This document shows, piece by piece, positions 1 through 64,000 of a DNA stretch of 64,000 nt. This stretch comes from an uncultured Pseudomonadales bacterium (GTDB lineage: Bacteria > Patescibacteriota > Microgenomatia > UBA1400 > PJMF01). The notes under the pieces are model-generated. The model was not told where the DNA came from, made no database searches, and saw only the letters and a program-made list of their open reading frames with translations. How positions within the stretch are numbered: the stretch's first letter is position 1; every line of letters starts with the position of its first letter. The stretch covers positions 62 through 64,061 of the forward strand of contig CAZBEW010000002.1 in the NCBI GenBank assembly GCA_964491115.1, written 5' to 3'. A program made the translations under genes and the position numbers.

Positions 1-1612
1 GGTGGCTTGTCTTTCCAGCCACGAGATGGCCATGATGTGATTTGGCTCAATGCCGATCACTTTTTCCTCCATCATTGTGCTTAATTCTTGGTTTAGATAG
101 TTGATTGCGTTTGCCAAGACCTCTTTATTGCTCAAAACTCCATTTATTTTAGCTTGTTCTAGTGTTTGCAATTGTTGGTTTAATTCTTTGTCAGAGGTTG
201 TGGGTGGGAAGTCTGATACCGGTTTGGTGTTTTCTGCCAATCTTCTCAGGACATCAATAGGTTTTACTTTTTTTCTACTTGCGTTTCTTTCTTCAATTTC
301 CATGTCATATTTTTCTTTGTCAAACAATAACTGGATTCGTTCTGCTGAGTTAAAATAATTAACTTTAGGGATCGCTTGCTCTAATTGAGATTTATCATTG
401 GTGTCGTAATAATGAACCATGGCAGTGATTAATTCGTTAATATAAGGGCGTTGGTCGTGGATGCAGTCTCGTAAAATGCCAAATGGTTTTGCCATCATGA
501 GGCCGTCTGATCGATTTTGCTCCAATCGAGCCAGACTGGTGGCTGGGACTACTCTAGCTGCAAGTAATAATTCATTGAGATTTTCAGCAGATACTGGACT
601 GGCATAAGCGTGACAAAGATAATCGCCAACTCCAAAATCTCCATGATTCATTCCCCAAAAATTACCACTTTTTAAAATAATTTCGATTTGAGGGTCATTG
701 TTTTGCATGGCGGGCAGCAAGCGATCGATTAATCCTCGTGATTTTTCTGCTGTTAAATCATGATTTCTGGTATAACTGAATACTGTTTCAGCAAATTGTG
801 CTCCAATATTTCTATCAGCATAATCAGCAACTTCTTTGTAAATTTGTAGCATTAATTTGAGTTGATCTGGATTATTAAAGGATAACCAAAATGACTTAGT
901 GACACTCATAAAATTTTTGTCTAACTTATCTTGTGCTCGTTGACTGGTAACTAGATAATGATATTCATAAAACTCAGCAATGCCATTAAAAAAATTGATA
1001 AATTCTTCAGGGCTTTTTGGAGTTGAGTGTAGGTATTTACCAGAATTAGATATATTAACTAAAACAGTTTTAAAATCTTTGAGTCTTTCTTGGGCTGTTG
1101 ACTCATCTATTTCACTCATAAATTTTGCTTTCCACTGGCTCGCTAAAGTTTGATTAAATTTTGCTTGATCTGCAGTATCGCAAACTTCTACCCATTGCCT
1201 CATGTCTGCGGGGGTCAATTCGCTTTGAGCGGGAAGCATGCTGCTGCTTAAGTCGCGAAGCGCCGCAATATATTCAGGCAAATCTTGACTAACAATTTCT
1301 GTTTGATGAGCAATTGTGTCAATTAATTTTTCTTTATCCCTTCTGGCTCTATAAAACTCTTGCTCTGCCTCTTCTTTTTCTTGTTCATCAAGTTGATCGA
1401 CTGATTTCTGCCGATTGAATGCCATTTTTTCGTATTGCTGCTCTAATTTTTTATTAGGAAAAAGACCATCCACCATTGTTTCTATGTTTGGTTGACGCAA
1501 TCTAACTTCTTCTTGGATTTTAAGCTGTTTAGCAGACCACTGAGAAAATGTTTCTTCATCATCCTGATTAATAGTTGATTGGGGTTTTTTTGTTTCTGTT
1601 GAGTTTGGCATA
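1..1612 (-). CDS. large hypothetical protein, 5' part only (N-terminal ~537 aa in window; C-terminus lies beyond position 1)
   Basis: Continuous stop-free reading frame on the minus strand from ATG at 1612 (revcomp ...agagaaaaatATGCCAAACTCAACAGAAACA) to the window edge. Absent from the ORF track because it has no stop in the window. Hydrophilic, Q/E/N-rich, no signal peptide, no recognisable motif. Confidence 0.55.
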
Positions 1613-1650
1613 TTTTTCTCTAACTAAAGTGTAATAGATCTATAAGACAA

Positions 1651-1896
1651 ATGCAAAAACAGTGTAAAATTGTGCTAATGAGAATCACTGTTAATGTTCA
1701 CCCCAACTCCAAGAGAGCAAGAATAGAAAAAGACCTGCTAGGAACATTACATGTTTATGTCAGTCAACCACCTTTGGAAGGAAAAGCTAACAAAGCTGTC
1801 ATCGAGGCCTTAGCCAAGCATTTTAAGACCAAAAAAAGCAGCATTTATCTAATATCTGGCATGAAATCAAAGATTAAAGTTTTTGAGATAGGGTAA
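1651..1896 (+). CDS. YggU/DUF167 family small protein
   Basis: Translation ...ITVNVHPNSKRARIEKD...LHVYVSQPPLEGKANKAVIEALAKHF...IYLISGMKSKIKVFEI matches the conserved DUF167 (UPF0235) pattern V-x-V-x-P-N-x-K...KANxAlixxLAK. The true start may be the internal Met at ~1678. Confidence 0.55.
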   Translation: MQKQCKIVLMRITVNVHPNSKRARIEKDLLGTLHVYVSQPPLEGKANKAVIEALAKHFKTKKSSIYLISGMKSKIKVFEIG

Positions 1897-1921
1897 AGCT
1901 AAGCGTGGATCTTACTGCACC

Positions 1922-2176
1922 TTGCTTGTAATGGTATTTATTGCTAGCTATAATGATTATATGCGAGATAATATCTTCCAGCTGCAACGAACTATTGCGG
2001 AAAAACTACTTGATTTACTTGAAGACGAGCTGATTAGTATTGAGCGCGCAGCTGAAATAGCCACAGAGGTGTTGAATATTGTTGGTGAGGATGCTGCAGA
2101 ATCTGCTCTAAGCGATATCAAACAACAGTTGGCAGTAATTCCTGAATTAAAAACTTTGAATGTACTAAATTTCTAA
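1922..2176 (+). CDS. hypothetical protein
   Basis: 84-aa ORF immediately upstream of the giant ORF; acidic, helical, no motif recognised. Confidence 0.3.
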   Translation: MLVMVFIASYNDYMRDNIFQLQRTIAEKLLDLLEDELISIERAAEIATEVLNIVGEDAAESALSDIKQQLAVIPELKTLNVLNF

Positions 2177-2195
2177 GGATTTTGAGAGTTGACCC

Positions 2196-5100
2196 ATGGA
2201 AAAACAAACAGAAACCCAAACTCCGATTGCAGAAGCGGCAACAAATCCAATCGCAGAAACCCAAACTCCGATCACAGAGGCGGCAGCAACTCCTCAGTCT
2301 GATATAGAAGAGCAGCCTAATATAAAAGAAGCTCAAGCTGAGTCAGAAAATGCAGCTTCATTGGAAAAATTAAAGCGTTGGTTTGGTATTTTGCGTCAAG
2401 TTTGTCAAGAAGATCCGCGAGTGGTGCTACAAGCTTTGCAAAAACCAGAAAAACTAATATTAAGGTCTCCAGATGATGTTATGGCGAAGCGAGCAGAAGA
2501 GTTGCGGAGCACTGTTGATCAGGAAAAGACAAGAAAAGAATTCAGTCAAAAAGGAGTAGATCCTGAAAAAGCCCTAACTGTGATTAATTTTTTAAGAAAA
2601 AATGCGAGTCAAAGCTATTGGCCAACAGACAGATCTGGCTCACCGGATTATGATAAAGAGATAGAGGCTCATTATCAATATAATGCAGAAGCTGATTTTG
2701 AATTTATTAGTGAATTAGCGAATATTAGTGATGATCCAGCGGCCTTACTTGAAGATTTAAATAATATTTTTCCTTTTAAAAATATTGAATACAATAAAAA
2801 TAATACGCTTGAATATGCAAAATTTGTGGCAGATAATCCTCGGGTTCGTGAAGTCATTAATAAGATTAGAGTATTACCAAATCTGAGCAAATTACATAAG
2901 ACTGATGATCTAGTGTTTTCTCGTGACGAAAGTGGTCAAACTCAAGTGAGTATTTATGAAAATGTCTCTGGTAACAATGTATTTTCTCCTGATCCATTGC
3001 AAGATTTAGCAAATTTAGACGAGCAAAGTTTTCAAGAATTACTCTCAGAAGAAAATCTTGTTCGAGTTCAAGAATTATGGGCAAGACTTGCTGGTAAAGA
3101 GGCAATTAAGTTGGAGCTATTACCAAATTTATTGCAATTAGCTCACAATCCTCAACTGGAAACATTATTTGTGCAAGTGATTAAAGCAAATACCAATAAT
3201 TCTTCAGTAGAACAAGCTTTTGCAAGTCAAATTTTAGCTGACTCCAATGAGGTGAGTAGATTTATTTGGACAGTTTCAAGAGCAGAGCAAATTCTTCAAG
3301 AAATTCCAGAGACGGTTACTTTGCTTGATAATGGCTTTGATTTAAATAGCGTTCTTCGCTCCAAATTTAATAGTCATAAAGAAGCAACTGATATTAAGCA
3401 AATTCTTGATCAACAAAATGAGTTGCTCAGCGATTATAACAATCAAGATTTAATGCTCAATGCCAAAATATTGAAAAAATATGGTCTAGAGATGCCTTTA
3501 AGCAATGAATCGAGAGAATATTATAATTTCATGAGAAGCTCTGATCCAGATCGCCTAGAAAAAGCTTTAGAAATTTATGAGGTAACTAAAGATTTTTATA
3601 CCAATGAGACAGACGATGATCTTCGTAAAAACAATGCTAGATTTAGTATTTGGGAAACAATTGACAATAAATTAGCCAACTTTTCTGTAACTGAAGTTAG
3701 CGGTCTTTTTCAATTGTTAGCTGACCAGAAGGGTTTGCTAGGAGATTTTGATCTATATACTTCACAAGTTTTAGAAAACCTTGATTCATTCGAGACCCTT
3801 AAAGAACGCTTTCAGGCTTTGGCTGACCCAAAAATTCAAGAGATGATTAATGACCAATTATTTAACCAGACATTAAAGGCGCATATGGGCGTTGAGAGCG
3901 TTGGTCATAGTTGGCAAAGATGGCAAGTTTTTTTTCAAGCGCCCGATACTTACCAGGATTTATATAGACAAAAAGATTTGTTTTATCAAAGAATGAATGA
4001 TTTAAATAATGAAAAATTATCATTTGCCCTAGATTCAAAGAGCCTTCATTATATACTTCAACTATCAGAAGCAGATTACTTAGATTTTAAAAATACTTGT
4101 CTTACTGATGCTCCACACAACATCGTTAACGAGACCCTTGTGAACAATTATGATTTGTTAAAAACAATGAACCCCGCTGATCAAGAATATTTATTAAACG
4201 AACTCAGATCTTTAGGTATTAAGGCTGATAGTCTCTTTGAGTTTAATCTTGCTGATTCCAATCTTTATCTTAATTTAAGTGAAAAAGATCGTCAGCAGGT
4301 ATTTATTTTAGTTAAAAAATATCAGAATTATGTAGATGATGTTTTAAAAATCCAAAGTAATTTTTTTCTCCAAAACAACAAATTACAGTTAAATTTTTTT
4401 AGTGAGCTAGCCCTTAATCCAGATTCTCAAGATCGTTTTTTTGCATTACTTGATTATTTAAATAAAAATCCCGCCTTGCTTATTTTCAATCCTCTAAGTC
4501 AGGAGAGCAACTATAATGCTAATTATTTTGTAGATTTTCTTGTGACTCGTTTAAGTGAAGGAACTTTTTCTCTCAATGAGTACATAAATCAAGATGGAAC
4601 TATCACTGAGAAATTTTTAGAAAGTGAAGTATTTCAAGAGTCGTTTCAAAAAGCTTATGGTTTCCAGCTAACTGGTGATTTTATTGGAAAATTGAGTCAA
4701 TTTTATCAAGATCTACACGCTCCAGAATATGCTGCTTTGATTGTTAATCCAGAAGCTTATTGGGAAAGCAATCGTGGTCTAATGATTAGACTAGAACAAA
4801 TTGGCTGGCCAGTTAATAATTTTGACCGATTTCGCAGTCTAGTGCAGAACCCTGAGACTAACGATATCTTAAGTTCGGTAGATGTAAATTTATTAAATTC
4901 TTTATCTAAAAACATTGGCCTTAATCCCAACAACATTTATTATGTTAATAAAAGTTCTCTATATTGGTTAAAATCTAATCTGAATAATAATGAGAAAAGA
5001 ATAAATTTTTTTAAAAAAATTCTTAACGAGAAACCCTCTAGTTTTAAAAGTTGCGTCACTGCGTTTCGCTCAACAGGAGCAGAGAAAATTGATCAAATTG

Positions 5101-6620
5101 TTAACGAGCCGCTGTATTTTGAGAGATTATTAGAGGCAATGCAGGAATTTCGTAATATTACCCCTTCTTTAATTACTAGTTATATTTTAAATCTAAATGA
5201 AGCTGAGAGAGCAGAATATCGAGAAAAAATTGATAACTTTAGACATAATGTGCATCGTAATGTACCAATTATGCCTTTAAGCGAAGGAGTTGGAGGTATA
5301 GATTTTTTAACTGATGCAATTTCGCTGACTTTTCCCAGCACCAATCCAGATGATATTAAGTTTCGTTTAACAGAATTGGAAGATCGGTGTGAAGATGTGG
5401 CCAATTTGAAAATTCGAGAAGAAGGGTATCAGGGAAAAATTGTCTCTAAAGAAAAAGAAGCCGTTCTTAGAGACCCGAATAAGACTATTGATGAAGGATT
5501 AATCAACCTTATCAAAGTCATTTTTGCTGATCAACAAGGAGCTGATTATTTAGCTGGAGGCGGAGATGAGGCTTTCGCTTTTCGAGGTTGGGCAAGATTA
5601 TTAGTGGACGCAGGGGCAACTAATCAAAAAGCTTTGTTTAAAGATAATTTACAAGAGGTTATAGCTTGTAGTCGAGTTTCTTTGGGAAATCAAATTGATG
5701 TTTTTACCGAAAAAATGCTTGGAGATACTTCACAAATAGCTGAAAAAAATACCATTTTAAATAAGGCGAAGGAATTATTTGGCATTTATTATAAGGATAA
5801 TGCTTCCAGTAGTATTGAAAATTTTTTACAGGGTCATCAAGAGCAAGTTAATACATTACTAGCCAAACTAAGTGAAAAGCGCCTGAGTGCTTTAGAAAAG
5901 AATATTGTTAATAATAAAGCCATGAGTGAAGAGGATAGATTGGATTTTAAAGACATCATCAGTGGTCTGAGATTAACAGACACGAACATGAACCAAAAAC
6001 GTCAATTATTAGCTAGGTTGCTGTCTTTTATGACTGAACGAAGCATTTTTGCTGGAGGGGCTGGTTTACGCAAAGTAGTCCAAAATGAAAGAGAGAAAAT
6101 TATTTTAAGAGATAAAGAGGGGCAAGAGATTGATCCTAATTCAGTGGTGACTGCTTATCTCACTAAAAACGCTGCTTCTTTCTTTGCTAAAACAACAGCC
6201 GGATTGTGCACTGCGGGTAATGTTTCTCTTTTTAATCGACCAGATCATTTTCATGTTAATTTAGTTGATGCAGAAGAAATAGTGGTGGGTAATATTCAAG
6301 GTTATCAATATAATTATAATGGTCAGCCGGCACTAATTTTTAGGGGCTTTAACCCTTCCACCAGCATCATTTCTTCAACTAATGCTTGGATTTTGTGTGA
6401 CCAAATGCTTGATATAATTAAACAAATTGCACAGGACAACAATATCACCCAGGTTTTTATTCCAGATGACAATGGCTTTCATCCATTAACAAATCGAGTT
6501 GCTGAGGGAGTAGGTCAGTATTTTACACATAAATTTTTTAGAAGAGAAAATCAGGCTTTCTTTTCTTTTGATATCACTCATGACAATATAGTTGATAATT
6601 TCTATAGAATTCCGGTTTAA
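2196..6620 (+). CDS. giant hypothetical protein (1474 aa), cytoplasmic, N/Q/E/L-rich
   Basis: Single uninterrupted ORF; SD-like gagttgacccATG context. Acidic T/P/E-rich repetitive N-terminus (TETQTPIAEAATNPIAETQTPITEAAATP). No TM or signal peptide, no catalytic motif I can name. Confidence 0.7.
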   Translation: MEKQTETQTPIAEAATNPIAETQTPITEAAATPQSDIEEQPNIKEAQAESENAASLEKLKRWFGILRQVCQEDPRVVLQALQKPEKLILRSPDDVMAKRAEELRSTVDQEKTRKEFSQKGVDPEKALTVINFLRKNASQSYWPTDRSGSPDYDKEIEAHYQYNAEADFEFISELANISDDPAALLEDLNNIFPFKNIEYNKNNTLEYAKFVADNPRVREVINKIRVLPNLSKLHKTDDLVFSRDESGQTQVSIYENVSGNNVFSPDPLQDLANLDEQSFQELLSEENLVRVQELWARLAGKEAIKLELLPNLLQLAHNPQLETLFVQVIKANTNNSSVEQAFASQILADSNEVSRFIWTVSRAEQILQEIPETVTLLDNGFDLNSVLRSKFNSHKEATDIKQILDQQNELLSDYNNQDLMLNAKILKKYGLEMPLSNESREYYNFMRSSDPDRLEKALEIYEVTKDFYTNETDDDLRKNNARFSIWETIDNKLANFSVTEVSGLFQLLADQKGLLGDFDLYTSQVLENLDSFETLKERFQALADPKIQEMINDQLFNQTLKAHMGVESVGHSWQRWQVFFQAPDTYQDLYRQKDLFYQRMNDLNNEKLSFALDSKSLHYILQLSEADYLDFKNTCLTDAPHNIVNETLVNNYDLLKTMNPADQEYLLNELRSLGIKADSLFEFNLADSNLYLNLSEKDRQQVFILVKKYQNYVDDVLKIQSNFFLQNNKLQLNFFSELALNPDSQDRFFALLDYLNKNPALLIFNPLSQESNYNANYFVDFLVTRLSEGTFSLNEYINQDGTITEKFLESEVFQESFQKAYGFQLTGDFIGKLSQFYQDLHAPEYAALIVNPEAYWESNRGLMIRLEQIGWPVNNFDRFRSLVQNPETNDILSSVDVNLLNSLSKNIGLNPNNIYYVNKSSLYWLKSNLNNNEKRINFFKKILNEKPSSFKSCVTAFRSTGAEKIDQIVNEPLYFERLLEAMQEFRNITPSLITSYILNLNEAERAEYREKIDNFRHNVHRNVPIMPLSEGVGGIDFLTDAISLTFPSTNPDDIKFRLTELEDRCEDVANLKIREEGYQGKIVSKEKEAVLRDPNKTIDEGLINLIKVIFADQQGADYLAGGGDEAFAFRGWARLLVDAGATNQKALFKDNLQEVIACSRVSLGNQIDVFTEKMLGDTSQIAEKNTILNKAKELFGIYYKDNASSSIENFLQGHQEQVNTLLAKLSEKRLSALEKNIVNNKAMSEEDRLDFKDIISGLRLTDTNMNQKRQLLARLLSFMTERSIFAGGAGLRKVVQNEREKIILRDKEGQEIDPNSVVTAYLTKNAASFFAKTTAGLCTAGNVSLFNRPDHFHVNLVDAEEIVVGNIQGYQYNYNGQPALIFRGFNPSTSIISSTNAWILCDQMLDIIKQIAQDNNITQVFIPDDNGFHPLTNRVAEGVGQYFTHKFFRRENQAFFSFDITHDNIVDNFYRIPV

Positions 6621-6707
6621 TATTTATTAGCTAAAGCTTTGTGCAAAAAGTGATCAAATAGAGGAGTTGGGAGAATTTTGTAGTAGTCAAATTAATGAAA
6701 TAAAGAT

Positions 6708-6742
6708 TTGTCACAATCCCAAAAAATATATTACTGTATAAT
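6708..6742 (+). promoter_or_regulatory. putative sigma70-like promoter for the MazG-like/DUF2075 operon
   Basis: ttgtca (6708-6713) and consensus tataat (6737-6742, preceded by tg) just upstream of SD gaggt and ATG 6751. The -35/-10 spacing of 23 nt is long, so only the -10 element is convincing. Confidence 0.3.
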
Positions 6743-6750
6743 CAGAGGTA

Positions 6751-7098
6751 ATGTCAAAAATTGAAAAACTTACTCAAAAATTAATTGATTTTCGTGAAGC
6801 TCGCAATTGGAAACAATTCCATAACCCAAAAAATTTAGCAGAATCAATTTCTATAGAAGCAAACGAGCTACTAGAACACTTTCAGTGGTTGAATCTAGAA
6901 GAAAGTCAAAAATATAGTGTGGAGCATAAACAAGAATTAGCAGAAGAAATATCTGACGTTCTGAATTATCTAATTTTATTAGCTCATGACATAGACATTG
7001 ATTTAATTGAAGCTGCAATTAAAAAAATAGAAATAAATAATAAGAAATATCCAATAAAAAAGTCAAAAGGCATAAGCACAAAATATAATAAATTATAG
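6751..7098 (+). CDS. MazG-like nucleoside triphosphate pyrophosphohydrolase (all-alpha NTP-PPase)
   Basis: LIDFREARNWKQFHNPKNLAESISIEANELLEHFQW...EEISDVLNYLILLA is the typical MazG/YpjD-like signature (FHxPxNLAxxIxxEAxELLE, E-rich helix). Strong SD, and a 9-nt gap to the next gene. Confidence 0.7.
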   Translation: MSKIEKLTQKLIDFREARNWKQFHNPKNLAESISIEANELLEHFQWLNLEESQKYSVEHKQELAEEISDVLNYLILLAHDIDIDLIEAAIKKIEINNKKYPIKKSKGISTKYNKL

Positions 7099-7107
7099 AA
7101 TTACAAA

Positions 7108-8970
7108 ATGCTTGTTTATAAAAATACAGCTACTGGATTTTGCTACGACGTTGAGACTAATAAGATAGCTGACAGCATAGAATTAGCTTTCAAAAACAGT
7201 CTTGGTCGAAAAGTAAATCCTAGTGAAAAAAGTGCTTGGATAAACTCCATGTCATTTATGGAAAGAATAGTTCGTAATTCTGGAGTGGCTCAAGACTGTG
7301 GGGTTTTAATAGAATATAATATTCCAGCTACTTCTAAAAGAATAGATTTCATAATTGCTGGTTGTGATAGTGAAAACAAAAAAAAATTTGTTATTGTTGA
7401 ACTTAAACAATGGCAGCTAGCGAATAGCACTTTTAAAGATGGCCTTGTAACTAGTTTTTTTAGAGGTGGCGAAAGAGAAACTCCACATCCGTCTTATCAA
7501 GCATATTCTTACAAAAGTTTCTTAAAAGACTATAACGAGAATATTTATAGCGGTAAAATTAATCCCTATTCGTGTGCATATTTACACAATTATAAGGAAA
7601 AACACCCAGAGCCTCTAAAAGCTGATGCGTATAAAGAATACGTAGCTGATTCTCCAATTTACTTTCAAGATGACTTCGAAAAATTAGCAAACTTTATAAA
7701 AATGCATGTTGGTAATGGCGGTGGTGAAGAAATTCTTTATGACATAGAATCGGGGAGAATTAGGCCTAGTAAAAGATTAATTGACTGTGTAAGCGCAATG
7801 TTTAAAGGCAATCAAGAATTTATTCTCTTGGATGAACAAAAGGTTGCCTACGAAACAGCTCTTCATAGTGCTATCAATAGTAAAGAAAAAACTGTAATTA
7901 TTGTTAAAGGTGGTCCTGGTACTGGCAAATCAGTTGTTTCAATGAATTTATTTGGAGGATTACTCGCTAAACAGTTAAACACAGTTTTTGTAGCACCCAA
8001 TGCTGCTTTTAGAAGTGTGATGAAACATAAATTAGCTGGAGAGGAAAGGAAAGAGAAATTAAATCATTTGTTTAAAGGTTCGGCAGCTTTCTACGGGTTA
8101 AAAGATAACGTTTATGATGCAATTGTTGTTGATGAAGCACATCGTTTAAAAAATTATAAAGCTTACCAATATTTTGGACAAAATCAAATTGAAGATATTG
8201 TGAAGGCTGGTAAAACTAGTATTTTTTTTGTTGACGAAAATCAAATTATTCGTCCAGAAGACATAGGCTCGATTGAAGAAATTAAAAAAATAGCCAATCA
8301 ACAATATGCAACAATTAATGAAATAGAACTACAGGCTCAATTTAGATGTTCTGGTTCAGACGGATATATAAATTGGTTAGATAATACTTTAAGAATTAAA
8401 GAAACAGCAAATTTTGATGGTTGGGAAGACAAAAACTTTGAATTTCTTATTTTTGATGATCCGAATGATTTAAGGCAAGCTATTAAGAATAAACAAAATC
8501 AGGGGTTTGATGCTCAATTGCTAGCAGGATACGCTTGGAAATGGACAAGTGCAAAAGATGGCAATTATGATTCTCAGAGTGAAGATGTTCAGATACCTGA
8601 ATATAACTTTAGTATGCCTTGGAATTCAAGAAAAACTGGGTCAAATTGGGCAATTGATGCAAATAGCCACGAACAAATTGGTTGTGTACATACAAGTCAA
8701 GGTTTAGAATTTGACTATGTGGGTGTAATCGTTGGTAATGATCTGCGCTTTGATAAAGAAAAATTTGAGTATTTTGTTCCTTGGGACTCTTATAAGGATA
8801 TGGCTGGAAAAAAGGGTTTAAAAGATGAACCAGAAAAGCTATGTTTATTAGTAAAAAATATTTATAAAATTTTAATGACTAGAGGTATTTACGGTTGCTA
8901 TGTTTTTTTTCAAGACAAAAATTTGAAAGAGTTTGTTGAAAGTAGGTTGAAAAATGATTTATACAGGTAA
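7108..8970 (+). CDS. DUF2075-like nuclease-ATPase: N-terminal PD-(D/E)xK-like domain + Schlafen/helicase-like P-loop NTPase
   Basis: N-terminal region ...KRIDFIIAG...KFVIVELKQW has a D...ExK nuclease motif. Walker A GGPGTGKSVV, Walker B/DEAH-like VVDEAHRL, and a C-terminal region typical of DUF2075 proteins. Confidence 0.7.
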   Translation: MLVYKNTATGFCYDVETNKIADSIELAFKNSLGRKVNPSEKSAWINSMSFMERIVRNSGVAQDCGVLIEYNIPATSKRIDFIIAGCDSENKKKFVIVELKQWQLANSTFKDGLVTSFFRGGERETPHPSYQAYSYKSFLKDYNENIYSGKINPYSCAYLHNYKEKHPEPLKADAYKEYVADSPIYFQDDFEKLANFIKMHVGNGGGEEILYDIESGRIRPSKRLIDCVSAMFKGNQEFILLDEQKVAYETALHSAINSKEKTVIIVKGGPGTGKSVVSMNLFGGLLAKQLNTVFVAPNAAFRSVMKHKLAGEERKEKLNHLFKGSAAFYGLKDNVYDAIVVDEAHRLKNYKAYQYFGQNQIEDIVKAGKTSIFFVDENQIIRPEDIGSIEEIKKIANQQYATINEIELQAQFRCSGSDGYINWLDNTLRIKETANFDGWEDKNFEFLIFDDPNDLRQAIKNKQNQGFDAQLLAGYAWKWTSAKDGNYDSQSEDVQIPEYNFSMPWNSRKTGSNWAIDANSHEQIGCVHTSQGLEFDYVGVIVGNDLRFDKEKFEYFVPWDSYKDMAGKKGLKDEPEKLCLLVKNIYKILMTRGIYGCYVFFQDKNLKEFVESRLKNDLYR

Positions 8971-8974
8971 TTTC

Positions 8975-9160
8975 TTATTCTTTTAGTAATTTAGATTCAT
9001 TGGTGAATCTGTTAATTGAGATTTTTTTGAGAATCTTTTGACCTTGTTTGGTGTCAAAATCGATGATTTCTAATTTTTGTTTTTTATTAATAAAGCGAAA
9101 TTGACGTAATTTTAAATCTACAGTATATTTCTCAAAAGTTGGAAGTTTTATTATGGCCAT
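8975..9160 (-). CDS. small hypothetical protein (61 aa), possible swapped-hairpin (AbrB/MazE-like) DNA-binding regulator
   Basis: ORF divergent from the methyltransferase gene, with its start abutting a perfect 10-bp inverted repeat. The segment LEIIDFDTKQGQKILKK loosely resembles AbrB-type beta-hairpin DNA binders. This call is weak. Confidence 0.3.
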   Translation of the reverse strand: MAIIKLPTFEKYTVDLKLRQFRFINKKQKLEIIDFDTKQGQKILKKISINRFTNESKLLKE

Positions 9161-9189
9161 TGTAACTATTTTTTAAAACAATAGTTACA
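9161..9189. promoter_or_regulatory. perfect inverted repeat tgtaactatt-N9-aatagttaca (operator-like) between small ORF and M gene
   Basis: Read directly: tgtaactatt (9161-9170) and aatagttaca (9180-9189). Further TGTAA/GTTACA half-site copies follow at ~9196-9260 in the M-gene promoter region. Confidence 0.45.
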
Positions 9190-9296
9190 TTTGTTGTTAC
9201 AAATTAAAAGAATTACTTGCTGCATTTAATGTAAACTTATTGTAAGATTTGTATGTTTAAATAAACTAACATATAAACTTAAAAATTTTTGAGAAA

Positions 9297-10256
9297 ATGA
9301 CACAAAAAAAATATCGCACAATAGACCTATTTGCAGGCATGGGAGGCATTCGAATTGGTTTTGAGAAAGTTGGATTTGAGACTGTTTTTGCTAATGATTT
9401 TGATCATGATTGTAAAATTACCTATGATTTAAATTTTAATAAAACAAAGCTTCTTGTTCAGGATATAAGATCAATTCCAACCTCAAGCTTTCCCGATTTT
9501 GATTATATGTTGGCTGGATTTCCGTGCCAACCTTTTTCAGTTGCTGGTTACAGGCAAGGATTTTCCGATCTGCAGGGTAGAGGCAATTTGTTTTTTTATA
9601 TGGCAAGAATAATTCAAAACAGAAAACCAGCGGGCTTTCTACTGGAAAATGTTAAAAATTTAGAAGGTCACGATGGTGGTAAAACTTTTAGGATAATTAC
9701 AAAAACATTAGAAAATTTAGGCTATCACATTCAAACAAAAGTATTAAACACGATGGAATACGGTAATTTGCCACAAAATAGGGAAAGAATTTATATTGTT
9801 GGTTTTAATAATAAACAGACTTCTCATAACTTTAAATTTCCAGAAAAAATTAATCTTAAAATAAAAACTCAAGATTTGTTAGAGAAGGAAGTTCATGAAA
9901 AATATTACTACAATAATAAACCTTTATTTCCTAGAATTAAAGATTCTATTACTAGAGAAGATACCTTATATCAATGGAGACGTAAATATATTCGTGAAAA
10001 TAAAAAAGGAGTTTGTCCAACTTTAACAGCAAATATGGGTACTGGTGGACACAACGTGCCAATTATAAAACAAGGAAAAATAATAAGAAAATTAACACCA
10101 CGTGAGTGTGCAAGGTTTCAAGGTTTTCCAGACTCCTATATATTGCCAGAGATTGCTGATAGCAAGTTGTACAAGCAGATTGGGAATTCAGTCTCAATAC
10201 CGGTCATTAAAAGAATTGCTAGGAATATGAAACTGGCTATTGATAGCGGGTCATAA
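9297..10256 (+). CDS. DNA (cytosine-5)-methyltransferase, type II
   Basis: Motif I DLFAGMGGIRIGF, motif IV GFPCQPFSVAG, motif VI ENVKNL, C-terminal QIGNSVSIPV. This is canonical Dcm/C5-MTase. Confidence 0.9.
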   Translation: MTQKKYRTIDLFAGMGGIRIGFEKVGFETVFANDFDHDCKITYDLNFNKTKLLVQDIRSIPTSSFPDFDYMLAGFPCQPFSVAGYRQGFSDLQGRGNLFFYMARIIQNRKPAGFLLENVKNLEGHDGGKTFRIITKTLENLGYHIQTKVLNTMEYGNLPQNRERIYIVGFNNKQTSHNFKFPEKINLKIKTQDLLEKEVHEKYYYNNKPLFPRIKDSITREDTLYQWRRKYIRENKKGVCPTLTANMGTGGHNVPIIKQGKIIRKLTPRECARFQGFPDSYILPEIADSKLYKQIGNSVSIPVIKRIARNMKLAIDSGS

Positions 10257-10257
10257 G

Positions 10258-11070
10258 TTATTTGTTAAAAAACTTATTAAGTTCTTTCTCAATATGATAT
10301 TCAATTTGATCATTGTCAACAATGTCTCTCAACTTAATTGTTGCAGGATATAAATTGTTAAAACCCCATGTGATTAGAAAATTGTTATCTTGTAATTCTT
10401 TGGCATATAACCTCAGTTCCATTCTCTTTTTACTTTTATATATTTTAACGTTGCCAAGAGCGCTATCAATATAATTGTTCACAAAAACTGATGTAGAAGA
10501 TGACTTTTTTATAGTTAATGTATTAATAGCTTCTTGATTTATTTTAGCGATTGATAAATGAATGTTGTTGCCAGCTCTGATAAAAATAAAATAGAATATT
10601 TTTTTTAAATTAAAATCTAAAAGTGGTTGTTTTAATTTTTCTAGCAAAATTTTTTGCCAACCTACTAGAATTTTTTCATACTCTTGATTTTCAAATGCCT
10701 GATCTAGTGTTTTTCCAAATCCCTTGAAATTTTGTCCCAACGAAGTTTCATTGGTTTGGGAACTAATTAAGTTGCCCTGTTTATCCACTTTTGCTGAGAC
10801 AAATTTAACATCCACTCCATAATCATTAATTTTAAAAGCATCAATTGGATAATTGCCCGATCCTATTGGCTCTAAATCACAGCCCTGGACTATCCATTGT
10901 TCTAAAAATTCCTTAGTTATTTGAATGTCATTATTTTTTTTATTTATGGTTAGAGATTCTGGTTGAGAAAACGCTACCTTTTTTAATAAATAGTTAATAA
11001 CCTTGTAGGCCTTATGATCTATCAATTCAAGCATTTCTTTTTTAGATAAAAAATCCATTACATAAATCAT
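10258..11070 (-). CDS. putative type II restriction endonuclease (cognate of adjacent C5-MTase)
   Basis: Tail-to-tail with the MTase (stops 1 nt apart). Contains a PD-(D/E)xK-like motif YPIDAFKINDYGVDVKFVSAK (PID...DVK). Very AT-rich. No family-level identification is possible from sequence alone. Confidence 0.5.
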   Translation of the reverse strand: MIYVMDFLSKKEMLELIDHKAYKVINYLLKKVAFSQPESLTINKKNNDIQITKEFLEQWIVQGCDLEPIGSGNYPIDAFKINDYGVDVKFVSAKVDKQGNLISSQTNETSLGQNFKGFGKTLDQAFENQEYEKILVGWQKILLEKLKQPLLDFNLKKIFYFIFIRAGNNIHLSIAKINQEAINTLTIKKSSSTSVFVNNYIDSALGNVKIYKSKKRMELRLYAKELQDNNFLITWGFNNLYPATIKLRDIVDNDQIEYHIEKELNKFFNK

Positions 11071-11196
11071 AAAGCTCCTAAATAGAACCCAAAGTGTTTA
11101 TACTGTATTATAACTCTAATTAATCAAATCGGGTAATTTTTAAACACACTCTTTTTCTTCTAAAGAAGATTGTTAAACTTATTTAACTATAATTTT

Positions 11197-11355
11197 TCAC
11201 CCTCTCTCCCAATCCAATTCATCAATTAAGCTCTCGGCATTGTCTAGTTCGCCTTGGTCGATTAATTCCTCAATTTCAGCACTTTCATCATCCGTCAGCA
11301 ACTCTTCTATATCTCCCAGCCTTGATACCAGCTCATCTTGTCTTTCTACATCCAT
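11197..11355 (-). CDS. small acidic hypothetical protein (52 aa)
   Basis: ATG at 11355 (revcomp) to TGA at 11197; MDVERQDELVSRLGDIEELLTDDESAEIEELIDQGELDNAESLIDELDWERG. Not in the ORF track (<60 aa). Divergent from the DUF2779 gene with a ~22-bp gap. Could be spurious. Confidence 0.25.
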   Translation of the reverse strand: MDVERQDELVSRLGDIEELLTDDESAEIEELIDQGELDNAESLIDELDWERG

Positions 11356-11377
11356 TCTTTAATTATATAATCAAACT

Positions 11378-12880
11378 ATGACCATTTCCAAATCCGACTA
11401 CATGCTTTTTCTGCGCCACCCGGCTTGGTTGTGGCTTAAAAAACACCAGCCCCAGCGCTTGCCCGAAGCCGATGCCAATCTCCAGGCCATTTTTGCCAGT
11501 GGCCAGCAATTTGAGGCTTATGCGGAACAGCTCTTTCTTGGGGCAGTTAAATTGGGTTTTGCTGGTTATGATCAATATTTGCGCTTGCCAGAGAAAACTC
11601 AAGCCTTAATTGACCAGCACACTCCCTGTATTTTGCAGGGGAGGCTAGAAGTTGATGGTTTGACTTGCATTTTTGATGTGTTGGAGCGGGTGGATGAACA
11701 GACTTTTAATTTAATTGAAATAAAATCTGGCACTAAGGTAAAAGATACCCATCTTTACGATTTAGCTTTTCAAAGCTTGATTTTAGAGCGTTTGGGCTGG
11801 CAGGTGGGGGAGATCAGTGTTGTGCATGCTGACAGAGACTATGTGCGCCAAGGGGAAATTGATCCCGAGCAATTATGCAGTCGCAGTGAGATCACTCAAG
11901 AGGTTAAAGCCCTTTTGCCACAAACTAAAGACTTAGTTGAGCTAGCCAAGACTGTGCTCAAACAGCCACAGCCGCCTTCTTTTTCACCTAGTTTAGCCAA
12001 TTTAATTGGGGTAAAAGAGACCAACTGGCTCCAAGAGTGGTTGGCCATTTATTCGCAGCTTCATCCTGATTTAGCTAAATACAATATTTATCAGCTAGCT
12101 GGAGCAAAAGCCGAGCAATTGGGCAAATTAGAGAAGCAGGGGATTCAGCTCTTAGCCGATATTCCTGACGAATTAGCCATAACCACCAAACAAAAGTTGC
12201 AAATCCAGACAACGCGGACTGGCCAACCCTTGATTAATCAGTCGGCAGTTAAGGATTTTTTAGCCAGCTTGCACTATCCTTTATATTTTTTAGATTATGA
12301 AACGATGAATGCCGTCATTCCTTTTTTTGACGGGATGAGGCCTTATCAAGATTATCCTTTTCAGTATTCCTTGCATTTATTAAGGGAGCCTGGCGGCAAA
12401 GTAGAGCATTTTGCCTATTTGCATCAAGCCAAGAGCAATCCTTTGCCAGGATTAATCGCTCAATTAAAGCAAGAATTGGGCGAGCAGGGCAGTATTCTCA
12501 CCTGGAATATGAGCTATGAAAAGGGCTGTCATCAACGCATGGCTGATTTTTATCCAGAGGAGGCGGAGTTTTTTGAGCAAGTTAATGAACGCATCGTGGA
12601 TTTGATGACTGTCTTTAAAAACTTGGATTTTGTCGATCGAGATTTTATGGGCAGTGCTAGTTTGAAATATGTTTTACCCGTTTTAGCTCCCGAATTAAGC
12701 TACGCTGATTTAAATGTTGGCGATGGTTTGTTCGCTAGACGGCTGTGGATAGCCACTATTTTGCTGGGTAAAAATAAGCGGGATAAAGAGGCAATTTTAC
12801 AAGATTTGATGGATTATTGTACTCTAGATACCTACGGCATGGTTCGGATTTTAGAGGTGTTGGAGAAGGTGGCGGAGTGA
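11378..12880 (+). CDS. DUF2779-like protein (N-terminal RecB-like nuclease fold + C-terminal RNase-H-like 3'-5' exonuclease-like domain)
   Basis: N-terminus ISKSDYMLFLRHPAWLWLKK and C-terminal FLDYETMNAVIPFFDGMRPYQDYPFQYSLH match the conserved DUF2779 blocks (YLDFET...PYQxxPFQxSxH). GC is noticeably higher than in neighbouring genes. Confidence 0.6.
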   Translation: MTISKSDYMLFLRHPAWLWLKKHQPQRLPEADANLQAIFASGQQFEAYAEQLFLGAVKLGFAGYDQYLRLPEKTQALIDQHTPCILQGRLEVDGLTCIFDVLERVDEQTFNLIEIKSGTKVKDTHLYDLAFQSLILERLGWQVGEISVVHADRDYVRQGEIDPEQLCSRSEITQEVKALLPQTKDLVELAKTVLKQPQPPSFSPSLANLIGVKETNWLQEWLAIYSQLHPDLAKYNIYQLAGAKAEQLGKLEKQGIQLLADIPDELAITTKQKLQIQTTRTGQPLINQSAVKDFLASLHYPLYFLDYETMNAVIPFFDGMRPYQDYPFQYSLHLLREPGGKVEHFAYLHQAKSNPLPGLIAQLKQELGEQGSILTWNMSYEKGCHQRMADFYPEEAEFFEQVNERIVDLMTVFKNLDFVDRDFMGSASLKYVLPVLAPELSYADLNVGDGLFARRLWIATILLGKNKRDKEAILQDLMDYCTLDTYGMVRILEVLEKVAE

Positions 12881-12965
12881 GAATAAAGAGCTGTGCAAAG
12901 TAGCAACAATCATAGCTAATTTTTTACAATTGTTAGTTTTTGGATAATCGCTTTGCGTTTCTTTT

Positions 12966-13005
12966 TGCAAATTTTAGTTTTCCTATGCAAATTTTAGCTT
13001 TCCTA
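12966..13005. repeat. 20-bp tandem duplication tgcaaattttag(t/c)tttccta x2 in promoter region
   Basis: Read directly; lies ~65 bp upstream of the GTG start at 13071, followed by a tatgctacact -10-like box. Confidence 0.6.
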
Positions 13006-13070
13006 GCACACAAACATAAAGTTATCATAAAGTTTTTCTAAAAACTTGTAATTATGCTACACTAAACTTA

Positions 13071-14009
13071 GTGCCAAAGCCTACACCTGCTCTAGTTATT
13101 CATGCCCTTGTTCTTTCTTTAAGTATTTTAGCTTTTTATGTTTTTTGCTTTGCAGTTGCTGACCGTCAACTGATTTTTCTTTACAATCATATGGGCTATG
13201 GGCCTTTGGCAGACTTTAATATATCTCGACACTGGATGACTGGTTTGGTAGTGGGGGGTTGGCTTTTAATTTCTTATTTACCCATTAATTTAATTCTGCA
13301 GAAAGTATATAAAAAATATCAATTTCCAGATTGGGCAAATTTAAGCTGCTATGTATGTTTATTTTTATCTTTACCTTTATTTTTCTTGCTTAATTTTATT
13401 GTTGAGCCGGTTTTGCCTTTTTTGCTTAATTTAACTATTTTTTTCATTTTATTTTTAAGTGTGCGCCTGGTTTTATATTTAACTCATCTCGCTCTCAAAA
13501 ATTTTAAAGACTTTTTCTGGCTGACGATCGACGCTTGTTCGCTCTTGCCCGTGCTTTTTATTTTGCCGATCTTAACGCAATTTGGTCTTAGGCGCTCTTT
13601 TCCGCTTTTTGGCTTATTTCTTGTCTCACCGCTGGTGATGATGCTGCTGGCTGGCTTGTGCTTTGCTCTGATCACTTGGCTAACTAAGCGGGTTAAACGC
13701 ACTCAGCCTAGCTCTCTACAACTGTTCTTGTCGGCTTTAAGCAGTGCTTATCTATTTGTTCCTTTTGTGCACTATTTTTCGTCAAATCCTGGCGGAACTT
13801 TATATATTAGCAATAGTGATAACTTTTTTGCGAATAATCCGCTTATTCAAATTGCTAGTTATATATTAGTGTTGGTCTTGCTCAAAGTTTTTAGCAAGTG
13901 GCGAGGGCAAGAGAAGAGCGATGATTTTAAAGCCACGCTTAAACTATTTTTGCTTTTACTTGGCTTGGTTTTGTATATTTTTGGCTTGCGCCAGCTTTTA
14001 AGCACTTAA
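13071..14009 (+). CDS. polytopic integral membrane protein, hypothetical
   Basis: GTG start; ~8-9 hydrophobic helices (LVIHALVLSLSILAFYVFCF..., FFLLNFIVEPVLPFLL..., LLGLVLYIFGL). No motif recognised. Confidence 0.55.
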   Translation: MPKPTPALVIHALVLSLSILAFYVFCFAVADRQLIFLYNHMGYGPLADFNISRHWMTGLVVGGWLLISYLPINLILQKVYKKYQFPDWANLSCYVCLFLSLPLFFLLNFIVEPVLPFLLNLTIFFILFLSVRLVLYLTHLALKNFKDFFWLTIDACSLLPVLFILPILTQFGLRRSFPLFGLFLVSPLVMMLLAGLCFALITWLTKRVKRTQPSSLQLFLSALSSAYLFVPFVHYFSSNPGGTLYISNSDNFFANNPLIQIASYILVLVLLKVFSKWRGQEKSDDFKATLKLFLLLLGLVLYIFGLRQLLST

Positions 14010-14062
14010 TGTTTTTACTTGAAAAGGCTAATTTTTCGGCTTATGATGAATATATAGATTAA

Positions 14063-15028
14063 TTGAAAGTAATTATGCCCAAAACTGCCTCTAAACAACC
14101 CTCTAAACAGTCCTCTAAACGCCCCTCTCAACAGCCAATGCTGCGCTTCTCTTATGTTTTCTTTTTTATTATTGCTTTAGCCATTTTAGCTTTAGCGCTA
14201 ACTTATAAAAATATTACTCGACAGTCAGCAACAAATGGCATTCTCCTGCTCATTGAAACGACCGGCGATATTACTGGTTATTATAAGTGGGAAGAAACTT
14301 TGGACGCTAAAAATTATAAGGCGATTGTTCAACCGGATAGAGTAGTGTTGGAGGCTTATCCAGACTATTTTCGTCATTTAGCGGCCAAAGGTTATGAAGT
14401 GGCAACTGTTTATGGCGAGGCGCCTTTTTGGCACATGCCTTATGAGAAACAATACGCGATTATGAAAGAATATAAAGAATCGGCAGAGGCGATTTTGCAG
14501 CAACCGATTAAAATTTTTGCTTCTAAATATTTTGCTTATGATGAAAATACCCTCAAGGCAGCCGATGCTTTGGGCATTCCCTATGTGCTAGGGCGGGGAT
14601 GTGGTGTTGAAGCCGTCATCTATACCCCCCAGGAGTATCAGGCGCGGATTTTGTTGGTGTCAAATTTAGTTTTTGGCGAGATGGGTTCGGGTTCGCTTTG
14701 TGATGTTAGTTTGTATCAACGTGGTTCGCTAACTGAAGACTTTGCTCAACTTTTACAAGAAAGTCTTGATCAACAGCCGCAGGATATGGTTTTAGTATCT
14801 CACGTTTATATTGGCGGCACTCGGCTTGACTGGTGGAATATTTATGAGCAGGCACTTAATTCCAGGCAAGTGAAGTGGCAAAGTTTTGACCAGTGGGCCA
14901 GCATAGCCAAAACTATTAGTTTGCCTTACGCGGAAATTCCCTTTAACGACGAAGTGAAATATGTCGATCCAAAGCCAGCTATGCCTTTGGAAGAGATGGA
15001 ACTCTTGCCAGAATTAAAGAAAAATTAA
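14063..15028 (+). CDS. membrane-anchored hypothetical protein (possibly polysaccharide-deacetylase-like fold; low confidence on function)
   Basis: Basic N-terminus, then a single TM (FSYVFFFIIALAILALALTY), then a ~270-aa soluble domain. Functional guess only. Confidence 0.5.
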   Translation: MKVIMPKTASKQPSKQSSKRPSQQPMLRFSYVFFFIIALAILALALTYKNITRQSATNGILLLIETTGDITGYYKWEETLDAKNYKAIVQPDRVVLEAYPDYFRHLAAKGYEVATVYGEAPFWHMPYEKQYAIMKEYKESAEAILQQPIKIFASKYFAYDENTLKAADALGIPYVLGRGCGVEAVIYTPQEYQARILLVSNLVFGEMGSGSLCDVSLYQRGSLTEDFAQLLQESLDQQPQDMVLVSHVYIGGTRLDWWNIYEQALNSRQVKWQSFDQWASIAKTISLPYAEIPFNDEVKYVDPKPAMPLEEMELLPELKKN

Positions 15029-15050
15029 GCATTATTATTGGGATTTTTTC

Positions 15051-16469
15051 CTACTCCATCATTTTTATAAATTCTTCTTCTTTTCCAGCAAAAAATTGTA
15101 GTAAATTGTCTATATGCCATTGGTCATTTTTATTAAAGTACATGTCCTCAGCTAATTGGGGGTCGAGCTTGAAAGTTCTAATAAAACTAAGCCATTTCAT
15201 ACTATGTTTTGTTCCAGCTAAAACAAGTGACATACCAAAAGCATTTGCCCCTTTTTCTCTAAAAGCAGCTTTGGCAGTGTAATAATGAGTAGCAGCCTCA
15301 TCCAATCCTGTTAGAAAGTTGGTGTCTCCACTAAGAATGTGCAAACACTCGTGGTAAACAATTGACCAGAGTACCTGCTCTGTCAATTCTGCTAATAAAT
15401 CTTCTTTTGATTGATTTTTATCATCCACAAACTGCGGATTTATTGCTTCATCGGTGCTGTTGTAAGAATAGGGAATGTATTGAGCTATAAGATTGATCAT
15501 TCCCTGTTGATCGTCTGGTAGAGTAAAATTCTCTCTTTTGATTAAGTGATAAATTTTTATAAATACTGGATTGAGAATCTTTTCCATTATCAATTCTTGA
15601 TTAAATAGAATTAAACCTTGTCTTAAAGTTCTAGCGTAACTTGAATGCTGAACTACCTCATTAGAGTAAGTGTTAGCAAAAGTTTCATAATCATCATTAT
15701 TGAGGAAAAACGCTTGCTTGTTAGTAAGGGTATTAAAAAATATTTGCGATTGCTCACTAGCTTTGGCGAAAAAATCATGAGCTACACAGGCTGAAGCGTC
15801 TTGAAAAATCTTTTGCCTATCTAAGCCAGCAATTTCGGGCATTTCATTGAAATTACTTTGTATCTCATAGGCATAAGAAGCAGTTCGTTCTTTATATGCA
15901 GTATTACTAAAATCATCTTCTAGCTCCTGACCCGTTTCTTCCTGCCCCTTTTCTGTTAATTCACGGAAATATGGTAAAGAGATACTATTTAGACCAAGCA
16001 TGGCTGAATATTGAACATTATTTCCATTAAACTGAAAAATTTTAGGTAAAATTTGTTGGAGTTTTCCAGGATCAACACTGTTAAGCTTTAAACTATCATT
16101 TTTGGCAATTAGAAAATGCTCGGGACTTTTATCTGGTTCTTCAATGGCGATTAAAATGCCATCCTTATTTTTTTCAAAACTGATGCCTCCTACACTTTCA
16201 AAACTGTTGCCATCTTTGGTTTTTCTAACTAAAGGTTTATAAAAACCCATAGGCATACTCTGAAAATTTTTTTCCAGCAGTTGTCTGATAAGGTTGATTT
16301 GTGCAAGCTCAATTAAGCCTTCATTTTCAACAGTAAATAGTTTTGTTTCATCAAGAGGAGGGTAGATGTTTGCTGGATCAAGCGCTTGACGCTCTTGATC
16401 TAGATTGCTTTCCTGCTTAATAACTGTTTGCTCCTTATTTTCTTGTTTTATTTGCATTTCTATAATCAA
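15051..16469 (-). CDS. HExxH-motif protein (putative zinc metallopeptidase-like), hypothetical
   Basis: Contains VYHECLHILSGD (HExxH) near the C-terminus. No TM. Last gene of a minus-strand run behind the giant membrane protein. Confidence 0.5.
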   Translation of the reverse strand: MIIEMQIKQENKEQTVIKQESNLDQERQALDPANIYPPLDETKLFTVENEGLIELAQINLIRQLLEKNFQSMPMGFYKPLVRKTKDGNSFESVGGISFEKNKDGILIAIEEPDKSPEHFLIAKNDSLKLNSVDPGKLQQILPKIFQFNGNNVQYSAMLGLNSISLPYFRELTEKGQEETGQELEDDFSNTAYKERTASYAYEIQSNFNEMPEIAGLDRQKIFQDASACVAHDFFAKASEQSQIFFNTLTNKQAFFLNNDDYETFANTYSNEVVQHSSYARTLRQGLILFNQELIMEKILNPVFIKIYHLIKRENFTLPDDQQGMINLIAQYIPYSYNSTDEAINPQFVDDKNQSKEDLLAELTEQVLWSIVYHECLHILSGDTNFLTGLDEAATHYYTAKAAFREKGANAFGMSLVLAGTKHSMKWLSFIRTFKLDPQLAEDMYFNKNDQWHIDNLLQFFAGKEEEFIKMME

Positions 16470-16565
16470 TCTATTTGATTGGATGACATATTGCTAGCGC
16501 GATCGTATAAATCAACACTAATAAATCAATTCTCGCTATTTTAGCTGATTTTAGCCGACCAAAGA

Positions 16566-19500
16566 TTATTTCTTAAATTTATTCCTTAATTTTTGCACTA
16601 AGAAAATAACTATAGCAATGACAGCAAGGGCAGCTGAAAAGAGCAAGAGTGAACTACTGCTAGCCATGTTACTACCTTCATCCAGACCACCTAGACTATC
16701 CAGACTACCGGTCGTAGGTATGAAGTCACTTTGTGTGCTAGTTTCAAGCATTGTGTTTGAAATACTCATTTCCGCACTCTTCGTTACCCCCAGAAGGCCT
16801 GTTTTTAGCATGGCATTATCTATCATGATCATTGATTTTGGCACCATGCCAAAGTCTGGCCAAATATTCACCGAATTATTTTCATTCATTTCGGCATCTT
16901 GGAAACGACTATATCGTGCCATTTCTCGCTCTAAACTAGCCAATTGTTGTTGGTTAACTAGGGCTAGTAAAGAAGAGTAGGGACTAACTAAATTAGCCTG
17001 GCGTGCAGCCAGATCTAGCTGGTCAAGCTGGTTAATATTGCCCACCACTTCTTGATCTTGGTCTTGAACAAATTTCTTAAGCAGTCCTTTGTTGGCAATT
17101 TTGCCAAAAGCAGTGCTTCCACTAAAGAGATCACTGCTTAAATTACCCGATAAGCCCATGTATTCTAAGCTTAAATTTTGATTGAGATTTAAGGCGTTAT
17201 CCGTAATTTTCTCGGCTAAAGTTTTTTTAATTAAGAAATTTCGCAGCGCACTTTCAATGCTGGTGCTCGCTCCACCGCCAGTTTGCCACAGGCCGCTGGT
17301 CATTTCCATGTTGAGCGCTGGTAATTTTTCTTCACTAACCCAATAGACCATGCTGGGCTTGGAGAAGGGGAAATTCTTTAGTTGCGAGAAATCTATATCT
17401 TGACTGGTGACTAGCACTACCAGATCGTGTTGCGCCTTAATTTCTCCTAATTTACTAAAATCACTAACCTTAGAGAAGTGGATAGGTGCTAATAAATCCT
17501 TGAAGTTTTCGCTAGTGATTTTTTCTCCTTGGCTAACAACTTGATTGAATTTATAGAAATCTAGTTGAGCTTCATTTAACCAATTATTATCGCTTTTGCT
17601 TAAGAAGTCGGCAAATTTATCCAGGGTTTGATCGTCTTGATTGTTCGAGGAGGTATCATAGACGATGGCAATTCGATAATCTTTGAGTAAAGGTAAAAGC
17701 TCTTCAACATTGCCACAGGCAATTTTTTGCAATTCTGGATCATTGGCATGAAAAATCACCCGAGCAGTTCTCCCTGCTTCAACTAGGATATTCATTGTTT
17801 CTTGTTTTTGACATAAGTCTAAAACTTGTTCACTTGCCGCAGGTAACTCATTGAGCTCTTCTTTAAGATAGCTGATTTGCCCATCGTAAGAGAGAGTTAT
17901 TGAGCTTGAACCATCAACGAAAACATTTGATTCTTTGGTGTAGTGAGGCAAGGCAAAAACACCAGCGTTTTGAGCAATACTATAGCTAAAGGACACTTTT
18001 TGTCTTTGCCCTTGCAAAGTATTAAAATCATTATTTCCTGGGATAGGGAAGATTCTTAAACGATATTGATTGGGGCCAGTTTGTTCTAAAAGAGCTGGAT
18101 CGCGGTTTTGTCGTAATTGTTGCTCATAAACTTTTTGTGCAGCACCTTTAGGAGCAACAATGCCGGTAAATTCTAGATTTGGCCCAAGCTTGAGATCGTG
18201 GAAAGCTGCTTCATCTGGCAAATTAAACTCATAAATAATTTCTTGTTCTTGCCTGGTCTGATTTTGGTATTCTTCTTCAATGGTAATATTGGCTAATAAA
18301 CCATTAGCCTCGGTATTAACCGTGATTTCCCGATAAGTGAGCAGGACCTCTTTTTCATTTTCTTCTTCATTTTTATTTTTACTTTGAGAATTTTGCGAAT
18401 AATGAGGATAGCCGAATAAATATTCAAAATTATCTGTGAGAGTGTCTTGGTCTTCCCAGCTTTCCCAATAGACCAGTGGATAAGCTAAATTGGTAAAAGC
18501 AGATTGCAAGACTCGAGCGAAACCTTCATTTTCGAATACAATTCCATAGACGTCGACCAAAATCTCATTATCTTTGTCAAATAAATAATGATTGCGTGTT
18601 CTAATTTTGCGTTTGACGAGTTTTTGTAGTTTTTCTTCTTCATTAATCAGTGAGCTCGCGCTAGTTTCTTGAGTAAGATAATCAGCTTTTTGATCAAATT
18701 CAATCAGTTGAGTAAGTAAGCGATTATCTGGCCAGCGAAACAAACTAAGCAAAAATAAAGTAAAAGCAATCAGCCAGCCAAATGCTACTCGTTTGTCTGC
18801 TTTATGTTGTCCTAAAGATTCGATCAGCTTTTGTCGACTTTTTTCAAAAATTTTCCATAAAGTGCGTAAGCCAAGGAATGGTAGAGTACATGCTCCAAGA
18901 ATTAACAAAAAAATGGCAAAAGCCATACCAAGTTGCAGTGCGTGAGCCGGATAATTAGCAAAAGAGCCATAACTGATGTCGAAAAAAAAGTAGTCTTCTA
19001 AATACATTTTTGGTAAACCAATGACAACTATCGGTAAAAAGAAAGAAAATAATAAGGTGAAATAGGCAAGAAATAAGGTGCTGAATTGACTAAAAAAAGC
19101 CACAACTTTACTAGTTGCAGCTGATAATTCCACTTTAGCAAAGTGCACGTAGAGCAAAGGAGGAAGGCTGAGGAAAGCAATTATGCTTAATGCGGTGAAA
19201 AAAGTGACATAAGCAATTGAACTCGAGAGCCTTAATAAAATGGTAGCTAAAGGTAATTCAAAAAAGAAAAAGAATTTCGTCAAGTTGCCGCTTTGGCGGT
19301 GTAAACCTTTGCGCCAGACATAAATCACCGAGACGATAGGTAATAAGAAAGTGGCCAGAAGAGTCAAGGTTTGTACCCATTCAATATTTTTAATAAGTGA
19401 CATAAAATCTTGATTGATAAACAGTGTTGCAAGCATTGACAGGTTAAAAAAGATGAAATAAATATTGTAGGCCCAAAAAAGGAACTTGCCCAGAAAGCCA

Positions 19501-19835
19501 AAACCCTTGCTTTTGGCTTTTTTTATTAGCTCGCGTCCATCATTGGGCTGATTGCTGATGTTGCTTTGCCCTTGAGCAATTTTGTCAATTAAAATTTTTT
19601 GTGCCAGTTGATTAGCCTCTTGAGAAAACTTTGCAGAACCCACATCATTATCTCCAGCAAAAATTTTGATTAAGCCAGTGTCCTCATCAATTAAAACAGC
19701 AGTGCCAATAGCTGCTTTGGGATTTTGTTCTCGATAAAGAGCGATAATTGCCTGTTTAATCTCGGCCATTAAACTCGAGCGAGAAAGACCTGTTTTACTT
19801 GCTAGATCCATTAGTTGGGAAAAACTATTTGACAT
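16566..19835 (-). CDS. giant polytopic membrane protein (about 1089 aa), hypothetical
   Basis: Likely start is MSNSFSQ at 19835, because the ORF-track extension to 19865 translates a promoter-like ttgctt...tatata stretch. Domain order: cytosolic N-domain, ~10 TM helices, a ~650-aa extracytoplasmic domain, and a C-terminal TM plus KK tail. Confidence 0.65.
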   Translation of the reverse strand: MSNSFSQLMDLASKTGLSRSSLMAEIKQAIIALYREQNPKAAIGTAVLIDEDTGLIKIFAGDNDVGSAKFSQEANQLAQKILIDKIAQGQSNISNQPNDGRELIKKAKSKGFGFLGKFLFWAYNIYFIFFNLSMLATLFINQDFMSLIKNIEWVQTLTLLATFLLPIVSVIYVWRKGLHRQSGNLTKFFFFFELPLATILLRLSSSIAYVTFFTALSIIAFLSLPPLLYVHFAKVELSAATSKVVAFFSQFSTLFLAYFTLLFSFFLPIVVIGLPKMYLEDYFFFDISYGSFANYPAHALQLGMAFAIFLLILGACTLPFLGLRTLWKIFEKSRQKLIESLGQHKADKRVAFGWLIAFTLFLLSLFRWPDNRLLTQLIEFDQKADYLTQETSASSLINEEEKLQKLVKRKIRTRNHYLFDKDNEILVDVYGIVFENEGFARVLQSAFTNLAYPLVYWESWEDQDTLTDNFEYLFGYPHYSQNSQSKNKNEEENEKEVLLTYREITVNTEANGLLANITIEEEYQNQTRQEQEIIYEFNLPDEAAFHDLKLGPNLEFTGIVAPKGAAQKVYEQQLRQNRDPALLEQTGPNQYRLRIFPIPGNNDFNTLQGQRQKVSFSYSIAQNAGVFALPHYTKESNVFVDGSSSITLSYDGQISYLKEELNELPAASEQVLDLCQKQETMNILVEAGRTARVIFHANDPELQKIACGNVEELLPLLKDYRIAIVYDTSSNNQDDQTLDKFADFLSKSDNNWLNEAQLDFYKFNQVVSQGEKITSENFKDLLAPIHFSKVSDFSKLGEIKAQHDLVVLVTSQDIDFSQLKNFPFSKPSMVYWVSEEKLPALNMEMTSGLWQTGGGASTSIESALRNFLIKKTLAEKITDNALNLNQNLSLEYMGLSGNLSSDLFSGSTAFGKIANKGLLKKFVQDQDQEVVGNINQLDQLDLAARQANLVSPYSSLLALVNQQQLASLEREMARYSRFQDAEMNENNSVNIWPDFGMVPKSMIMIDNAMLKTGLLGVTKSAEMSISNTMLETSTQSDFIPTTGSLDSLGGLDEGSNMASSSSLLLFSAALAVIAIVIFLVQKLRNKFKK

Positions 19836-19935
19836 ATATAAATAGTATATTGACTTTAAAAGCAAATAACAAGAATTGTTTAAAAATTGGGAGTTTTTGC
19901 TAAATCGATCAATCTTTTTAGATCGGCAAATCTTT

Positions 19936-20550
19936 TTAGATTAACCAACTAGCGAGCAAGTTAATGATTGGACTAAGGAGTTGCACCACTGCCGACTGAC
20001 CATTAAAAATAGGCAAAACGAGAAATAATAAAATATATTGACCATAACGCTCCATAACGGCTTCATACTCCAAACTGCTTTCTACAGGCAGAACAGCTCT
20101 CATAATTTTGCCACCATCAAGTGGATAAACCGGCAATAGATTAAACAAAGCGAGGGAGAGATTAATTTGAATTAAAACTCCAGCAAAAAGACTGAAAAAA
20201 TCGCTAGCAAAGATTCGAGAAAGAACAGATAATACAATTGCAATTAACAGATTGGTGAGTGGGCCAGCAAGAGCAATAATAGCAGTGTCACGAACCGGTG
20301 ATTTAAGGTTGTAGGGATCGTAGGGGGCCGCCTTGCCCCAGCCGAAGCCAGTGAGGATGATTAAGAGGGTGCCTAATGGATCTAAATGTGCGCGTGGATC
20401 AAGAGTAAGGCGGCCCTTCAATCTGGGAGTAGGATCGCCAAGCCCGTCAGTCACGTAACAATGAGCAGCCTCATGCAGGCTGATCGACAACAACAAGCCA
20501 ATTAAGATTAAAAAAAAGGCTAGTGGACTGCTAAATAATAATCCAAGCAT
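19936..20550 (-). CDS. site-2 protease family (peptidase M50) intramembrane zinc metalloprotease
   Basis: HEAAHC (HExxH) in TM1 and NLLPVYPLDGG (LDG motif), which is diagnostic of S2P/SpoIVFB-type proteases. Confidence 0.85.
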   Translation of the reverse strand: MLGLLFSSPLAFFLILIGLLLSISLHEAAHCYVTDGLGDPTPRLKGRLTLDPRAHLDPLGTLLIILTGFGWGKAAPYDPYNLKSPVRDTAIIALAGPLTNLLIAIVLSVLSRIFASDFFSLFAGVLIQINLSLALFNLLPVYPLDGGKIMRAVLPVESSLEYEAVMERYGQYILLFLVLPIFNGQSAVVQLLSPIINLLASWLI

Positions 20551-20555
20551 TGTTC

Positions 20556-20769
20556 CATTCTACTATATGTAACAAGTAAACGCGTGACAAGCGTGAGCCG
20601 CAATTATATGTGACAAATAAATGTGTGGCAAGTGTGGCAGTAATTATATGACAAGCCTGTGTAACTATCTATGACAAGCCTGAGTGAAAAGCCTTGAACT
20701 GATTGCAGTAGCTTGCAATATCTTGCAGCAGATTGCAGAAAAGATCGCTACATGTTAGAATTCTCTCCT
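20556..20769. repeat. repeat-rich leader upstream of rpmB: five (g/a)tg(a/g)caag copies and four (g/t)(a/c)ttgca(g/a) copies
   Basis: Read directly: gtgacaagcgtgag, gtgacaaataaatg, gtggcaagtgtggc, atgacaagcctgtg, atgacaagcctgag, then gattgcagtagcttgcaatatcttgcagcagattgcagaaaag. Confidence 0.5.
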
Positions 20770-21003
20770 ATGAAAAAAGCCACAATTAGCAAGCTTATCA
20801 AAAAGCTTCCTCGAGCATCTCATGTTGGGCACAATGTCTCTCATGCTAAAAATCGCACCAAGCGTAAATTTAAATATAATTTACATGCAACCACAGTGGT
20901 TTTAGATGGTGTGAAGAAAAAAATCAAAGTGCCAACTAGTCAATTGCGCCAGTTAAAAAAAGCTGGTTTGACGACTCATTTTCAAAAGCCCGAGACTAAT
21001 TAA
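20770..21003 (+). CDS. rpmB: 50S ribosomal protein L28
   Basis: SHVGHNVSHAKNRTKRKFKYNLH...KKIKV matches L28 (G-x-x-V-S-H-A-x-N-x-T-K-R-x-F-x-P-N-L). Start taken as MKKATIS at 20770 rather than the upstream in-frame ATG at 20713. Confidence 0.8.
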   Translation: MKKATISKLIKKLPRASHVGHNVSHAKNRTKRKFKYNLHATTVVLDGVKKKIKVPTSQLRQLKKAGLTTHFQKPETN

Positions 21004-21068
21004 GAATAGTTGAGAACAATTAAGCTTAATTTAGTTGAGCGAAAAATTCTTGACAATTTTCCTGAGTA

Positions 21069-22145
21069 TTACCTGAGCAAATTTTGCATTTGTTTGAATT
21101 GACAGGGTTCTTTACCTGCCAATTGTACTTTTTCTAAAAGCAAACGCTGCCCACTTGCTGTTTTTTTAATTTGGCAAGTTAATATTTTTAGTCTTAGGTC
21201 ACCTTTATGTGTGGGAATAATGGTCCATAAACCAGGCCAAGGTTGAAAAGCCCGACAAGCATTGTTAATTAAGTGCATTTGTTCGAGTTTAGTTAATGGA
21301 AAATTACCTAAGATGCCCTGCGCAGCCAATAATTGACACAGTAAAGCCTCTTTTTGACCACTCAGCGAGGAAGGGTTTTTAGCTAAATTATTAAGTTGGT
21401 TTTCTGGAGTTAGGCTCATCAGTTTTTTTAATTGTACCCATGAAATATAGGCATCTGCTTTACTCAAACGTTGGGCAAAGGGAGTGGGTGATTGTTTGGG
21501 CTGTGGAGTGCTGGTTAATTCGCCAGCAATAAATTGTTTGATGTTCTTGGCTAAGGATTTTGTCATCAGGGCAAAAGCTTGTGCGTAATAATCGCTAAGA
21601 GTCCAGCTATCTTCAATCTTAAATTTCTTCTGGATAATTATATCTCCAGCATCTAAATCCTTGCTTACCGTCATGAGGGTGACTGCGCTTTCTTGACTGC
21701 CGATTATGTGCTTTTGCCAAGGTCGTTCTAAGTCTTTAAATAGCATAGCAAATTGTCCAGGAGAACTACCTCGCCAATTAGGCAATAGTGATGGATGAAT
21801 GTTTAGTGTAGTAATTTTGGGAAAAGCTAAAAGCCAATCTGGGATAAAATAGCCAAAATCAACGACCAAAAAAAGATCGATCTCTTGTTCTTTAATTTGT
21901 TTTTTAAGTTGGGGGTTCTTGAGGTTATCTGGTACTAAAAAAATATTAATTTTTTGTGTCTGAGCCCAGTGTGCTAGAGGATTGATGGTCAATAACTGTT
22001 GGCGACCAATCTTTTTCGGAGGTGGAGTTAGCACCCAGACTAAATCAAAAGCCTGGTCTTTCACTAGAGTTTCGGCAATTTTTTGGCTGTGTTGGGTTGA
22101 ACCAGCGATCGCTAAACGAATTTTTTTCTTGCTAATAATGGACAT
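21069..22145 (-). CDS. fmt: methionyl-tRNA formyltransferase
   Basis: IAGSTQ..., VVDFGYFIP, NIHPSLLPNWRGSSP, and C-terminal WPGLWT; lies immediately downstream of def. Confidence 0.88.
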   Translation of the reverse strand: MSIISKKKIRLAIAGSTQHSQKIAETLVKDQAFDLVWVLTPPPKKIGRQQLLTINPLAHWAQTQKINIFLVPDNLKNPQLKKQIKEQEIDLFLVVDFGYFIPDWLLAFPKITTLNIHPSLLPNWRGSSPGQFAMLFKDLERPWQKHIIGSQESAVTLMTVSKDLDAGDIIIQKKFKIEDSWTLSDYYAQAFALMTKSLAKNIKQFIAGELTSTPQPKQSPTPFAQRLSKADAYISWVQLKKLMSLTPENQLNNLAKNPSSLSGQKEALLCQLLAAQGILGNFPLTKLEQMHLINNACRAFQPWPGLWTIIPTHKGDLRLKILTCQIKKTASGQRLLLEKVQLAGKEPCQFKQMQNLLR

Positions 22146-22169
22146 TTTGCCCTTTGTTTTAAAATTTGC

Positions 22170-22778
22170 TTAAAATTTGCTTAAAATTGTGCGATCTTCA
22201 AGCTCCACCCATTGATCTTTTTCCATAATGTAGGCTGGCAAATCCTGCTCCAATAGGTGATCGGTAAATAAAATGCCTTGTAAATGATCGTATTCATGTT
22301 GAATAATTCGGGCTGAAAATCCTTGATATTTTTCCGTTTTCTCTTCAACTTCGCCAGCCTTATTCAAACTTTGATATTTAACAGTCAGCCACTCCCAGCG
22401 GGGAACTGGGCCATAAATTTCTGGTATCGATAAACAGCCTTCAAAATGTTCTGGTGCTTTGAGTAAAGTTTTATTTTTACTGTGGTCAATAATCATTGGA
22501 TTAATAAAAGTAGTTAGTTGCTTTTGATTATTTTCTGGCTTTTGCTCTTTTTCTAGATGCTGATCAGGCTGATCCTGGGGCTGTTGAACACGGCGCATAG
22601 TAAAAATTTGCCAAGCTTTGTTGACTTGAGGAGCCGCTAAACCCACTCCTTCAGGATTTTTTTGGCGCAAGAGTTGCTGTTCCAGTCGCGCAACAAACTT
22701 TAGCAATCTTTTATCGAATTTTTCTACTCGATTAGCCACTAAGCGCAGAGTTGGATGAGGGGCTGTAATAATTTCCAT
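22170..22778 (-). CDS. def: peptide deformylase
   Basis: Motifs GVGLAAPQV, EGCLSIP, HEYDHLQG; carries an inserted Q/P-rich loop. Confidence 0.9.
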   Translation of the reverse strand: MEIITAPHPTLRLVANRVEKFDKRLLKFVARLEQQLLRQKNPEGVGLAAPQVNKAWQIFTMRRVQQPQDQPDQHLEKEQKPENNQKQLTTFINPMIIDHSKNKTLLKAPEHFEGCLSIPEIYGPVPRWEWLTVKYQSLNKAGEVEEKTEKYQGFSARIIQHEYDHLQGILFTDHLLEQDLPAYIMEKDQWVELEDRTILSKF

Positions 22779-22816
22779 GGGGGTATTATACCGTAAAATG
22801 CTTGATTTATTAAGTT

Positions 22817-24949
22817 TTATTCTTTTATTTGCTTCTGTAAAGCTTGCTTTGCCAATTCATTGTTTGGATCAATGTGGTCAAGAATATATTGATAGTTAAG
22901 TGCTGCTTCAGCAGCTTGATTATCTGAGTCCAAAATTTGACCAAGATTATAATAGGCTTGCCAATAATTAGCTTTTAAGTCAATTGCTTGTTTTAGAATT
23001 GTAATGGCGCTTTGGCGATTGCCCAATTCTTCTTCTACTAAAGCCAGATTGTAATAGAGTTTGGCTTCAGTCGGGGACTGGTCAATGGCTTTAAGTAAAG
23101 TCTCTTTAGCCACTTCATAAAAGCCCTTATTTAATTGTGCTAATCTGATAAAAATTCTTGCTCGGTTTTTAAGAAAATTCAGATGCATAGGATTAATTTT
23201 TTGCACATAATTGCTTGTTTCGATGGCTGCTTCGGCAAATTTAGCGCTATTGCTTGCTTGACCTTCTTCGGCAAAAGCAATGGCTAAAATACTATATTGA
23301 CTAGCTAGTTCATCATAAAACAAAGCTTCTTTGGGGGATAATTCGATAGAGTCCTGCATCAGGCTTAAGCCTGATTGCCAATCTCCCTCACGAACATGAT
23401 TATTGGCCTTGTAAAAAAGATTGTCGGCTCGCCAAATTCGCCAGATGCCACGATCGACCACAACCAACATTAATAATATGACAGCGGAGATAAGTAATTC
23501 TGACCAGCTGAGGCGATTTTCTTTGATTTTTGGCCATTTTACCTCTTGCTTGACGATTATTGCTGCATAAAAACTCAAAAGGAGATTGGTAGTGACCGTA
23601 GAAAAACCGAAAAAGTTACTAATAAACATGGCTAATAAAGCACTGGCTAAGGCGATCTGCAGACTAGTTAATTTTTCTTGACGCCACTGCTGAAAAAGAT
23701 AAACAAACAGCGCCACAAACAAGGCTAAATAAGTGATTAAGCCCACTAAGCCGGTGGTGGCTAAAAAATTTAGCAGCTCATTGTGCGCTTTGTTGTATAA
23801 AAAATCCCATTCTGAAAGCAAATTGTGCTCGGCAGGTCGATCTCGATAATAACTATAAGCAAAAGTTTCCACCCCAGATCCAAGCAGTGGATAGCGTTCC
23901 CAGACTTTTAAGGCTCCTTGCCACACTGTTTTACGGATGTCGCTAGACTTAGAACCGCCTGCTTGCTCGGGACTAATTACTGTTTCTTCAGTATTTTGTG
24001 TTTCATTATTCAGGCCCTCGGTGAGCGAGCTTAAGATTGATTGATTAGGATTATTTAAACTTAAATTACGTCCAAAAGTGACTAAGGTTAAAATAATTAA
24101 AAATAGGGGTAATAACAATTGGATAAGATTGAGTTTCTTTTCTTTTTTCTTTTTCAGTAACAAATATTGAGCAAACAATTGGAAGACCAAAGCAATAGCT
24201 AAAGCTAAAATGCCCGATCGAGATTTAGTGAAAAACAAAGCCATGCCTTGTAGGACTAGGAGCAATGAATAAATAATAATTTTGCCTATTTTTTTATGAT
24301 TTGCCAATATTTTTTCCCACAATTGCCAAATTGTTACAGGGATAGTCATGATTAAAAAACTAGCCAACCAATTGGGCTGACCAAAAGTGGCAAATACTCG
24401 ATTTTGCACATCTTGAACCCAGCAAGCCACATTAAAATTACCCGAGACAATGAGACAGCTCATTGAGTGACCAAAATGCTCAGGAATGGCATATAAACTG
24501 ACTAATAAAGCAGCTAGGAGTAGGTTTTTTAGCAGGGCATTTATCTGTTTTTTATCTAAACTGTATTGAGCAGCAAAAAATAAAGAGACATAGGTAAAAA
24601 TAGACAATAAGCCACCGTTAAAACGAGTATAGTAACCAAATATTGAAGTCCGTTGATGAATGGAAAAAATAGTAGATAGCAGTTGTGAAACAAGAAAGGC
24701 GGCTATGACGTAAAAGTCTGGCCGTTGGCGCCAGGGATTGTGTTTTCTGAGCAAAAATCTTAATAAGCATAAAGCCACAATGATACTGGTCAGAACGTAA
24801 ACAAAAATCATTTTGTTGAATTCAAATAATTCTTGATTAAACCAAGTAAAAACAAAAGGAGTGGTGAAAATTAAAATATTAAACAAGGCAAAAATGATGG
24901 TGTCTAGCCAACGATCAATTTTTTGTCTTTCGTGGTTCATAATGTGCAT
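22817..24949 (-). CDS. O-antigen ligase (Wzy_C)-domain membrane protein with C-terminal TPR repeats
   Basis: Multiple TM helices; FTKSRSGILALAIALV is the Wzy_C core. The C-terminal ~200 aa carries TPR-like repeats (AKLYYNLALVEEELGN..., YWQAYYNLGQIL). Confidence 0.75.
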   Translation of the reverse strand: MHIMNHERQKIDRWLDTIIFALFNILIFTTPFVFTWFNQELFEFNKMIFVYVLTSIIVALCLLRFLLRKHNPWRQRPDFYVIAAFLVSQLLSTIFSIHQRTSIFGYYTRFNGGLLSIFTYVSLFFAAQYSLDKKQINALLKNLLLAALLVSLYAIPEHFGHSMSCLIVSGNFNVACWVQDVQNRVFATFGQPNWLASFLIMTIPVTIWQLWEKILANHKKIGKIIIYSLLLVLQGMALFFTKSRSGILALAIALVFQLFAQYLLLKKKKEKKLNLIQLLLPLFLIILTLVTFGRNLSLNNPNQSILSSLTEGLNNETQNTEETVISPEQAGGSKSSDIRKTVWQGALKVWERYPLLGSGVETFAYSYYRDRPAEHNLLSEWDFLYNKAHNELLNFLATTGLVGLITYLALFVALFVYLFQQWRQEKLTSLQIALASALLAMFISNFFGFSTVTTNLLLSFYAAIIVKQEVKWPKIKENRLSWSELLISAVILLMLVVVDRGIWRIWRADNLFYKANNHVREGDWQSGLSLMQDSIELSPKEALFYDELASQYSILAIAFAEEGQASNSAKFAEAAIETSNYVQKINPMHLNFLKNRARIFIRLAQLNKGFYEVAKETLLKAIDQSPTEAKLYYNLALVEEELGNRQSAITILKQAIDLKANYWQAYYNLGQILDSDNQAAEAALNYQYILDHIDPNNELAKQALQKQIKE

Positions 24950-24995
24950 AGTATAGCCGATTTTCTACTTCTTTTTACTCTTTATTTATGTTAAA

Positions 24996-26192
24996 TTGAA
25001 GAGTAAACAAGAAAGCCTGCCTATGACCAATATTCAAGATGATCAGTTAATTAGTCAATACTCTGATGATAGTGCATCAGCAGTGAGCAATGATGAGCCA
25101 GTAATAAGTAATGATGAAGCTAAGCCTGAACAGCCAGTAGCTAAGCCTCAGCCGAGCCGAGCCGATGTTGACGAATTAATTAGTCAATTAGACGCTCTCC
25201 ATCAAGAAATTGCAGCCAAAACCGTAGCTTCTGAAGCTCCAGCAAAAGAGGAGAATGAAGTTGAAAAATTAGCAGCACCACCGGTCACGCCGATGATTGA
25301 AAGTAGTGATGACCCACAATTAGCGCAACCAGCGCCTACACCAATGATTGAGAGCAGTGATACTCCGCAATTACCGCCTGCCCAAACTTCCGACGCCGAT
25401 CTAGATAAATTTATTGAAGATTTGGAAGCGAAAATTGCTAGCAATAAGCAAGCAGAAGAGCCAAAACCTGCTTTTGCTGTAGAAGAGCAACCGGTTCAAC
25501 CCGAGCCAACTGGTAAAACTAAGATTCCATATCTACAACCAATTACTGTTAAAGAAAATTTTAGTCATCAGCGACCATCTTTAGATTTTTCTAAACTAAA
25601 TCAAGATACACAGCCAGATCTTACCTTAAACAATGGCCAACTAGAAGAAGAGCAGCCACCCTTAGCTCAGCCCGAGCCAGCCATAACTACAGCTGCGCCT
25701 ACAACTACAGCTACACCTGAAAGCCCAAATCTTACCCAAGAAGAAGTAGTTGATGCAGAAGATTTAGAAAGTCAAAATATTTTTACAATGTTGAACCTAG
25801 ATCATTTAGAACAGTCAGAAAAAGAAGCCTTTTTAAATGACTTAGAAAAATTAATTTGGGATAATTTTATTGAGGTTGAATTGGCACAGCTACTAAATCC
25901 CGAAGAAAAAGCCCAAGCTGAGCAAATTTTAGCTGATAGCACCAAAGGCGATGACGAACGCAAAGAAGCTTTGTTAATTTATTTGGAGAAATTTATTCCC
26001 AATTTAGAAGAAATAATGTACAAGAAAGCTTTATTGCTGAAGAAAGAAATGTTTGAAGAAAGAATCAGAAAAAGCCGACAGCAGGCCAGTGAAGACAATA
26101 ATTTAAGTTTAATGGCAGATTTAGACCAGATTCAAGAATTAATTAAAGCGGATCGCTACAAAACAGCAATAGCTCTTTTGAATAAAAATTAA
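24996..26192 (+). CDS. acidic, proline-rich repeat-containing hypothetical protein
   Basis: TTG at 24996 or ATG at 25023. Internal duplication PVTPMIESSDDPQLAQPA / PTPMIESSDTPQLPPA (DNA 25281-25383); low complexity, with a helical C-terminal domain. Confidence 0.5.
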   Translation: MKSKQESLPMTNIQDDQLISQYSDDSASAVSNDEPVISNDEAKPEQPVAKPQPSRADVDELISQLDALHQEIAAKTVASEAPAKEENEVEKLAAPPVTPMIESSDDPQLAQPAPTPMIESSDTPQLPPAQTSDADLDKFIEDLEAKIASNKQAEEPKPAFAVEEQPVQPEPTGKTKIPYLQPITVKENFSHQRPSLDFSKLNQDTQPDLTLNNGQLEEEQPPLAQPEPAITTAAPTTTATPESPNLTQEEVVDAEDLESQNIFTMLNLDHLEQSEKEAFLNDLEKLIWDNFIEVELAQLLNPEEKAQAEQILADSTKGDDERKEALLIYLEKFIPNLEEIMYKKALLLKKEMFEERIRKSRQQASEDNNLSLMADLDQIQELIKADRYKTAIALLNKN

Positions 26193-26213
26193 CTTTCTGC
26201 TAAGCTTTGATAT

Positions 26214-26930
26214 ATGGCGAAAGGGATTGAACTAGTTGATCTTGCTCAGCAGCCCTGTGTATTTTTGTGGGACTCTAATCAAGAGCAGATCATTAATTTG
26301 GGTCAAGAAGCCCTAGATTGGTGGCAGTGGCATCGCTTGGAATCGGGTAATGAATCTTGGCAATTAATTTATCCCCTTAGAGCTGGTATTTTGCAATCAA
26401 AATGGGCACTGGAACAGGTCTTAGATAATCAGCTTTTTTTTGATCAATTTCGCCTTAAAACAGCCACACGTTTACAAGTGGTGCTTAGTAGTGCCAATAG
26501 TGATTTAGAAAAAGAGTCTATTAAAAATTTATTTGCGCAAAAATTGTTAAAACCGGTGACAATTATAGATCGAGCAGATTTTTTCTATCAGTATTTAGAA
26601 CGCAAACAAGATTATTCTAAATTAAAACTAATTATTGACTTAAATTTAGATTTTGCTGAATTATCTTTATTTTTACTAGATAAGAAATTGAAAACCCAGC
26701 ATTTGCCATTCACCGAAAATTCTAGTGAAGCAGTCTTAATTAAACGTCTGCAAAGTGCCGTTGATAGATTTATTTTAAATGTGCCAAGCCAGTTATTTCA
26801 GGAGAAGTGGCAGTATTTTTATTTTTTTATGCATCCTGCGATCAATAACAACTCAATCGTTGATGATTTAAGTCAGCACTTAAAAATGGAAGGGATTCTT
26901 AATCAAGAACCTTTGGCTGCTTATGTTTAA
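26214..26930 (+). CDS. hypothetical protein upstream of mreC
   Basis: 238-aa ORF overlapping mreC start by 8 nt. No actin-like (MreB) motifs seen. Confidence 0.45.
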   Translation: MAKGIELVDLAQQPCVFLWDSNQEQIINLGQEALDWWQWHRLESGNESWQLIYPLRAGILQSKWALEQVLDNQLFFDQFRLKTATRLQVVLSSANSDLEKESIKNLFAQKLLKPVTIIDRADFFYQYLERKQDYSKLKLIIDLNLDFAELSLFLLDKKLKTQHLPFTENSSEAVLIKRLQSAVDRFILNVPSQLFQEKWQYFYFFMHPAINNNSIVDDLSQHLKMEGILNQEPLAAYV

Positions 26931-27690
26931 TTATCCGAAAATTACTCGCTATTTTTTTGTCACTGTTTTATTAATTTTTATTTTTTTATTGGATTTTTTG
27001 GGCTTGTTAAAGCTTTCTGCTCTGCGGAATGGAGTAATTGATTGGCAGGCAAAAAATTATCAAGCAATGCAGGTTCTGACTCAACCTCTTGCTCAATTAC
27101 GCCAAATGTGGCAATTGAGAGAAAAACTAGAGGATTTGGAATATCGTTATCGAGAGGCTTCAGTGCAACTCACTGAACTTGAAGCCTTGCGCGAAGAAAA
27201 TCAAGCCTTAAGAAATCTTTTAGAAAACACCGATCAAGTTCATAAAACAAGTTTTATTACTCGACCAATTAGCTCTTTTGCTAAGCCGGTTTTATCTATT
27301 GGCAGCGATAGTGATTTACAAGTTGGTTCGGTAGTTTTGGGCGAGGGAAATTTATTAGGTATTATTGAAGAATTGGGCAAGCAACAAGCTCGCGTACTAT
27401 TACTCAAAGACATGCAAACTCAGGGAGTAGTTGCCAAGACAGAATCTGGTGTCAAAGGCATAGTGAAAGGAGATGGTAAGGATATTTTACTTACTGAAGT
27501 TTTGAGCGAGGCCGAACTAAATTTACGAGAACGAGTGGTGACTATTGGGCAAGAGGGCATTGGTCCAGACATTTTTATTGGGCGAATTGTCAGTTTACAG
27601 GAACAAGATCAAGCAAAATCTACTCAAACTGCCATTTTGCAACAAGATGTTAATTTTTATGAATTAAGTTTGGTTGAGGTCCAGCCATGA
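26923..27690 (+). CDS. mreC: rod shape-determining protein MreC-like
   Basis: N-terminal TM, coiled-coil (LREENQALRNLLEN), beta-rich C-domain (GSVVLGEGNLLGII...GIGPDIFIGRIVSL). Gene order mreC-mreD-PBP2. Confidence 0.7.
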   Translation: MFNYPKITRYFFVTVLLIFIFLLDFLGLLKLSALRNGVIDWQAKNYQAMQVLTQPLAQLRQMWQLREKLEDLEYRYREASVQLTELEALREENQALRNLLENTDQVHKTSFITRPISSFAKPVLSIGSDSDLQVGSVVLGEGNLLGIIEELGKQQARVLLLKDMQTQGVVAKTESGVKGIVKGDGKDILLTEVLSEAELNLRERVVTIGQEGIGPDIFIGRIVSLQEQDQAKSTQTAILQQDVNFYELSLVEVQP

Positions 27691-28130
27691 TTTATTTAAA
27701 CTACATATTGCAAGTTATTTTTTTACTAATTTTATTGAGTATTGAATCGACTTTGGCAACGCCAATTTTTACTCTTTATTTGCTTTTTAAGCTCCTGGAT
27801 AGATTTAATACTCGAGATGATCGCAGTTTTTATTATTTAATTGCCTCATTATTGTTGCTGAGTTTTTGCTTGGCTTTATTCTATCAACTGGGGATCAGTG
27901 TCTGCATTGTGCTAGTTTTTCTTTATTATTATTTGCGCAGTGTGTTTGGTAGCAAAATGTTTAGTAAAAATTTTCAACAATGGCAAATTTTACAATTCAG
28001 CTTATTCGCAGTTTTGCAAATAGCGATCTATTTTTTATCAGGTTTAAGCTTTAATGGCTTTATGTTGGCACAAGGTTTGCTTGTGCTAATTTTACTGATT
28101 TATAGAACCATCAAAATCAACAGGCTATGA
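27687..28130 (+). CDS. mreD: MreD-like small membrane protein
   Basis: 147 aa with 4-5 TM helices, positioned between mreC and the PBP2 gene with 4-nt overlaps on both sides. Confidence 0.5.
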   Translation: MIYLNYILQVIFLLILLSIESTLATPIFTLYLLFKLLDRFNTRDDRSFYYLIASLLLLSFCLALFYQLGISVCIVLVFLYYYLRSVFGSKMFSKNFQQWQILQFSLFAVLQIAIYFLSGLSFNGFMLAQGLLVLILLIYRTIKINRL

Positions 28131-29977
28131 AAAGCACAAGTTTTAGCGAGCGAGATCAAAAGAAGTTATTTGCTTTTTTCGTGATTTTTTTCGTGATTTT
28201 TTGTCTTTTATTATTACGTTTAGTTGATCTGCAACTAGTACGAGGTCAAGAATTAGCAAAATTAGCCGAGCAAAACAGATATTTTTCAAAAAAATATGTG
28301 CTGGAGCGGGCATTGATTTTTGATCGTTTTCAAGAGCCTTTATTAAAAAATCGACCCAATTATTATTTATTGACCGATCAAGACCAACTTTACAGTCAAC
28401 AACAATTAATTGACTACGATCAAGCCTTGTCGCTGATTGCCACTGATAGTGCCAAAATTACTCAAGATTTTTCTAGAGTATATTTACATCCACAGGCGCT
28501 TGCTCATGTGCTGGGTTATGTGACTGGCGTGACGGCTGAGGATTTATTGGTCAATCAAGGTTTGAATTTTGCTGAGCAGTTTGGTCGAACAGGCTTAGAA
28601 GCCTATTTTGACACGCCTTTGAGATCAAAATTAGGCACCGAGGTTTTTGAAGTAGATGCTTTAGGCAAAAAACAACAGTTGGTCAGCAAAACTGAAGCTG
28701 TTTTTGGTAATAGTCTTAATACCAGTCTTGATCCCTTATTGTCTGAAGTAGCTTACAAGGCCATGGCAGATAGAAAAGGCGCTGTGGTGATTATGGATGC
28801 TAAAACTGGCCAAGTTTTAAGCTTGCTGAGTAGTCCTAGTTTTGATCCTAATTTATTTGAAGAGTTGCGTTTAGCCAGTGTAGCTAAGCAAAAAAATACT
28901 GCGGCTCAAGAACAAATGACTGAACAATTAACGGATGATCGTCAGTTATTTTTTAATCGAGCTGTGAGTGGCAATTATCCTCCAGGTTCTGTTTTTAAAG
29001 TAGTGACAGCTTTGGCCGCTTTAGAGGAGGGGGTGCTCAATGCCACTAGCACGGTTGTTGATGAGGGAATTCTGGAAGTTGGTGATTATCAGTACGCTAA
29101 TTGGTATTACACGCAATATGGTCAGGTTGAAGGCGCGATTAATATTGTCCGGGCACTGGTGCGCAGTAATGATATCTTTTTTTATAAAGCGGCAGAATTA
29201 GTGGGTCCACAAAAACTGGCCGATTATTCTCGATTGTTGGGTTTGGGTCAGCCAGTCGGCATTGAATTGCCTAGTGAAGCTTCTGGTTTAGTACCAGATC
29301 CAGCCTGGAAAGAAGCGCGTTTGGGCGAAAAATGGTTTTTAGGAAACACCTATCATTTTGGCATTGGACAAGGAGATTTGTTGGTTTCTCCTTTGCAAAT
29401 TACTCAAGTTTTTCAAGCCATTAATAATAATGGTGTTTTGTGTCGAGCGACCTTGCTTCTTGATCAGCAAGACTGTCATGACTTAGCCCTGCGCCAAGAG
29501 AATTTAGACTTAATTAATCAAGCTCTATTGGGGGTTGCCCAAGACGGAGGCACAGCTTTTCCTTTATTTGACTATAATCGTTTGCTGACTGCGACTTTAA
29601 AACAACGCCTGGGAGAGGAGACCTTTAATCAATTGAGTGCTCAGGAAAAGATTCGAGCAGGCATGATTGCTGGTAAAACCGGCACATCAGAGTTTGGTAG
29701 CGCCAATCAACAGGGTTATCGAGCCACTCACGCTTGGTTTTCGAGCGCGGTTGGCCTAAATAAGCCATTAATTTTAGATCATTGGCAAGAATTAGGTTTA
29801 GAAGCGGCCAGTCCTGAACAAGAATATTGGTTAAAAGCCTTGGAAAACGATCTATTGCCAGAAGAATTAATTATTACAGTGTTAGTAGAGAGTGATGGAG
29901 AAGTGGTTTATCGTGAAGGATCGGCTGATGCCGCGCCAATTGTCAGAGAAATTTTAAAATGGATGACTGGTTTTTAA
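28127..29977 (+). CDS. mrdA: penicillin-binding protein 2 (class B transpeptidase)
   Basis: N-terminal TM; SxxK motif PPGSVFKVVTALAALEEG; KTGT motif AGKTGTSEF; dimerisation domain VRGQELAKLAEQN. Confidence 0.85.
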   Translation: MKSTSFSERDQKKLFAFFVIFFVIFCLLLLRLVDLQLVRGQELAKLAEQNRYFSKKYVLERALIFDRFQEPLLKNRPNYYLLTDQDQLYSQQQLIDYDQALSLIATDSAKITQDFSRVYLHPQALAHVLGYVTGVTAEDLLVNQGLNFAEQFGRTGLEAYFDTPLRSKLGTEVFEVDALGKKQQLVSKTEAVFGNSLNTSLDPLLSEVAYKAMADRKGAVVIMDAKTGQVLSLLSSPSFDPNLFEELRLASVAKQKNTAAQEQMTEQLTDDRQLFFNRAVSGNYPPGSVFKVVTALAALEEGVLNATSTVVDEGILEVGDYQYANWYYTQYGQVEGAINIVRALVRSNDIFFYKAAELVGPQKLADYSRLLGLGQPVGIELPSEASGLVPDPAWKEARLGEKWFLGNTYHFGIGQGDLLVSPLQITQVFQAINNNGVLCRATLLLDQQDCHDLALRQENLDLINQALLGVAQDGGTAFPLFDYNRLLTATLKQRLGEETFNQLSAQEKIRAGMIAGKTGTSEFGSANQQGYRATHAWFSSAVGLNKPLILDHWQELGLEAASPEQEYWLKALENDLLPEELIITVLVESDGEVVYREGSADAAPIVREILKWMTGF

Positions 29978-29992
29978 TTTTCTCTAATTTTT

Positions 29993-30022
29993 TCAATGTC
30001 AAAATTTTCAATGTCAAAATTT
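29993..30022. repeat. 15-bp tandem duplication ttcaatgtcaaaatt x2 (+ partial) upstream of dprA
   Basis: Read directly; tgtcaaa recurs five times between 29990 and 30035. Confidence 0.55.
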
Positions 30023-30044
30023 TGTCAAACTTTATTGGCACAAT

Positions 30045-31196
30045 GTGTGCATGCAACAATTTAGCAAAAGTCATTTAACGGCTTTGTGGTCAGTCACTGG
30101 TATTGGTCGGCAAAGTTTTCAGCGTTGTTTATCAGCACAAAAGAAGGCCCAAATCTCTGACGAAGAGTTTTGGGTAAATGCCGAGCAGGTTTGGCAAAAA
30201 GCACTACTAACAAAAAAGCAAGAAGAGTCAATAAAAAAGTTCAAAAAAGAACACAATTATACAGATTACTATCAAGATTTAAAAAAAAAGAAAATTCGGG
30301 TCTTATTGGATCGGGAAGCAGCCTATCCAGCTTTGCTAAAAAGTGCGGAACATCATCCGCCAGTTTTATTTGTCAAAACTCATCAGGAACTAAACAAAGC
30401 TTATTGGCAAAATTTCTTTTTAGCGGTGGTTGGCACCAGGCGTATTACTACTTATGGTTGCTTCATTATCAAAACTTTATTGCGTGATATTTTGCTGGCT
30501 AGTCAAGCAAAACTGGTATCTGGTTTCATGTACGGAGTCGATGTAGAAGCCATGAAAATTGCTCATCAGCTAAGTCAAACCCTAGGGGTTTTAGGTTATG
30601 GCTTTAATTACTGTTACCCAAGACAACAGCAAGCGCTGATGGATAAAATGTTAGAAGAAGGAGCAGTGTTTATTAGTGAATATCCGCCGACAGTACAGGC
30701 TAGCGCTGGCAGTTTTGTGCAAAGAAATCACATTATTGCTGGTTTATCTCAAGCAGTCTTGCTCATTGAAGGAGCTGAAAAAAGCGGTAGCTTGTTAACT
30801 GCTCAAGCCGCCATTGATGAAGGACGACCGGTTTTGGCTGTGCCCGGTGCAATTAGCAATCCTTATTCAGTGGCTTGTCATCACTTAATTAGAGAGGGAG
30901 CTAATTTAGTCAGCAGTGTCGAGGATTTTTACCTAGCTTTAAATTTAAAAAATAAAAACCAGGCAAAGCAGGAAACTAGCGCCTCTGCCTTAAAATCTTC
31001 TTTAGCAAAATTAAAACTTTCAGCTCAAGAAGAAAAAATTCTCGCTGTTTTAAGCAATCGGGGCACAGCTCTCTCTTTTAATGAGTTAATTACCCAAACT
31101 CAATACGAAACCGCTCAATTGGCAGAATATTTATTAAATTTACAAATTAAGCAAATTATTCAACAAGAAGGACAAAATTATATCTTCAAAAACTAA
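30045..31196 (+). CDS. dprA: DNA processing protein DprA (Smf)
   Basis: VVGTRRITTYG, GVDVEAMKIA, VQRNHIIAGLSQAVLLIEGAEKSGSLLTA; C-terminal winged-helix extension. Confidence 0.85.
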   Translation: MCMQQFSKSHLTALWSVTGIGRQSFQRCLSAQKKAQISDEEFWVNAEQVWQKALLTKKQEESIKKFKKEHNYTDYYQDLKKKKIRVLLDREAAYPALLKSAEHHPPVLFVKTHQELNKAYWQNFFLAVVGTRRITTYGCFIIKTLLRDILLASQAKLVSGFMYGVDVEAMKIAHQLSQTLGVLGYGFNYCYPRQQQALMDKMLEEGAVFISEYPPTVQASAGSFVQRNHIIAGLSQAVLLIEGAEKSGSLLTAQAAIDEGRPVLAVPGAISNPYSVACHHLIREGANLVSSVEDFYLALNLKNKNQAKQETSASALKSSLAKLKLSAQEEKILAVLSNRGTALSFNELITQTQYETAQLAEYLLNLQIKQIIQQEGQNYIFKN

Positions 31197-31349
31197 GCTC
31201 CATTTGCTTTTTTTTCTATAATCATCTTAAAATGGGGGCTGAGTTTGCATTGCTCACTATAATACAAAGAGAGTAGAATAAACTTTTTAGAAATAAATGA
31301 TGAGTTTAGGAGTAAACAAGGAATTTAGGAATAAACAACGAGGATAATT

Positions 31350-33644
31350 ATGAATTTAGTGATTGTTGAATCACCGACCAAGGCCAGAAAACTCAAAACT
31401 TACTTGGGTAAAGACTTTACTGTAGAAGCCTCAATCGGTCATGTGCGCGATTTGCCAAAAAAGAATCTAGGCATTAATTTGGAAAATAATTATGAAGCGC
31501 TATATGAGGTTAGTAGTGACAAAAAAAAGATTGTTAATAAATTAAAAAAATTAGCTAAAGAAGCTAAAGTTGTTTATTTGGCCATGGATCCAGATCGAGA
31601 AGGAGAGGCGATTGCTTGGCACATTCAGTATTTGCTAGAAAATGATCAGCAGGGCAAAAAAAAGAAAAGCACTGCAAACACCTTTTTGCGTTCGATTTTT
31701 TATGAAATTACCAAGCCCGCAGTCTTAAAAGCAATTGAGCAACCGACGCAACTGAATTTAAATTTAGTTGATGCTCAACAAGCCAGAAGAATTTTAGATC
31801 GCCTGGTGGGCTATAAAGTGTCGCCGGTGTTATGGAAAAAAGTGAGACGTGGTTTATCAGCGGGTCGAGTGCAATCAGTGGCATTGCGCTTAATTGTTGA
31901 GCGAGAAAAAGAAATTCAAGCTTTTCAAAGTGAAGAATATTGGGAATTTGTGGTAGCACTCACTCTTCCTGATTCTTTTAGCCAAGAAGAATTAGCAAAG
32001 TGGCAAGAAGCAGGTCGAATTTTTAGTGATAATAAAGAGCAAACAAATTTACCAAAAGAAATTGTTTCCTTTACTGTTGAAAAACTAGCTGATAAGAAAT
32101 TAGTCATCAAAAATCAAGCTGAAGCAGATCAAGTTGTGAAAGACTTAGCAAGAGCTCAATATCAAGTTAAAGAAGTCAAACAAGTAGAAAAAAGGCGTCA
32201 AAGTTTGCCTCCTTTTACTACTTCTTTACTTCAGCAAGCAGCAGCTACTCGTTTTGGTTTTAGTGCCAAACAAACAATGAGTTTAGCTCAACGTCTTTAT
32301 GAAGAGGGTTTAATTACTTATCATCGTACCGATGCTTTTTATCTAGCCAAAAGTGCTCAAGAGGCTGCTCGTCAATATATAGCGCAAAACTTTGGCCCAA
32401 ATTATATTCCCGATAAACCGCGCTTTTTTAGTAAAAAGAATAAAAATTCTCAAGAAGCTCATGAGGCAATTAGAGCGACAGATTTGGGCATTACTCAAGA
32501 CAATATTAGCCAACACGCTGCTCAATTAAGCGCTAATCATATTAAATTATATGATTTAATATGGCGCCGCTTTGTCGCTTCGCAAATGAGCGAGGCCGTC
32601 TATGATCAAAACACCATTTTGGTCAAAGCGTCGCTTAAAAATAAAGAATATGAATTAAAAGTAGTGGGCTCGGTCATGAAGTTTCCAGGTTGGCAGCGGC
32701 TATTTAGTCAAAAAGATGACTTAATCTTACCAGAATTTACCGTCGGCCAAGATTTAACCTATTTAGCGCAAAATCCTTTACAAAAATTTACCCAAGCACC
32801 AGCTAGATATAATGATGCCTCATTGGTTAAAGAATTGGAAAAAAAGGGTATTGGTCGACCAAGTACTTATGCATCGATTATTTCAGTCATTATCCAACGA
32901 GCTTATGTTGAAAGATTGGAGCGGAAGTTTTTTGCTACGCCCATTGGTATCACTGTTAGTGATTTTTTGTTAGAACATTTTCAAACCTTAATGGATTATG
33001 ATTTTACCGCGACGATTGAAGCTAGCTTAGATGAAATTGCTGCAGGAAATCAAAGTTGGACAAAAGTAGTTGATGAATTCTATCAACCCTTAGCCAAACG
33101 CATTGATTTAGTGAGCAAGGAAGCCAGTCGAGTAGCAGTGCCAGTAGAAAAAACTGGTGAAAAATGTCCTGAGTGTCTGAAATTAGTCAAAGCAGGTGAG
33201 TTAAAAGTAGAAGAAGTTGGTGAAGTGGTGATTCGTACAGGTCGCTATGGAAAATTTAAGAGTTGTAGTCGCTTTCCTGAGTGTAAATACACGGAAAATT
33301 TAGTGGAAACCCTTGGAGATCAACTCTGTCCACTTTGTCAGCAAGCAAAAATTGTTGTCAAAAACACTCGTTGGGGAAAAATGTTTTATGGTTGTGCTGA
33401 TTATCCCAAGTGCCAGTGGGCTTCTTGGAAAAAGCCAGAGCCAAATTTAAAATTAACTGCTGCTGAGTGGGAAGAAATTCAGGCCAAAAGAGCGGCTTGG
33501 AAAGCAGCACGGAGCAAGGGTAAAACAGCAAAAGCTTCGACTAAGAAAAGTAAAACAAAAACTAAAGCAAAAACTGCTAAAGCAAAGCCTGCAAAAACAA
33601 AAACAGCAAAAGCAACAACTAAGCTACAGAAAAAATCTTCATGA
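31350..33644 (+). CDS. topA: DNA topoisomerase I with C-terminal zinc ribbons and Lys/Ala-rich tail
   Basis: Toprim MNLVIVESPTKARKL...GHVRDLP, active-site region, C4 zinc ribbons (CPECLK..., CPLCQQ...), terminal tail KGKTAKASTKKSKTKTKAKTAKAKPAKTKTAKATTK. Confidence 0.95.
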   Translation: MNLVIVESPTKARKLKTYLGKDFTVEASIGHVRDLPKKNLGINLENNYEALYEVSSDKKKIVNKLKKLAKEAKVVYLAMDPDREGEAIAWHIQYLLENDQQGKKKKSTANTFLRSIFYEITKPAVLKAIEQPTQLNLNLVDAQQARRILDRLVGYKVSPVLWKKVRRGLSAGRVQSVALRLIVEREKEIQAFQSEEYWEFVVALTLPDSFSQEELAKWQEAGRIFSDNKEQTNLPKEIVSFTVEKLADKKLVIKNQAEADQVVKDLARAQYQVKEVKQVEKRRQSLPPFTTSLLQQAAATRFGFSAKQTMSLAQRLYEEGLITYHRTDAFYLAKSAQEAARQYIAQNFGPNYIPDKPRFFSKKNKNSQEAHEAIRATDLGITQDNISQHAAQLSANHIKLYDLIWRRFVASQMSEAVYDQNTILVKASLKNKEYELKVVGSVMKFPGWQRLFSQKDDLILPEFTVGQDLTYLAQNPLQKFTQAPARYNDASLVKELEKKGIGRPSTYASIISVIIQRAYVERLERKFFATPIGITVSDFLLEHFQTLMDYDFTATIEASLDEIAAGNQSWTKVVDEFYQPLAKRIDLVSKEASRVAVPVEKTGEKCPECLKLVKAGELKVEEVGEVVIRTGRYGKFKSCSRFPECKYTENLVETLGDQLCPLCQQAKIVVKNTRWGKMFYGCADYPKCQWASWKKPEPNLKLTAAEWEEIQAKRAAWKAARSKGKTAKASTKKSKTKTKAKTAKAKPAKTKTAKATTKLQKKSS

Positions 33645-34249
33645 AAATCATGATTTTTGGAGGCAGTTTTAATCCGCCTCATCTTGGTCATCAGCAAATA
33701 GTGAATTCAATTTTAGAAGCAGGTTTGAGTGATCAAGTGTGGTATTTACCAGTGGGTAAACATGATTTTTCCAAGAAAATGATTTCTCCAAAACAACGTT
33801 TAGCAATGCTTGAATTAATTTTACCCAAGCGCGGAGAAAAGTTTTTTGGTCAGGTTAAAATTGAAGATTGTGAAATTCGTTATTTTCCAACCAGCTATAC
33901 AGCCAGCACTCTTGATTATCTAAGTCAGCGCTATCCTCAACATCAATTTTCTTTTTTAATGGGCAGTGATAATTTAGCCAAGTTTCATTTGTGGCAAGAT
34001 CAATTGGGGAGAAATTATCAATATTTATTAAAACATTATCCAATTTATGTATATCCAAGAGTCAATTTTCCATTAACCAGCCCGTATCCAGCAATGATTC
34101 TTTTAGCGCAATTTAGCCCGCTTGAGATTTCCTCAACTCAAGTTAGAGAAGCCTTACAAGCTGCCGATAAAAGAGTAAATTTAACAGAACTACTTGATCC
34201 AAAAATTATCAATTACCTGAAACAAAATCACATCTATGCCACAAGCTAA
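33641..34249 (+). CDS. nadD: nicotinate-nucleotide adenylyltransferase
   Basis: IFGGSFNPPHLGHQ (HxGH nucleotidyltransferase motif); 4-nt overlap with the topA stop. Confidence 0.85.
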   Translation: MKIMIFGGSFNPPHLGHQQIVNSILEAGLSDQVWYLPVGKHDFSKKMISPKQRLAMLELILPKRGEKFFGQVKIEDCEIRYFPTSYTASTLDYLSQRYPQHQFSFLMGSDNLAKFHLWQDQLGRNYQYLLKHYPIYVYPRVNFPLTSPYPAMILLAQFSPLEISSTQVREALQAADKRVNLTELLDPKIINYLKQNHIYATS

Positions 34250-34547
34250 ATATCAAGTTTATTACCAGAAAATGATTGATGAACATCGAACTTTATTTGA
34301 TAATTTTGCTAAAATCCATCAACAATTTGAACAAGATCAAAGTCAACACGCAGCAGCTTTTCATCAACTAGGTCAACAAGTAGTAGATGTGGTTCGTGAT
34401 TATGATCGACGCCTCTGTGCTGCCATGGGTCGGGGAGTATATAGTGTTTATGCAGATAAATTGTCTCAGAAGTTTTGGGATTTAGTGAGAAAAGATTTTC
34501 CAAAAATTGATTTAGTCGGCGTTAAAATTAAAAAGGTAGCTGTATAA
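34236..34547 (+). CDS. hypothetical protein
   Basis: 103-aa ORF overlapping nadD end; Q/H-rich; no motif recognised. Confidence 0.35.
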   Translation: MPQAKYQVYYQKMIDEHRTLFDNFAKIHQQFEQDQSQHAAAFHQLGQQVVDVVRDYDRRLCAAMGRGVYSVYADKLSQKFWDLVRKDFPKIDLVGVKIKKVAV

Positions 34548-34591
34548 TAAACAAGTTGGGTCTTTAATCAAAGCTATGGTATAGTTTTTTT

Positions 34592-35152
34592 ATGAAACAA
34601 AACCCGCATATTATTTCCAATCCCTCAGACATCCAAGCCATTGTCGCCAAAGCTAGAAAAAGTGGCAAGAAGATTGTTTTAACTCAGGGCTCTTTTGATT
34701 TAGTGCACATCGGTCACGCGCGATATTGTGAAAAAGCCAAGTCCTTTGGCGATTTATTAATCGTTGGCGTAGATAGCGATCAGAAAGTTAAAGCTCGCAA
34801 AGGCCAGAATCGACCCATTGTTCCTCAAGATGAACGCATGGAAATGCTGACCCATTTACGCAGCGTTGACTATGTAGTTTTGAAAGAAATTACTGATCCA
34901 AAATTTAATTTAATTAAATTAATAAAACCAGACGTATTAGTGGCCACTAAAAACACTTATGACTCTAGCACGATCCAGAAACTAAAATCCTTCTGTGCTA
35001 AGATCATTGTGTTGGAGCCGATGGCAACTACCAGCACCACCGGTAAAATTCGCTTAATGCAAATCGAAACAGTAAACAGCATTAAAGACAAAATAAGCAG
35101 CAAACTAAGCAAAAGCATTGAAGACGTATTAGCCGAATTCAAAGAAGCTTAA
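34592..35152 (+). CDS. cytidylyltransferase-fold nucleotidyltransferase, RfaE domain II (heptose-1-P adenylyltransferase)-like
   Basis: TQGSFDLVHIGHARYCEKAKSFGDLLIVGVDSDQKVKARKGQNRPIVPQDERMEMLTHLRSVDYVV matches the G-x-FD-x-x-H-x-GH ... RP ... VD-x-VV pattern of HldE C-domain/TagD-like enzymes. Confidence 0.65.
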   Translation: MKQNPHIISNPSDIQAIVAKARKSGKKIVLTQGSFDLVHIGHARYCEKAKSFGDLLIVGVDSDQKVKARKGQNRPIVPQDERMEMLTHLRSVDYVVLKEITDPKFNLIKLIKPDVLVATKNTYDSSTIQKLKSFCAKIIVLEPMATTSTTGKIRLMQIETVNSIKDKISSKLSKSIEDVLAEFKEA

Positions 35153-35178
35153 AACGCAAATTGAAAACAAGAAATAAT

Positions 35179-36135
35179 ATGGAAACAGCAATTGCTCTAT
35201 ACATACCCGTTTTACATGAAGGCTATCGCTTATTTTTAGAAAAACATCATCAGAGCAAAAACTTGTTTTTATTTGATCAGCAATTCTTACGCAATTGGCC
35301 AGATTTTGATTATATAAAAAAAGACATTCGAGCACTTGATAGCCAACTAATGAAGCAAGCCATCGAGCAAATTTTTCCGAATTTAGAAATTACAATTATC
35401 AAAGAGCAAAAAGATTGGCAAGAATTTTTACTATGGATCAAAAATAATCAGCGACAGTGGATCCTTAGTAATGATGATTTTGGTCGATATTTAGCTCAAG
35501 AAATTTTGCACGACCAAAAAATTAGCATCAGTTCATATTTTTTACGCTGGGATCGATCAGCTGTTGAACTAGCTCGCCAAGAAAAAACAACAACTAGCCC
35601 AGAAACCCAGTTAGCTGATCGCATAATCGATCAAGCTGGTTTAGAAAAAGAAATGATGAAGGACGCCTTTATCCAGGCTAATTACAGCAATGATTGGTGG
35701 CGTCAAGTTGGAGCCATCTTTGCAAAAGACGGAAAAACATTAATTAGCACTTACAACCAACACTTACCCAGCACCCAAGAACAACATTTTAACGGCGACC
35801 CACGCAGTTTATTTTCATCTGGCGAAGCCATAGAATTAACTAGTTCTATTCATGCAGAAGCGCTCGCTGTCGCTCGCGCCGCCGCTCAAGGCATCGCCTT
35901 AGCTGGCGCAGATTTGTTTGTGACAACCTTTCCTTGCCCAGTTTGTGCCAAACTAATTGCTAAAACAGGCATTAAACGCTTATATTTTAGCGAAGGCTAT
36001 GCTGTTTTAGATGGCTTGGCCGTTTTAAAAAGCGCTGAGATCGAAATTATCCAAGTGCAATTTTCTAAAAAAGAACAAGCAGGGTTATTAAAAACTCAGC
36101 AAACAGCCAGTAATTTAAAAAAACGTTACTCTTAA
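35179..36135 (+). CDS. cytidine/deoxycytidylate deaminase-domain protein with ~160-aa N-terminal extension of unknown function
   Basis: C-terminal half has the zinc-binding signature HAEALAV...FVTTFPCPVCAKLIAKTGIKRLYF (H-A-E ... P-C-x-x-C), as in dCMP deaminase/ComEB. The N-terminal ~160 aa have no match I recognise. An alternative TTG start lies at 35161. Confidence 0.65.
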   Translation: METAIALYIPVLHEGYRLFLEKHHQSKNLFLFDQQFLRNWPDFDYIKKDIRALDSQLMKQAIEQIFPNLEITIIKEQKDWQEFLLWIKNNQRQWILSNDDFGRYLAQEILHDQKISISSYFLRWDRSAVELARQEKTTTSPETQLADRIIDQAGLEKEMMKDAFIQANYSNDWWRQVGAIFAKDGKTLISTYNQHLPSTQEQHFNGDPRSLFSSGEAIELTSSIHAEALAVARAAAQGIALAGADLFVTTFPCPVCAKLIAKTGIKRLYFSEGYAVLDGLAVLKSAEIEIIQVQFSKKEQAGLLKTQQTASNLKKRYS

Positions 36136-36140
36136 ATAAG

Positions 36141-37004
36141 ATGTCTAAAGAAATTGAACATCATCAAGCGGAAGCAGTGCTGACTGATGTTGACTGTACT
36201 TTGCTCAATAGTCGGCGTCAGTTGTCAAAGACAAGCCTAGCCACTATTGAGTGTTATTTGCGCGAACAGCAAAATAATCATAATTTACCGAGACTAGCGC
36301 TCTGTACTGCTCGTCATCCAGCCGCCTTAATTAACACTGTTTTGCCCGTATTTGCTAAAAACGCTCCAGACTCTGTGCATATTGTTTGTGATGGTGCCAT
36401 GTTAATTAACGCCCAAACAGAAGTAATTTCGGAAGAAGCCTTTTCTTCAGCAATTATTAGGCAAATTTGTCAAGATGTTGAAGCGTTGGGTGGCAGTTTT
36501 TCTTTTGGTTTTCAGGATGCTTTTTATTGCGGAGAGGACTTTCTTAAAGAACGGAGCCAGGGCAAGGAATTAATTAAATTTTTACCTTATTCTGCTATTG
36601 CCGAGCATGATAATTGGACAACAACTCTATTAATAATTAATCACCTAAATGAAACAGTAGAAAAATATACTCAGAGTTTACAAAACCAATTTGGTTTTCA
36701 TTTAAGCAAACTTGTTAGCACTTTCAATCATCAACCTTATTACAATCTAACTTTGCCCAATATTTCTAAGGTCAAAGGTGTAGAGAAATGGCTTGAACAT
36801 TATCAATTAAATTCAGACAAACTAATCATGATCGGGGATGGGATGAATGATCTAGAAGTCATGGCCAACAGTATTGGGGTGGCAGTAGCCAATGCTCGGC
36901 CAGAGGTAAAAGAACAAGCCCGATTAATCTTAGACAAATCTAATGATGAAGATGCGGTGGCTTGGTTTCTAAATGAAATTTTAAGTTTATCAGTAGCTAC
37001 TTAG
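36141..37004 (+). CDS. HAD-superfamily hydrolase, Cof-like (IIB) phosphatase
   Basis: Motif I variant LTDVDCTLL (DxDxT), a cap domain, and motif IV MIGDGMNDLEVM, typical of Cof/YbiV-type sugar-phosphate phosphatases. Confidence 0.7.
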   Translation: MSKEIEHHQAEAVLTDVDCTLLNSRRQLSKTSLATIECYLREQQNNHNLPRLALCTARHPAALINTVLPVFAKNAPDSVHIVCDGAMLINAQTEVISEEAFSSAIIRQICQDVEALGGSFSFGFQDAFYCGEDFLKERSQGKELIKFLPYSAIAEHDNWTTTLLIINHLNETVEKYTQSLQNQFGFHLSKLVSTFNHQPYYNLTLPNISKVKGVEKWLEHYQLNSDKLIMIGDGMNDLEVMANSIGVAVANARPEVKEQARLILDKSNDEDAVAWFLNEILSLSVAT

Positions 37005-37016
37005 CCTTATCAGTGT

Positions 37017-37484
37017 CTATTTAGCCTTATCAGCACCAATTTTAATCCGAACTGGAACAAAATCTGGATTGGTAAAATCAGGTTCAATCAATTGAATATG
37101 TATGTGACTAATGGTGCCGGCACTATAATCAGTGTCGCCAAAGCGCATTGCCAATCCACCACCTTTAATGGCGTAAGTTTTTTCCATTTCAGCAACTAAT
37201 TCAAATAGTTCTTGACCAGCAGCTGGCGACAAATCACTCAAATTAACGGCATGGACTTTATAAATTAATAAAAAATGATGCTTGGTATTTTTATAGGGCC
37301 ACTGATTCGTTGTGACTATCCAAAATTTGCCTTCTTTAAGAATTGCTTGCTGATGATATTTGGCCAGGTTTTCTCGACAAAAAGGACAATGCTTGGCTTC
37401 AGCAATATTATTCATCACCGACTTTTGCTCTTCTTCTCGAGCATTGGCTAGATTAATAAACTGATTTTTGACTTTTTTTGCCAT
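37017..37484 (-). CDS. HIT-superfamily protein, HxHxQ variant (GalT/Ap4A-phosphorylase-like branch)
   Basis: Zinc-knuckle CPFC near the N-terminus and the triad region GTISHIHIQLIEP (H-x-H-x-Q). Confidence 0.7.
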   Translation of the reverse strand: MAKKVKNQFINLANAREEEQKSVMNNIAEAKHCPFCRENLAKYHQQAILKEGKFWIVTTNQWPYKNTKHHFLLIYKVHAVNLSDLSPAAGQELFELVAEMEKTYAIKGGGLAMRFGDTDYSAGTISHIHIQLIEPDFTNPDFVPVRIKIGADKAK

Positions 37485-37548
37485 GTTTAGACTGTCACTT
37501 TTGCCATGCTTAGACTAGCACTTTTGTCGTGCCTAGACTGCCACTGGA
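37480..37548. repeat. ~23-bp tandem triplication spanning HIT start codon and thyA stop
   Basis: gccatgtttagactgtcactttt / gccatgcttagactagcactttt / gtcgtgcctagactgccact; read directly. Confidence 0.6.
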
Positions 37549-38432
37549 ATATTCCAAATTCCAGGATGAGCTTGATAATTTTCTAATGTAAAATCTTCTT
37601 TACGAAAAGCAAATAAATCCTTAATCTTTGGATTTATTTTCATTTGTGGAAGAGCTTTAACTTCGCGCTCTAACATAGTTTTGACCGCATCAATTTGATC
37701 CACATAAATGTGAGCGTCAGAAAAACTATGGACAAATTCATAAGCCTCTAAACCTAGAACTTGAGCAATCATCATCGTTAGGGCAGCGTATTGCACCATA
37801 TTTGAAGGGACACCAATGGGGACGTCGGCACTGCGCTGGAACATGTGGAGAGTTAATTTTTGATCAATAATCCGCAAATGAATCCAACCGTGACAAGGAC
37901 ACACTACAACTTTTTGTGTGCGACCTTTAACACGCATAGTGTATTGAGGTATCCAGGGGCTAATGAAATGAGTGCGTAAGTGTGGTTGTTCACGCATTTG
38001 CTGTAAAATATTGGCAAATTGATTATAATTTTCTCCTTCAGCAGTTGGGAAATCATGAAAAGCTGCCCCATAAGATCCGGGACCAAGATCACCAGTTTCC
38101 AGCCCTCTTTTTTTTGCTTTAGCTTCGCTACCCCAAGCTTTCCACCAAAAACAACCATAACTTTCTAGTTCGTCAATGGTTCTAGCTCCATTAATAAAGG
38201 CAATAATTTCGGCAATAGCTTGTTGCCAAATTTTCTCACTTAATTTGCGTTCAGTAATCGCGGGAAAACCTTCAGCTAATTTAAAATGCATGGGTTTTGG
38301 GCCAATAATGCTGAGAGCATCTACTCCCTGAGGAGTACTAACTCTTTGGCCATGATCGAGAATTTCTGCTAAAAGGAGTTGATATTGAGATCGTTGTTTT
38401 TCCATAACTTCTAATATATCATAAAGCTGCAT
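37533..38432 (-). CDS. thyA: thymidylate synthase (ThyA type)
   Basis: Collinear with ThyA throughout: DLGPGSYG, catalytic VVCPCHGW (PCH), FQRSADVPIGVPSNMVQYAALTMMIAQ, C-terminal HPGIWNIPVAV. Confidence 0.88.
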   Translation of the reverse strand: MQLYDILEVMEKQRSQYQLLLAEILDHGQRVSTPQGVDALSIIGPKPMHFKLAEGFPAITERKLSEKIWQQAIAEIIAFINGARTIDELESYGCFWWKAWGSEAKAKKRGLETGDLGPGSYGAAFHDFPTAEGENYNQFANILQQMREQPHLRTHFISPWIPQYTMRVKGRTQKVVVCPCHGWIHLRIIDQKLTLHMFQRSADVPIGVPSNMVQYAALTMMIAQVLGLEAYEFVHSFSDAHIYVDQIDAVKTMLEREVKALPQMKINPKIKDLFAFRKEDFTLENYQAHPGIWNIPVAV

Positions 38433-38444
38433 TTAAGGAATTTT

Positions 38445-39245
38445 ATGAAAGTCATAGCTCTCAAAACCCCCATGATTGCTGTTGGTCAAGAATTAAGACC
38501 AATCATTAATCAAAGTATTAAGGAAAATTTTGCCGATGGTCTACCAGAACGCTCGGTTTTAGTAGTGACCTCTAAGATTATTGCTTATGAACAAGGGCGC
38601 TTAGTCCCAACCCTAGCGGCGCAACAGGGGAGAGAAGTTAGTCGAGAAGAAGAACGAGCTTTTAAGCATGATTTGGTGAGTCAAGAAGCTGACTATTATT
38701 TAGATCCTCATAGTTCTAAATACGATTTAATGTTAACCATTGCCGAAGCCACGCTTATGGTTAATGCGGGCATCGATGAATCCAATGCCAACGACAACTA
38801 TATTTTATGGCCAAAAAATTTGTATGCTGAAGCTGAAAAAATTTGGCGTAATTTGCGAGAGGATTTCGGTGTTAAAGAAGTGGGAGTGATTATCCCTGAT
38901 AGTCGGTCAGTGCCATTGCGTTGGGGAGTGGTGGGGATGTCTTTGGCAAGTTGTGGTTTTCAACCATTAAATAGTCGAGTGGGTGATGAGGATTTATTTG
39001 GTAGAGAAATTAAAATGGTTCAAGTTAATGTCGCTGAGGCTTTGGCCGTGGCAGCAGTCTTGGAAATGGGCGAAGTTGATGAACAAACCCCATTGGCTTT
39101 GGTCACTGACAGCAAGATGGTAGAATTTATGGATCGACCCCTGAACGATCAAGAATTAGCCGCTTTAAGAATCGAAATTGAAGACGACATGTATGGACCT
39201 TTATTAACCCAGGCAAACTGGCAAAAGGGCAAAAGAAATGAGTGA
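38445..39245 (+). CDS. CofE-like (F420-0:gamma-glutamyl ligase family) protein
   Basis: VVTSKIIAYEQGRL, MVNAGIDESNA, VGVIIPDSRS, and DLFGREIKMVQVNVAEALAVAAVLEMGEVDEQTPLALV match conserved CofE blocks (vsSKvvskaEGR / taGID.SN / DlfGr...vaDelAaaA.LvmGe..E..PvaL). Confidence 0.6.
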   Translation: MKVIALKTPMIAVGQELRPIINQSIKENFADGLPERSVLVVTSKIIAYEQGRLVPTLAAQQGREVSREEERAFKHDLVSQEADYYLDPHSSKYDLMLTIAEATLMVNAGIDESNANDNYILWPKNLYAEAEKIWRNLREDFGVKEVGVIIPDSRSVPLRWGVVGMSLASCGFQPLNSRVGDEDLFGREIKMVQVNVAEALAVAAVLEMGEVDEQTPLALVTDSKMVEFMDRPLNDQELAALRIEIEDDMYGPLLTQANWQKGKRNE

Positions 39246-39816
39246 AAAACTAAGATCACGAATTAAAGACACGCTAATTGTCGCTAGTAGCAAAGATGGT
39301 TACATTAGCCCAGCTGATGGTGTTGAATTGCCCTCAACCAAGTGGACCAGTAAAGAAGATTATCAGTTTTTTACTGAGAAAACTCAAGAAATTGGGGTCA
39401 TGATCATGGGTCGAGCCACTTATGAGACCATTGGTCACCCTTTACCTCGACGGCTAATTATTGTTTTAACCAGTGATAGTGAAAAGCAAAGTGAATTGGC
39501 TAGACGCAAATTAAAAATGGATTATTTGCCCAATAATTTACGTTTTACTAGCAAATCTCCTCAAGAAGTATTGGCAGCCTTAGCCAATGAGGGTTATGAG
39601 CAAGTGGCTCTTTGTGGTGGAGCTAGCTTGTATCAATTGTTTACCGATGAAGATTTGGTTGATGAAATGTTTATCACTATTGAGCCAATTGAATTTGGCG
39701 ATGGCATCAAATTATTCAAAGACAATAAAGTTTTTGGCAATTTTCAATTAGTCAAAGAAATACCGCTAAATCAGCAAGGCACTATTGTTCAACATTGGGT
39801 GAGAAAAGCAGCTTAA
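39238..39816 (+). CDS. dihydrofolate-reductase-like reductase (RibD C-terminal domain family)
   Basis: ASSKDGYI, VMIMGRATYETIG, RRLIIVLTS, ALCGGASLYQLF...VDEMFITIEP..GDG is the RibD_C/DHFR-like fold. 8-nt overlap with the CofE-like gene. Confidence 0.65.
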   Translation: MSEKLRSRIKDTLIVASSKDGYISPADGVELPSTKWTSKEDYQFFTEKTQEIGVMIMGRATYETIGHPLPRRLIIVLTSDSEKQSELARRKLKMDYLPNNLRFTSKSPQEVLAALANEGYEQVALCGGASLYQLFTDEDLVDEMFITIEPIEFGDGIKLFKDNKVFGNFQLVKEIPLNQQGTIVQHWVRKAA

Positions 39817-39817
39817 A

Positions 39818-40042
39818 TTAAATTATTTCACCGTGGTCAGTGTTTTGTTCAGCGATCTTTTCAGCTTCTTTTTTGCTGAGTTCTGGAAACCGCTTTATGA
39901 GCAAATCAACTATCATTGGAAGAGGATTATGTCTAAGTTGATGTGCAAAATCATTAGCCGCTTGAATTATTTGTGCTTCTGGTGTTAGTACACGGTCAGT
40001 TAGTAACTCTAGTCTCATTCCTGGTGCTTCTGGTTTCTTCAT
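39818..40042 (-). CDS. small hypothetical protein (74 aa)
   Basis: ORF only; convergent with DHFR-like gene; no motif. Confidence 0.3.
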   Translation of the reverse strand: MKKPEAPGMRLELLTDRVLTPEAQIIQAANDFAHQLRHNPLPMIVDLLIKRFPELSKKEAEKIAEQNTDHGEII

Positions 40043-40109
40043 AGACTTTCAGTATATAACAAACAGCCTTTTTTGACAAGGCCTATATTATTTTTAATAA
40101 ACAATATAT

Positions 40110-40718
40110 TTAATAAAAACTGTCACCGTGACCTGGTAAAGCGAGAGAATAAGCCCCAGCTTGTTTGAGCTCTTTTAATTTAGCTAAACTGCTTAGCAAA
40201 TCCTGATAATTACTATATGAAAAATCAGTGCGACCAACACCATTGGCAAAAAGAGTATCGCCGGTAAACAAGTAAGTTTCATCATTATCTTGTTTTTCGC
40301 TTAATAGAGCGATGCCTCCCGGTGTATGGCCAGGCATATGCATCACTTTGAGAGTTTCTTGACCAAAATTGATGATTTGCCCATCACTCAGGGTTTGATT
40401 AGCTTCAGGCACTGGATCAACCTCTTTATTTAGCCAATGGCGAGCATTATTTTGAGCTTGAGCAATTAAAAAATTATCAGCAGGATGAAGCATAATGGGT
40501 AATTTTGGCCAGGCAGTAGCTAAACTTAACAAGCCCAAACAATGATCAAAATGTCCATGAGTTAAAATTACTCTAGTTAAAATTAAATTTTGCCGACTCA
40601 GCTCTTCATTTAAAAAATCACCATCATCAGCTGGATCAATAATTAATGCTTCTTCACCGTTGTCTAGTAAGTAGCAATTTGTTTGTAAATCTCCCAGTGT
40701 AAAAGTTTGTAAATTCAT
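40110..40718 (-). CDS. MBL-fold metallo-hydrolase (glyoxalase II-like)
   Basis: LTHGHFDHCLG (HxHxDH), HMPGHTPGG, FTGDTLF, LPGHG. Confidence 0.8.
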   Translation of the reverse strand: MNLQTFTLGDLQTNCYLLDNGEEALIIDPADDGDFLNEELSRQNLILTRVILTHGHFDHCLGLLSLATAWPKLPIMLHPADNFLIAQAQNNARHWLNKEVDPVPEANQTLSDGQIINFGQETLKVMHMPGHTPGGIALLSEKQDNDETYLFTGDTLFANGVGRTDFSYSNYQDLLSSLAKLKELKQAGAYSLALPGHGDSFY

Positions 40719-40780
40719 TACTTTAGTCTAGCTTATTTATTAAAAATTTGTTAGCATTGTCGCAGGATTGAAAGAAGATC

Positions 40781-41215
40781 ATGAAGGTTAAGATTAAGCG
40801 TTTTGATAAAAATCTAGCTTTACCAGTATACAAAACAGCTGGGGCAGCTGCCCTCGATTTAGCTAGTCGGGTAGAAGTAAAAATTGAGCCAAATCAAGTT
40901 GCTTATTTACCCTTAAATATTGCCCTAAAAGTTCCCAAAGACAGCTTTGTTTTAGTCGCAGCCCGCAGTTCTTTACATAAAATGGGTTTAATGCTGATTA
41001 ATGGCATTGGCATCGGTGACAGTGATTATTGTGGGAGTGACGATGAATATCAGGCTGCAGTTTATAACTTTAGCAAAAAAACCGTGCTAGTTAAAAAAGC
41101 AGAGCGAGTGGTGCAAATGCTAGTGCTCAGACGAGAAAAAGTAGAGTGGGAAGAGGTGGCAGAGTTCTCCAAAAAAAATAATCGTGGTGGTTTTGGCAGT
41201 ACTGGCAAAACATAA
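40781..41215 (+). CDS. dut: dUTP diphosphatase
   Basis: AGAAALDL, GIGIGDSDYCG (motif III), C-terminal RGGFGSTG (motif V). Confidence 0.85.
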   Translation: MKVKIKRFDKNLALPVYKTAGAAALDLASRVEVKIEPNQVAYLPLNIALKVPKDSFVLVAARSSLHKMGLMLINGIGIGDSDYCGSDDEYQAAVYNFSKKTVLVKKAERVVQMLVLRREKVEWEEVAEFSKKNNRGGFGSTGKT

Positions 41216-41265
41216 GCCAACTGATTGTTGCATTCTAACTTAGATATAATTATTATTGAAAAAAT

Positions 41266-41991
41266 ATGAAAACAAAAACTGGTTTATTAATTACTCTTGA
41301 AGGAGGAGAAGGTGGTGGTAAAACCACCCAAATTGTGCGTTTAAAAAAACATTTAACAGAAGCAGGTAAAGATGTGGTGGTCTTGCGTGAACCAGGCGGA
41401 ACAACCATCAGTGAGCAAATACGAGAAGTAGTTCTATCAAGTAAAAATACTAGTATTGCTTTTACTACTGAAGTTTTATTGTTTCAGGCAGCTCGCTCGC
41501 AAATTTATCGAGAAATAGTTTTGCCCTCACTGAAGGCTGGAAAAGTAGTGGTGATGGATCGCTCGCGTGATAGTAGCGTTGTTTATCAGGGCATGGTGCG
41601 CGGTTTTGGTACAGAATTAATTGAGCAACTCAATGATATTTCAACAAAAAAAACTTATCCAGATATTACTTTTTTACTTGATATACCAGTTAATATTGGT
41701 CTTGGAAGAAGAAATGGCGCCGGCGATGTTAATCGTCTAGACATGGAAGCCAAAGATTTTCATCAAAAAGTTCGTCAGTCTTATTTAGATTTAGCCAAGC
41801 AAGATCAAGAACAACATGGCAAAAAGGCTCGTTGGGTGGTGATTGATGCTCGACCCAGTGCAGATCAAGTAGAGAAAAAAATTTGGCAGATAGTTAAAGA
41901 ATTTTTAGCAAAAAATCAGTTAAGTTCTTGGGAAGATAAAATTGCTGATCTAGATTTAGAAGACGTGAGCAAGCCAAAAAACAAGGATTGA
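41266..41991 (+). CDS. tmk: thymidylate kinase
   Basis: P-loop ITLEGGEGGGKTTQ, DRSRDSS (DRY/H-like), and a LID region. Confidence 0.88.
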   Translation: MKTKTGLLITLEGGEGGGKTTQIVRLKKHLTEAGKDVVVLREPGGTTISEQIREVVLSSKNTSIAFTTEVLLFQAARSQIYREIVLPSLKAGKVVVMDRSRDSSVVYQGMVRGFGTELIEQLNDISTKKTYPDITFLLDIPVNIGLGRRNGAGDVNRLDMEAKDFHQKVRQSYLDLAKQDQEQHGKKARWVVIDARPSADQVEKKIWQIVKEFLAKNQLSSWEDKIADLDLEDVSKPKNKD

Positions 41992-42009
41992 TCAAGATAT
42001 CATAATTTT

Positions 42010-42651
42010 ATGCAAAAATTACCAAAAGCTGTTCGTCAATTAATTGACAAATTTGAGGCCCTACCAGGCATTGGCCCTAAGTCTGCCCAACGCTTAGTGT
42101 TTTATTTACTCCATGCGCCTGAAAATCATTTAGCAGATTTTGCAGAAAAATTGCTGGCCCTAAAAAGAGATACGGTTATGTGTCATCTCTGTCACAATGT
42201 TGCCGAAGAAGATCCTTGCGCAATCTGTCAAGATAAAACTCGTGATCAAGAATTAATGTGTGTTGTGGAACAGCCGCTGGATTTATTGGCAATTGAGCGT
42301 TCTGGTAGATATCAGGGTAATTATCATGTGTTACATGGGGCAATTACTCCCTTAAATAATATTGGTCCTGATCAACTTTATTTGCGCGATATTATTAAGA
42401 GATTAAAAGATTCTTCAGGAAAGTTACAGGTCAAAGAATTAATTTTAGCTACTAATCCAACAATGGAGGGTGAGGCAACTGCTCTTTATATTGCTGAATT
42501 ATTGCAAAACGATCAGTTCTTTGCTGACAAAATCGAAAAAGGCGAGTTAATTATTAGTAGAATTGGCCATGGATTACCAATTGGCGCCGATATTGAATAT
42601 GCCGACGGAGTGACTTTAGCCAGAGCGCTTGAAGGCAGAAGAGGCTTGTAA
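42010..42651 (+). CDS. recR: recombination protein RecR
   Basis: HhH LPGIGPKSAQRLVFYLL, C4 zinc finger CHLCHNV...CAIC, Toprim domain. Confidence 0.9.
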   Translation: MQKLPKAVRQLIDKFEALPGIGPKSAQRLVFYLLHAPENHLADFAEKLLALKRDTVMCHLCHNVAEEDPCAICQDKTRDQELMCVVEQPLDLLAIERSGRYQGNYHVLHGAITPLNNIGPDQLYLRDIIKRLKDSSGKLQVKELILATNPTMEGEATALYIAELLQNDQFFADKIEKGELIISRIGHGLPIGADIEYADGVTLARALEGRRGL

Positions 42652-42684
42652 TTAATCAAGGCAATATTTGTTGATTTGATTAAT

Positions 42685-43470
42685 TTAAGGTTGAAGTGGT
42701 TTGAGCCAATTGGTAGCAGCGAAGCCAATAATGTCACCATCTTCTGTTGCTACAGATACCCAATTATAGCCATCTCTAGAGCCAGCTGATTCATTAATAA
42801 TAAAAATTGTGCCATCTGGATAAATCCTGGCTTCGCTAGAATTGGTTGTTGGGGAGTTTCTCACATTGACCCCATAACCACCAGCATCAACCATAACTTT
42901 TGTTCCAGCAGCATACTCTTGTTTTGCTTCAGCTACTTCATACCTTGAATCAGTATGAACTAATTCAGGAGCTTGAACCGGACTTTCAAGATCTTGTTTT
43001 TCTTTTTCCTGTAAATAAGTGCTGTATGCTTCGTGAACAATTGGGTCGTCTGAACGTTTGACTGGATCTAGTTGCTCCTCAGCCCTTCGTTGCCAGGACT
43101 CGCTACAAGCGGTTGCTCCACCTAGAAAGCCAATCGCAACTATTAGGTTAATCGTAAATTTTCTGTTGATAGGTTTTTTATACTGTTCAATTTTTGTTCG
43201 TACAGCATCTAGGATGGTAAGAGCGGCATCTTTAATTTTTTGAGGCAAATTGCTTTGCTCAATCATTTTTATTGGATCATTGGGCTCTGCTGATTCAACT
43301 GGCTGATCTGGTTCTGCTGATTCAACTGGCCGATTAGGTTCTGTTAGTTCAACTGCTTGATTAGACTCTGTTGATTCAACTGGCTGATTTGGTTCTGCTC
43401 TTTGTTCTGGAGTTGTTTCTTGAATTAATTCTTGAGTTATTTTTGGAGTTACCTCTGGAGTTTCTGTCAT
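42685..43470 (-). CDS. membrane-anchored bacterial SH3 (SH3b)-domain protein with N-terminal tandem peptide repeats
   Basis: N-terminal 9-aa repeats (E)PxQPVES(A) x4, a TM (INLIVAIGFLGGATA), and C-terminal GTKVMVDAGGYGVNVRNSP...DGYNWVSVATEDGDIIGFAATNWL typical of SH3_3. Confidence 0.6.
   Translation of the reverse strand: MTETPEVTPKITQELIQETTPEQRAEPNQPVESTESNQAVELTEPNRPVESAEPDQPVESAEPNDPIKMIEQSNLPQKIKDAALTILDAVRTKIEQYKKPINRKFTINLIVAIGFLGGATACSESWQRRAEEQLDPVKRSDDPIVHEAYSTYLQEKEKQDLESPVQAPELVHTDSRYEVAEAKQEYAAGTKVMVDAGGYGVNVRNSPTTNSSEARIYPDGTIFIINESAGSRDGYNWVSVATEDGDIIGFAATNWLKPLQP
43286..43395. repeat. 27-bp tandem repeat x4 (coding, within SH3b gene)
   Basis: ctgctgattcaactggctgatctggtt and three diverged copies; read directly. 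Confidence 0.6.
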
Positions 43471-43651
43471 AAGTTAATTATAACAAAACTTGTTTATTAA
43501 TACCATTTTTGCTATATTGAAGTTAGATGGTCCAACATCTTTCTAAGTTAAACCGAGCACCTTGTTTTAGGCAAAGTTGCCGGTTTTTTTGTCATATGAT
43601 GGTTAAAAAAAGTATTAATTAGTAGGCCTGAGCGCAAAAAAGGAGAAAGCC

Positions 43652-43957
43652 ATGAAAGTGATTGTCCAAGCTAAAAGTCTAACAGTAACTAGAGCTTTAC
43701 GTGAGTTTATTGAACGCCAAAGTTTAAAATTGAACAAATTGGGGCAGAAAATTAGCGCAGTCCGAGTTTATTTAGAACAAAGCACTAAAAAAAGCAGTAA
43801 AAATAAGAATGTCTTGGTTAAATATCGCATCGAAATTCCCGGTGAAGACATCTGGGTGGAAGTAGCTGGTTACGACTTTTACGATGCTATCGTTGATGCA
43901 GTTGAAACTGCTAGCAGAAAATTAAGACAAAATAAAGAAAAACACTTAGATTATTGA
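43652..43957 (+). CDS. hpf: ribosome hibernation promoting factor / RaiA (short form)
   Basis: MKVIVQAKSLTVTRALREFIERQSLKLNKL...VRVYLE...VKYRIEIPGEDIWVEVAGYDFYDAIVDAVE matches the sigma-54 modulation protein/YfiA fold. Confidence 0.8.
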   Translation: MKVIVQAKSLTVTRALREFIERQSLKLNKLGQKISAVRVYLEQSTKKSSKNKNVLVKYRIEIPGEDIWVEVAGYDFYDAIVDAVETASRKLRQNKEKHLDY

Positions 43958-44041
43958 TACTAGTACTAGCAGCCTTAGCAAATAAGGTGCATCCGCTATA
44001 AGCAGTAGTTATAGTGTTGCTTTTTGTGTTATTCTAGTTTT

Positions 44042-44401
44042 ATGACAGATAATCAAAATCCTTTGCAAGCCTTAACAAATATGAAAAGTCCAGAGGGACA
44101 ACCGCCTGCTACTGCTGAACCGAGTGCAGAAGAGCTAGCTGCTCAGCAACAAGAAGCAGAAGCCCTGGCTGCTGAAAAACTAGCGGCACAAGCCAGAATT
44201 CAAGAACTAGAGGAGCAAAAAAGTGCTCAAGATCAAGCTGAAATTGCTCAATTGAGAGAGGAACTTCCAGGAGTGCTTAAAGATGATGTATCAGCAGAAG
44301 GAGAGGCAGAAGCTGATGCTAGCAGTGGTGCTGGCTCAACTACAGACAAGCAAGCGGAAAATAAATTACCTCAAGTAGAACAATTAAAAAGATTGGATTA
44401 A
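44042..44401 (+). CDS. low-complexity Ala/Gln/Glu-rich hypothetical protein
   Basis: Coiled-coil-like AEELAAQQQEAEALAAEKLAAQARIQELEEQ; GC-rich relative to flanks; start uncertain (TTG 44024 or ATG 44042). Confidence 0.4.
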   Translation: MTDNQNPLQALTNMKSPEGQPPATAEPSAEELAAQQQEAEALAAEKLAAQARIQELEEQKSAQDQAEIAQLREELPGVLKDDVSAEGEAEADASSGAGSTTDKQAENKLPQVEQLKRLD

Positions 44402-44404
44402 TCT

Positions 44405-45064
44405 ATGGAAGGCGGATCAAGCTTAGGCGCTGGTGCTAAAAGCCAGTTAACTAGTAGTGGTGGTTTTCGTCAAACTTTTGGTGGTAGTATTACTGAAGAA
44501 CATTTAGACGAAGCCGCCGCCGCCGCTGGTGGGCAAAACAAACAGCTGGCTCAGCAAGGAAGCGTGTTGGGCCAACAAGGCGCGCTGCAAGCGGCGGCGG
44601 CCAGTCAAGGAGCTGGTGAAACCGCTTTAGCCCAAACTCCCGAGAAAACTGCTGCTCAAGCCAGGTCGGTAGGAAATTTAAATCAAGAATTGCTTAAGCG
44701 TCCCGCGAAAGACATCAAAGACTCGTTGCAGGCAATGTTGAGTATTAATCGGTTATTAAATATTCAAGCCAAAACCCCAGAAGAGCAAGCTAAACAAAAA
44801 ACAATAGCAAGTCGTTGGCAACAACTTACTGCCGACGAACAAGCCGAAGCTCAAGCTGTTTATCAACGAGAATTAGCTAAAAAACGGCAAGAAGAGCAAG
44901 AAAAAGAACAGTTAGCTCAAGAACTTGAAGCTCAACAAGCCCAAGAATTACCCATACCAAAAGGTCGAGAAACTGGTTTTAAAGGTTTCGGTGGTATGTC
45001 TGGTTCTCAAAAATCTCAAACTATTTTACAGCGTCAGCGCACTACTTTGACTGGAGCAGAGTAG
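44405..45064 (+). CDS. low-complexity Gly/Ala/Gln-rich hypothetical protein
   Basis: Follows previous ORF by 3 nt; disordered-looking composition (GGSSLGAGAKSQLTSSGG..., QAAAASQGAGE...). Confidence 0.4.
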   Translation: MEGGSSLGAGAKSQLTSSGGFRQTFGGSITEEHLDEAAAAAGGQNKQLAQQGSVLGQQGALQAAAASQGAGETALAQTPEKTAAQARSVGNLNQELLKRPAKDIKDSLQAMLSINRLLNIQAKTPEEQAKQKTIASRWQQLTADEQAEAQAVYQRELAKKRQEEQEKEQLAQELEAQQAQELPIPKGRETGFKGFGGMSGSQKSQTILQRQRTTLTGAE

Positions 45065-45090
45065 TTTTTTAATGTTAAAATAAATTATTC

Positions 45091-46623
45091 ATGAAACTTT
45101 ACAACACTGCTTCGCGATCGATAGAAGAATTGCAAACTATAGAAGAAAACCTGGTTAAACTTTACGCTTGTGGGCCAACTGTTTATGATTACACTCATCT
45201 AGGTCATTTACGTAAATATGTTTTAGATGATCTTTTAATTCGCACTCTCCGTCATGCTGGTTATGAAGTTAAACATGTGCAAAATATCACTGATGTGGGA
45301 CATTTGGTTAGTGACGACGATGTGGGAGAAGATAAATTAGAAAAGGGAGCTAAAAAGTTTGGCACTAGTGCCGAAGCAGTGGCACGACGCTTTGAAGATT
45401 ACTTTTTTTATAGCATGGATTTATTGGGTGTTTTACGTCCCAGCCTTAGTTGTCGAGCTACTGATCACATTCAAGCTCAATTAGAAATGGTTTTAGCTTT
45501 AGAAAAAAAAGGCTTAACTTATGTGATAGACAACGAGGGCGTCTATTTTGATACAAGCAAAATAGACGATTACGGTAAATTAATCAATAAAGACCCAGTT
45601 TTGGCTAAGCAAATTTTAACTGCCCAGCGTGAGGGGCAAAGAGTGGAGAAAGTGCCGGGTAGAAAACACCCCACCGATTTTGCCCTATGGAAATTTGAAA
45701 AAGCTGGAGAGAATCGGCAAATGGTCTGGCCAAGTCCATGGCACGAGCGCAGTTTTCCTGGCTGGCATATTGAATGTAGTGCCATGGCTTTAGAACATTT
45801 GGGAGAACAAATTGATATTCACACTGGTGGCAAAGAACACATTAATATTCATCATACTAATGAAATAGCTCAGTCTGAAGCAGCGACTGGTAAGAAACCT
45901 TTTTCTCGTTATTGGGTGCATCATAATCACTTGTTTGTTGATGGTCAAAAAATGAGCAAGTCTCTCAATAATTTCTACACAATTGATGATGTTATTGAGA
46001 AAGGTTTTTCGCCTAAGGCTTTACGCTTGTTATTTTTAATGAGTCATTATCGTAGCGAACAAAATTTTACTTGGGATAGTTTAAGTGCTGCACAAAAGGC
46101 TTATTTAAAATTAGCGCGTTTTGTTTTAAATTTGCGGGCTAGTGAACGCAATAAGGAATTAGAATTAAGTGATTTTCCAGCGGCTCTACAATTACATCGA
46201 GATTTTTTTGCCGCCTTAGAAAATGATTTGAAAAGCAATGAGGCCTTAACCGTAGTTTGGGAGCTGTTAAATAGTGCTTTTGATACCGATATCTTATATC
46301 GATTAATTATGGAATTTGATCAAGTCTTGGGTTTGGGTCTAGCTGCTTTAAACGAGGAGAATTTTTTAGAGACAGTTAATAATTCCTTGGCAAAAGGCAT
46401 TATTGATCAAGATTTTGCTCATAGTTTGGGCCTAAAACGAGATGTTCTCGCTTTGGCAGATTTACCCAATTCTATTCAAGAATTAATTAAACAAAGACAA
46501 ATTGCTAGGCGAGCTCAAAATTTTGCTCAGGCAGATGAATTGCGTGAGCAATTAAAAAATCAGGGTTACGAAATCTTAGACGCTGAAAACGAAGAATTAT
46601 TGATCAGAAAAATTAAGCATTAA
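45091..46623 (+). CDS. cysS: cysteinyl-tRNA synthetase
   Basis: CGPTVYDYTHLGHLRKY (HIGH), KMSKSLNN (KMSKS), anticodon-binding C-domain. Confidence 0.92.
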   Translation: MKLYNTASRSIEELQTIEENLVKLYACGPTVYDYTHLGHLRKYVLDDLLIRTLRHAGYEVKHVQNITDVGHLVSDDDVGEDKLEKGAKKFGTSAEAVARRFEDYFFYSMDLLGVLRPSLSCRATDHIQAQLEMVLALEKKGLTYVIDNEGVYFDTSKIDDYGKLINKDPVLAKQILTAQREGQRVEKVPGRKHPTDFALWKFEKAGENRQMVWPSPWHERSFPGWHIECSAMALEHLGEQIDIHTGGKEHINIHHTNEIAQSEAATGKKPFSRYWVHHNHLFVDGQKMSKSLNNFYTIDDVIEKGFSPKALRLLFLMSHYRSEQNFTWDSLSAAQKAYLKLARFVLNLRASERNKELELSDFPAALQLHRDFFAALENDLKSNEALTVVWELLNSAFDTDILYRLIMEFDQVLGLGLAALNEENFLETVNNSLAKGIIDQDFAHSLGLKRDVLALADLPNSIQELIKQRQIARRAQNFAQADELREQLKNQGYEILDAENEELLIRKIKH

Positions 46624-47366
46624 AAATTGCAATCAAGATCTTTTAATTCGCCACACCTTTCTCTAATAGATAAATAGCCTTTTTTTGAAACGATTAAGTG
46701 GTCAATTAAATTGATGCCCATGGCTTCGGCTAAGTTGGCTAATTTTTTGCTCACTTGGAGATCGTTTAGTGAAGGTTCTAAATTACCAGATGGATGATTG
46801 TGCACTAAAATTAAATTGCTGGCTTGCAATTGGAAGGCTGTTTCAAAAATTTCTCGACCCTCTAAATAGTTAAAATTTAATCCACCAATCGTGATAATTT
46901 TTTTGAGTAGTACTTCTTGTTGTCCATTGAGAAAAAAAGCCAAACAATATTCTTGTTTTTTATTAATTAAGGAAGTGCAATGGTGATAAACCTGCTTGGG
47001 TGAGTGGAGTGGATTAGTGATTGACTCTTGAATGCTGCGGCGACCTAGTTCTATGGCAGCAATGATTTTACAAGCTTGGGCGAAACCCAAGCCTAAAATG
47101 TTCTGCAAATCTCTGAGTAGTTGTTGCTCTTTTTGAAAATTTTTTAATAAAAAAATTTCATGCCATTGAGAGAGAGGAATCTTTTTTAAAATTTGCTTAG
47201 CTAAACTTAAAACTGGTAGATTTTTATGACCATGATTAAGAATAATGGCAAGTAATTCACTATTATCTAGACTATCTGTTCCAGAGTAATACAATTTTTC
47301 TCTGGGGCGGTAAATGGCTAGCTGATTATTTTTCTGCTTATTATTAGATTGTCGATTATTATCCAC
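46620..47366 (-). CDS. radC: RadC-like JAB/MPN domain protein
   Basis: LILVHNHPSGNLEPSLNDLQVSKKL...GINLIDHLIV (H-x-H-P-S-G ... D JAMM motif); N-terminal HhH-like region. Confidence 0.8.
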   Translation of the reverse strand: MDNNRQSNNKQKNNQLAIYRPREKLYYSGTDSLDNSELLAIILNHGHKNLPVLSLAKQILKKIPLSQWHEIFLLKNFQKEQQLLRDLQNILGLGFAQACKIIAAIELGRRSIQESITNPLHSPKQVYHHCTSLINKKQEYCLAFFLNGQQEVLLKKIITIGGLNFNYLEGREIFETAFQLQASNLILVHNHPSGNLEPSLNDLQVSKKLANLAEAMGINLIDHLIVSKKGYLSIRERCGELKDLDCNF

Positions 47367-47399
47367 TAATTCAGTTTAAGTTGGGTAATTGACAAAAGA

Positions 47400-47470
47400 G
47401 TGACAAAACCAGGTTTGAGTGTGGGAGCGAGTCTTTGTTTTCTTGAGTGAGGATTTATCTTCTTGAGTGA
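47400..47470. repeat. short tandem repeats cttgagtgag(g/t)(a/c)t(c/t)tat x2 downstream of tgt
   Basis: gtcatcttgagtgaggatttatcttcttgagtgagtctttatctcc; read directly. Confidence 0.45.
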
Positions 47471-47474
47471 GTCT

Positions 47475-48608
47475 TTATCTCCTCAATGCTTCAATTAATA
47501 ATTGAAAAGTACGTAAATTATGTAGAGTGGCCAATCGCCAGGCACTACTATCTTTAACCTGAAAAAGATGGCGTAAATAAGCCCTATTTATCTGTGTATT
47601 TATGCAGATTGGACAATCACAGTGTTCATTAATTGCTGATAAATCATGCTGATAACGACCTTGCCCTATATATAAATAGTCAAAAACTTTTTCTAATTGA
47701 TTTTTTTCAGCCAAGTCTTTTAAATCTTTAGCCCTTAATTCTTGCGGATTAGTTTTAAAAATATATAGACGTTCGTGTCGTGCGTCACGGGTGGGGAGGA
47801 CGCAATCAAAAAACTGATAACCCATAAAAAAGAGCCGAACAATGTTTTCCAAACTGCCCACGCCCAGAGCAAAACGAGGCTGGTTGTTGGGAGTTAATTT
47901 AGCATTAAATTGGCAGAGTTGATAATCAAATTGACCTTGTTTATCTAGAGGCCAACCACCTAAGCCATAAATGTCGAAGCCAATCTCCAGCAGGGCATCG
48001 GCACAATAGCGGCGCCATTTTTGATGATTAAGACCTTGAATTGGGGCAAGCAGTAGGGGGCGAGGCCGAACTTCTTTTTGGCGCGCCTGGAGTTCTTGCT
48101 CAAATTGATCTTTGGCGCGTTTCGCCCAGGCAATAGTTCTTTTAACACTTTTCTCCAGGCGCGCTTCATCAGCATCTGGAGGACTAAAATCATCCAAAAC
48201 AATTTTAATATCACTGCCAATGGCAAACTGCAAACGGATTGATTCTTCTGGAGTGAATAAATTTTTCTTTTGTTTCTTAGGTCCAGTATATAAAACAACC
48301 CCCTCATCAGTAATTTTGCCTAAGTGTGGATTTTTGTGAATGAGAGAGTAGAGTTGAAAGCCGCCAGAATCGGAGGCAAGAAATCCCGACCAATTCATTA
48401 ATTTTTTCAAACCGCCGACTTTTTTTAAAGCTAATTCTCCTGGCTGATTCATCAGGTGAAAGGTATTAACCATTAGCCACTCTAAGCCAACACTTTGCAA
48501 GTCCTCAGGACTTAAACTGCGCACCACGCCCAAGGTAGCATCGGGCATAAACACCGGCAGATCTCTTAGTAAGAGTTGTGAACTATTATCAACAACAAAT
48601 TTGTTCAT
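47475..48608 (-). CDS. tgt: queuine tRNA-ribosyltransferase (tRNA-guanine transglycosylase)
   Basis: FMPDAT, DSGGFQ, C-terminal zinc site CDCPIC...H. Confidence 0.85.
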   Translation of the reverse strand: MNKFVVDNSSQLLLRDLPVFMPDATLGVVRSLSPEDLQSVGLEWLMVNTFHLMNQPGELALKKVGGLKKLMNWSGFLASDSGGFQLYSLIHKNPHLGKITDEGVVLYTGPKKQKKNLFTPEESIRLQFAIGSDIKIVLDDFSPPDADEARLEKSVKRTIAWAKRAKDQFEQELQARQKEVRPRPLLLAPIQGLNHQKWRRYCADALLEIGFDIYGLGGWPLDKQGQFDYQLCQFNAKLTPNNQPRFALGVGSLENIVRLFFMGYQFFDCVLPTRDARHERLYIFKTNPQELRAKDLKDLAEKNQLEKVFDYLYIGQGRYQHDLSAINEHCDCPICINTQINRAYLRHLFQVKDSSAWRLATLHNLRTFQLLIEALRR

Positions 48609-48674
48609 CAGGCATATTTTACTTGATCAAGTATAATAAAGCTAAAGAAATTATTTGTCAGGCGAAAGGTAAAA

Positions 48675-48881
48675 ATGCCAAGCAAGAAAAAACCCATCAA
48701 ACGTTTAACTCGCTCTAAAACAGACAATATCGTTGCTGGAGTAGCGGGCGGTTTAGCTAATTATTTTGAGATAGATCCAGTGTTAGTGCGTCTCATCTTA
48801 GCTTTAACTTTTATTCCTGGAGGGATTCCTGGTTTATTAATTTATATTATTGCCTGGATAATAATGCCGCTAGAAGATTGA
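48675..48881 (+). CDS. PspC-domain small membrane protein
   Basis: RSKTDNIVAGVAGGLANYFEIDPVLVRLILAL...IYIIAWIIMP is the PspC N-terminal domain signature. Confidence 0.7.
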   Translation: MPSKKKPIKRLTRSKTDNIVAGVAGGLANYFEIDPVLVRLILALTFIPGGIPGLLIYIIAWIIMPLED

Positions 48882-48974
48882 TACTTAGAATTAATGCTTA
48901 GAAAATAATAAGCAAAAACTAAACTTTCTAGACTGTAACAATTCTTAATAATTTTCAATGCTACAATAACTGCC

Positions 48975-50108
48975 ATGAGTCAATTATCAATTGGTATCGT
49001 TGGTTTGCCCAATGTTGGTAAATCAACTTTGTTTAACGCTTTACTGAAAAAACAGGTGGCGCTGGCCGCCAATTATCCCTTTGCCACGATCAAGGCCAAT
49101 GTGGGAGTGGTGGAAGTCCCTGATGAGCGTTTACAAGTTTTAGCCGACATTACCCATCAGGCTGAAAAATTAACTGCTTTGCCACCAATTAAACACGCTT
49201 TGGTGGAATTTATTGATATTGCTGGTTTAGTTAAAGGCGCATCTCAAGGAGAGGGCCTGGGCAATCAATTTTTAGCTAATATTCGTGAAACTCAGGCGAT
49301 TTGCCATGTGCTGCGTGCTTTTGATGATCAAAATGTCTCAAGAGAGAGCAGTGTTTCTCCCATTGAAGACTTACTGACGATTCGGACTGAATTGCAGTTA
49401 GCTGACTTAAATACACTCGAGAAACAAAGTCCGCCAAAGGGTTCATCTAGTAAAGCCGAACAAGAGCGTTGGTCGATTATTGAAAATTTCAAAAAAAGTT
49501 TAGAACAAGGGCAAAATGTTTTACCAACTGATGCTCAAACAAAGAAAAACAACTTTAGTTTAAACGAGGCTGAGGCCTTAGTTGCTCAAGAATTATGTAT
49601 GTTAACGGCTAAGCCAGAAATTTTTGTGATTAACGTTAATGAAGGGGATTTACTTAAAGCTCCCATGTTGCAGCAAGAGTGGGCTGTGCAACTCAATTTA
49701 TTACCTGAACAAATAGTCATTATTTCTGCTCAGATTGAGAGTCAGTTGGCAGTTTTAGACAAGGATGATCAGTTGGCTTATCTTCAAGACCTAGGTTTAA
49801 CAGAAAGTGGTTTGGAGCGCTTGGCAAAGGTTGCTTATGACACTTTAAATTTACAGAGTTTTTTAACGGCTGGTGAAATTGAGGTGAAGGCTTGGACAAT
49901 TACCAGGGGCATGACGGCTCGGCAAGCAGCAGGCGTCATTCACAGTGATTTTTATGATAAATTTATTAGCGCAAAAATCATTGGTTTTGCTGATTTTGTG
50001 AGTACTGGTGGCTGGCAAGGAGCTAAAGAAGCAGGAAAAATTCGTCAAGAAGGTCGAGACTATATTATGCAAGATGGTGACGTGGTGGAGTTTATGATTG
50101 GCCGCTAG
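48975..50108 (+). CDS. ychF: ribosome-binding ATPase YchF (Obg-family GTPase)
   Basis: G1 GIVGLPNVGKSTLFNAL, ANYPFATI, VEVPDERL, C-terminal TGS domain (IHSDFYDKFISAKII). Confidence 0.9.
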   Translation: MSQLSIGIVGLPNVGKSTLFNALLKKQVALAANYPFATIKANVGVVEVPDERLQVLADITHQAEKLTALPPIKHALVEFIDIAGLVKGASQGEGLGNQFLANIRETQAICHVLRAFDDQNVSRESSVSPIEDLLTIRTELQLADLNTLEKQSPPKGSSSKAEQERWSIIENFKKSLEQGQNVLPTDAQTKKNNFSLNEAEALVAQELCMLTAKPEIFVINVNEGDLLKAPMLQQEWAVQLNLLPEQIVIISAQIESQLAVLDKDDQLAYLQDLGLTESGLERLAKVAYDTLNLQSFLTAGEIEVKAWTITRGMTARQAAGVIHSDFYDKFISAKIIGFADFVSTGGWQGAKEAGKIRQEGRDYIMQDGDVVEFMIGR

Positions 50109-50269
50109 TTTTCTAGACTATAGTCTTCCAGATTAAATAAATCAAAGGTATAGCGCATTTTTTGCTTGTAATTTTCAAGATTTTATACTAAAATACCCTC
50201 TGAGTTCGCTAAATTTATTAATTATCCAAAGAAAAATTTGTTATCCGGCAATTTTTTCTGCGAACTAGA

Positions 50270-50668
50270 ATGGAACAGATGAATTTGGTCAAAAATTCTA
50301 GCCAAAGAAAATACGAAGTAACATACCTGGTTACAGGTGATCTTTTAGATGCTGATGTAGCAAAGATCCGTAAAGAAATTACTGATCTGATTGTTAAGCT
50401 GAAAGGTAAGGTTCTTGAAGAAGAAGATTGGGAACGCAAGCTCTTAGCTTACAAAATCAATCATAATGGTCAAGCTCATCATGAAGCAATTTTCACTCAT
50501 TTGCTGATTGAATTACTCCCAGAAAAACTAAAAAAATTAAATAAGGAGCTTGATTTGCATCGACAAATCATGCGCCATCTTTTGTTAGTTAATGAGGGTG
50601 ATAAGCCTGTAGAAAAGCCAGCTGTGGAAAAGAAAGCAAAAGCAGCAGACAAAACTGAAACAAAGTAA
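50270..50668 (+). CDS. rpsF: 30S ribosomal protein S6
   Basis: RKYEVTYLV...EDWERKLLAYKIN pattern of S6; first gene of the rpsF-ssb-rpsR unit. The start may be the internal Met at 50282. Confidence 0.75.
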   Translation: MEQMNLVKNSSQRKYEVTYLVTGDLLDADVAKIRKEITDLIVKLKGKVLEEEDWERKLLAYKINHNGQAHHEAIFTHLLIELLPEKLKKLNKELDLHRQIMRHLLLVNEGDKPVEKPAVEKKAKAADKTETK

Positions 50669-50758
50669 GCAATTAATAAAATATAAGGGATTTTGTCAAT
50701 CAAAAAGTAATAATAAGATATTGTTAATGAAATAACTCTGTGATGGAGAAAGGAAAAA

Positions 50759-51268
50759 ATGTCAGTAAGATCTTTAAATAAAGTCATGTTAATTGGAAAT
50801 CTAACGAGAGATCCTAATTTAAGATTTACTCCCAATGGTACAGCCGTCTGTTCGTTTGGTTTAGCTACCAATCGTTCTTGGACCAGCAATGATAGTGGTG
50901 AAAAGCAAGAGCGAGTTGATTTTCATAATGTTGTTGCTTGGGGTAAATTAGCTGAAATCTGTGGTCAATTACTCCACAAGGGTGATAAAACTTATGTAGA
51001 AGGGCGCATTCAAAATCGTGATTGGAAAACCGAAGAGGGAGCTGAGCGTCGCATCACTGAAGTTGTGATCGACAACATGATGCTCTTAAGTAGTCGAGGA
51101 GGATATGCGGCTGATAATGTTGAAGGCGAAGAACAGCCTGATAAAAAAAGCAAAAGCAAATCAAGAGCTAAAAAAGATGAAGAAGAACTCGACTCTGAAC
51201 TAGAAGAAATCGCGCCAGCAACCGAGGGCGAAGAAGTCGAAGATGTCAGTGACGACATCCCTTTTTAA
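50759..51268 (+). CDS. ssb: single-stranded DNA-binding protein
   Basis: NKVMLIGNLTRDPNLRFTPNGTAVCSFGLATNR...WH.VVAWGKLAE OB-fold; acidic C-terminal tail ending DDIPF. Confidence 0.9.
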   Translation: MSVRSLNKVMLIGNLTRDPNLRFTPNGTAVCSFGLATNRSWTSNDSGEKQERVDFHNVVAWGKLAEICGQLLHKGDKTYVEGRIQNRDWKTEEGAERRITEVVIDNMMLLSSRGGYAADNVEGEEQPDKKSKSKSRAKKDEEELDSELEEIAPATEGEEVEDVSDDIPF

Positions 51269-51291
51269 CAAACTAGATAAGGAAAGAATTA

Positions 51292-51468
51292 ATGAAACAA
51301 CAGTTTACTTATAAAAATCCAGATACCCTTCGTAAGTTTATTACGCCTTATGGTTCTATATTACCTCGAAGTAAAACTGGCTTAAGTGCTAAAGAGCAAA
51401 AAAAACTTAGCAAAGAAATCAAAAGAGCGCGTCATTTAGCTCTTTTACCGTTTACGCAAACGATGTAA
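51292..51468 (+). CDS. rpsR: 30S ribosomal protein S18
   Basis: 58-aa ORF (below the ORF-track threshold): ...[42 protein letters not shown] matches S18 (L.KFISE.GKI.P.R.TG.SAK.QR.L..AIKRAR.LALLPY). Confidence 0.8.
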
Positions 51469-51489
51469 TTAATTTGTTAATACTAAAAA

Positions 51490-51514
51490 AGCTAGTTTTT
51501 AACTAGCTTTTTTA
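51490..51514 (+). terminator. Rho-independent terminator after rpsR
   Basis: agctagtt-ttt-aactagct 8-bp perfect stem followed by ttttt; an A-run upstream could make it bidirectional. Confidence 0.65.
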
Positions 51515-51530
51515 ATGCCTAAGTTTTACA

Positions 51531-52877
51531 ATGGTTTCCCAGATGCCTAATATCGATCATACTGTGGAAGAATTTACTCAATCTATAGAAACCAATATGC
51601 CTAGAGAAAAACAAAACATTTTCAAAAAAATCATCAGCGTAATTGTGGCCTTATTAATCCTAGTTTTAGGTATTGTTCTTGGCTATCGTTACGCAATTGG
51701 CGCTTTACCGATTAAACTAAAGCTAGGATTTTTAGATAAAATCGGATTTTCCCAACAGAGAGAGGATTTTGCGCGCTTAGTGAAGAGTTCTGAACAAAAT
51801 GCGCCAGTTTCCATGGATGTTTTTTGGGAAGCTTGGCAGATAGTCGAACGCGACTATATCGATCCAAGCAAGGTTGATTACAATAAAATGATTGATGGGG
51901 CTATTCAAGGCATGGTTTGGGGGCTTGAAGACCCTTATACAACCTATTTATCTCCAGCAGATAACGAAAAGGCAGGTGAAGATTTGGCAGGTAGTTTTTA
52001 TGGGGTTGGTATTGAACTTGGTTATATTGATGGGGTAGTAGGCGTGATTGCGCCACTCGCTGGTAGTCCTGCTGAGAAAGCGGGAGTCAAAGCTGGAGAC
52101 ATGATTTTGCAAGTCAATGATGCAGTAGCCAATTTAAACGAAGAAACTAGTGGTTGGACTTTAGACGAAGCGGTCCAAAAAATTCGTGGGCCAAAGGGGA
52201 CAAAGGTGAGTTTAACTTTGCGTCAGCCAGAAGAGAGTGAGAATCGAGAAGTGGAAATTGTCCGTGATGAAATTATTGTTGAGAGCGTGGTTTTAGACTT
52301 TATTACTCAAGGTGATAAATCAGTAGCTCATTTAAAACTGAGTCGCTTTGGTGATCGTACTCAAGGTGAGTGGGATGGGGCAGTGACAAAAATTCTTGAA
52401 AAATGGCACAAAAATGAAATCCAAGGCCTAATTTTTGATTTGCGTAATAATCCCGGTGGTTATCTTGATGCATCGATTAGTATTGCGAGTGATTTTGTTA
52501 AGTCGGGAACCATTGTGTCGCAGAAGAGCAAATATAGCCAAAAAGCTTATTCTAGCTCAGGTCGAGCAAAATTAGAGCAGGTGCCAACAGTTGTTTTAGT
52601 CAACAAGGGTAGTGCTAGCTCTAGCGAAATTGTGGCCGCGGCTTTGCGAGACGACAAGGGTATTAAGTTAATTGGTGAACAGACTTTTGGTAAAGGAACT
52701 ATCCAAGATCGACGTGAATTAAGCAATGGCGGTGGTTTACACGTCACTATTGGCCGCTGGTTAACGCCCAAGGGTGATTGGATCAACGACAATGGTTTGG
52801 CTGTAGATATCGAGGTCGCACAAGACTACGAAACCGAAGCCGATGAGGTTCTAGATCGGGCTATTCAAGAATTTTAA
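51531..52877 (+). CDS. ctpA: carboxyl-terminal processing protease (peptidase S41) with PDZ domain
   Basis: N-terminal TM, PDZ (GVGIELGYIDGVVGVIAPLAGSPAEKAGVKAGD), S41 catalytic region LVNKGSASSSEIVAAAL ... DRRE. Confidence 0.85.
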   Translation: MVSQMPNIDHTVEEFTQSIETNMPREKQNIFKKIISVIVALLILVLGIVLGYRYAIGALPIKLKLGFLDKIGFSQQREDFARLVKSSEQNAPVSMDVFWEAWQIVERDYIDPSKVDYNKMIDGAIQGMVWGLEDPYTTYLSPADNEKAGEDLAGSFYGVGIELGYIDGVVGVIAPLAGSPAEKAGVKAGDMILQVNDAVANLNEETSGWTLDEAVQKIRGPKGTKVSLTLRQPEESENREVEIVRDEIIVESVVLDFITQGDKSVAHLKLSRFGDRTQGEWDGAVTKILEKWHKNEIQGLIFDLRNNPGGYLDASISIASDFVKSGTIVSQKSKYSQKAYSSSGRAKLEQVPTVVLVNKGSASSSEIVAAALRDDKGIKLIGEQTFGKGTIQDRRELSNGGGLHVTIGRWLTPKGDWINDNGLAVDIEVAQDYETEADEVLDRAIQEF

Positions 52878-52905
52878 AGACTATTTAAACTATTTAATTT
52901 TTTGC

Positions 52906-52990
52906 TAATTTCTTGGCCCAAAATTGATTGTTTTCCTTTAATTTCTTGGCCCAAACTTGATTGTTTTCCTTTAATTTCTTGCTCCGAAAT
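52906..52990. repeat. 33/34-bp tandem duplication (x2 + partial third) between convergent ctpA and prfA
   Basis: taatttcttggcccaaaattgattgttttccttt / aatttcttggcccaaacttgattgttttccttt / aatttcttgctccgaaataatt; read directly. Confidence 0.6.
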
Positions 52991-52992
52991 AA

Positions 52993-54006
52993 TTATTTTT
53001 CTCGAGTTAAATAAGCTCTAAATTGAGCAATCACTTCATCTAATTTGCCTTCAAGAATTTCACTTAAATTATGCCAAGACTGTTTAATGCGATGGTCGCT
53101 TAAGCGATTTTGCGGAAAATTATAAGTTTTGATCTTTTCTGCTCGCATATTGCGACCAATATTTTTTCTCGCAGCACCGACGGCTGCCTGTCTCTTTTCT
53201 TCTTCAATTTCCCAAAGCTTAGCCCTTAAGATTTCTAAGGCAATTTGCCGATTTTGCGTCTGTTTGCGCTCACTTCTAGCTACCACCACAATTCCGCTGG
53301 GGATATGGGTTAAGCGCACTGCAGAGCTAGTTTTATTGACCGATTGTCCACCTGCGCCACTAGCGCGCATAAATTGTAACTCTAAGTCTTCATCTCTAAT
53401 TTCAATAGTTCTCGCATGAATTTCTGGTAAAACAGCGACTGAGGCAGTTGAGGTGTGTAATCTACCTTGAGCTTCAGTGACTGGTACTCTTTGTACTCGA
53501 TGCACTCCAGCCTCATAGCGCAAAACAGCAAAAGCACCCAGTTCTTCTACTTGATCAGTTTTAAGTAGTTCTTCAACTCCCTCATTATCGATTATTTGAA
53601 AAACTGGTAGCTCAGTTTTACCTTTCACTTTAAAAACTAAATCGTCAATGAGTTCAATTTGCAAATGGTGATCAAGACAAAATCTTTGATACATGCGCAT
53701 TAATTCATGTGCCCAGATTTTTGCTTCTTCACCTCCAGCTCCAGCGCGAATTTCCACAATGGCATTAGACTGGGCAACATTAGTTGTCAAATCTGCTCCT
53801 TCTTGATTGTTTCTGTCTTCAGCTAAAGCGGCTGCAGCTTGTTCCAAACTGGTTAATTCTTTTTTAATTTGCTCAATTTCCTCTAGAACTAACGCTTGCA
53901 TAGCCGAATCGGCAAAACTTGGGTCAGCCAGTAAACTTTGATTTTTCTGAAGTTTTTCTTGATATTCTGCAATGGCAGCTTGGTAAGGATTATTATTTTC
54001 AGTCAT
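52993..54006 (-). CDS. prfA: peptide chain release factor 1
   Basis: Tripeptide anticodon HRVQRVPVTE (PxT = RF1-type, not SPF), GGQ in RASGAGGQSVNKTSSAVRLTHIPSGIVV, and TYNFPQNRLSDHRI. Confidence 0.85.
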   Translation of the reverse strand: MTENNNPYQAAIAEYQEKLQKNQSLLADPSFADSAMQALVLEEIEQIKKELTSLEQAAAALAEDRNNQEGADLTTNVAQSNAIVEIRAGAGGEEAKIWAHELMRMYQRFCLDHHLQIELIDDLVFKVKGKTELPVFQIIDNEGVEELLKTDQVEELGAFAVLRYEAGVHRVQRVPVTEAQGRLHTSTASVAVLPEIHARTIEIRDEDLELQFMRASGAGGQSVNKTSSAVRLTHIPSGIVVVARSERKQTQNRQIALEILRAKLWEIEEEKRQAAVGAARKNIGRNMRAEKIKTYNFPQNRLSDHRIKQSWHNLSEILEGKLDEVIAQFRAYLTREK

Positions 54007-54074
54007 ATTTTTTATTTAATTATAGCGAAAAAGCCCTCCAATAGAGTGGCTGAATTTAATAAAAAGGGGATGAG

Positions 54075-54485
54075 CTAACTGTTTTTTTCGACAGTTTTAG
54101 CAGCGACAGCTTCGCTAGCTTGCTTAGTGCTTGATTCTGCTTTAACTTCTTTTGTTGCGGCAGCTTTTTTTTCTTGTTTGAGGTTTTCTTGTTGCTCTTG
54201 AAGAATTTGCTTGTAAGATTTGACTGGTTCATTACTTTTTTGAGTAATTTTTTTAGCAGCCTTTTTCTCTTTAGCAATCGCTTCGGCAGTGGCTCGTTTT
54301 TTAATAAACTTATCAACACGACCCTGGCGGTCAACAAACTTCATTTCTCCAGTAAAAAAAGGATGACAGGCACTACAAATATCAACACTAATGGTTTTAT
54401 TCATTGATCCTGTGGTAAAACTATTACCACAACTGCAGGTAACAACGCAGTCATGATGCCAGTTAGGATGGATAGCTTTTTTCAT
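54075..54485 (-). CDS. rpmE: 50S ribosomal protein L31 with long Lys/Ala-rich C-terminal extension
   Basis: [27 protein letters not shown]...[27 protein letters not shown] matches L31, then a ~65-aa K/A/E-rich tail. Start taken at MKKAIHP. Confidence 0.85.
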
Positions 54486-54532
54486 AACGAAGAGCAATTA
54501 TAGCACAAAAAAACTAGCTTCAAACAGAGAGT

Positions 54533-55777
54533 TTAATTATTGAGCTCTTTAATTAATTGCTCGATGTTTACCTGGGTTTGCTCGCCAGTTTTCATATTTT
54601 TTAGGCTAATAAAATTTTGTTTCAGTTCGTCTTCACCAATGAGAGCCACCCAGGGGATACTTTTTTCTTGAGCTAATTTAAATTGCTTGGCAATTTTGCT
54701 TTTTTCTAAAACTAGTTCACAACTGATATTGGCCATTCTTAATTGTTTTGCTAATTCTAAAGCTCTTTTTTGACAGCCAGCATCAGCAAAATAGCTAATT
54801 AAAACCTGGGCACTCGCTGCTTGTAGACCATCTCGTTCTTTAATGATTTCTACCACTCGATCAAAACCTAGACCAAAACCAACCGCTGGCAAATCAAGAC
54901 CGGCTAACTCTTTAACTAAATTATTATAGCGACCGCCGCCGCCTAAACTACCAAGTGCCGAATTGGGTAGTTTAGCTTCAAAAATTAGGCCAGTGTAATA
55001 ATCTAAACCACGCGCCAGTTTGGGATTAAATACTATGGCTGATTGGGGGACTCCTAAATCCAAAACTTTTTGTTCAATATCTATTAATAATTCAGATTTA
55101 GCAATCTTTTCAATCTTGAGAAATATTTCCTTGACGGCTGGTTGTGCCAAGCCCTTGCTCAACAATTCTGCTTCAACAATTTCGGGTTTTAATTTATCCA
55201 GCTTATCAATACTTTGAATGATAGATGCTACCGACACTTGATTTTGGGCATATTCTTGAAGATTTTCAACTAATAATTGACGATCGTTGATTTCAATTTT
55301 AACTTCATTTAAGCCCAAGCTTTGAAAAATATCATAAAAAAGGGCTAAAATTTCGGCATCGGCCAGAGTTGAATTGCTGCCAAAAACATCTGCATCGCAT
55401 TGCATAAATTCACGATATCGACCACGTTGTGGTTTATCTGCCCGAAAGACAGTTTGGATTTGATAGCGACGCAAATATTTGCCTAATTTATCTTGATAAT
55501 TAGCCAAAACACGAACGCTCGGGACAGTTTGATCATAGCGCAAACCAAGTTGACGATTGCCTCGATCAGTAAAGGTGTAGACTAACTGATCAGCCTCTTC
55601 ACCATATTTGCCCAATAATAAACTGGCATACTCAAGAGTTGGCGTTTCAAAAGGCAAAAAAGCAAAGCGCTTAAAGCTATCTTCGATAATAGAGCGTACT
55701 TTTTTTCTCAGTAAGGCTTCTGTTGGTAAAAAATCTCGGAAGCCTTTTGGTGTTTGTAATTGTTGATTCTTTTTCAT
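54533..55777 (-). CDS. hisS: histidyl-tRNA synthetase
   Basis: TPKGFRDFLP, motif 2 YQIQTVFRADKPQRGRYREFMQCD, motif 3 GGGGRYNNL, and an anticodon-binding C-domain. Confidence 0.9.
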   Translation of the reverse strand: MKKNQQLQTPKGFRDFLPTEALLRKKVRSIIEDSFKRFAFLPFETPTLEYASLLLGKYGEEADQLVYTFTDRGNRQLGLRYDQTVPSVRVLANYQDKLGKYLRRYQIQTVFRADKPQRGRYREFMQCDADVFGSNSTLADAEILALFYDIFQSLGLNEVKIEINDRQLLVENLQEYAQNQVSVASIIQSIDKLDKLKPEIVEAELLSKGLAQPAVKEIFLKIEKIAKSELLIDIEQKVLDLGVPQSAIVFNPKLARGLDYYTGLIFEAKLPNSALGSLGGGGRYNNLVKELAGLDLPAVGFGLGFDRVVEIIKERDGLQAASAQVLISYFADAGCQKRALELAKQLRMANISCELVLEKSKIAKQFKLAQEKSIPWVALIGEDELKQNFISLKNMKTGEQTQVNIEQLIKELNN

Positions 55778-55802
55778 AAATCCTTTAAGTATCTTTATTG
55801 TA

Positions 55803-55828
55803 CAAAAAATCCCCAGTCTTAGGGGATT
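55803..55828 (-). terminator. intrinsic-terminator-like hairpin + U-run on minus strand, within the hisS leader
   Basis: On the minus strand: aatcccc-taagact-ggggatt followed by tttttt (7-bp perfect stem). Confidence 0.45.
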
Positions 55829-56016
55829 AATTATGCAATTGCTTTTTAGTCAGCAAAACATCCCCCTTAGATAGGGAAGTGATGAGCGACTAGTACTTGA
55901 GCAATTGTTTTTTGCATCAACACTCTATTATATGTTTTTTAAGGCTAATAGTCAAATAAATATTTGCTATAATCCCTCTTAGGGTCTTTTAAAAATAAAA
56001 ATGATCTTTGAAAAAC

Positions 56017-56090
56017 GGGCCTGTAGCTCAGTTGGCTAGAGCGCTGCATTCGCATTGCAGAGGTCAGGGATTCGACTTCCCTCAGGTCCA
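56017..56090 (+). tRNA. tRNA-Ala (anticodon CGC)
   Basis: Manual fold: acceptor GGGCCTG/CAGGTCC with G3:U70 Ala identity pair, D-arm GCTC-AGTTGGCTA-GAGC, anticodon stem CTGCA/TGCAG with loop ttCGCat, T-arm AGGGA-TTCGACT-TCCCT, discriminator A. CCA is not encoded. Confidence 0.85.
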
Positions 56091-56093
56091 CTC

Positions 56094-56819
56094 TTAATCA
56101 ATTTCGGCCAAAGCTTTGATGCTGGTCGTTTGCCATTGCCCATCTGCTTTCTGTTTAGCAATAATTAGACATTGCAACTCTGGATAAAAGTCTTTGACAG
56201 TAATTTCCTCGCCATCGGCAGCAAGGTATTGCGTATCTTTATCTAACAGAAATGTTAAATTAGTTTCTCCTGTTCGAGAATCAAAAAGTAAATTGCTGGG
56301 ATAAATTTCCACAATTGCTCCTAGCATAATTTTGCGTTCAATTTTAGTAAAATCTTTATTGGTGACAACAATTCTCACCACTTTTGCGGTATTTTCCTGA
56401 AGAATGCTGTAAACCAGCACCCAATCATCAACCTCTATTTGGTCAAGAGAGATGGTCTTGTCTTCTTTAATAATTTCAAAATTTTCCGCGACTGGAATCA
56501 CTATCGACAATTGATCATTTAAAACCGTCAAAGTTTCGGCACTCACTCTTTTTACTTGAGCTAAATAGGCCTGTTTTTGATGATTTGTTTGCTGATTATT
56601 TTGCTCTAATTCAACTGTTTTATCTTGAAAAACTTTTTTAAGGTTTGAGATGGTTGATTCTTCACTCGCTTCTTTATCATTTTCTGTTTGAGCTTGAGTG
56701 CGATGACTTGGTTTAACGATTAATAAATTAATAAGCACAAACAGAGCTATTAGCGATAGATATAGCGGTAATTTATGAAATTTCTTTTGCTCAAAAATTT
56801 TTATTGCTTGCTTTTTCAT
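56094..56819 (-). CDS. membrane-anchored hypothetical protein
   Basis: N-terminal TM (LPLYLSLIALFVLINLLIV), then a soluble domain; no motif. Confidence 0.5.
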   Translation of the reverse strand: MKKQAIKIFEQKKFHKLPLYLSLIALFVLINLLIVKPSHRTQAQTENDKEASEESTISNLKKVFQDKTVELEQNNQQTNHQKQAYLAQVKRVSAETLTVLNDQLSIVIPVAENFEIIKEDKTISLDQIEVDDWVLVYSILQENTAKVVRIVVTNKDFTKIERKIMLGAIVEIYPSNLLFDSRTGETNLTFLLDKDTQYLAADGEEITVKDFYPELQCLIIAKQKADGQWQTTSIKALAEID

Positions 56820-56848
56820 TTTTATTTTTCTAGATCTGATGCTTTATC

Positions 56849-57358
56849 TTAATTTTGTTTATCTTCTTCTACTGTTTCTTCATCTGGAGTTTGCTCGGTA
56901 TTTTCTTCCGCTTCTTGCTCAGAAAAGTCTTCATTTAAAAATTCTTCATCGACAATGACGGTTCGATCCACTCTTGTTAGCAAGCCATCTTGACTAATAC
57001 TATAAATAGATAAAACATTAGCGCCCTGGTCTAAGCGTATTTCTTTTGAAAAATTACCCGATTCATCAGCATTAGTAATTATTTCCAAATCATTAAGGGC
57101 AATGACCACTGAGTTATTAGCCTGGGTGTTGCCACTAACAATGAGTCTTTGACTATCGATAATTAAATTGTCTTCGGGAGAGGTGATGGCTAATTGACCG
57201 GAGCTTTCTTGTTCATCTGCAGTGTGACTGCTAATCACATCTTGCACCTGATCTTTTTGAGCATCACTCACGTTGCGCTGACTTCGATAAACAGCAAAAG
57301 TGATGAGAAGACCCAAACTGGCCCCAACTAGAATCGCTAAAAGAACTTCTTTCCGCAT
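56849..57358 (-). CDS. membrane-anchored hypothetical protein, acidic C-terminus
   Basis: N-terminal TM (VLLAILVGASLGLLITFAV), beta-rich middle, C-terminal EEFLNEDFSEQEAEENTEQTPDEETVEEDKQN. Confidence 0.5.
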   Translation of the reverse strand: MRKEVLLAILVGASLGLLITFAVYRSQRNVSDAQKDQVQDVISSHTADEQESSGQLAITSPEDNLIIDSQRLIVSGNTQANNSVVIALNDLEIITNADESGNFSKEIRLDQGANVLSIYSISQDGLLTRVDRTVIVDEEFLNEDFSEQEAEENTEQTPDEETVEEDKQN

Positions 57359-57387
57359 AATTACTATTGTAATTGAGAGGTTATCCT

Positions 57388-58092
57388 ATGTTAAATCTTG
57401 AAAAAAGTCAACTTTGCGGGTACTATGCGAGTATGCAAATTACTTATTATGGTCATTCATGTTTTAAATTAAAAGGAAAAAGCGGCACGGTAGTCACCGA
57501 CCCCTACAGCGAAGAGGGGGTTTATGGTATCAGCATGCCTAAACTTTCTGCAGATATAGTCACGATTTCACATCAACATCGAGGCCATAATGCTATCGAA
57601 AAAATTAAAGGCGCGGTCAATCGCAAAAAGCCTTTTATTATTGATTTTCCTGGAGAGTATGAAGTGGGCGGCATCAGCGTCTTTGGAGTGAACACCTATC
57701 ACGATGAAGTAAATGGTAAAGAACGAGGCAATAACTTAATTTTTACGATTTTAATTGATGGGATCACTGTTTGTCATTTGGGCGATTTAGCCCATCCATT
57801 AAGTGAGGAGCAACTAAAAGATTTGGCCGCGATTGACGTGCTGTTTTTACCAGTTGGCGGTCCCAGCTCTTTAATGGGAGATGCTGCTGTTAAAGTGGCT
57901 CAAGCCATTAGCCCAAATTATGTAATACCCATGCATTATGCTGATCACGCCTATCCCAAAGATGCTCCTCTCAAGAGAATTGAAGATTTTTTTCAAGTTT
58001 ACGGAACGACAGCCGTAGCTGAGGAAAAATTAATCATTGAAAAGGATCGTTTACCAGAAGAAATGCAATTAGTAGTATTATCTCGTACTTAA
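57388..58092 (+). CDS. MBL-fold metal-dependent hydrolase (UlaG/YtkL-like)
   Basis: SD gagagg sits 7 nt before ATG 57388. Motifs ITYYGHSCF, TISHQHRGHN, LGDLAH, VIPMHY. Confidence 0.7.
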   Translation: MLNLEKSQLCGYYASMQITYYGHSCFKLKGKSGTVVTDPYSEEGVYGISMPKLSADIVTISHQHRGHNAIEKIKGAVNRKKPFIIDFPGEYEVGGISVFGVNTYHDEVNGKERGNNLIFTILIDGITVCHLGDLAHPLSEEQLKDLAAIDVLFLPVGGPSSLMGDAAVKVAQAISPNYVIPMHYADHAYPKDAPLKRIEDFFQVYGTTAVAEEKLIIEKDRLPEEMQLVVLSRT

Positions 58093-58094
58093 AT

Positions 58095-59432
58095 ATGGCA
58101 ACTAGCAGAATTGATCCTAAAATCCCACCTCATGATTTACAAGCTGAGGAGTTTGTTTTAGCAGCTATTTTAATTGATAAAGATGCCATTTTAAAAGTTT
58201 CAGAAATATTGATTGCCCAATCTTTTTATAGCGCAGCTAATAAAGCAATTTATCAGGCAATGCTTGATCTTTATGATAATCGCCAGCCGATTGATGTTAT
58301 TACCCTTAAAAATCAATTAAAAAAACATAAAAAGTTAAGTTTGGCTGGTGGAGTATCGGGGATCAGTCGCATTTCTAATTTATTATCAACCAGCGCAAAT
58401 GCGGCCAACTATGCCGAAGTAGTTCGAGAAAAATACATCAAACGCGAATTAATTGCTTTATCAAGTGATGTAGCTAATTTAGCTTTTGATGAAGGCAAAG
58501 AAATTAGTGAAATTTTAGATAATGCTGAAAAATCAGTGATGGAAATTTCTCAAACACATGCTCGTAAAGATTTCTTGCCAGTTAAACACACTCTTGTTGA
58601 AAGTTTTGATCGTTTAGATGAATTGCAAAAGAGCGGAGGAGAGTTGCGCGGTATGCCGTCTGGTTTTGCTGATTTAGATCGGCAATTAGCTGGATTTCAA
58701 AAATCCAATCTAATCATTTTAGCCGCTCGTCCTGGCACAGGTAAAACAGCTTTAGCAGTTAATATTGCCCAATATTTAACGGTGGTTGCCAAAAAGAAAG
58801 TGGGCTTCTTTTCTTTAGAAATGAGCCGCGAAGAATTAGTTGATCGTCTCTTAACAGCTCAAGCAGATATTGATGCTTGGAAATTAAAAACTGGTCGTTT
58901 AGATCAAGATGATTTTGGGCGTTTGTCCGATGCCATGGGTGTTTTAGCTGAAGCTAAACTATTTATTGATGATACCCCAGGTTTAAGTATCTTTGAGATG
59001 CGCACCAAAGCCCGTCGCTTAATGATGGAGCAGAATATCGACATGCTCATAGTTGATTATCTTCAATTAGCTCATGGTGCCAATCGCGAGAATAGAGTCC
59101 AGGAAGTGGGAGAAATCTCTCAAGGATTAAAAAATATTGCTCGTGAATTAAAAATACCTGTTTTAGCATTAGCGCAATTATCTCGGGCTGTTGAGCAACG
59201 AGGTGAGCGTTCTCCACAATTATCTGATTTGCGTGAATCAGGCTCAATCGAACAAGATGCCGATGTTGTTTTATTTTTATATCGCAAAGAAGAAGATAAT
59301 CGAGAAGAAGTGACACTCAAAATCGCTAAACACCGTAATGGTAGTTTAGGAGACTTAGAATTATTCTTTAAAGGCAATCGGGTGCGTTTTTATGGCATGG
59401 AAATGAAACGTTCTCAAGGAGGCATGGCATAA
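58095..59432 (+). CDS. dnaB: replicative DNA helicase DnaB
   Basis: N-terminal PHDLQAEEFVLAAIL, Walker A LIILAARPGTGKTALAVNIA, H1a/H2/H3/H4 motifs (FSLEMS, DYLQL, ALAQLSR), no intein. Confidence 0.95.
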   Translation: MATSRIDPKIPPHDLQAEEFVLAAILIDKDAILKVSEILIAQSFYSAANKAIYQAMLDLYDNRQPIDVITLKNQLKKHKKLSLAGGVSGISRISNLLSTSANAANYAEVVREKYIKRELIALSSDVANLAFDEGKEISEILDNAEKSVMEISQTHARKDFLPVKHTLVESFDRLDELQKSGGELRGMPSGFADLDRQLAGFQKSNLIILAARPGTGKTALAVNIAQYLTVVAKKKVGFFSLEMSREELVDRLLTAQADIDAWKLKTGRLDQDDFGRLSDAMGVLAEAKLFIDDTPGLSIFEMRTKARRLMMEQNIDMLIVDYLQLAHGANRENRVQEVGEISQGLKNIARELKIPVLALAQLSRAVEQRGERSPQLSDLRESGSIEQDADVVLFLYRKEEDNREEVTLKIAKHRNGSLGDLELFFKGNRVRFYGMEMKRSQGGMA

Positions 59433-59486
59433 ATTAACTCAAGTGCGATACAAATCGACCCAATCGATGGCATAAATTAACTCAAG
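59424..59486. repeat. 20-bp perfect direct repeat atggcataaattaactcaag x2 (+ partial third) at dnaB 3' end
   Basis: Copy 1 at 59424-59443 contains the dnaB terminal codons ATG GCA TAA. Copy 2 is at 59467-59486. Partial ataaattaacc at ~59492. Confidence 0.6.
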
Positions 59487-59497
59487 CCTGATATAAA

Positions 59498-59761
59498 TTA
59501 ACCTTGCTGGAAACCAAAAAGTAAATAAATTAAACCGCCAGATAAAAGCATAAAAATTATAAAAAACCCCAGATTCGCTTTTAGATTTTTTTGAGACACA
59601 TCAGCATTGGGATTATCCATGCTGACAATAATGATCACTGAAATAATTACCCAAATCACACCACGAGTGACAATTGACCAAACACTGTCAATTGCGATGG
59701 CTTGTTGAATTAAGTTCTTAATGTTTTCCATATTTTCAATCTCAATATTATCATGAAGCAT
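59498..59761 (-). CDS. small membrane protein, hypothetical
   Basis: Two hydrophobic helices (VIWVIISVIIIVS, LGFFIIFMLLSGGLIYLLFG). Confidence 0.4.
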   Translation of the reverse strand: MLHDNIEIENMENIKNLIQQAIAIDSVWSIVTRGVIWVIISVIIIVSMDNPNADVSQKNLKANLGFFIIFMLLSGGLIYLLFGFQQG

Positions 59762-59822
59762 TTTCTTAACAAAAACAAGTCTTTTTACGGTAGAATAAGC
59801 AAGCTTTAGAAAAAAGTCATCA

Positions 59823-59906
59823 GCCGAGATGGCGGAATAGGTAGACGCGTAGGTCTCAAAAACCTATGGAGGCAACTTCATGAGGGTTCGATTCCCTCTC
59901 TCGGCA
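59823..59906 (+). tRNA. tRNA-Leu (anticodon CAA), long variable arm
   Basis: Manual fold: acceptor GCCGAGA/TCTCGGC, anticodon stem TAGGT/ACCTA with loop ctCAAaa, long variable arm, T-arm GAGGG-TTCGATT-CCCTC, discriminator A. Confidence 0.85.
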
Positions 59907-59911
59907 CGCTT

Positions 59912-60721
59912 ATGTGGCCAACTTTAATTAATTTTGGTTTTTTTCAGTTAAAATCTCTAACACTATTAGCGATTTTAGCTTTATTTTTTGCAGCATTTGT
60001 TTTTTGGCACAAGGGTAAAGAAGAGCATTACGACAATATGGAGTTATTTGATGCTTTTATTCTTTCAGGTGTTTTTGGCGTGGCAATTGGTCGTTTAAGT
60101 TTTGTCTTGTTTAATTTAGCTTTATTTAAAGATAATTGGTGGTTGATTTTTAATCTTAATCAGGCGCCTGGTAATATACCCCTATTAACTTTAGTAGCAG
60201 CTGGTTTTGCTTTATATTTTTTGGCTAAAAAACGCAAATGGGATCCTTTTGAGATTTTAGATTTTTGGGTGACAGCTATTAGTTTGGGGATGATTTTCCT
60301 TTATTTTGGCTTTTTTCTCGCAGGCAGTTATGCTGGGCGTTTTACCAGTTTGCCATGGGGAGTGGTGATGCCGGGTAATTTTGAAAAAAGTCATCCAGTG
60401 CAATTATATTTTGTTGTTTTCTATTTTCTATTATTTAATTATTTACTTAAAGTTGAATATCGCTATCGAACTTTTGAATGGTATCGACGTGGCAGAAAGA
60501 CGGCTCAATCAGGTTTTTTATTATCGACCTTTTTAATTGCCATTGGGTCTTTTTACTTGTTAATGACAGTTGTTTCAGTACCTAGAATGCTTATTGTAGG
60601 TACAGTGATTGACCATTGGGTTTATTTATTATTATTAATTTTTGGTGTAGTTTTACTATTGTCTAGATCTGGATTGACGATCAAAGCCAAACACAAAAAA
60701 CCTCCCCAGATCAATTTATAA
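59912..60721 (+). CDS. lgt: prolipoprotein diacylglyceryl transferase-like
   Basis: Seven TM helices; GVAIGRLSF... and HPVQLYFVVFYFLLFNYL resemble the Lgt signature (H-P-T-x-L-Y-E). Moderate confidence. Confidence 0.55.
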   Translation: MWPTLINFGFFQLKSLTLLAILALFFAAFVFWHKGKEEHYDNMELFDAFILSGVFGVAIGRLSFVLFNLALFKDNWWLIFNLNQAPGNIPLLTLVAAGFALYFLAKKRKWDPFEILDFWVTAISLGMIFLYFGFFLAGSYAGRFTSLPWGVVMPGNFEKSHPVQLYFVVFYFLLFNYLLKVEYRYRTFEWYRRGRKTAQSGFLLSTFLIAIGSFYLLMTVVSVPRMLIVGTVIDHWVYLLLLIFGVVLLLSRSGLTIKAKHKKPPQINL

Positions 60722-60742
60722 TTTTTTGTTGGCAAAACACGT

Positions 60743-61633
60743 ATGGATAAAATCAGAATTATTTTTGAAGATAAAAATCTCATCGTGATTAATAAACCAG
60801 CGGGCTTGGTGGTCAACAGAGCTCTCACTCATAAAAGCGCTACGGTGCAAGATTGGTTGCTCGAATATTTAGGCGAAGCAGTTTTTACTCAGGAAAACAT
60901 CAAGCATCAGCGCGCGCAATGGGCGCATTTGGTTCCTTACAACTTTCAAGCTGATTTTGGCTCACCAGAGGAGATTTGGTTGGCTAGACAAGGCTTAGTT
61001 CATCGTTTAGATAAAGAAACCTCTGGAGCACTATTATTGGCAAAAAACCCCGGTGCTTTAGTAAACCTACTGGCACAATTTAAAGAGCAACAAGTTAATA
61101 AAGAGTATTTAGCTCTGTGTCATGGACACTTTGCCTTAAATCAGGGCAAAATTAGCGTGCCATTGGCTAGAGCGAGAAACGACCGCTTGCGCTTTGCCCT
61201 CAGTGCTACTGGCCGAGTGGCCGAAACTCATTATCAGGTCATTGAGAGATATGATGAATTTTCCTGGGACACTTTGCAGTCGCAACTAGTAATAGATGAT
61301 TCTTCACCAAACAGTAAAAATCTACACAAACTGCTTAAAAGGGGACCACAGCTGTATCAGGGCGGTTTTAGCCTGGTCAAAGCCCAACCAAAAACAGGTC
61401 GCACTCACCAAATTCGGGTTCATTTTGCCTCGATGCATCATCCGCTAATTGCTGACAAAATTTACTCTGGAAGAAAACGTCAGGCCTTGGATCAACTCTG
61501 GTGCCCTCGACATTTTTTACATGCTGCCAGTTTAAAATTTTTTTCGCCAACGGGCCCAGTTTGGGAAAAAAGACAGTCAGTAGAGGTGCCACTGACTGCT
61601 GATTTACAAAAGGCACTAAATTTGTTACAATAA
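60743..61633 (+). CDS. RluA-family pseudouridine synthase
   Basis: LIVINKPAGLVVN, catalytic HRLDKETSGALLLAK, AETHYQVIERY, GRTHQIRVHFASMHHPLIADKIY. Confidence 0.85.
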   Translation: MDKIRIIFEDKNLIVINKPAGLVVNRALTHKSATVQDWLLEYLGEAVFTQENIKHQRAQWAHLVPYNFQADFGSPEEIWLARQGLVHRLDKETSGALLLAKNPGALVNLLAQFKEQQVNKEYLALCHGHFALNQGKISVPLARARNDRLRFALSATGRVAETHYQVIERYDEFSWDTLQSQLVIDDSSPNSKNLHKLLKRGPQLYQGGFSLVKAQPKTGRTHQIRVHFASMHHPLIADKIYSGRKRQALDQLWCPRHFLHAASLKFFSPTGPVWEKRQSVEVPLTADLQKALNLLQ

Positions 61634-61735
61634 CAAAATATAAGCGAAGAGTGCGAATGAGCGTTAAGCTTTTCGTATTCCCAAGCAACGAATCTTGACT
61701 TTTAGTCAAGAGGGAAACCAAGAGAATAGGAAAAG

Positions 61736-62377
61736 TTGAGCGCTCATTTTTTTATTAAAGAAAAAATGCAATTTAAACAAATCATTTTTGATCTTGATCC
61801 AGCTAAATATATTGTTCCAAGCTGGGCAGATTTAGACCAGTTGTGTTTTGAACTCGCCAAGCAAATAAATGATGCTGGAGAAGAGTTCGATTTGGTGGTT
61901 GCCTTAGCCAAAGGTGCTTGGCCCATGAGTCGCACTCTTGTCGATTATTTAGCCATGTCCAACTTAGTGAGTTTGGGAATTAGGTTTTACTCGGGAATTA
62001 ACCAGCGCCTCAGTGAACCAGAGGTGTATCAAGATTTGCCAATCAGTGTTAAGGGTAAAAAAATTTTATTGTTCGATGATGTGGCCGACACTGGTGAATC
62101 ATTACTTTTCGCTAGTGATTATCTCTTAGAACAGGGAGCAACAGAGGTCAAAACAGCCACACTTTTTTTTAAAGAACGCTCGGCTATTATTCCAGATTTT
62201 TATGCTAGTCTGGTTGATGCCTGGATTATTTTCCCCTTTGAACTGAGAGAGATGACTAGTTTATTAGTCAATAATTGGCGAGAGCAGGGGATTGATGAAA
62301 CGGTTATTGAGGACAGATTAAGCAAACTCAATTTTTCAGAAAAAATTATTAAGTATTTTTATAAAAAAAGTAATTAG
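61736..62377 (+). CDS. type I phosphoribosyltransferase-domain protein (purine PRTase-like)
   Basis: PRPP-binding motif KILLFDDVADTGESL; aggaaaag SD before TTG 61736 (alt ATG 61766). Confidence 0.65.
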   Translation: MSAHFFIKEKMQFKQIIFDLDPAKYIVPSWADLDQLCFELAKQINDAGEEFDLVVALAKGAWPMSRTLVDYLAMSNLVSLGIRFYSGINQRLSEPEVYQDLPISVKGKKILLFDDVADTGESLLFASDYLLEQGATEVKTATLFFKERSAIIPDFYASLVDAWIIFPFELREMTSLLVNNWREQGIDETVIEDRLSKLNFSEKIIKYFYKKSN

Positions 62378-62389
62378 AAAGGTTCTAAA

Positions 62390-62647
62390 ATGAGCAAAGA
62401 ACATGTAGCAAATTTAAACCAGCTTTCTCAAGCAGAATTGAAAAAAAAGCTTGAGGGGCTCCCTGAGCCAGAGCTGAGAGAACTGCACCAAGAATCAATA
62501 GATAGTGGTGACTATTCATTACAAATACTGCTTTGTTATGCGCTATTAAAGTATGAAGATAACCAAAGCTTAGCTTTAGATGAGATTACGAGATTAAAAA
62601 GAATTGTAGATGCTAGCGATCACAAAGCCCTAATGTTTAAATCTTAG
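62390..62647 (+). CDS. hypothetical protein (85 aa)
   Basis: ORF with aaaggttctaaaATG context; helical; no motif. Confidence 0.35.
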   Translation: MSKEHVANLNQLSQAELKKKLEGLPEPELRELHQESIDSGDYSLQILLCYALLKYEDNQSLALDEITRLKRIVDASDHKALMFKS

Positions 62648-62659
62648 ACTATTTAACTT

Positions 62660-63529
62660 ATGTCAGTCACACTTTTTTCCAACGAGCGCTTTAGTCAAGA
62701 AGAAGGGGTTCGAGCGCACAGAAAAGAGCAATTGCGAGAATTAATGGCTGATTTAAGTGCTCTGGTGATTAATACTGGCAATCAGAAGAAAGCTTTAGCC
62801 CTAGCTGATCTAATCAATCGTTTAACTGGCCAGTTATTAGTTCCTCAAGAGGTAATTTGTTTTTCTGATCCCAATCAAGAACAATGTGCTGTGCGGGCTG
62901 CCGATGTAGCTAAAAGTAAAGTGAGCAACTTAATTAAAGATGTTAAGCAATATCCTGAACATTGCCGAACAGTTGATGGATCGGATAATCAAGATCTTAA
63001 TTTATTGCTCAGTCAATTGGTCTTGTTTGCTGGTTCCGATGTTAATTCCTTTATTTATCAAGAGAATGCTAGTTGGCAGCAAAATCATAAACTATCCAGA
63101 CAATATCCAGAGGGGCTTCCTGAGGAAAAATTTTGGCAGTGGCGCGAACAACTGCGACAAGATTTTTGTTTTCCAAAATCTGGGCAGGTGGTTTTGCGTT
63201 GGGATATTGCTAGTCAATTGGTGAATGGTCGACAGCATACTTTTAGTGACATGATCGAGGTAGTTAGTAAACCAATTGATCCAGAGTTGCTTGACCGTTA
63301 TCTATTAGAAGCATATAAAAACGGCTTAATGTTAGAATCCAATCAACACTTTGCTGCTTTGGAATGCTTAATTGAAAATGGACAGATCATTAGCACTAGT
63401 CATCTGCCTAGAGAACTCGAGGACAAAGGGGCTAGTTTAGCCGATTTTAATACTTTTAATATTTCGCCGGTAATTTTATCTGCTTTTTTACATTCAGTGA
63501 TCAATAATACGCCAGTTTATATCCCATAA
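62660..63529 (+). CDS. hypothetical protein (289 aa)
   Basis: ORF only; no motif recognised. Confidence 0.45.
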   Translation: MSVTLFSNERFSQEEGVRAHRKEQLRELMADLSALVINTGNQKKALALADLINRLTGQLLVPQEVICFSDPNQEQCAVRAADVAKSKVSNLIKDVKQYPEHCRTVDGSDNQDLNLLLSQLVLFAGSDVNSFIYQENASWQQNHKLSRQYPEGLPEEKFWQWREQLRQDFCFPKSGQVVLRWDIASQLVNGRQHTFSDMIEVVSKPIDPELLDRYLLEAYKNGLMLESNQHFAALECLIENGQIISTSHLPRELEDKGASLADFNTFNISPVILSAFLHSVINNTPVYIP

Positions 63530-63728
63530 TAATTTTGTAAATTAGCCCATAATTATATTGGCAACAATTTTAAGAATATTAGCTAGATTTAGCGGAGAAA
63601 TTGACTAGATTTAGCAGAGAAGTGTGGTACAATTTAAGCTCTAATTATTAATTTGGGCCAGGTGCTTATTTTCCTGATCAGACACCCGGGCCATTTTCAG
63701 ACTTAATCTGAAATAAACAAGGAAGTAG

Positions 63729-64000
63729 ATGCCAGAAAGCAAAAAAAATTCCACAGCTAAAAAGGCTGATTCATCTAAAAAGAGTAGTGCTAAAGTAGCA
63801 GCAACTAGTACTGTCAAAAAAGCTGTTGCTAAGAAAGCCAGTGTCAAGAAAGCTAGTGTCAAAAAAGTCGCTGCCACTAAGAAAACTGCCACCAAAAAGC
63901 CCGCTGCCGCCAAAAAACCCAGTGCTGTAAAAAAAGCGGCTCCAGCAGTCAAAGTTGAGGAAAAATCAGCCTCAGCCGTCAAAAAATCAGCTCCAGCCGT
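63729..64000 (+). CDS. Lys/Ala-rich histone H1-like basic protein, 5' part (runs off window end)
   Basis: SD aaggaag 5 nt before ATG 63729. Open to the window end: MPESKKNSTAKKADSSKKSSAKVAATSTVKKAVAKKASVKKASVKKVAATKKTATKKPAAAKKPSAVKKAAPAVK... The ORF-track call 63641..63982(-) is its antisense shadow. Confidence 0.5.
   Translation, partial: MPESKKNSTAKKADSSKKSSAKVAATSTVKKAVAKKASVKKASVKKVAATKKTATKKPAAAKKPSAVKKAAPAVKVEEKSASAVKKSAPA

Follow-up and report, generated by a model that had tools for sequence, protein, structure and literature searches.

A probable strain-variable defence slot with two independent modules in a Candidatus Paceibacterota lineage

The eukaryotic dCTP pyrophosphatase 1 (DCTPP1, RS21-C6) has a house-cleaning role, and comparisons in Helicobacter have described mobile restriction-modification (R-M) units that lie between short direct repeats. 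Core-flanked defence hotspots hold interchangeable, AT-rich and mostly defence-related cargo in one slot and need no dedicated integrase. Nhi of Staphylococcus epidermidis (SERP2475) and Nhi-like (Millman et al. 2022) combine an N-terminal PD-(D/E)xK nuclease with a DUF2075 SF1 helicase in a single polypeptide; both are experimentally anti-phage, and a phage escapes Nhi-like upon loss of its DNA methylase. MazG-like domains have been proposed elsewhere, in another system, as dNTP-targeting effectors. DUF2779 proteins of the MMSYN1_0389 type are fusions of a Cas4-like and an RNase-H-like exonuclease domain (PMC13621843, PMC3985635), belonging to a widespread family that is quasi-essential in JCVI-syn3.0 (PMC13621843). 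Reports of defence systems in CPR/Patescibacteria are few (PMC12366544).

Here, we analysed a stretch of 64 kb (the window) whose host belongs to Candidatus Paceibacterota (CPR) and has a genome size of about 0.8 Mb. Its region 6643-11189 quite probably represents the present content of a strain-variable defence slot and comprises two independent modules (Table 1). The slot resembles the known core-flanked hotspots in its cargo and in doing without a dedicated integrase, but differs from them in its host and in the large gene on its left flank, which is itself polymorphic among relatives. A lineage of this kind would maintain a dedicated, fast-turning immune-gene slot despite its tiny genome.

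Table 1. Features in and around the slot (positions refer to the window)
Feature	Position	Strand	Remarks
Spacer, 130 bp	6621..6750	+	contains left cargo border (~6642/6643) and likely promoter of the MazG operon
MazG-like all-alpha NTP pyrophosphohydrolase, DCTPP1/RS21-C6 type, 115 aa	6751..7098	+	PF12643 6.6e-16
Predicted nuclease-helicase, 620 aa: N-terminal PD-(D/E)xK/NERD-like nuclease, DUF2075/Schlafen-group-3 SF1 helicase	7108..8970	+	PF09848 5e-92
61-aa ORF, uncertain status	8975..9160	-	seen with module A only within this lineage
AT-rich inverted repeat TGTAACTATT ... AATAGTTACA, then T-run	9161..9189	.	conserved in L004
Direct repeat TAAACTTATT, 10 bp, left copy	9232..9241	.	R-M unit junction
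Type II C5 cytosine DNA methyltransferase, 319 aa	9297..10256	+	PF00145 4e-88; TIGR00675 5.5e-98
Probable restriction endonuclease, 270 aa, unannotated family	10258..11070	-	convergent with methyltransferase, 1 bp apart
Direct repeat TAAACTTATT, 10 bp, right copy	11174..11183	.	R-M unit junction
Right slot border	11190..11196	.	abuts stop codon of 52-aa ORF
Conserved acidic 52-aa ORF	11197..11355	-	core flank, not cargo
DUF2779 protein: Cas4-like PD-(D/E)xK region, RNase-H-like exonuclease domain	11378..12880	+	PF11074 5.3e-37; core flank

Contents, borders and flanks of the slot

With a GC content of 0.301, the slot is the lowest among all 4.5-kb segments of the window (mean 0.371, sd 0.020), compared to 0.380 in the core, while the adjoining stretch 11190-12880 reaches 0.429 and ranks in the top 0.3% of 1.7-kb segments; the switch from an AT-rich to a GC-rich section seen in the first-pass annotation is therefore real. 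Alternative cargos in relatives displayed values of 0.31-0.33, and all slot versions are AT-richer than the core. Synteny comparison with relatives whose flanks are about 90% identical (range 88-97%) revealed at least six different contents: a MazG-like gene and a DUF2075 gene alone (the 804-kb relative L004), the same pair together with a type II R-M unit (the window), an HNH-helicase with GmrSD, a type I R-M system with GmrSD, DUF5655 with a 187-aa gene, and an empty slot (L095). In L096, both flanks are 96.6-96.8% identical to the window, and the cargo consists of a 343-aa gene, the type I R-M system and GmrSD. Across relatives, the slot carries mostly restriction or defence genes, including a C5 methyltransferase and its probable endonuclease partner, GmrSD, type I HsdRMS, an HNH-helicase, a DUF5655/NucS-like protein and the nuclease-helicase of Nhi architecture, in agreement with the earlier proposal of a defence island as far as 6643-11189 is concerned. 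Cargo genes fall into 90% identity clusters of one or two members, compared to 10-15 for flank genes, and slot cargo is exchanged between strains.

The left flank is formed by the large surface-type gene, and the right flank by the conserved 52-aa ORF and the DUF2779 gene. L096 matches the window at 96.6% identity through the end of the 1474-aa gene to position 6642, with different cargo beyond, and homology to L004 begins at 6638; the 130-bp spacer previously taken as the left boundary thus holds up and has the cargo border inside it. The sequence TGTATAAT, lying just upstream of a ribosome-binding site and ATG, is likely to be the promoter of the MazG operon. On the right side, inspection of the junction sequences showed that homology to six relatives (L002, L003, L007, L008, L095 and L096) resumes at 11190-11194, so the variable region stops at about 11190 and not, as first thought, at 12880. 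These borders are exact, and the locus could therefore be used to harvest more unknown cargo from metagenomes.

The alignment of relatives proposed along with the first-pass annotation hence bore out the polymorphism of the slot, but it removed DUF2779 from the island. Together with the 52-aa ORF, DUF2779 was syntenic in every relative examined, at 88-97% nucleotide identity and regardless of the cargo, and both are thus assigned to the core flank. The DUF2779 cluster at 90% identity has 10 members, and the 52-aa ORF showed 92-100% amino-acid identity in all relatives, with mostly synonymous, third-position substitutions. PF11074 covers residues 303-428 of the DUF2779 protein, preceded, as in the MMSYN1_0389 type, by a PD-(D/E)xK region, for which Cas4 profiles gave a weak match (residues 89-182, 7e-6) and the sequence contains a D-x13-E-I-K motif. 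Its conservation in all relatives is as expected of a core gene; in contrast to the MMSYN1_0389 type, it is always accompanied, within this lineage, by the divergent acidic 52-aa ORF upstream. By its domains, DUF2779 is predicted to be a core DNA-processing nuclease abutting the slot, and no functional tie to the cargo was seen.

Domain profile searches of the block 6621-12880 found no integrase or transposase, and the only tRNAs of the window are located at 56017 and 59823, about 45 kb from the block. As had been noted before, neither border thus carries an integrase, a transposase or a tRNA; there are just the 10-bp direct repeats that enclose the R-M unit. Calling the insertion mechanism unclear was fair; our data point to homologous recombination in the flanks, in addition to the repeat junction of the R-M unit. 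DNA taken up by the cell would recombine homologously with the conserved flanks and so replace the slot content. Identity to L002 amounts to 98-100% over about 300 bp by the junction (11323-11622) and to about 90% farther out, which indicates a recombination tract.

The MazG-like and nuclease-helicase pair

Judged by its encoded domains, module A (6643-9241) combines, in one operon, a predicted DCTPP1-type MazG-like NTP pyrophosphohydrolase and a predicted nuclease-helicase of Nhi architecture. The MazG-like protein is homologous to DCTPP1 over its whole 115 aa (6e-19) and also matches PDB 4qgp (1.4e-21). In an alignment of the query with 64 hit ORFs (65 sequences), its acidic, metal-binding residues E36, E39, E42, E66 and D69 are kept in 94% or more. 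Compared to DCTPP1, it is minimal, shares an operon with a nuclease-helicase and resides in defence-type neighbourhoods.

In the 620-aa protein, D80, E98, K100, the Walker A motif (268-275) and the DEAH box (342-345) are invariant; its NERD match is weak (0.0065), and its structure model matches SLFN11, RecD2 and Dna2. Dna2, Dda and Upf1, its structural neighbours, are also those reported for Nhi. A PADLOC check, suggested earlier, gave partial matches: PDC-S41 matches the N-terminal half only (residues 3-317, 1.7e-21), and AbiO (4.8e-14) and Nhi (7.2e-14), both around 1e-14, match the helicase region only (residues 235-484) and not the full length, and the 270-aa protein had no match. Two features distinguish this family from Nhi as described, namely a usually present, translationally adjacent MazG-like partner of the DCTPP1 type and a frequent C-terminal extension. 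Of 80 loci in other genomes, covering several bacterial phyla and archaea, 60 have the partner directly beside the helicase gene; since 16 loci have no MazG-like ORF (two further ones have lost the upstream DNA at a contig end), the partner is dispensable. The extension, giving a total length of at least 740 aa, was found in 23 of the 80 homologues (~29%), and in one of them it was identified as a LexA-like S24 peptidase domain. The family is about 60% identical across phyla, a degree of conservation that is unusual among defence genes. Plasmids also carry helicase homologues, a Marivirga plasmid copy adjoining an annotated nucleotide pyrophosphohydrolase, and the pair is also present in a Microcystis phage record. 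In other genomes, Fic, RhuM, ResIII, HNH, AbiEi, Mrr and PLD are the commonest families of immediate neighbours, as a raw count without matched control.

By analogy with Nhi and Nhi-like, the 620-aa protein may be anti-phage. Its helicase would load onto foreign or replicating DNA, which the nuclease would degrade, and the pyrophosphatase would take dCTP or modified dCTP out of the nucleotide pool, thereby starving phage DNA synthesis or keeping modified nucleotides out of host DNA. We found no description of the pair in the literature or in PADLOC, which has no MazG-like model. Tentatively, and with more reserve than for the slot itself, we propose that the pair forms an undescribed, widespread two-gene immune system and, separately, that the 270-aa protein founds a new family of type II endonucleases. 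In such a system, the pyrophosphatase would deplete or sanitise (modified) dCTP and the Schlafen-like nuclease-helicase would destroy invading, possibly modified DNA. The range of this proposed system comprises bacteria, archaea, plasmids and the one phage record. The survey of other genomes also exposed a conserved operon pairing a DCTPP1-like pyrophosphatase with a nuclease-helicase that has human Schlafen helicases among its relatives. If the pair is immune, it would join nucleotide-pool control and DNA degradation in one system, and Schlafen-type helicases could be studied on it in a tractable bacterial model.

Downstream of the pair, L004-L006 share the 61-aa ORF with an amino-acid identity of 92%, its substitutions of 3/2/8 showing a third-position bias; the ORF had no family match and no homologue beside the DUF2075 genes of the 80 other loci. 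The inverted repeat following it may be the terminator of the operon.

The restriction-modification unit

Module B (9242-11183) is a probable compact type II R-M unit, in which an M.HhaI-like C5 methyltransferase converges with a probable PD-(D/E)xK endonuclease. The methyltransferase is covered by PF00145 over its full length, contains the FPCQ, ENV and GNSV motifs, and has M.HhaI as its best solved relative (2e-59). In common with other type II R-M systems having M.HhaI-like methyltransferases are the convergent pair of about 1.9 kb, its presence or absence as a unit and the direct repeat at the junction; distinct are the endonuclease family, without a Pfam model or a similar solved structure, and the recognition residues of M.HhaI, which are not conserved here. 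The window shows no avoidance of GCGC, and palindrome counts say little for a recent arrival.

At the site without the R-M unit, L004 displays a single copy of the 10-bp repeat (12125-12134 in L004); chance alone would give two 30-bp junction segments a 10-mer in common in about 0.3% of cases (~0.003). The unit may have been gained by insertion with target duplication, or lost elsewhere through deletion between the repeats.

The 270-aa protein has 104 homologues, all unnamed and none with a Pfam domain; searches against solved structures, Pfam, PADLOC and NCBIfam gave the protein no significant match. E57, D77, D87 and E108 are invariant in the family and K89 is kept in at least 90%; in the structure model (pLDDT 92.8), the conserved residues lie on a helix-strand-strand-strand layout. 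The motif, the topology of the model and the linkage of the genes make it a probable nuclease. Convergent pairs with a C5 methyltransferase were found in the window, in Methanococcus maripaludis, in a metagenome scaffold and in L092/L094, with endonucleases 49-52% identical and methyltransferases 63-68% identical, including the target-recognition region; the two lineages are co-inherited, in CPR bacteria as well as in Methanococcus. The 270-aa proteins are candidates for a new restriction enzyme, and methylation sequencing could directly reveal the target of the partner methyltransferase.

Competing explanations

The first-pass annotation had taken the whole block 6621-12880 as one island of five products, with DUF2779 and the MazG-like/DUF2075 pair possibly assisting the R-M system. 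All five are adjacent and each acts on nucleic acids or nucleotides, and this gene content was supported by the PF12643, PF09848, PF00145 and PF11074 matches and by the convergent 270-aa ORF. However, module A stands without the R-M unit in L004, the R-M pair without module A in Methanococcus and another metagenome scaffold, and the MazG-helicase pair beside unrelated genes in other genomes, while no relative lacks DUF2779 or the 52-aa ORF, no matter what the slot carries. Because the modules occur apart and DUF2779 is fixed, we reject one cooperating unit as very improbable. An assembly or binning artefact, conceivable since the related sequences are all metagenome assemblies, deserves hardly any credence: an independent Logan contig, 100% identical, crosses both borders, the window lies within a 129.6-kb NCBI contig, and the arrangement types of L002, L004, L007 and L096 each come from at least two samples.

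Two further explanations concern single modules of the slot. Module A could serve DNA repair or nucleotide salvage and sanitation, with the nuclease-helicase breaking down imported or damaged DNA while modified dCTP is cleared by the DCTPP1-like enzyme. The strong conservation of the 620-aa family across phyla, the repair and replication helicases Dna2 and RecD2 among the structural matches, the hint at DNA damage given by the LexA-like S24 domain of one extended homologue and the homology to house-cleaning DCTPP1 are all in line with this role. It is nevertheless unlikely in view of the patchy, horizontally transferred distribution including plasmids, the variable presence among 90% identical strains with GmrSD and type I R-M being interchangeable at the same slot, the dominance of restriction, Abi and Fic genes among neighbours in other genomes (a raw count without matched control), and the proven anti-phage activity of proteins with the same architecture. 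A salvage function would help a CPR cell unable to make nucleotides. In module B, the 270-aa protein might not be a restriction enzyme, leaving an orphan or regulatory methyltransferase; it matched nothing in the four resources named above, and its homologue in Persephonella lies beside an HhH-GPD glycosylase and not beside its own methyltransferase. Against this, the pairing is tight and convergent (a 1-bp gap here, a 4-bp overlap in L092), the protein is co-inherited with its methyltransferase in bacteria and archaea, the D...D-x-K motif and the upstream helix glutamate are conserved, and both genes are gained or lost jointly as a 1.9-kb unit, making an orphan methyltransferase a rather improbable alternative to the R-M unit.

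The spacer at 12881-13070, previously regarded as the right boundary of the island, does contain a repeat, a 20-bp tandem duplication at 12966-13005; instead of an island border, it is a separate indel site, at which one relative carries a two-gene insertion of 3.4 kb.

The variable slot and its borders

When the fetched loci of close relatives were aligned to the window, at least six different contents were found in one slot, bordered at 6643 and 11189. In the window, the slot holds the MazG-like gene, the helicase gene, a 61-aa ORF, the methyltransferase gene and the 270-aa gene (see the table), while the relatives L004 and L005 carry only the first three of these. Relatives L002 and L003 display an HNH-DEAD helicase and GmrSD, L096 a 343-aa gene followed by type I HsdS/M/R and GmrSD, and L007 and L008 a DUF5655/NucS-like gene, a 187-aa gene and the remnant of a DUF45-like gene; in L095 the slot is empty, with an 89-aa gene abutting the 52-aa ORF.

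Features of the block, with best family matches
Feature	Position	Strand	Length	Match
MazG-like	6751-7098	+	115 aa	PF12643, 6.6e-16
DUF2075 / Schlafen-group-3 helicase	7108-8970	+	620 aa	PF09848, 5e-92
ORF without family	8975-9160	-	61 aa	
C5 DNA methyltransferase	9297-10256	+	319 aa	PF00145, 4e-88
270-aa ORF	10258-11070	-	270 aa	without family in Pfam, NCBIfam, PADLOC or PDB
Acidic ORF without family	11197-11355	-	52 aa	
DUF2779	11378-12880	+	500 aa	PF11074, 5e-37; weak Cas4-like matches ahead of the domain

The cleanest comparison for the borders is L096, which has the end of the 1474-aa gene in common with the window up to 6642 (96.6% identity) and is 96.8% identical on the DUF2779 side. Because it matches both flanks yet holds wholly different cargo, the slot can be set at 6643-11189. 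The right flank, comprising the 52-aa ORF, DUF2779, the 312-aa gene and the 321-aa gene, is 88-97% identical across all relatives, and its homology starts in every case at 11190-11194, immediately at the 52-aa ORF's stop codon. The reading of 6621-12880 as a defence island in the first-pass annotation is thus supported directly by content polymorphism among relatives, but its right border at 12880 has to be moved to about 11190, as DUF2779 is conserved in all relatives examined.

An assembly artefact was ruled out, since a second assembly, made independently, has the window's arrangement too; by exact-sequence look-up, the window's proteins were located on an NCBI contig of 129.6 kb and, independently, on a Logan contig. 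The arrangements of L002, L004, L007 and L096 were each recovered from at least two samples. Cluster mates at ≥90% identity carry the names Candidatus Pacebacteria/Paceibacterota, one of them lying on a contig of 804,852 bp, which points to a CPR bacterium with a small genome. The cluster sizes at this level already set two gene classes apart, with 1 for the MazG-like protein, 2 for the helicase, 2 for the methyltransferase and 1 for the 270-aa protein, against 10 for DUF2779, 15 for the 312-aa membrane protein and 12 for the formyltransferase in the flanks.

The switch in composition claimed earlier was also borne out. With a GC of 0.301, 6643-11189 is the minimum among 4.5-kb stretches of the window (mean 0.371, sd 0.020), whereas 11190-12880 (0.429) lies in the top 0.3% among 1.7-kb stretches, and among all window genes third-position GC peaks in DUF2779. 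The alternative cargos are all AT-rich too (GC 0.31-0.33). DUF2779 and the upstream 52-aa ORF are present in every relative independent of cargo; DUF2779 belongs to the core genes and delimits the slot on its right. That its GC is high suits a conserved gene native to the genome rather than a second stretch of imported DNA. The DUF2779 family has been described (PMC13621843, PMC3985635) as joining a Cas4-like nuclease to an RNase-H-like exonuclease in one fusion protein, and as widespread and quasi-essential in JCVI-syn3.0.

Close to the junction (11323-11622, about 300 bp) the window and L002 share 98-100% identity, which drops to about 90% farther out, and such mosaic profiles are consistent with an exchange of cargo by homologous recombination in the flanks. 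The 52-aa ORF, strongly acidic and divergent from DUF2779, shows 92-100% amino-acid identity in all relatives with mostly synonymous changes; at the nucleotide level it is 100% identical to L002, compared with about 90% in the flanks, which indicates a recombination tract. A common sequence motif at all variable junctions was rejected, the left-border element being present once in the window. As had been noted earlier, there is no integrase, transposase or tRNA at the borders: no integrase or transposase domains were found in the block, and the nearest tRNA lies about 45 kb off. Rfam families gave no matches in 1-22000, a terminator scan revealed no excess over shuffled expectation, and long-range repeat and inverted-repeat matches in 6500-13200 look like chance AT-rich matches.

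In L007, the spacer left of the cargo (about 1990-2130) retains coding sequence for the C-terminal end of a DUF45/YgjP-like metallopeptidase, HELCH motif included. Because such genes often accompany type I R-M systems, this remnant may be the scar of an earlier cargo.

Defence hotspots as a kind are well known. Above routine are the host, a CPR bacterium with a small genome, and the precise mapping of the slot borders with at least six recorded contents, together with two elements for which no description was found in the literature, namely a conserved operon of a DCTPP1-like protein and a Schlafen-like nuclease-helicase, and the uncharacterised candidate endonuclease family of the 270-aa protein.

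The MazG-like protein and the nuclease-helicase

The 620-aa protein displays an invariant nuclease motif (D80...E98-x-K100) along with the Walker A (268-275) and DEAH (342-345) motifs, and its N-terminal domain gives a weak NERD match. Structural matches of its model are SLFN11, RecD2, Dna2, Dda and Upf1. The same architecture is found in Nhi and in Millman's Nhi-like protein, both anti-phage by experiment. However, the Nhi and AbiO profiles of PADLOC cover only the helicase region, and the PADLOC candidate PDC-S41 covers only the N-terminal half; we classed the protein as a probable functional counterpart of Nhi but did not place it in the Nhi family. Its own family is very large, with about 60% identity across phyla. 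The MazG-like protein reveals full-length homology to dCTP pyrophosphatase 1 (6e-19) and retains the acidic metal-binding residues.

From a family-alignment scan of species-representative genomes, 80 loci were kept, spanning Saccharibacteria, Omnitrophota, Proteobacteria, Bacillota, Bacteroidota, methanogens and others. In 60 of them the helicase has a MazG-like ORF no farther than about 1.3 kb away on its own strand, usually abutting the helicase start; such an ORF is missing in 16, and in two more the upstream DNA is cut by the contig end. A C-terminal extension (total length at least 740 aa) occurs in 23 of the 80 homologues, for example at loci L010, L013 and L030, and 22 of these 23 retain the MazG-like partner. 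In P0111, the sole homologue scanned, the extension is a LexA-type S24 peptidase domain. The S24 domain of this helicase homologue and that on the methyltransferase of L092, a locus with a 270-aa homologue, hint at regulation by DNA damage. The pair was also found in a Microcystis phage record, and helicase homologues occur on plasmids, with the copy on a Marivirga plasmid lying next to a gene annotated as nucleotide pyrophosphohydrolase. Among the genes immediately adjacent in the loci, the families counted most often (without a matched control) were Fic, RhuM, ResIII, HNH, AbiEi, Mrr, PLD and NUDIX. Our literature search yielded no paper combining DUF2075 with MazG and none naming PDC-S41.

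Three published points guided the mechanism that we propose for this pair: Nhi degrades phage replication intermediates, a phage escapes Nhi-like after loss of its DNA methylase, and MazG-like domains have been proposed elsewhere as dNTP-targeting effectors. The nuclease-helicase would attack invading DNA, while the pyrophosphatase would remove dCTP or modified dCTP and so either deprive phage replication of its substrate or protect the host's DNA from the incorporation of modified nucleotides. Chief among the alternatives is a role of the pair in repair or salvage, at which both the strong sequence conservation of the helicase family and the S24 fusion hint, though its presence or absence at strain level and its defence-type neighbourhoods argue against such a role.

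The 61-aa ORF was rejected as a third component, as none of the other 80 loci has a homologue of it next to DUF2075. A candidate gene with a basic product, it accompanies the pair, together with an adjacent AT-rich hairpin (to 9189), in this lineage only.

The methyltransferase and the 270-aa protein

Window and L004, an 804-kb relative, align collinearly from 6638 to 9245 (94.8%) and then from 11174 onward, the window's extra 1.9 kb comprising the methyltransferase and the 270-aa gene. Cooperation of the components, as proposed in the first-pass annotation, is not supported, since L004 has the MazG-helicase pair without the R-M unit; nor is a cooperation of DUF2779 with the R-M system, DUF2779 being kept whatever the cargo. 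These are two modules, not one system. Of the earlier reading, gene content, composition and defence island stand; the right border does not, and cooperation is not supported. Two exact copies of a 10-bp direct repeat, TAAACTTATT, enclose the R-M unit (9232-9241 and 11174-11183), where L004 has one; the chance of a 10-mer common to two 30-bp junction segments is about 0.3%. Such a junction is typical either of an insertion that duplicates its target or of a deletion between short repeats.

The nearest solved relative of the methyltransferase is M.HhaI (2e-59), whose recognition residues are not conserved here. A target derived from M.HhaI was rejected, as the recognition-loop residues differ, and so was one derived from palindrome avoidance, as GCGC is not avoided in the window. 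Across the whole window, TGCA is depleted (observed/expected 0.65, z = -5.8) and GGCC (0.73) and AGCT (0.85) are under-represented, which may be a trace of older or other restriction systems in the lineage; the TGCA and GGCC depletion is not assignable to the R-M unit, because the unit is a recent arrival.

The family of the 270-aa protein comprises 104 sequences, all unnamed. Homologues with 49-52% identity lie convergent with a C5 methyltransferase in Methanococcus maripaludis and on one metagenome scaffold, and the partner methyltransferases share 63-68% identity with that of the window, target-recognition stretch included; the pair is passed on as one unit in bacteria and archaea alike. 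E57, D77, D87 and E108 are invariant, K89 is kept in at least 90%, and in the model (pLDDT 92.8) the conserved residues map to a helix-strand-strand-strand core resembling that of PD-(D/E)xK enzymes. The 270-aa protein is probably a type II endonuclease of an uncharacterised family. A Foldseek search of the model gave no significant solved relative; the best non-significant match, the Eco15I/NhoI N-terminal domain (E 0.03), was not used. Sequence searches against solved structures gave no matches for the 270-aa, 620-aa or DUF2779 proteins.

At L092 (4819-6402), the methyltransferase paired with the 270-aa homologue bears an N-terminal LexA HTH and S24 domain. A gene for an HhH-GPD DNA glycosylase is found close to the 270-aa homologue in Methanococcus (L089, 6195-6848) and directly beside it in Persephonella (L090, 4840-5517); glycosylases of this type repair T:G mismatches arising from deamination of 5-methylcytosine.

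Other indels around the slot

Indels are scattered over the whole neighbourhood. Between DUF2779 and the 312-aa gene there is a second indel site, independent of the first (12878-13000, spacer 12881-13070), where L004 (13831-17207) has two extra genes with a GC of 0.296, encoding 405 aa and a 631-aa membrane protein, and where the window's spacer displays a 20-bp tandem duplication (12966-13005). Left of the slot, the giant-protein gene is polymorphic, encoding 1474 aa on the + strand in the window (1894-6637) and L096; its place is taken in L004 (2950-9533), L002 and L007 by an unrelated 1506-aa gene on the - strand, and L095 (745-1130) has none. Neither giant protein revealed a Pfam domain, and a scan of species-representative genomes with the 1474-aa protein gave no matches; the 1474-aa gene is lineage-specific and itself variable. 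Further right, the 472-aa gene (15032-16505, - strand) is missing in L002 and L007 and 46% identical to its counterpart in L004, and a 1099-aa VIT/PEP-CTERM-like membrane gene (16555-19934) is missing in L004 and L095.

Follow-up and report, generated by a model that had tools for sequence, protein, structure and literature searches.

A MazG-like pyrophosphohydrolase gene conserved beside a DUF2075 nuclease-helicase gene: a possible two-gene operon against mobile elements

Why a small nucleotide-hydrolysing enzyme should be encoded directly in front of a large nuclease-helicase is the question raised by two genes of an uncultured Pseudomonadales bacterium, found in a stretch of 64,000 nucleotides that was analysed as a whole (hereafter, the window). 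An earlier note on this DNA had described a MazG-type pyrophosphohydrolase gene ending 9 nt before the gene of a 620-aa protein with nuclease and ATPase motifs, and had offered the two as a candidate defence module. Both open reading frames are present as described, on the same strand, and the larger product contains the expected motifs (SKRIDFII...FVIVELKQW at residues 76–102, GGPGTGKS at 268–275, and VVDEAHRL at 340–347). The features of the locus are as follows.

6751–7098, + strand: MazG-like (DCTPP1/RS21-C6-type) nucleoside-triphosphate pyrophosphohydrolase gene (115 aa, ATG start, PF12643)
6856–6957, + strand: metal-binding catalytic motifs E36-x-x-E39 ... E66-x-x-D69 of the MazG-like protein
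7099–7107, + strand: 9-nt intergenic spacer, the operon junction of the MazG-like and nuclease-helicase genes
7108–8970, + strand: nuclease-helicase gene, RecB-type PD-(D/E)xK plus DUF2075/SLFN-g3 SF1B helicase (620 aa, ATG start)
7108–7812, + strand: N-terminal domain with the nuclease core (residues 1–235 of the 620-aa protein)
7312–7407, + strand: nuclease motifs E69, D80, and E98-x-K100 of the 620-aa protein
7498–7512, + strand: Q131xxxY135 motif of the 620-aa protein
7888–8916, + strand: DUF2075/SLFN-g3 helicase domain (residues 261–603, Pfam)
7909–7932, + strand: Walker A (GGPGTGKS) of the helicase domain
8131–8142, + strand: Walker B/DEAH of the helicase domain

The pair sits in a low-GC variable island of the window, the AT-rich block already seen in the earlier note, with a GC content of 0.28–0.34 over ~4–11 kb against ~0.36–0.41 across most of the window. 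No tRNA gene that might mark an integration site lies within 20 kb of the pair. A promoter scan gave about the number expected from shuffled sequence (15 found versus 13.1 expected) and the terminator count was zero; no regulatory sites are therefore claimed.

The 115-aa protein belongs to the all-alpha MazG family, matching PF12643 with 58.8 bits (cut-off, 27; 6.6e-16). In a search of the PDB, its family profile retrieved an archaeal pyrophosphatase (4qgp) at 3.6e-29 and the DCTPP1/RS21-C6 structures (6sqw/2a3q) at 3.4e-24, with ExxE...ExxD, FHxPKNL, FQW, and a C-terminal KY aligned in common. The catalytic residues Glu36, Glu39, Glu66, and Asp69 are unchanged in all 75 DUF2075-linked homologues (29–99% pairwise identity), and are also invariant in a second family alignment. 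The protein consists of the bare catalytic domain, without a regulatory module, and its intact catalytic site predicts an active enzyme. The preferred substrate of mammalian DCTPP1/RS21-C6 is 5-modified dCTP. Unlike that enzyme, the MazG-like protein of the window is encoded in an operon with a nuclease-helicase, in the setting of prokaryotic defence islands.

The 620-aa protein matches PF09848 (DUF2075/SLFN-g3 helicase), the family guessed for it beforehand, over the whole profile (positions 1–354 of 354; 309 bits, the cut-off being 24; 5e-92). A PDB sequence search with the DUF2075 profile returned only spurious P-loop matches to SRP proteins, and structure prediction was therefore used. The AF2 model (pLDDT, 87; pTM, 0.85) shows an SF1B helicase fold, with SLFN11, RecD2, Dna2, Dda, and Upf1 as the best Foldseek matches (E, 6e-10 to 1e-6). 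The nuclease domain has a restriction-endonuclease-like alpha/beta fold. Both active sites are intact and strictly conserved: the nuclease residues (Glu69, Asp80, Glu98-Leu-Lys100, and Gln131xxxTyr135) and the helicase residues (Lys274, Asp342, Glu343, Gln411, Arg413, Gln531, and Arg592) are unchanged in 75 of 75 pairs, and GGPGTGKS and DEAH are invariant. The N-terminal domain alone forms ~1,600 clusters at 50% identity, distributed across bacteria and archaea. No modified-base reader domain was found in the protein with Pfam, NCBIfam, and PADLOC, residues 1–60 and 136–235 being without assignment.

The gene pair proved to be strongly conserved across phyla and domains, as the module suspected in the earlier note demands. 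In 55 of 78 testable orthologous DUF2075 loci, a MazG-like gene is directly adjacent on the same strand (48 upstream and 7 downstream); at 7 further loci it is nearby on the same strand, and at 16 it is absent within 5 kb. Reciprocally, DUF2075 immediately adjoins 37 of 61 testable MazG-like loci. Among 74 junctions, 21 are 4-nt overlaps and 60 have a spacer of <20 nt. The pair occurs in CPR (including small genomes, where it is kept), Bacillota, Bacteroidota, Pseudomonadota, Chloroflexota, and archaea, in a patchy distribution; orthologues from CPR, Firmicutes, Proteobacteria, and archaea show 40–60% identity between these groups. Annotated plasmids of Priestia and haloarchaea carry this operon too, one of them being Priestia aryabhattai plasmid NZ_CP083270, where the pair lies at 36.9–39.1 kb; homologues are also present in Cohnella, Halomonas, and Parabacteroides. 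Chance alone falls far short of explaining the adjacency. No fusion of MazG to DUF2075 turned up among family members of unusual length, in which the additional sequence is Peptidase_S24, PIF1, or an HpcH-like region, or is without assignment.

This distribution bears on two ways of reading the association that differ from a joint enzymatic role. The MazG-like gene might act on its own in defence or house-cleaning and simply tend to land in DUF2075/Type IV islands, with no direct link to its neighbour: the remaining 24 of the 61 MazG-like homologues are not beside DUF2075, some adjoining HNH nucleases, an HsdR, a C5-MTase, or unrelated genes and one a housekeeping UPRTase, and co-evolution of the partners is weak (Mantel r = 0.33) where a strong correlation had been expected. 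Same-strand adjacency at this frequency across domains and the overlapping junctions argue against such independence, and the pairing is far tighter than co-residence in an island because all other flanking genes vary; we regard mere neighbourhood as very improbable. Alternatively, the MazG-like protein could keep in check a nuclease-helicase that is toxic to its own cell, either through binding or through hydrolysis of a nucleotide that activates it, until phage infection lifts the restraint. Toxin-antitoxin-like systems do usually have a small upstream gene in translational coupling with one for a large effector of potential toxicity, but the gene order is not fixed, other genes are inserted between the two at some loci, and the 16 orthologues lacking a MazG-like gene, as well as the whole Nhi-like clade (see below), exist without the supposed antidote. 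Moreover, the strict conservation of the catalytic residues points to an enzymatic role rather than purely inhibitory binding. An antitoxin function is thus distinctly unlikely, and of the two roles considered in the earlier note, conditioning of nucleotide pools is favoured by the context and the invariant catalytic residues, while the toxin-antidote idea found no support.

The flanks of the orthologous loci are heterogeneous and contain no conserved third gene. In the window, a C5-MTase gene (9297–10256) and a convergent 270-aa ORF adjoin the pair. The note had pointed out this R-M adjacency, which is real but incidental: a 96%-identical relative has the pair without the R-M module, homology breaking off sharply near position 9245, and the R-M system was consequently rejected as a part of the module. 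It is a separate insertion. A 61-aa convergent ORF was likewise considered as a third component and set aside, being present only in near relatives and at one other CPR locus.

Although variable, the flanks are rich in defence genes (Fic, AbiE, RhuM, ResIII, HNH, Mrr_cat, DUF2357/AAA_5, MrcB_N, and C5-MTases), among which genes for Type IV (modification-dependent) restriction turn up repeatedly (SauUSI-like, VcaM4I-like, McrB-N, and Mrr). SauUSI-like PLD-helicase-DUF3427 proteins are encoded at 10 of 80 loci, VcaM4I homologues (E = 7e-87) directly 3' of DUF2075 at three, and DUF3578/MrcB_N within the same operon as the pair on a Priestia plasmid. An independent observation of DUF3427 enzymes beside DUF2075 has been made by Lutz et al. 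In five loci, a NUDIX_4/MutT hydrolase adjoins the SauUSI-like gene, so that the theme of a nucleotide hydrolase next to a modification-dependent nuclease is repeated. The pair is found in the same islands as Type IV enzymes (SauUSI, VcaM4I, McrBC, and Mrr), and in some cases in the same operon, whereas none of their readers (DUF3427, EVE, SRA, SBD, and McrB-N) is detectable in the 620-aa protein.

With respect to known systems, the closest relative of the nuclease-helicase is Nhi-like (Millman et al. 2022; Bacillus cereus FSL H8-0482), in which an N-terminal PD-(D/E)xK nuclease is likewise followed by a DUF2075 SF1 helicase. The two have the E...D...ExK and QxxxY motifs and a length of ~610–620 aa in common, and Nhi-like is also found beside McrBC. 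They are nevertheless very divergent, BLASTP aligning only the Walker A region. By hhalign, the match to Nhi-like has a probability of 95.2% (E = 2.6e-8), and the full-length alignment one of 89% (E = 2.4e-6; 496 columns, collinear over columns 38–606). The PADLOC model PDC-S41, which corresponds to the Nhi-like clade, matches the 620-aa protein partially (74 bits; residues 3–317), as compared with 376 bits over the full length for a B. cereus member. Nhi (SERP2475) of Staphylococcus epidermidis, a single-enzyme nucleic-acid immunity (Bari et al. 2022), and AbiO also unite in a single polypeptide a nuclease and an SF1 helicase that overlaps DUF2075, but their PADLOC models match the 620-aa protein only at residues 235–484 (~50 bits), leaving the N-terminal domain unmatched, and neither has a partner gene. 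These scores rule out direct membership in Nhi or Nhi-like; as judged by profile comparison, the 620-aa protein represents a sister clade of the validated Nhi-like/PDC-S41, distant but collinear, and not a housekeeping helicase family. This clade differs from Nhi-like, a stand-alone gene validated alone, whose loci have no pyrophosphohydrolase neighbour, in its conserved MazG-like partner (the 55 of 78 loci above do not fit an autonomous single gene) and in the C-terminal Peptidase_S24 domain of about a quarter of its members.

Two further comparisons concern the fold. The helicase family PF09848 is common to the 620-aa protein and the group III Schlafens (SLFN11, SLFN5, and SLFN13), which also join a nuclease to an SF1 helicase and have antiviral or genome-surveillance roles. 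SLFN11 is the top Foldseek match, at a sequence identity of 11%, but the N-terminal nuclease folds differ, being the Schlafen core in the Schlafens and RecB-type PD-(D/E)xK in the 620-aa protein. The fusion of a RecB-family nuclease (QxxxY) to an SF1B helicase is that of Dna2/AddAB-type enzymes, and Dna2 is among the top structural matches (552 aligned columns), although no Fe–S cluster motif was noted, the sequences are not related, and the pair is found in defence islands instead of replication or repair loci.

The Dna2-like layout leads to another reading, SOS-linked or housekeeping genome maintenance, in which the MazG-like enzyme sanitises damaged dCTP and the nuclease-helicase processes damaged or stalled DNA. 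It would agree with the LexA/UmuD-type Peptidase_S24 domain at the C-terminus of 23 of 80 orthologues (the S24-fused variants are ~800 aa long), with the MutT/NUDIX genes nearby, and with retention of the pair in small CPR genomes. However, the patchy cross-domain distribution of the pair, its carriage on plasmids, hypervariable flanks of mostly R-M, Abi, Fic, and Type IV genes, and low-GC island in the window, together with the homology of the 620-aa protein to a validated defence protein, make a maintenance role rather unlikely.

The domain assignments, the intact active sites, the conserved operon, and the genomic surroundings are all directly observed; on these grounds we propose, at roughly even chances, that the pair is a two-gene defence operon against mobile elements, composed of a nuclease-helicase and a partner hydrolysing non-canonical dCTP-type nucleotides. 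Homology and context point to the defence activity. In the proposed mechanism, the 620-aa protein would act as an ATP-driven nuclease-helicase that most likely loads onto invading DNA, which probably bears a base modification, and breaks it down; this dependence on modification is extrapolated from Nhi-like, a relative barely detected by BLASTP, from which phages escape by losing a DNA methylase. The 115-aa partner would most likely convert non-canonical, 5-modified dCTP-type nucleotides into the monophosphate, a substrate suggested by DCTPP1, with which only motifs are shared. Such hydrolysis may serve either or both of two ends: (a) host DNA would stay free of salvaged modified nucleotides, and the chromosome would thereby be spared by the nuclease-helicase and the neighbouring Type IV enzymes, or (b) the modified dNTP pool required by hypermodified phages would be destroyed. 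The adjoining C5-MTase would be hard to reconcile with a nuclease dependent on 5mC in general, unless the two act in different sequence contexts.

The same components could instead act by nucleotide depletion and abortive infection, the nuclease-helicase sensing phage DNA or replication intermediates and switching on the MazG-like enzyme, which would drain canonical dCTP/dNTP and starve phage replication in analogy to the dCTP-deaminase and dGTPase defences. Enzymes depleting dNTPs are already established in defence, MazG is among the nucleotide-targeting defence domains predicted by DefensePredictor (still unvalidated in 2026), the active site is invariant, and the tight translational coupling suggests a complex. 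Yet the 115-aa protein has no regulatory module, and the equally invariant nuclease site indicates that the large protein does not merely sense but also acts as an effector; nor would this reading account for the Type IV genes that recur around the pair or for the parallel with NUDIX. Depletion accordingly seems improbable to us.

As the earlier note had supposed, the combination has no place in a named system: neither a named system nor an indexed paper joins DUF2075 with MazG, no indexed paper mentions PDC-S41 or connects Schlafen with MazG in prokaryotes, and an R-M review mentions none of Nudix, MazG, and Nhi. The PADLOC models, with no match to the MazG-like protein and weak partial matches to the helicase, miss the module as a system. 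The finding gives a MazG-family enzyme a concrete, testable role in immunity, and raises the question of how modification-dependent nucleases escape autoimmunity caused by salvaged modified nucleotides. A tentative generalization, which we consider possible though doubtful, is that Type IV-like immunity commonly brings its own enzyme for proofreading the dNTP pool, MazG with the DUF2075 clade and NUDIX/MutT with SauUSI-like proteins. The hydrolases would then remove modified dNTPs, preventing the host chromosome from being marked for self-restriction, and deprive hypermodified phages of building blocks; if true, this would represent an unrecognised layer of self/non-self control using the prokaryotic counterparts of DCTPP1 and the Schlafens. 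A modified-dNTP-specific enzyme or a modification-dependent nuclease-helicase would serve as a useful reagent. Furthermore, each partner has homologues in humans (DCTPP1 for the one, SLFN11/5/13 for the other), and a functional link in prokaryotes could encourage work on whether a comparable one exists in eukaryotic antiviral defence and genome surveillance.

The window sequence exactly reproduces the two ORFs in the sizes and coordinates that had been proposed in the earlier note from sequence alone, including the 9-nt spacer between them:

6751–7098, + strand, MazG-like gene (115 aa)
7108–8970, + strand, nuclease–DUF2075 helicase gene (620 aa)

All motifs claimed for the 620-aa protein were also found, namely a PD-(D/E)xK-like motif (RIDFII...VELKQW, residues 76–102), a Walker A motif (GGPGTGKS, 268–275), and a DEAH-like box (VVDEAHRL, 340–347), and the pair does lie in an AT-rich block (GC content, 0.28–0.34 across ~4–11 kb vs ~0.36–0.41 for most of the window). 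HMM searches agreed with both proposed family assignments: the small protein is MazG-like (PF12643; 58.8 bits; Pfam cut-off, 27), with no match among PADLOC or NCBIfam models, and the large protein contains a full-length DUF2075/SLFN-g3 helicase domain at residues 261–603 (PF09848; 309 bits). The family profile of the small protein matches 4qgp, a pyrophosphatase from archaea (E = 3.6e-29), and the mouse and human forms of dCTP pyrophosphatase 1 (DCTPP1, RS21-C6; E = 3.4e-24). DCTPP1 is a house-cleaning enzyme with a preference for 5-modified dCTP. The alignment with solved structures reaches past the catalytic residues, and the metal-binding acidic residues (Glu36, Glu39, Glu66, and Asp69) are invariant; that this protein acts as an antitoxin-like regulator is quite unlikely. 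The AlphaFold2 model of the large protein is confident (pLDDT, 87; pTM, 0.85), and its closest solved folds are SF1B helicases, with human SLFN11 at the top, followed by RecD2, Dna2, Dda, and Upf1. Both enzymes encoded by the pair are intact, the small one being a DCTPP1-type pyrophosphohydrolase and the large one a RecB-nuclease/SF1B-helicase.

The pairing, put forward in the earlier note as a candidate two-gene defence module, proved to be conserved in gene neighbourhoods. A DUF2075 alignment scan with one genome per GTDB species gave 80 loci from Patescibacteria, Bacillota, Bacteroidota, Pseudomonadota, Spirochaetota, Chloroflexota, Elusimicrobiota, and several archaea, in which MazG-like neighbours were sought by HMM in all six-frame ORFs. 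A MazG-like gene lies directly upstream on the same strand in 48 of the 80 loci, directly downstream of DUF2075 in 7, and nearby on the same strand with 1–4 genes inserted in 7; none was present within 5 kb in 16 loci, and 2 were untestable. Reciprocally, among 80 metagenomic loci fetched with the MazG-like alignment, DUF2075 adjoins the MazG-like gene in 37 of the 61 testable loci and not in 24. The pair is a tightly coupled operon, with a 4-nt overlap at 21 of 74 junctions, a gap of ≤15 nt at 57, and a spacer of <20 nt at 60, and it has spread horizontally over both prokaryotic domains; mere co-residence of the two genes is highly improbable. The pairwise identities of the partners show a weak but significant correlation (Mantel r = 0.33, p ~0.001), which points to a module mostly co-inherited and sometimes re-assorted. 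In RefSeq, the gene order on a Priestia aryabhattai plasmid is MutT, DUF3578, nucleotide pyrophosphohydrolase, DUF2075, and then a Type I R-M system; on a Halalkalicoccus plasmid, DUF2075 comes after the pyrophosphohydrolase gene. The complete pair also occurs, annotated just as hypothetical proteins, in the 22-kb record of Microcystis phage Mwe-JY31 (PP438423.1; L167 4648–6863), where it could serve the phage as a defence against competitors, unless the element has been mis-assigned.

Small genes stand between the two genes or in the place of the MazG-like gene at several loci (L073 4426–4992; L033/L036 4517–5014; L019 4033–5004; L003 4448–4957), encoding HEPN_AbiU2, a 165-aa protein without family, a microbial PARG whose gene overlaps DUF2075 by 4 nt, and a DUF2726 nuclease-like protein. 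The nuclease-helicase may be able to work with partners other than the MazG-like protein. At two loci without DUF2075 (L086 4315–5418 and L133 484–1608), the MazG-like gene is followed by a conserved ~370-aa protein without Pfam match (mutual E = 1e-141), which may represent another partner class.

When the N-terminal domain by itself was used for a deep search, 1,591 clusters at 50% identity were found, in which the domain is almost always located at the N-terminus of ~620- or ~800-aa proteins, the longer form having an extra C-terminal LexA/UmuD-type Peptidase_S24 domain. This domain was found in 23 of the 80 orthologues (e.g. L022 6858–7376, with 22 others among L001–L080), in proteins of ~790–820 aa (P0030, P0036, P0065, P0066, and others), and the MazG-like partner is still present with them. 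The S24 domains suggest that some family members may be under RecA*- or DNA-damage-linked control; an SOS-linked maintenance role of the pair, also suggested by these fusions, is improbable. One family member (P0304; 1,068 aa) is a nuclease-DUF2075 protein fused to a second, PIF1-like SF1B helicase.

The surroundings of the pair were compared with the locus of its closest relative (L161; 96% identical protein, 805-kb contig):

2196–6620, + strand, giant ORF (1,474 aa) immediately upstream of the pair, no Pfam, PADLOC, or NCBIfam match
L161 4947–9467, − strand, giant ORF (1,506 aa) in the same slot of the relative
8975–9160, − strand, 61-aa ORF converging on the DUF2075 stop codon
9161–9189, near-perfect palindrome after the 61-aa ORF, 14-nt arms, TGTAACTATTTTTT/AAACAATAGTTACA
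9297–10256, + strand, C5-cytosine methyltransferase (C5-MTase)
10258–11070, − strand, 270-aa ORF convergent with the C5-MTase, no family assignment
11378–12880, + strand, DUF2779 protein (127 bits) flanking the variable island in the window and the close relative

The relative keeps the MazG-like and DUF2075 genes and the 61-aa ORF, which is also conserved in L163 and a further CPR locus, L087; together with the palindrome, this ORF could make up a small regulator plus operator, or else the site could act as a bidirectional terminator. The R-M system that the earlier note had placed beside the pair is indeed next door, in that the C5-MTase and the 270-aa ORF (9246–11070) likely form a Type II R-M module; since the sole plasmid homologue of the 270-aa protein is also near a dcm gene, this protein is consistent with a restriction partner of the C5-MTase. 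Membership of the R-M system in the pair's module is ruled out, because both genes are missing in the relative and the DNA homology ends sharply near 9245; it is an independent insertion that shares the variable slot with the pair. The two giant ORFs are essentially unrelated, with faint C-terminal similarity only (E = 7e-4), in what seems to be a hypervariable slot for giant genes next to the defence pair in a CPR genome. The DUF2779 gene may be a conserved edge marker of the insertion hotspot.

In the loci compared, no third conserved gene was found beside the pair; its flanks vary between loci, with defence and mobile-element families predominating (Fic/DOC, ResIII/helicase, HNH, RhuM, AbiEi/AbiEii, Mrr_cat, PLD, DUF2357 with AAA_5, MrcB_N, PDDEXK_7, C5-methylases, and several PADLOC candidates), placing the pair in defence-type islands. 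The recurring theme is Type IV (modification-dependent) restriction. Homologues of a PLD-ResIII-DUF3427 enzyme, which has the SauUSI architecture, occur in 10 of 80 loci, and full-length homologues of VcaM4I, a 5mC/5hmC-dependent EVE-HNH enzyme (PDB 6yex; E = 6.8e-87), lie directly downstream of DUF2075 in 3. On the Priestia plasmid, the McrB-N-like DUF3578 gene overlaps the start codon of the MazG-like gene. MazG-like genes without DUF2075 stand before HNH nucleases, an HsdR, or a C5-methylase, and one such HNH nuclease has a sulfur-binding domain that senses phosphorothioate (8h0l; E = 1.8e-21). Furthermore, a NUDIX_4/MutT-like hydrolase is immediately beside the SauUSI-like gene in 5 loci (L018 6980–10310; L058 217–3529; L079 7372–10762; L025 159–3695; L028 1464–4976), co-occurring in varying order with MazG-like/DUF2075; this is a second combination of pyrophosphohydrolase and modification-dependent nuclease, apparently undescribed. 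That DUF3427 enzymes can neighbour DUF2075 NTPases had been noted by Lutz et al., who never mentioned a pyrophosphohydrolase.

PADLOC hits to the large protein were weak and partial (PDC-S41, 74 bits; AbiO and Nhi, ~50 bits, helicase only). Nhi-like of B. cereus FSL H8-0482 (N-terminal nuclease plus DUF2075) was validated as a single-gene defence protein by Millman et al., cloned alone on 2,331 bp. PDC-S41 is the Nhi-like clade, because a B. cereus plasmid homologue of Nhi-like scores 376 bits against it over the full length. In profile alignments, the window's family matches the partial verified Nhi-like sequence (95.2% probability; E = 2.6e-8) and a full-length homologue (89%; E = 2.4e-6; 496 columns), collinearly and with nuclease and Walker motifs in register in both, so that the large protein is a distant homologue of a validated defence protein. 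In contrast, BLASTP sees the Walker A region only, and Nhi-like loci have no pyrophosphohydrolase neighbour. Based on these sequence comparisons, the large protein is assigned to a distinct sister clade of Nhi-like, set apart by its MazG-like partner. One Nhi-like locus adjoins McrBC, and the Nhi-like nuclease-helicase is probably modification-dependent.

We consider it very probable that the module is a defence system. In the favoured model, the large protein would attack invading, probably modified, DNA, and the small protein would hydrolyse non-canonical dCTP-type nucleotides. Its action would stop modified nucleotides acquired by salvage from marking the host's chromosome, eliminate the pools on which hypermodified phages draw, or serve both ends; for this full statement the balance is about even. 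Counting against it are the lack of a detectable modified-base reader domain in the large protein, the action of Nhi-like alone, the missing partner in one fifth of orthologues, the ~40% of MazG-like relatives not linked to DUF2075, and the C5-MTase next door in the window's genome. Nucleotide depletion set off by the helicase is an unlikely alternative role for the small protein. MazG appears as a predicted, unvalidated defence domain in a 2026 listing. The earlier note could not place the combination in a named system, and the two genes together were indeed absent from named systems, PADLOC models, and indexed papers. The nuclease-helicase is of a kind already known; what is new is a dedicated nucleotide-hydrolase partner for the Nhi-like nuclease-helicase family.

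What the first reader, a model, noticed from the sequence alone, without database searches (positions are those of the whole stretch)
37533..39816. thyA divergently paired with a CofE-like gamma-glutamyl-ligase-family gene overlapping a DHFR-like (RibD_C) reductase gene
- **Seen:** ThyA (PCH active site) is transcribed divergently from an operon of a CofE-family protein and a RibD-C/DHFR-fold reductase, with an 8-nt overlap between the two.
- **Seen:** dut and tmk follow within 1.5 kb.
- **Established:** ThyA oxidises methylene-THF to DHF, which must be re-reduced by a DHFR. RibD_C-fold proteins can substitute for FolA. CofE ligates glutamates onto F420-0.
- **Inference:** the RibD_C protein is probably the organism's DHFR. 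The co-operonic CofE-like enzyme in a genome unlikely to make F420 suggests a non-canonical role, for example folate (poly)glutamylation replacing FolC, or modification of another glutamylated cofactor.
Basis: partly seen in the sequence, partly recalled or inferred. Interest (0 to 1): 0.6.

Follow-up and report, generated by a model that had tools for sequence, protein, structure and literature searches.

The report
Folate-recycling thymidylate gene cluster, CPR bacterium
A tiny-genome (Patescibacteria/CPR) bacterium keeps its thymidylate synthase next to an ordinary dihydrofolate reductase and a CofE-family glutamate ligase that most likely adds glutamate tails to folate; that job for this enzyme family was shown in Chlamydia in 2007, so this is a new member of a known kind and not a new system.

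Summary
In detail: thyA (37533-38432, -) lies 12 nt from a divergent pair, a PF01996/CofE-family gene (38445-39245) and a DHFR gene (39238-39816) overlapping it by 8 nt; dut and tmk follow. The organism is a Paceibacteria-type Patescibacterium. The reductase is a FolA-family DHFR closest to Thermotoga maritima DHFR (E 8.6e-26; TM 0.90), not an exotic RibD_C substitute, and CPR folA genes have been shown to complement E. coli ΔfolA. The ligase scores twice as high on NCBIfam TIGR04132 ('putative folate metabolism gamma-glutamate ligase') as on any CofE model, but sits below both cutoffs. A CofE homologue acting as folylglutamate synthase (FolC2, Chlamydia CT611, next to folA) was published in 2007, and JGI/NCBI pipelines already give some CPR homologues folate-related names. 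Across 80 species-level loci DHFR lies within 6 kb in 30 and directly downstream in 25, in three sub-clades of one family; the other 50 sit among housekeeping genes, never F420 genes. No CPR member has been assayed, and absence of folC/F420 genes genome-wide could not be checked. Side leads: a real transporter::ligase fusion and a RimK-like partner.

The parts
37533..38432 (-). thyA, thymidylate synthase (ThyA type)
   Evidence: PF00303 E 1.3e-66; TIGR03284 195.2 bits > cutoff 108.35; CPCH nucleophile motif
38433..38444 (.). 12-nt gap between the divergent start codons of thyA and the ligase gene (TTAAGGAATTTT, contains AAGGA before the ligase ATG)
   Evidence: Read directly; same spacing in 98%-identical relatives L002-L004; promoter scan uninformative
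38445..39245 (+). CofE-family (PF01996/COG1478) gamma-glutamyl ligase, FolC2-like; proposed folylpolyglutamate synthase
   Evidence: PF01996 E 2e-35; TIGR04132 229.4 bits, full length, vs TIGR01916 114.9 bits; AF2 pLDDT 94.6, Af-CofE TM 0.71-0.80
39238..39245 (+). 8-nt overlap ATGAGTGA (DHFR start inside the ligase stop region), suggesting translational coupling
   Evidence: Read directly; DHFR directly downstream and mostly overlapping in 25 of 80 loci
39238..39816 (+). folA-type dihydrofolate reductase (Thermotoga maritima type)
   Evidence: PF00186 59.8 bits; PDB 1cz3 E 8.6e-26; AF2 pLDDT 91.7, TM 0.90 / rmsd 2.5 A to 1cz3; W36, D41, F45, G127-G128 conserved
39818..40042 (-). small conserved ORF (74 aa), no family
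40110..40718 (-). MBL-fold hydrolase (GloB-like), conserved cluster member
   Evidence: PF00753 E 1.3e-28; present in 21 of 80 loci
40781..41215 (+). dut, dUTPase
   Evidence: PF00692 E 6.9e-19; TIGR00576 E 1.9e-28, 99.0 bits, just below its 102.55 cutoff; co-located in 30 of 80 loci
41266..41991 (+). tmk, dTMP kinase
   Evidence: TIGR00041 171.8 > 83.25; in 25 of 80 loci
37017..37484 (-). HIT-like protein (CPFC + HIHIQ motifs), constant neighbour of thyA
   Evidence: Weak PF01230 E 1e-4; adjacent to ThyA in 23 of 23 ThyA-containing loci and in L085
36141..37004 (+). Cof-type HAD-IIB phosphatase
   Evidence: PF08282 E 5e-35
35161..36135 (+). dCMP-deaminase-domain protein with an N-terminal domain of about 160 aa that has no family (supplies dUMP)
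   Evidence: PF00383 E 4.2e-16 at residues 163-277; in 24 of 80 loci
34592..35152 (+). CTP_transf_like nucleotidyltransferase, conserved cluster member
   Evidence: PF01467 in L002; homologue in 21 loci and fused to the ligase in P0307
21069..22145 (-). fmt, methionyl-tRNA formyltransferase: a second folate-dependent enzyme in the window, outside the cluster
   Evidence: PF00551 E 1.7e-23 + PF02911, next to def

Best explanation
This is the thymidylate-synthesis and folate-recycling cluster of a Paceibacteria-type Patescibacterium (CPR). dCMP deaminase and dUTPase supply dUMP. ThyA methylates dUMP with 5,10-methylene-THF and releases dihydrofolate. The adjacent FolA-type DHFR reduces that back to THF, and Tmk phosphorylates the dTMP. 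The gene translationally coupled to DHFR encodes a CofE-fold gamma-glutamyl ligase of the FolC2 type. It most likely adds gamma-linked glutamates to folate, which in this reduced genome is probably salvaged, and so provides the folylpolyglutamate-synthase function normally given by FolC. That would retain the cofactor in the cell and improve its use by ThyA, DHFR and Fmt. By analogy with Af-CofE, the chemistry would be nucleotide-triphosphate (GTP)-dependent formation of an acyl-phosphate on the terminal carboxylate at a two-metal site, followed by attack by L-glutamate. Shown here: gene identities, folds, arrangement, conservation of the linkage, and closest curated family. Inferred: folate as the substrate, GTP dependence, the salvage lifestyle, and absence of FolC.
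For: Family: TIGR04132 'putative folate metabolism gamma-glutamate ligase' is the best NCBIfam hit, matches end to end (1-261 to 1-241/241), and scores 229 bits against 115 for CofE. The same holds for all 16 + 8 + 10 family members tested. Fold: only Af-CofE structures match (TM 0.71-0.80). The NAGIDESN, D152-S153 and M208-G209-E210 blocks shared with CofE are invariant in 82 homologues. The Af-CofE segment G153-C155, which contacts the F420 chromophore (PMC10861534), is S155-V156-P157 here, and the family has its own invariant C-terminal extension that CofE models do not cover. Linkage: DHFR overlaps the ligase gene by 8 nt; DHFR lies within 6 kb in 30 of 80 species loci and directly downstream in 25, in three sub-clades. 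Precedent: Chlamydia CT611/FolC2 (COG1478) sits next to folA and complements an E. coli folC mutant (PMC1971073; PMC4161248). DHFR: nearest T. maritima DHFR; CPR folA genes complement ΔfolA (PMC11974145). Folate is used here: ThyA and Fmt are in the window. No F420 or canonical folC/folP/folK gene was found in the 64 kb or among the conserved neighbours in the 80 loci. Pipelines already name some homologues 'dihydrofolate synthase / folylpolyglutamate synthase' or 'putative folate metabolism gamma-glutamate ligase'.
Against: The protein scores below the TIGR04132 cutoff (229 < 350), as do all CPR members tested (215-275 bits), so it is not a certified equivalog. I could not obtain CT611 for a direct phylogeny. 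In 50 of 80 species loci the gene sits among UvrB, LexA, UvrA, Cob_adeno_trans, iPGM and enolase, with no folate gene within 6 kb. The only full CofE-like::DHFR fusion (P0098) is a singleton that a 1-nt indel could produce. A real fusion to a YhhQ/queuosine-precursor-transporter domain could point to a non-folate substrate. No CPR member has been assayed. Absence of FolC and of F420 genes from the whole genome was not testable.
Confidence: 0.68

Rival explanations
1. The ligase glutamylates a different carboxylate-bearing small molecule, such as another imported pterin or deazapurine-type compound or an unknown cofactor. Its frequent position next to DHFR would then reflect general nucleotide/cofactor clustering in compact genomes.
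For: 50 of 80 loci show no folate linkage. The protein is below the cutoffs of both curated models. There is a real fusion with a YhhQ/QPTR-family transporter that passes the 'queuosine precursor transporter' cutoff, and a stand-alone Vut_1 gene is adjacent in L068. Other partners are varied: RimK-like ATP-grasp, nucleotidyltransferase, Usp.
Against: Known YhhQ substrates (preQ0, preQ1, queuine) have no carboxylate to glutamylate (my knowledge of their structures). The closest curated family is the folate one, by a margin of about 115 bits. The DHFR overlap is conserved in three sub-clades. The only experimentally tested non-F420 member of COG1478 acts on folate (PMC1971073).
Confidence: 0.2
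2. It is a genuine CofE that makes the glutamate tail of coenzyme F420.
For: Pfam family PF01996; NCBI names many homologues 'coenzyme F420-0:L-glutamate ligase'; the fold is that of Af-CofE.
Against: It is below every CofE cutoff (114.9 < 180.65; 107.7 < 274; 85 < 304). The chromophore-contact segment G153-C155 is replaced. There is no cofC/cofD/cofG/cofH/fbiC in the window or among the conserved neighbours in the 80 loci. As far as I know, CPR genomes are not known to make or use F420.
Confidence: 0.04
3. The adjacency means nothing functionally: it is a housekeeping gene of unrelated role that happens to lie beside folA in some compact genomes.
For: In the majority of loci the neighbours are housekeeping genes. 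The loci are phylogenetically non-independent.
Against: The start/stop overlap with DHFR is kept across proteins only about 50% identical, and the same adjacency occurs in Chlamydia. The linkage recurs with different local arrangements (DHFR directly downstream, about 3 kb downstream, or upstream).
Confidence: 0.08

Closest known systems
FolC2 (Chlamydia trachomatis CT611; COG1478), the alternative dihydrofolate/folylpolyglutamate synthase; curated as NCBIfam TIGR04132
   Same: Same superfamily (PF01996/COG1478). TIGR04132 is the best full-length hit. The gene is directly adjacent to folA. The host is a reduced-genome bacterium with no F420 context. The proposed role, replacing FolC, is the same (PMC1971073, PMC4161248).
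   Different: It scores below the TIGR04132 cutoff (229 vs 350), so it belongs to a separate, very large Patescibacteria clade (429 representatives at 50% identity with E<=1e-30). The gene order is ligase then folA, in a thymidylate cluster (thyA, dut, tmk, dCMP deaminase), whereas Chlamydia has the de novo folate operon folB-folKP-folA-folC2-ct610. No folKP was seen here, so only the FPGS (salvage/retention) half of the function is expected. It is untested experimentally.
CofE / FbiB N-terminal domain (F420-0:L-glutamate ligase), e.g. Archaeoglobus fulgidus CofE (2PHN, 7ULD)
   Same: Same fold (TM 0.71-0.80, about 25% identity). The NAGID.SN, D-[ST] and MGE blocks are conserved. It presumably uses the same GTP / two-metal acyl-phosphate chemistry (PMC10861534).
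   Different: It is below all CofE equivalog cutoffs. The chromophore-contact segment differs (G-R-C becomes S-V-P). It has a family-specific insertion (PHSSKY region) and a conserved C-terminal extension of about 40 residues. There is no F420 gene context.
FolC / FPGS (Mur-ligase family, COG0285)
   Same: The proposed reaction and physiological role are the same: adding gamma-glutamates to folates.
   Different: It is not homologous (different fold). FolC uses ATP, whereas CofE-family enzymes use GTP.
Thermotoga maritima DHFR (1CZ3/1D1G) and the CPR folA genes validated in PMC11974145
   Same: The window DHFR is 34-36% identical to TmDHFR with TM 0.90, and keeps the W/D/F substrate-site residues and the GG NADPH motif.
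   Different: It has an N-terminal extension of about 10 residues and a longer loop at 80-100. It was not itself assayed.

Membership tests
PF01996 / COG1478 gamma-glutamyl ligase superfamily | Significant match to the family profile over the whole domain | tested here: met
   PF01996 E 2e-35, 122.7 bits vs cutoff 25, residues 6-221
PF01996 / COG1478 gamma-glutamyl ligase superfamily | CofE fold | tested here: met
   AF2 model pLDDT 94.6; Foldseek hits only Af-CofE chains, TM 0.71-0.80, E 3.5e-19
PF01996 / COG1478 gamma-glutamyl ligase superfamily | Conserved acidic/polar blocks shared with CofE (NAGID.SN, D-[ST], MGE). From my recollection of the Af-CofE structure papers, these line the GTP/metal site; I did not check this here. 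| tested here: met
   G109, D111, S113, N114, D152, S153, M208, G209, E210 are invariant in 82 homologues and aligned to the same blocks of Af-CofE
CofE (F420-0:L-glutamate ligase) equivalog | Score above the curated cutoffs of TIGR01916 / NF009809 / NF009810 | tested here: not met
   114.9 < 180.65; 107.7 < 274; 85 < 304; same for 34 family members
CofE (F420-0:L-glutamate ligase) equivalog | Residues that hold the F420 chromophore in Af-CofE (F92, G153-C155, R234 of the partner subunit; PMC10861534) | tested here: inconclusive
   G153-R154-C155 aligns to S155-V156-P157. The F92 region is gapped differently. R234 lies outside the alignable region. No residue-level structural superposition was available.
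CofE (F420-0:L-glutamate ligase) equivalog | Co-location or co-occurrence with other F420 biosynthesis genes (cofC, cofD, cofG/H or fbiC) | tested here: not met
   None in the 64-kb window. None among the recurrent neighbours in 80 loci. Whole-genome presence was not testable.
FolC2-type folate gamma-glutamate ligase (NCBIfam TIGR04132; Chlamydia CT611) | Score above the curated cutoff (350 bits) | tested here: not met
   229.4 bits; other CPR members 215-275 bits
FolC2-type folate gamma-glutamate ligase (NCBIfam TIGR04132; Chlamydia CT611) | Closer to this model than to CofE, over the full length including the C-terminal region | tested here: met
   E 3.8e-68 vs 3.9e-33; aligned 1-261 to 1-241/241, whereas CofE models stop near residue 225; 16 of 16 members
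FolC2-type folate gamma-glutamate ligase (NCBIfam TIGR04132; Chlamydia CT611) | Physical clustering with folate genes, especially folA | tested here: met
   8-nt overlap with DHFR; DHFR directly downstream in 25 of 80 loci and within 6 kb in 30 of 80. Not met in 50 of 80 loci.
FolC2-type folate gamma-glutamate ligase (NCBIfam TIGR04132; Chlamydia CT611) | Genome lacks canonical FolC (COG0285), i.e. non-orthologous displacement | not testable with these tools
   Only the 64-kb window and +/-10 kb flanks were accessible; no Mur-ligase-type folC was seen in them
FolC2-type folate gamma-glutamate ligase (NCBIfam TIGR04132; Chlamydia CT611) | Complements an E. coli folC mutant / glutamylates folate in vitro | not testable with these tools
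   Experimental; done only for CT611 (PMC1971073)
FolC2-type folate gamma-glutamate ligase (NCBIfam TIGR04132; Chlamydia CT611) | Monophyly with chlamydial FolC2 in a tree that includes true CofE/FbiB | not tested
   The CT611 sequence could not be retrieved and AFDB50 was unavailable. The NJ tree had only Af-CofE as outgroup.
FolA-type dihydrofolate reductase (PF00186) | Profile match, DHFR fold and substrate-site residues | tested here: met
   PF00186 59.8 bits > 25; 1cz3 E 8.6e-26; TM 0.90, rmsd 2.5 A; W36 and G127-G128 are invariant and D41 and F45 are >=90% conserved in 50 homologues
FolA-type dihydrofolate reductase (PF00186) | DHFR activity | not testable with these tools
   Other CPR folA genes complement E. 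coli ΔfolA (PMC11974145); this one was not assayed
ThyA thymidylate synthase | Equivalog score and catalytic Cys motif | tested here: met
   TIGR03284 195.2 > 108.35; CPCH in the translation

The most novel reading that the evidence does not exclude
The Patescibacteria clade of FolC2-like ligases could be a dedicated 'import-and-trap' module for folate auxotrophs. In this reading an FPGS-only enzyme polyglutamylates host-derived folate. In some lineages it is physically coupled to a YhhQ/Vut_1-family transporter (fusion P0404; adjacency in L068), which would then be a previously unrecognised folate/pterin importer subfamily. In others it is coupled to a RimK-like ATP-grasp ligase that could add alpha-linked glutamates to the tail. 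That would make COG1478, not FolC, the main folate-glutamylating enzyme across a large part of the bacterial tree.
Probability: 0.2. Interest if true: 0.55.

Novelty: new member of a known kind. Interest (0 to 1): 0.3.

Why it matters
If correct, it fills the 'missing folC' step in folate metabolism for a very large group of uncultured, host-dependent bacteria. NCBI currently labels many of these genes as F420 ligases, which wrongly implies F420 metabolism. It also fits the recent proposal that CPR bacteria process and exchange folates with their hosts (PMC11974145), since polyglutamylation decides whether folate is kept in the cell or released. The concept itself is 19 years old and is already encoded in a curated HMM and in JGI product names, so the gain is better annotation and a wider known distribution, not a new mechanism.

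Tried and rejected
1. Gene fusion as Rosetta-stone evidence. P0098 (CofE-like::DHFR) looked decisive, but a search with the fused protein found no second fusion, and its 90%-identical relative is stand-alone. Because the genes overlap in adjacent frames, a 1-nt indel would create it, so I gave it little weight. P0362 (DHFR::partial ligase, two short Logan contigs) is also doubtful.

2. Whole-genome check for folC, folP, folK and F420 genes.

3. Retrieving Chlamydia CT611 for a direct tree. It was not among the top hits of any search, and AFDB50 was unavailable.

4. Promoter and terminator scans. Both were at chance level.

5. Looking for SHMT, FolD or other one-carbon genes between the ligase and DHFR in variant loci. 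I found only peptidase S41/DnaJ, carbamoyltransferase-like, APH-like and RimK-like genes.

6. Mapping Af-CofE F92 onto the window protein. The two alignments disagree, so I make no claim.

7. RibD_C as the identity of the reductase. Rejected in favour of FolA-type DHFR.
Full report
**1. What is in the sequence**

- thyA (37533-38432, minus strand, 299 aa) matches PF00303 at E 1.3e-66. It passes the NCBIfam thymidylate synthase equivalog cutoff (TIGR03284, 195.2 > 108.35) and carries the CPCH nucleophile motif.
- Twelve nucleotides away on the other strand starts a 266-aa PF01996 'F420_ligase' protein (38445-39245, E 2e-35).
- Its last 8 nt (ATGAGTGA) contain the start of a 192-aa reductase gene (39238-39816).
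- dut (40781-41215) and tmk (41266-41991) follow.
- Upstream lie a dCMP-deaminase-domain protein, a Cof-type HAD phosphatase and a HIT-like protein.

The region therefore reads as a dTMP-synthesis cluster. Consensus promoter and terminator scans were at chance level, so 'operon' rests on geometry alone.

**2. Whose genome**

Close relatives (98% identity) from three metagenomes share the full gene order. A scan of species-representative genomes returned 80 loci, almost all from Patescibacteria/CPR (Paceibacterota, Microgenomates, Woesebacteria, Beckwithbacteria and others). The nearest is 'Candidatus Paceibacterota bacterium AS06rmzACSIP_209'. Window GC content is about 37%.

The rest of the window encodes typical CPR housekeeping genes. 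These include fmt and def (21069-22778), so at least two folate-dependent enzymes (ThyA and Fmt) are present. No canonical folC, folP, folK or F420 gene is present.

**3. The reductase is an ordinary DHFR**

- It hits PF00186 (59.8 bits) more strongly than RibD_C (50.9 bits).
- Its best solved relative is Thermotoga maritima DHFR (1CZ3, E 8.6e-26).
- A high-confidence AF2 model (pLDDT 91.7) superposes on 1CZ3 with TM 0.90 and rmsd 2.5 Å. Dozens of genuine DHFRs follow in the hit list.
- In 50 homologues, W36 and G127-G128 (in CGGASLY) are invariant, D41 and F45 are at least 90% conserved, and the MGRATYETIG block matches the family consensus.
- A 2025 study showed that CPR folA genes complement E. 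coli ΔfolA and that folA/glyA/folD occur in about 91% of 4,581 CPR genomes (PMC11974145).

**4. The CofE-like protein**

By sequence and predicted structure it has the CofE fold. Only Af-CofE chains match (TM 0.71-0.80, about 25% identity). The NAGIDESN, D152-S153 and M208-G209-E210 blocks shared with CofE are invariant in 82 homologues.

It fails every curated CofE cutoff (114.9 < 180.65; 107.7 < 274; 85 < 304). Its best hit is NCBIfam TIGR04132, 'putative folate metabolism gamma-glutamate ligase', at 229.4 bits and E 3.8e-68. That match runs end to end and includes a conserved C-terminal extension of about 40 residues that CofE models do not cover. The same pattern held for all 34 other family members tested: 174-275 bits on TIGR04132 overall, against 86-140 on TIGR01916, with the CPR members at 215-275. 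None reaches the 350-bit cutoff. This is therefore a distinct clade nearest the curated folate-ligase family, and not a certified member.

In Af-CofE the F420 chromophore is held by F92, G153-C155 and R234' (PMC10861534). G153-R154-C155 aligns with S155-V156-P157 here. The F92 region aligns inconsistently, and R234 lies outside the alignable region, so the pocket comparison is suggestive only.

**5. Precedent**

de Crécy-Lagard et al. (2007) noted that chlamydiae lack folC but have a COG1478/CofE homologue (CT611, 'FolC2') inside the folate gene cluster. They showed that it complements an E. coli folC mutant (PMC1971073). The chlamydial operon is folB-folKP-folA-folC2-ct610, so folA and folC2 are neighbours there too (PMC4161248).

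JGI already names several CPR homologues 'dihydrofolate synthase / folylpolyglutamate synthase' or 'putative folate metabolism gamma-glutamate ligase'. NCBI names one Beckwithbacteria homologue the latter, and most others 'coenzyme F420-0:L-glutamate ligase'. I found no paper that discusses this gene in CPR. The 2025 CPR folate paper does not mention folC, polyglutamate or F420.

**6. How conserved is the linkage?**

I used the window proteins, plus a DHFR profile HMM, to search six-frame ORFs of the 80 loci.

| Feature near the ligase gene | Loci (of 80) |
|---|---|
| DHFR within ±6 kb | 30 |
| DHFR directly downstream on the same strand, mostly overlapping | 25 |
| ThyA + HIT-like | 23 |
| dCMP deaminase | 24 |
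| dut | 30 |
| tmk | 25 |

An NJ tree places the linked loci in three sub-clades interleaved with unlinked ones, all on one long branch away from Af-CofE. This fits one orthologous family whose neighbourhood has been reshuffled.

The 50 unlinked loci share a different, housekeeping context: UvrB (divergent), UvrA, LexA, Cob_adeno_trans, iPGM, enolase, PIG-L, GNAT and TyrRS. None has an F420 gene.

The linkage is therefore real and well above chance. It is a property of part of the family, and the loci are not independent observations.

**7. Fusions**

The CofE-like::DHFR fusion P0098 lies in the same context but is a singleton. A search with the fused protein found no other, and its 90%-identical relative is unfused. 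A 1-nt indel would create it, so I discount it.

An exhaustive profile search found 2,453 representatives at 50% identity with E ≤ 1e-3, and 429 with E ≤ 1e-30. A few are multi-domain:

- **Transporter fusion.** P0404 is Vut_1 (YhhQ/queuosine-precursor-transporter family, above the TIGR00697 cutoff) fused to the ligase. It is identical in three independent samples, in a host whose neighbouring genes do not look like those of a CPR organism. A stand-alone Vut_1 gene overlaps the ligase gene start in Beckwithbacteria locus L068.
- **RimK-like partner.** P0295 is a ligase::RimK-like ATP-grasp fusion. A RimK-like gene directly follows the ligase in L019 and L029.
- **Others.** There are also fusions to a nucleotidyltransferase and to Usp.

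The transporter link fits an 'import then trap by glutamylation' role. It equally keeps open a non-folate substrate, because all characterised COG1738 members carry queuosine precursors (PMC5372724, PMC11130926).

**8. Mechanism proposed**

Shown: gene identities, folds, arrangement and closest families.

Inferred:

- ThyA turns methylene-THF into DHF.
- The co-translated DHFR regenerates THF.
- The ligase extends the gamma-glutamyl tail of folate, probably salvaged folate since no folP/folK was seen.
- By analogy with CofE, the chemistry would be a GTP-dependent acyl-phosphate at a two-metal site followed by glutamate attack (PMC10861534).
- The tail would retain the cofactor and improve its use by ThyA, DHFR and Fmt.

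| Explanation | Confidence |
|---|---|
| Folate glutamylation (FolC2-like) | about 0.68 |
| Another glutamylated small molecule | about 0.2 |
| No functional meaning to the adjacency | about 0.08 |
| True CofE | about 0.04 |

**9. Verdict**

It is best filed as a new, very large and under-annotated Patescibacteria branch of a known kind. It works like FolC2, but membership in the curated equivalog is not met on score. Interest is modest (0.3). The transporter and RimK associations are the only parts that could lead somewhere new.

Noticed in passing
window 37017-37484 (-): A 155-aa HIT-like protein (CPFC motif plus HIHIQ, i.e. HxHxQ rather than HxHxH) is the immediate neighbour of thyA in 23 of 23 ThyA-containing loci and in L085. 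It has only marginal Pfam HIT (E 1e-4) and PDB hits (E > 0.02). It is a conserved, uncharacterised partner of ThyA in Patescibacteria.
   Followed up: partly
L086-L088 8001-9392; L068 5390-6004 / 5989-6747: A real gene fusion of a YhhQ/Vut_1 'queuosine precursor transporter' domain with a FolC2-like ligase occurs identically in three independent samples. A stand-alone Vut_1 gene overlaps the ligase gene start in a Beckwithbacteria genome. I found no mention in the YhhQ/QPTR literature I searched.
   Followed up: partly
L029 2128-2895; L019 2668-3516; protein P0295: A RimK-like ATP-grasp (alpha-L-glutamate-ligase family, weak MptN/CofF similarity) directly follows the FolC2-like gene in one sub-clade and is fused to it in P0295. 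This hints at a second glutamate-adding step.
   Followed up: partly
window 35161-36135 (+): The dCMP-deaminase-domain protein carries an N-terminal domain of about 160 aa with no Pfam match. It is conserved beside the thyA cluster in 24 loci. The C-terminal part gives a partial hit to the 'anti-phage dCTP deaminase' model, far below its cutoff.
   Followed up: no
unlinked loci, e.g. L081 5387-5974: A PduO-type Cob_adeno_trans (PF01923) gene lies about 1 kb downstream of the ligase gene in 25 of the 50 loci that lack DHFR linkage. This is odd for organisms not expected to use cobalamin.
   Followed up: no
loci L007, L009-L011 and many others; L031: Many of these Patescibacteria records are titled 'uncultured Pseudomonadales bacterium' (apparently mislabelled TPA assemblies). 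The 'candidate division TM6' complete genome CP011212 (853,053 bp) has the same Paceibacteria-type synteny. A protein on a contig of identical length (P0237) is named by NCBI under 'Candidatus Pacebacteria' and mis-annotated as 'polymerase III beta clamp subunit'.
   Followed up: no
window 2196-10256: A 1474-aa ORF with no Pfam hit is followed by a Schlafen-group-3-like helicase (7108-8970) and a C-5 cytosine DNA methylase (9297-10256), in the lowest-GC part of the window (about 30-33%). This may be a defence or mobile island.
   Followed up: no
L085 3822-5183; proteins P0098, P0362: The apparent CofE-like::DHFR fusion (P0098) is a singleton. P0362 is DHFR fused to a truncated ligase, found on two short contigs. 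Both are probably assembly or indel artefacts of overlapping genes.
   Followed up: yes
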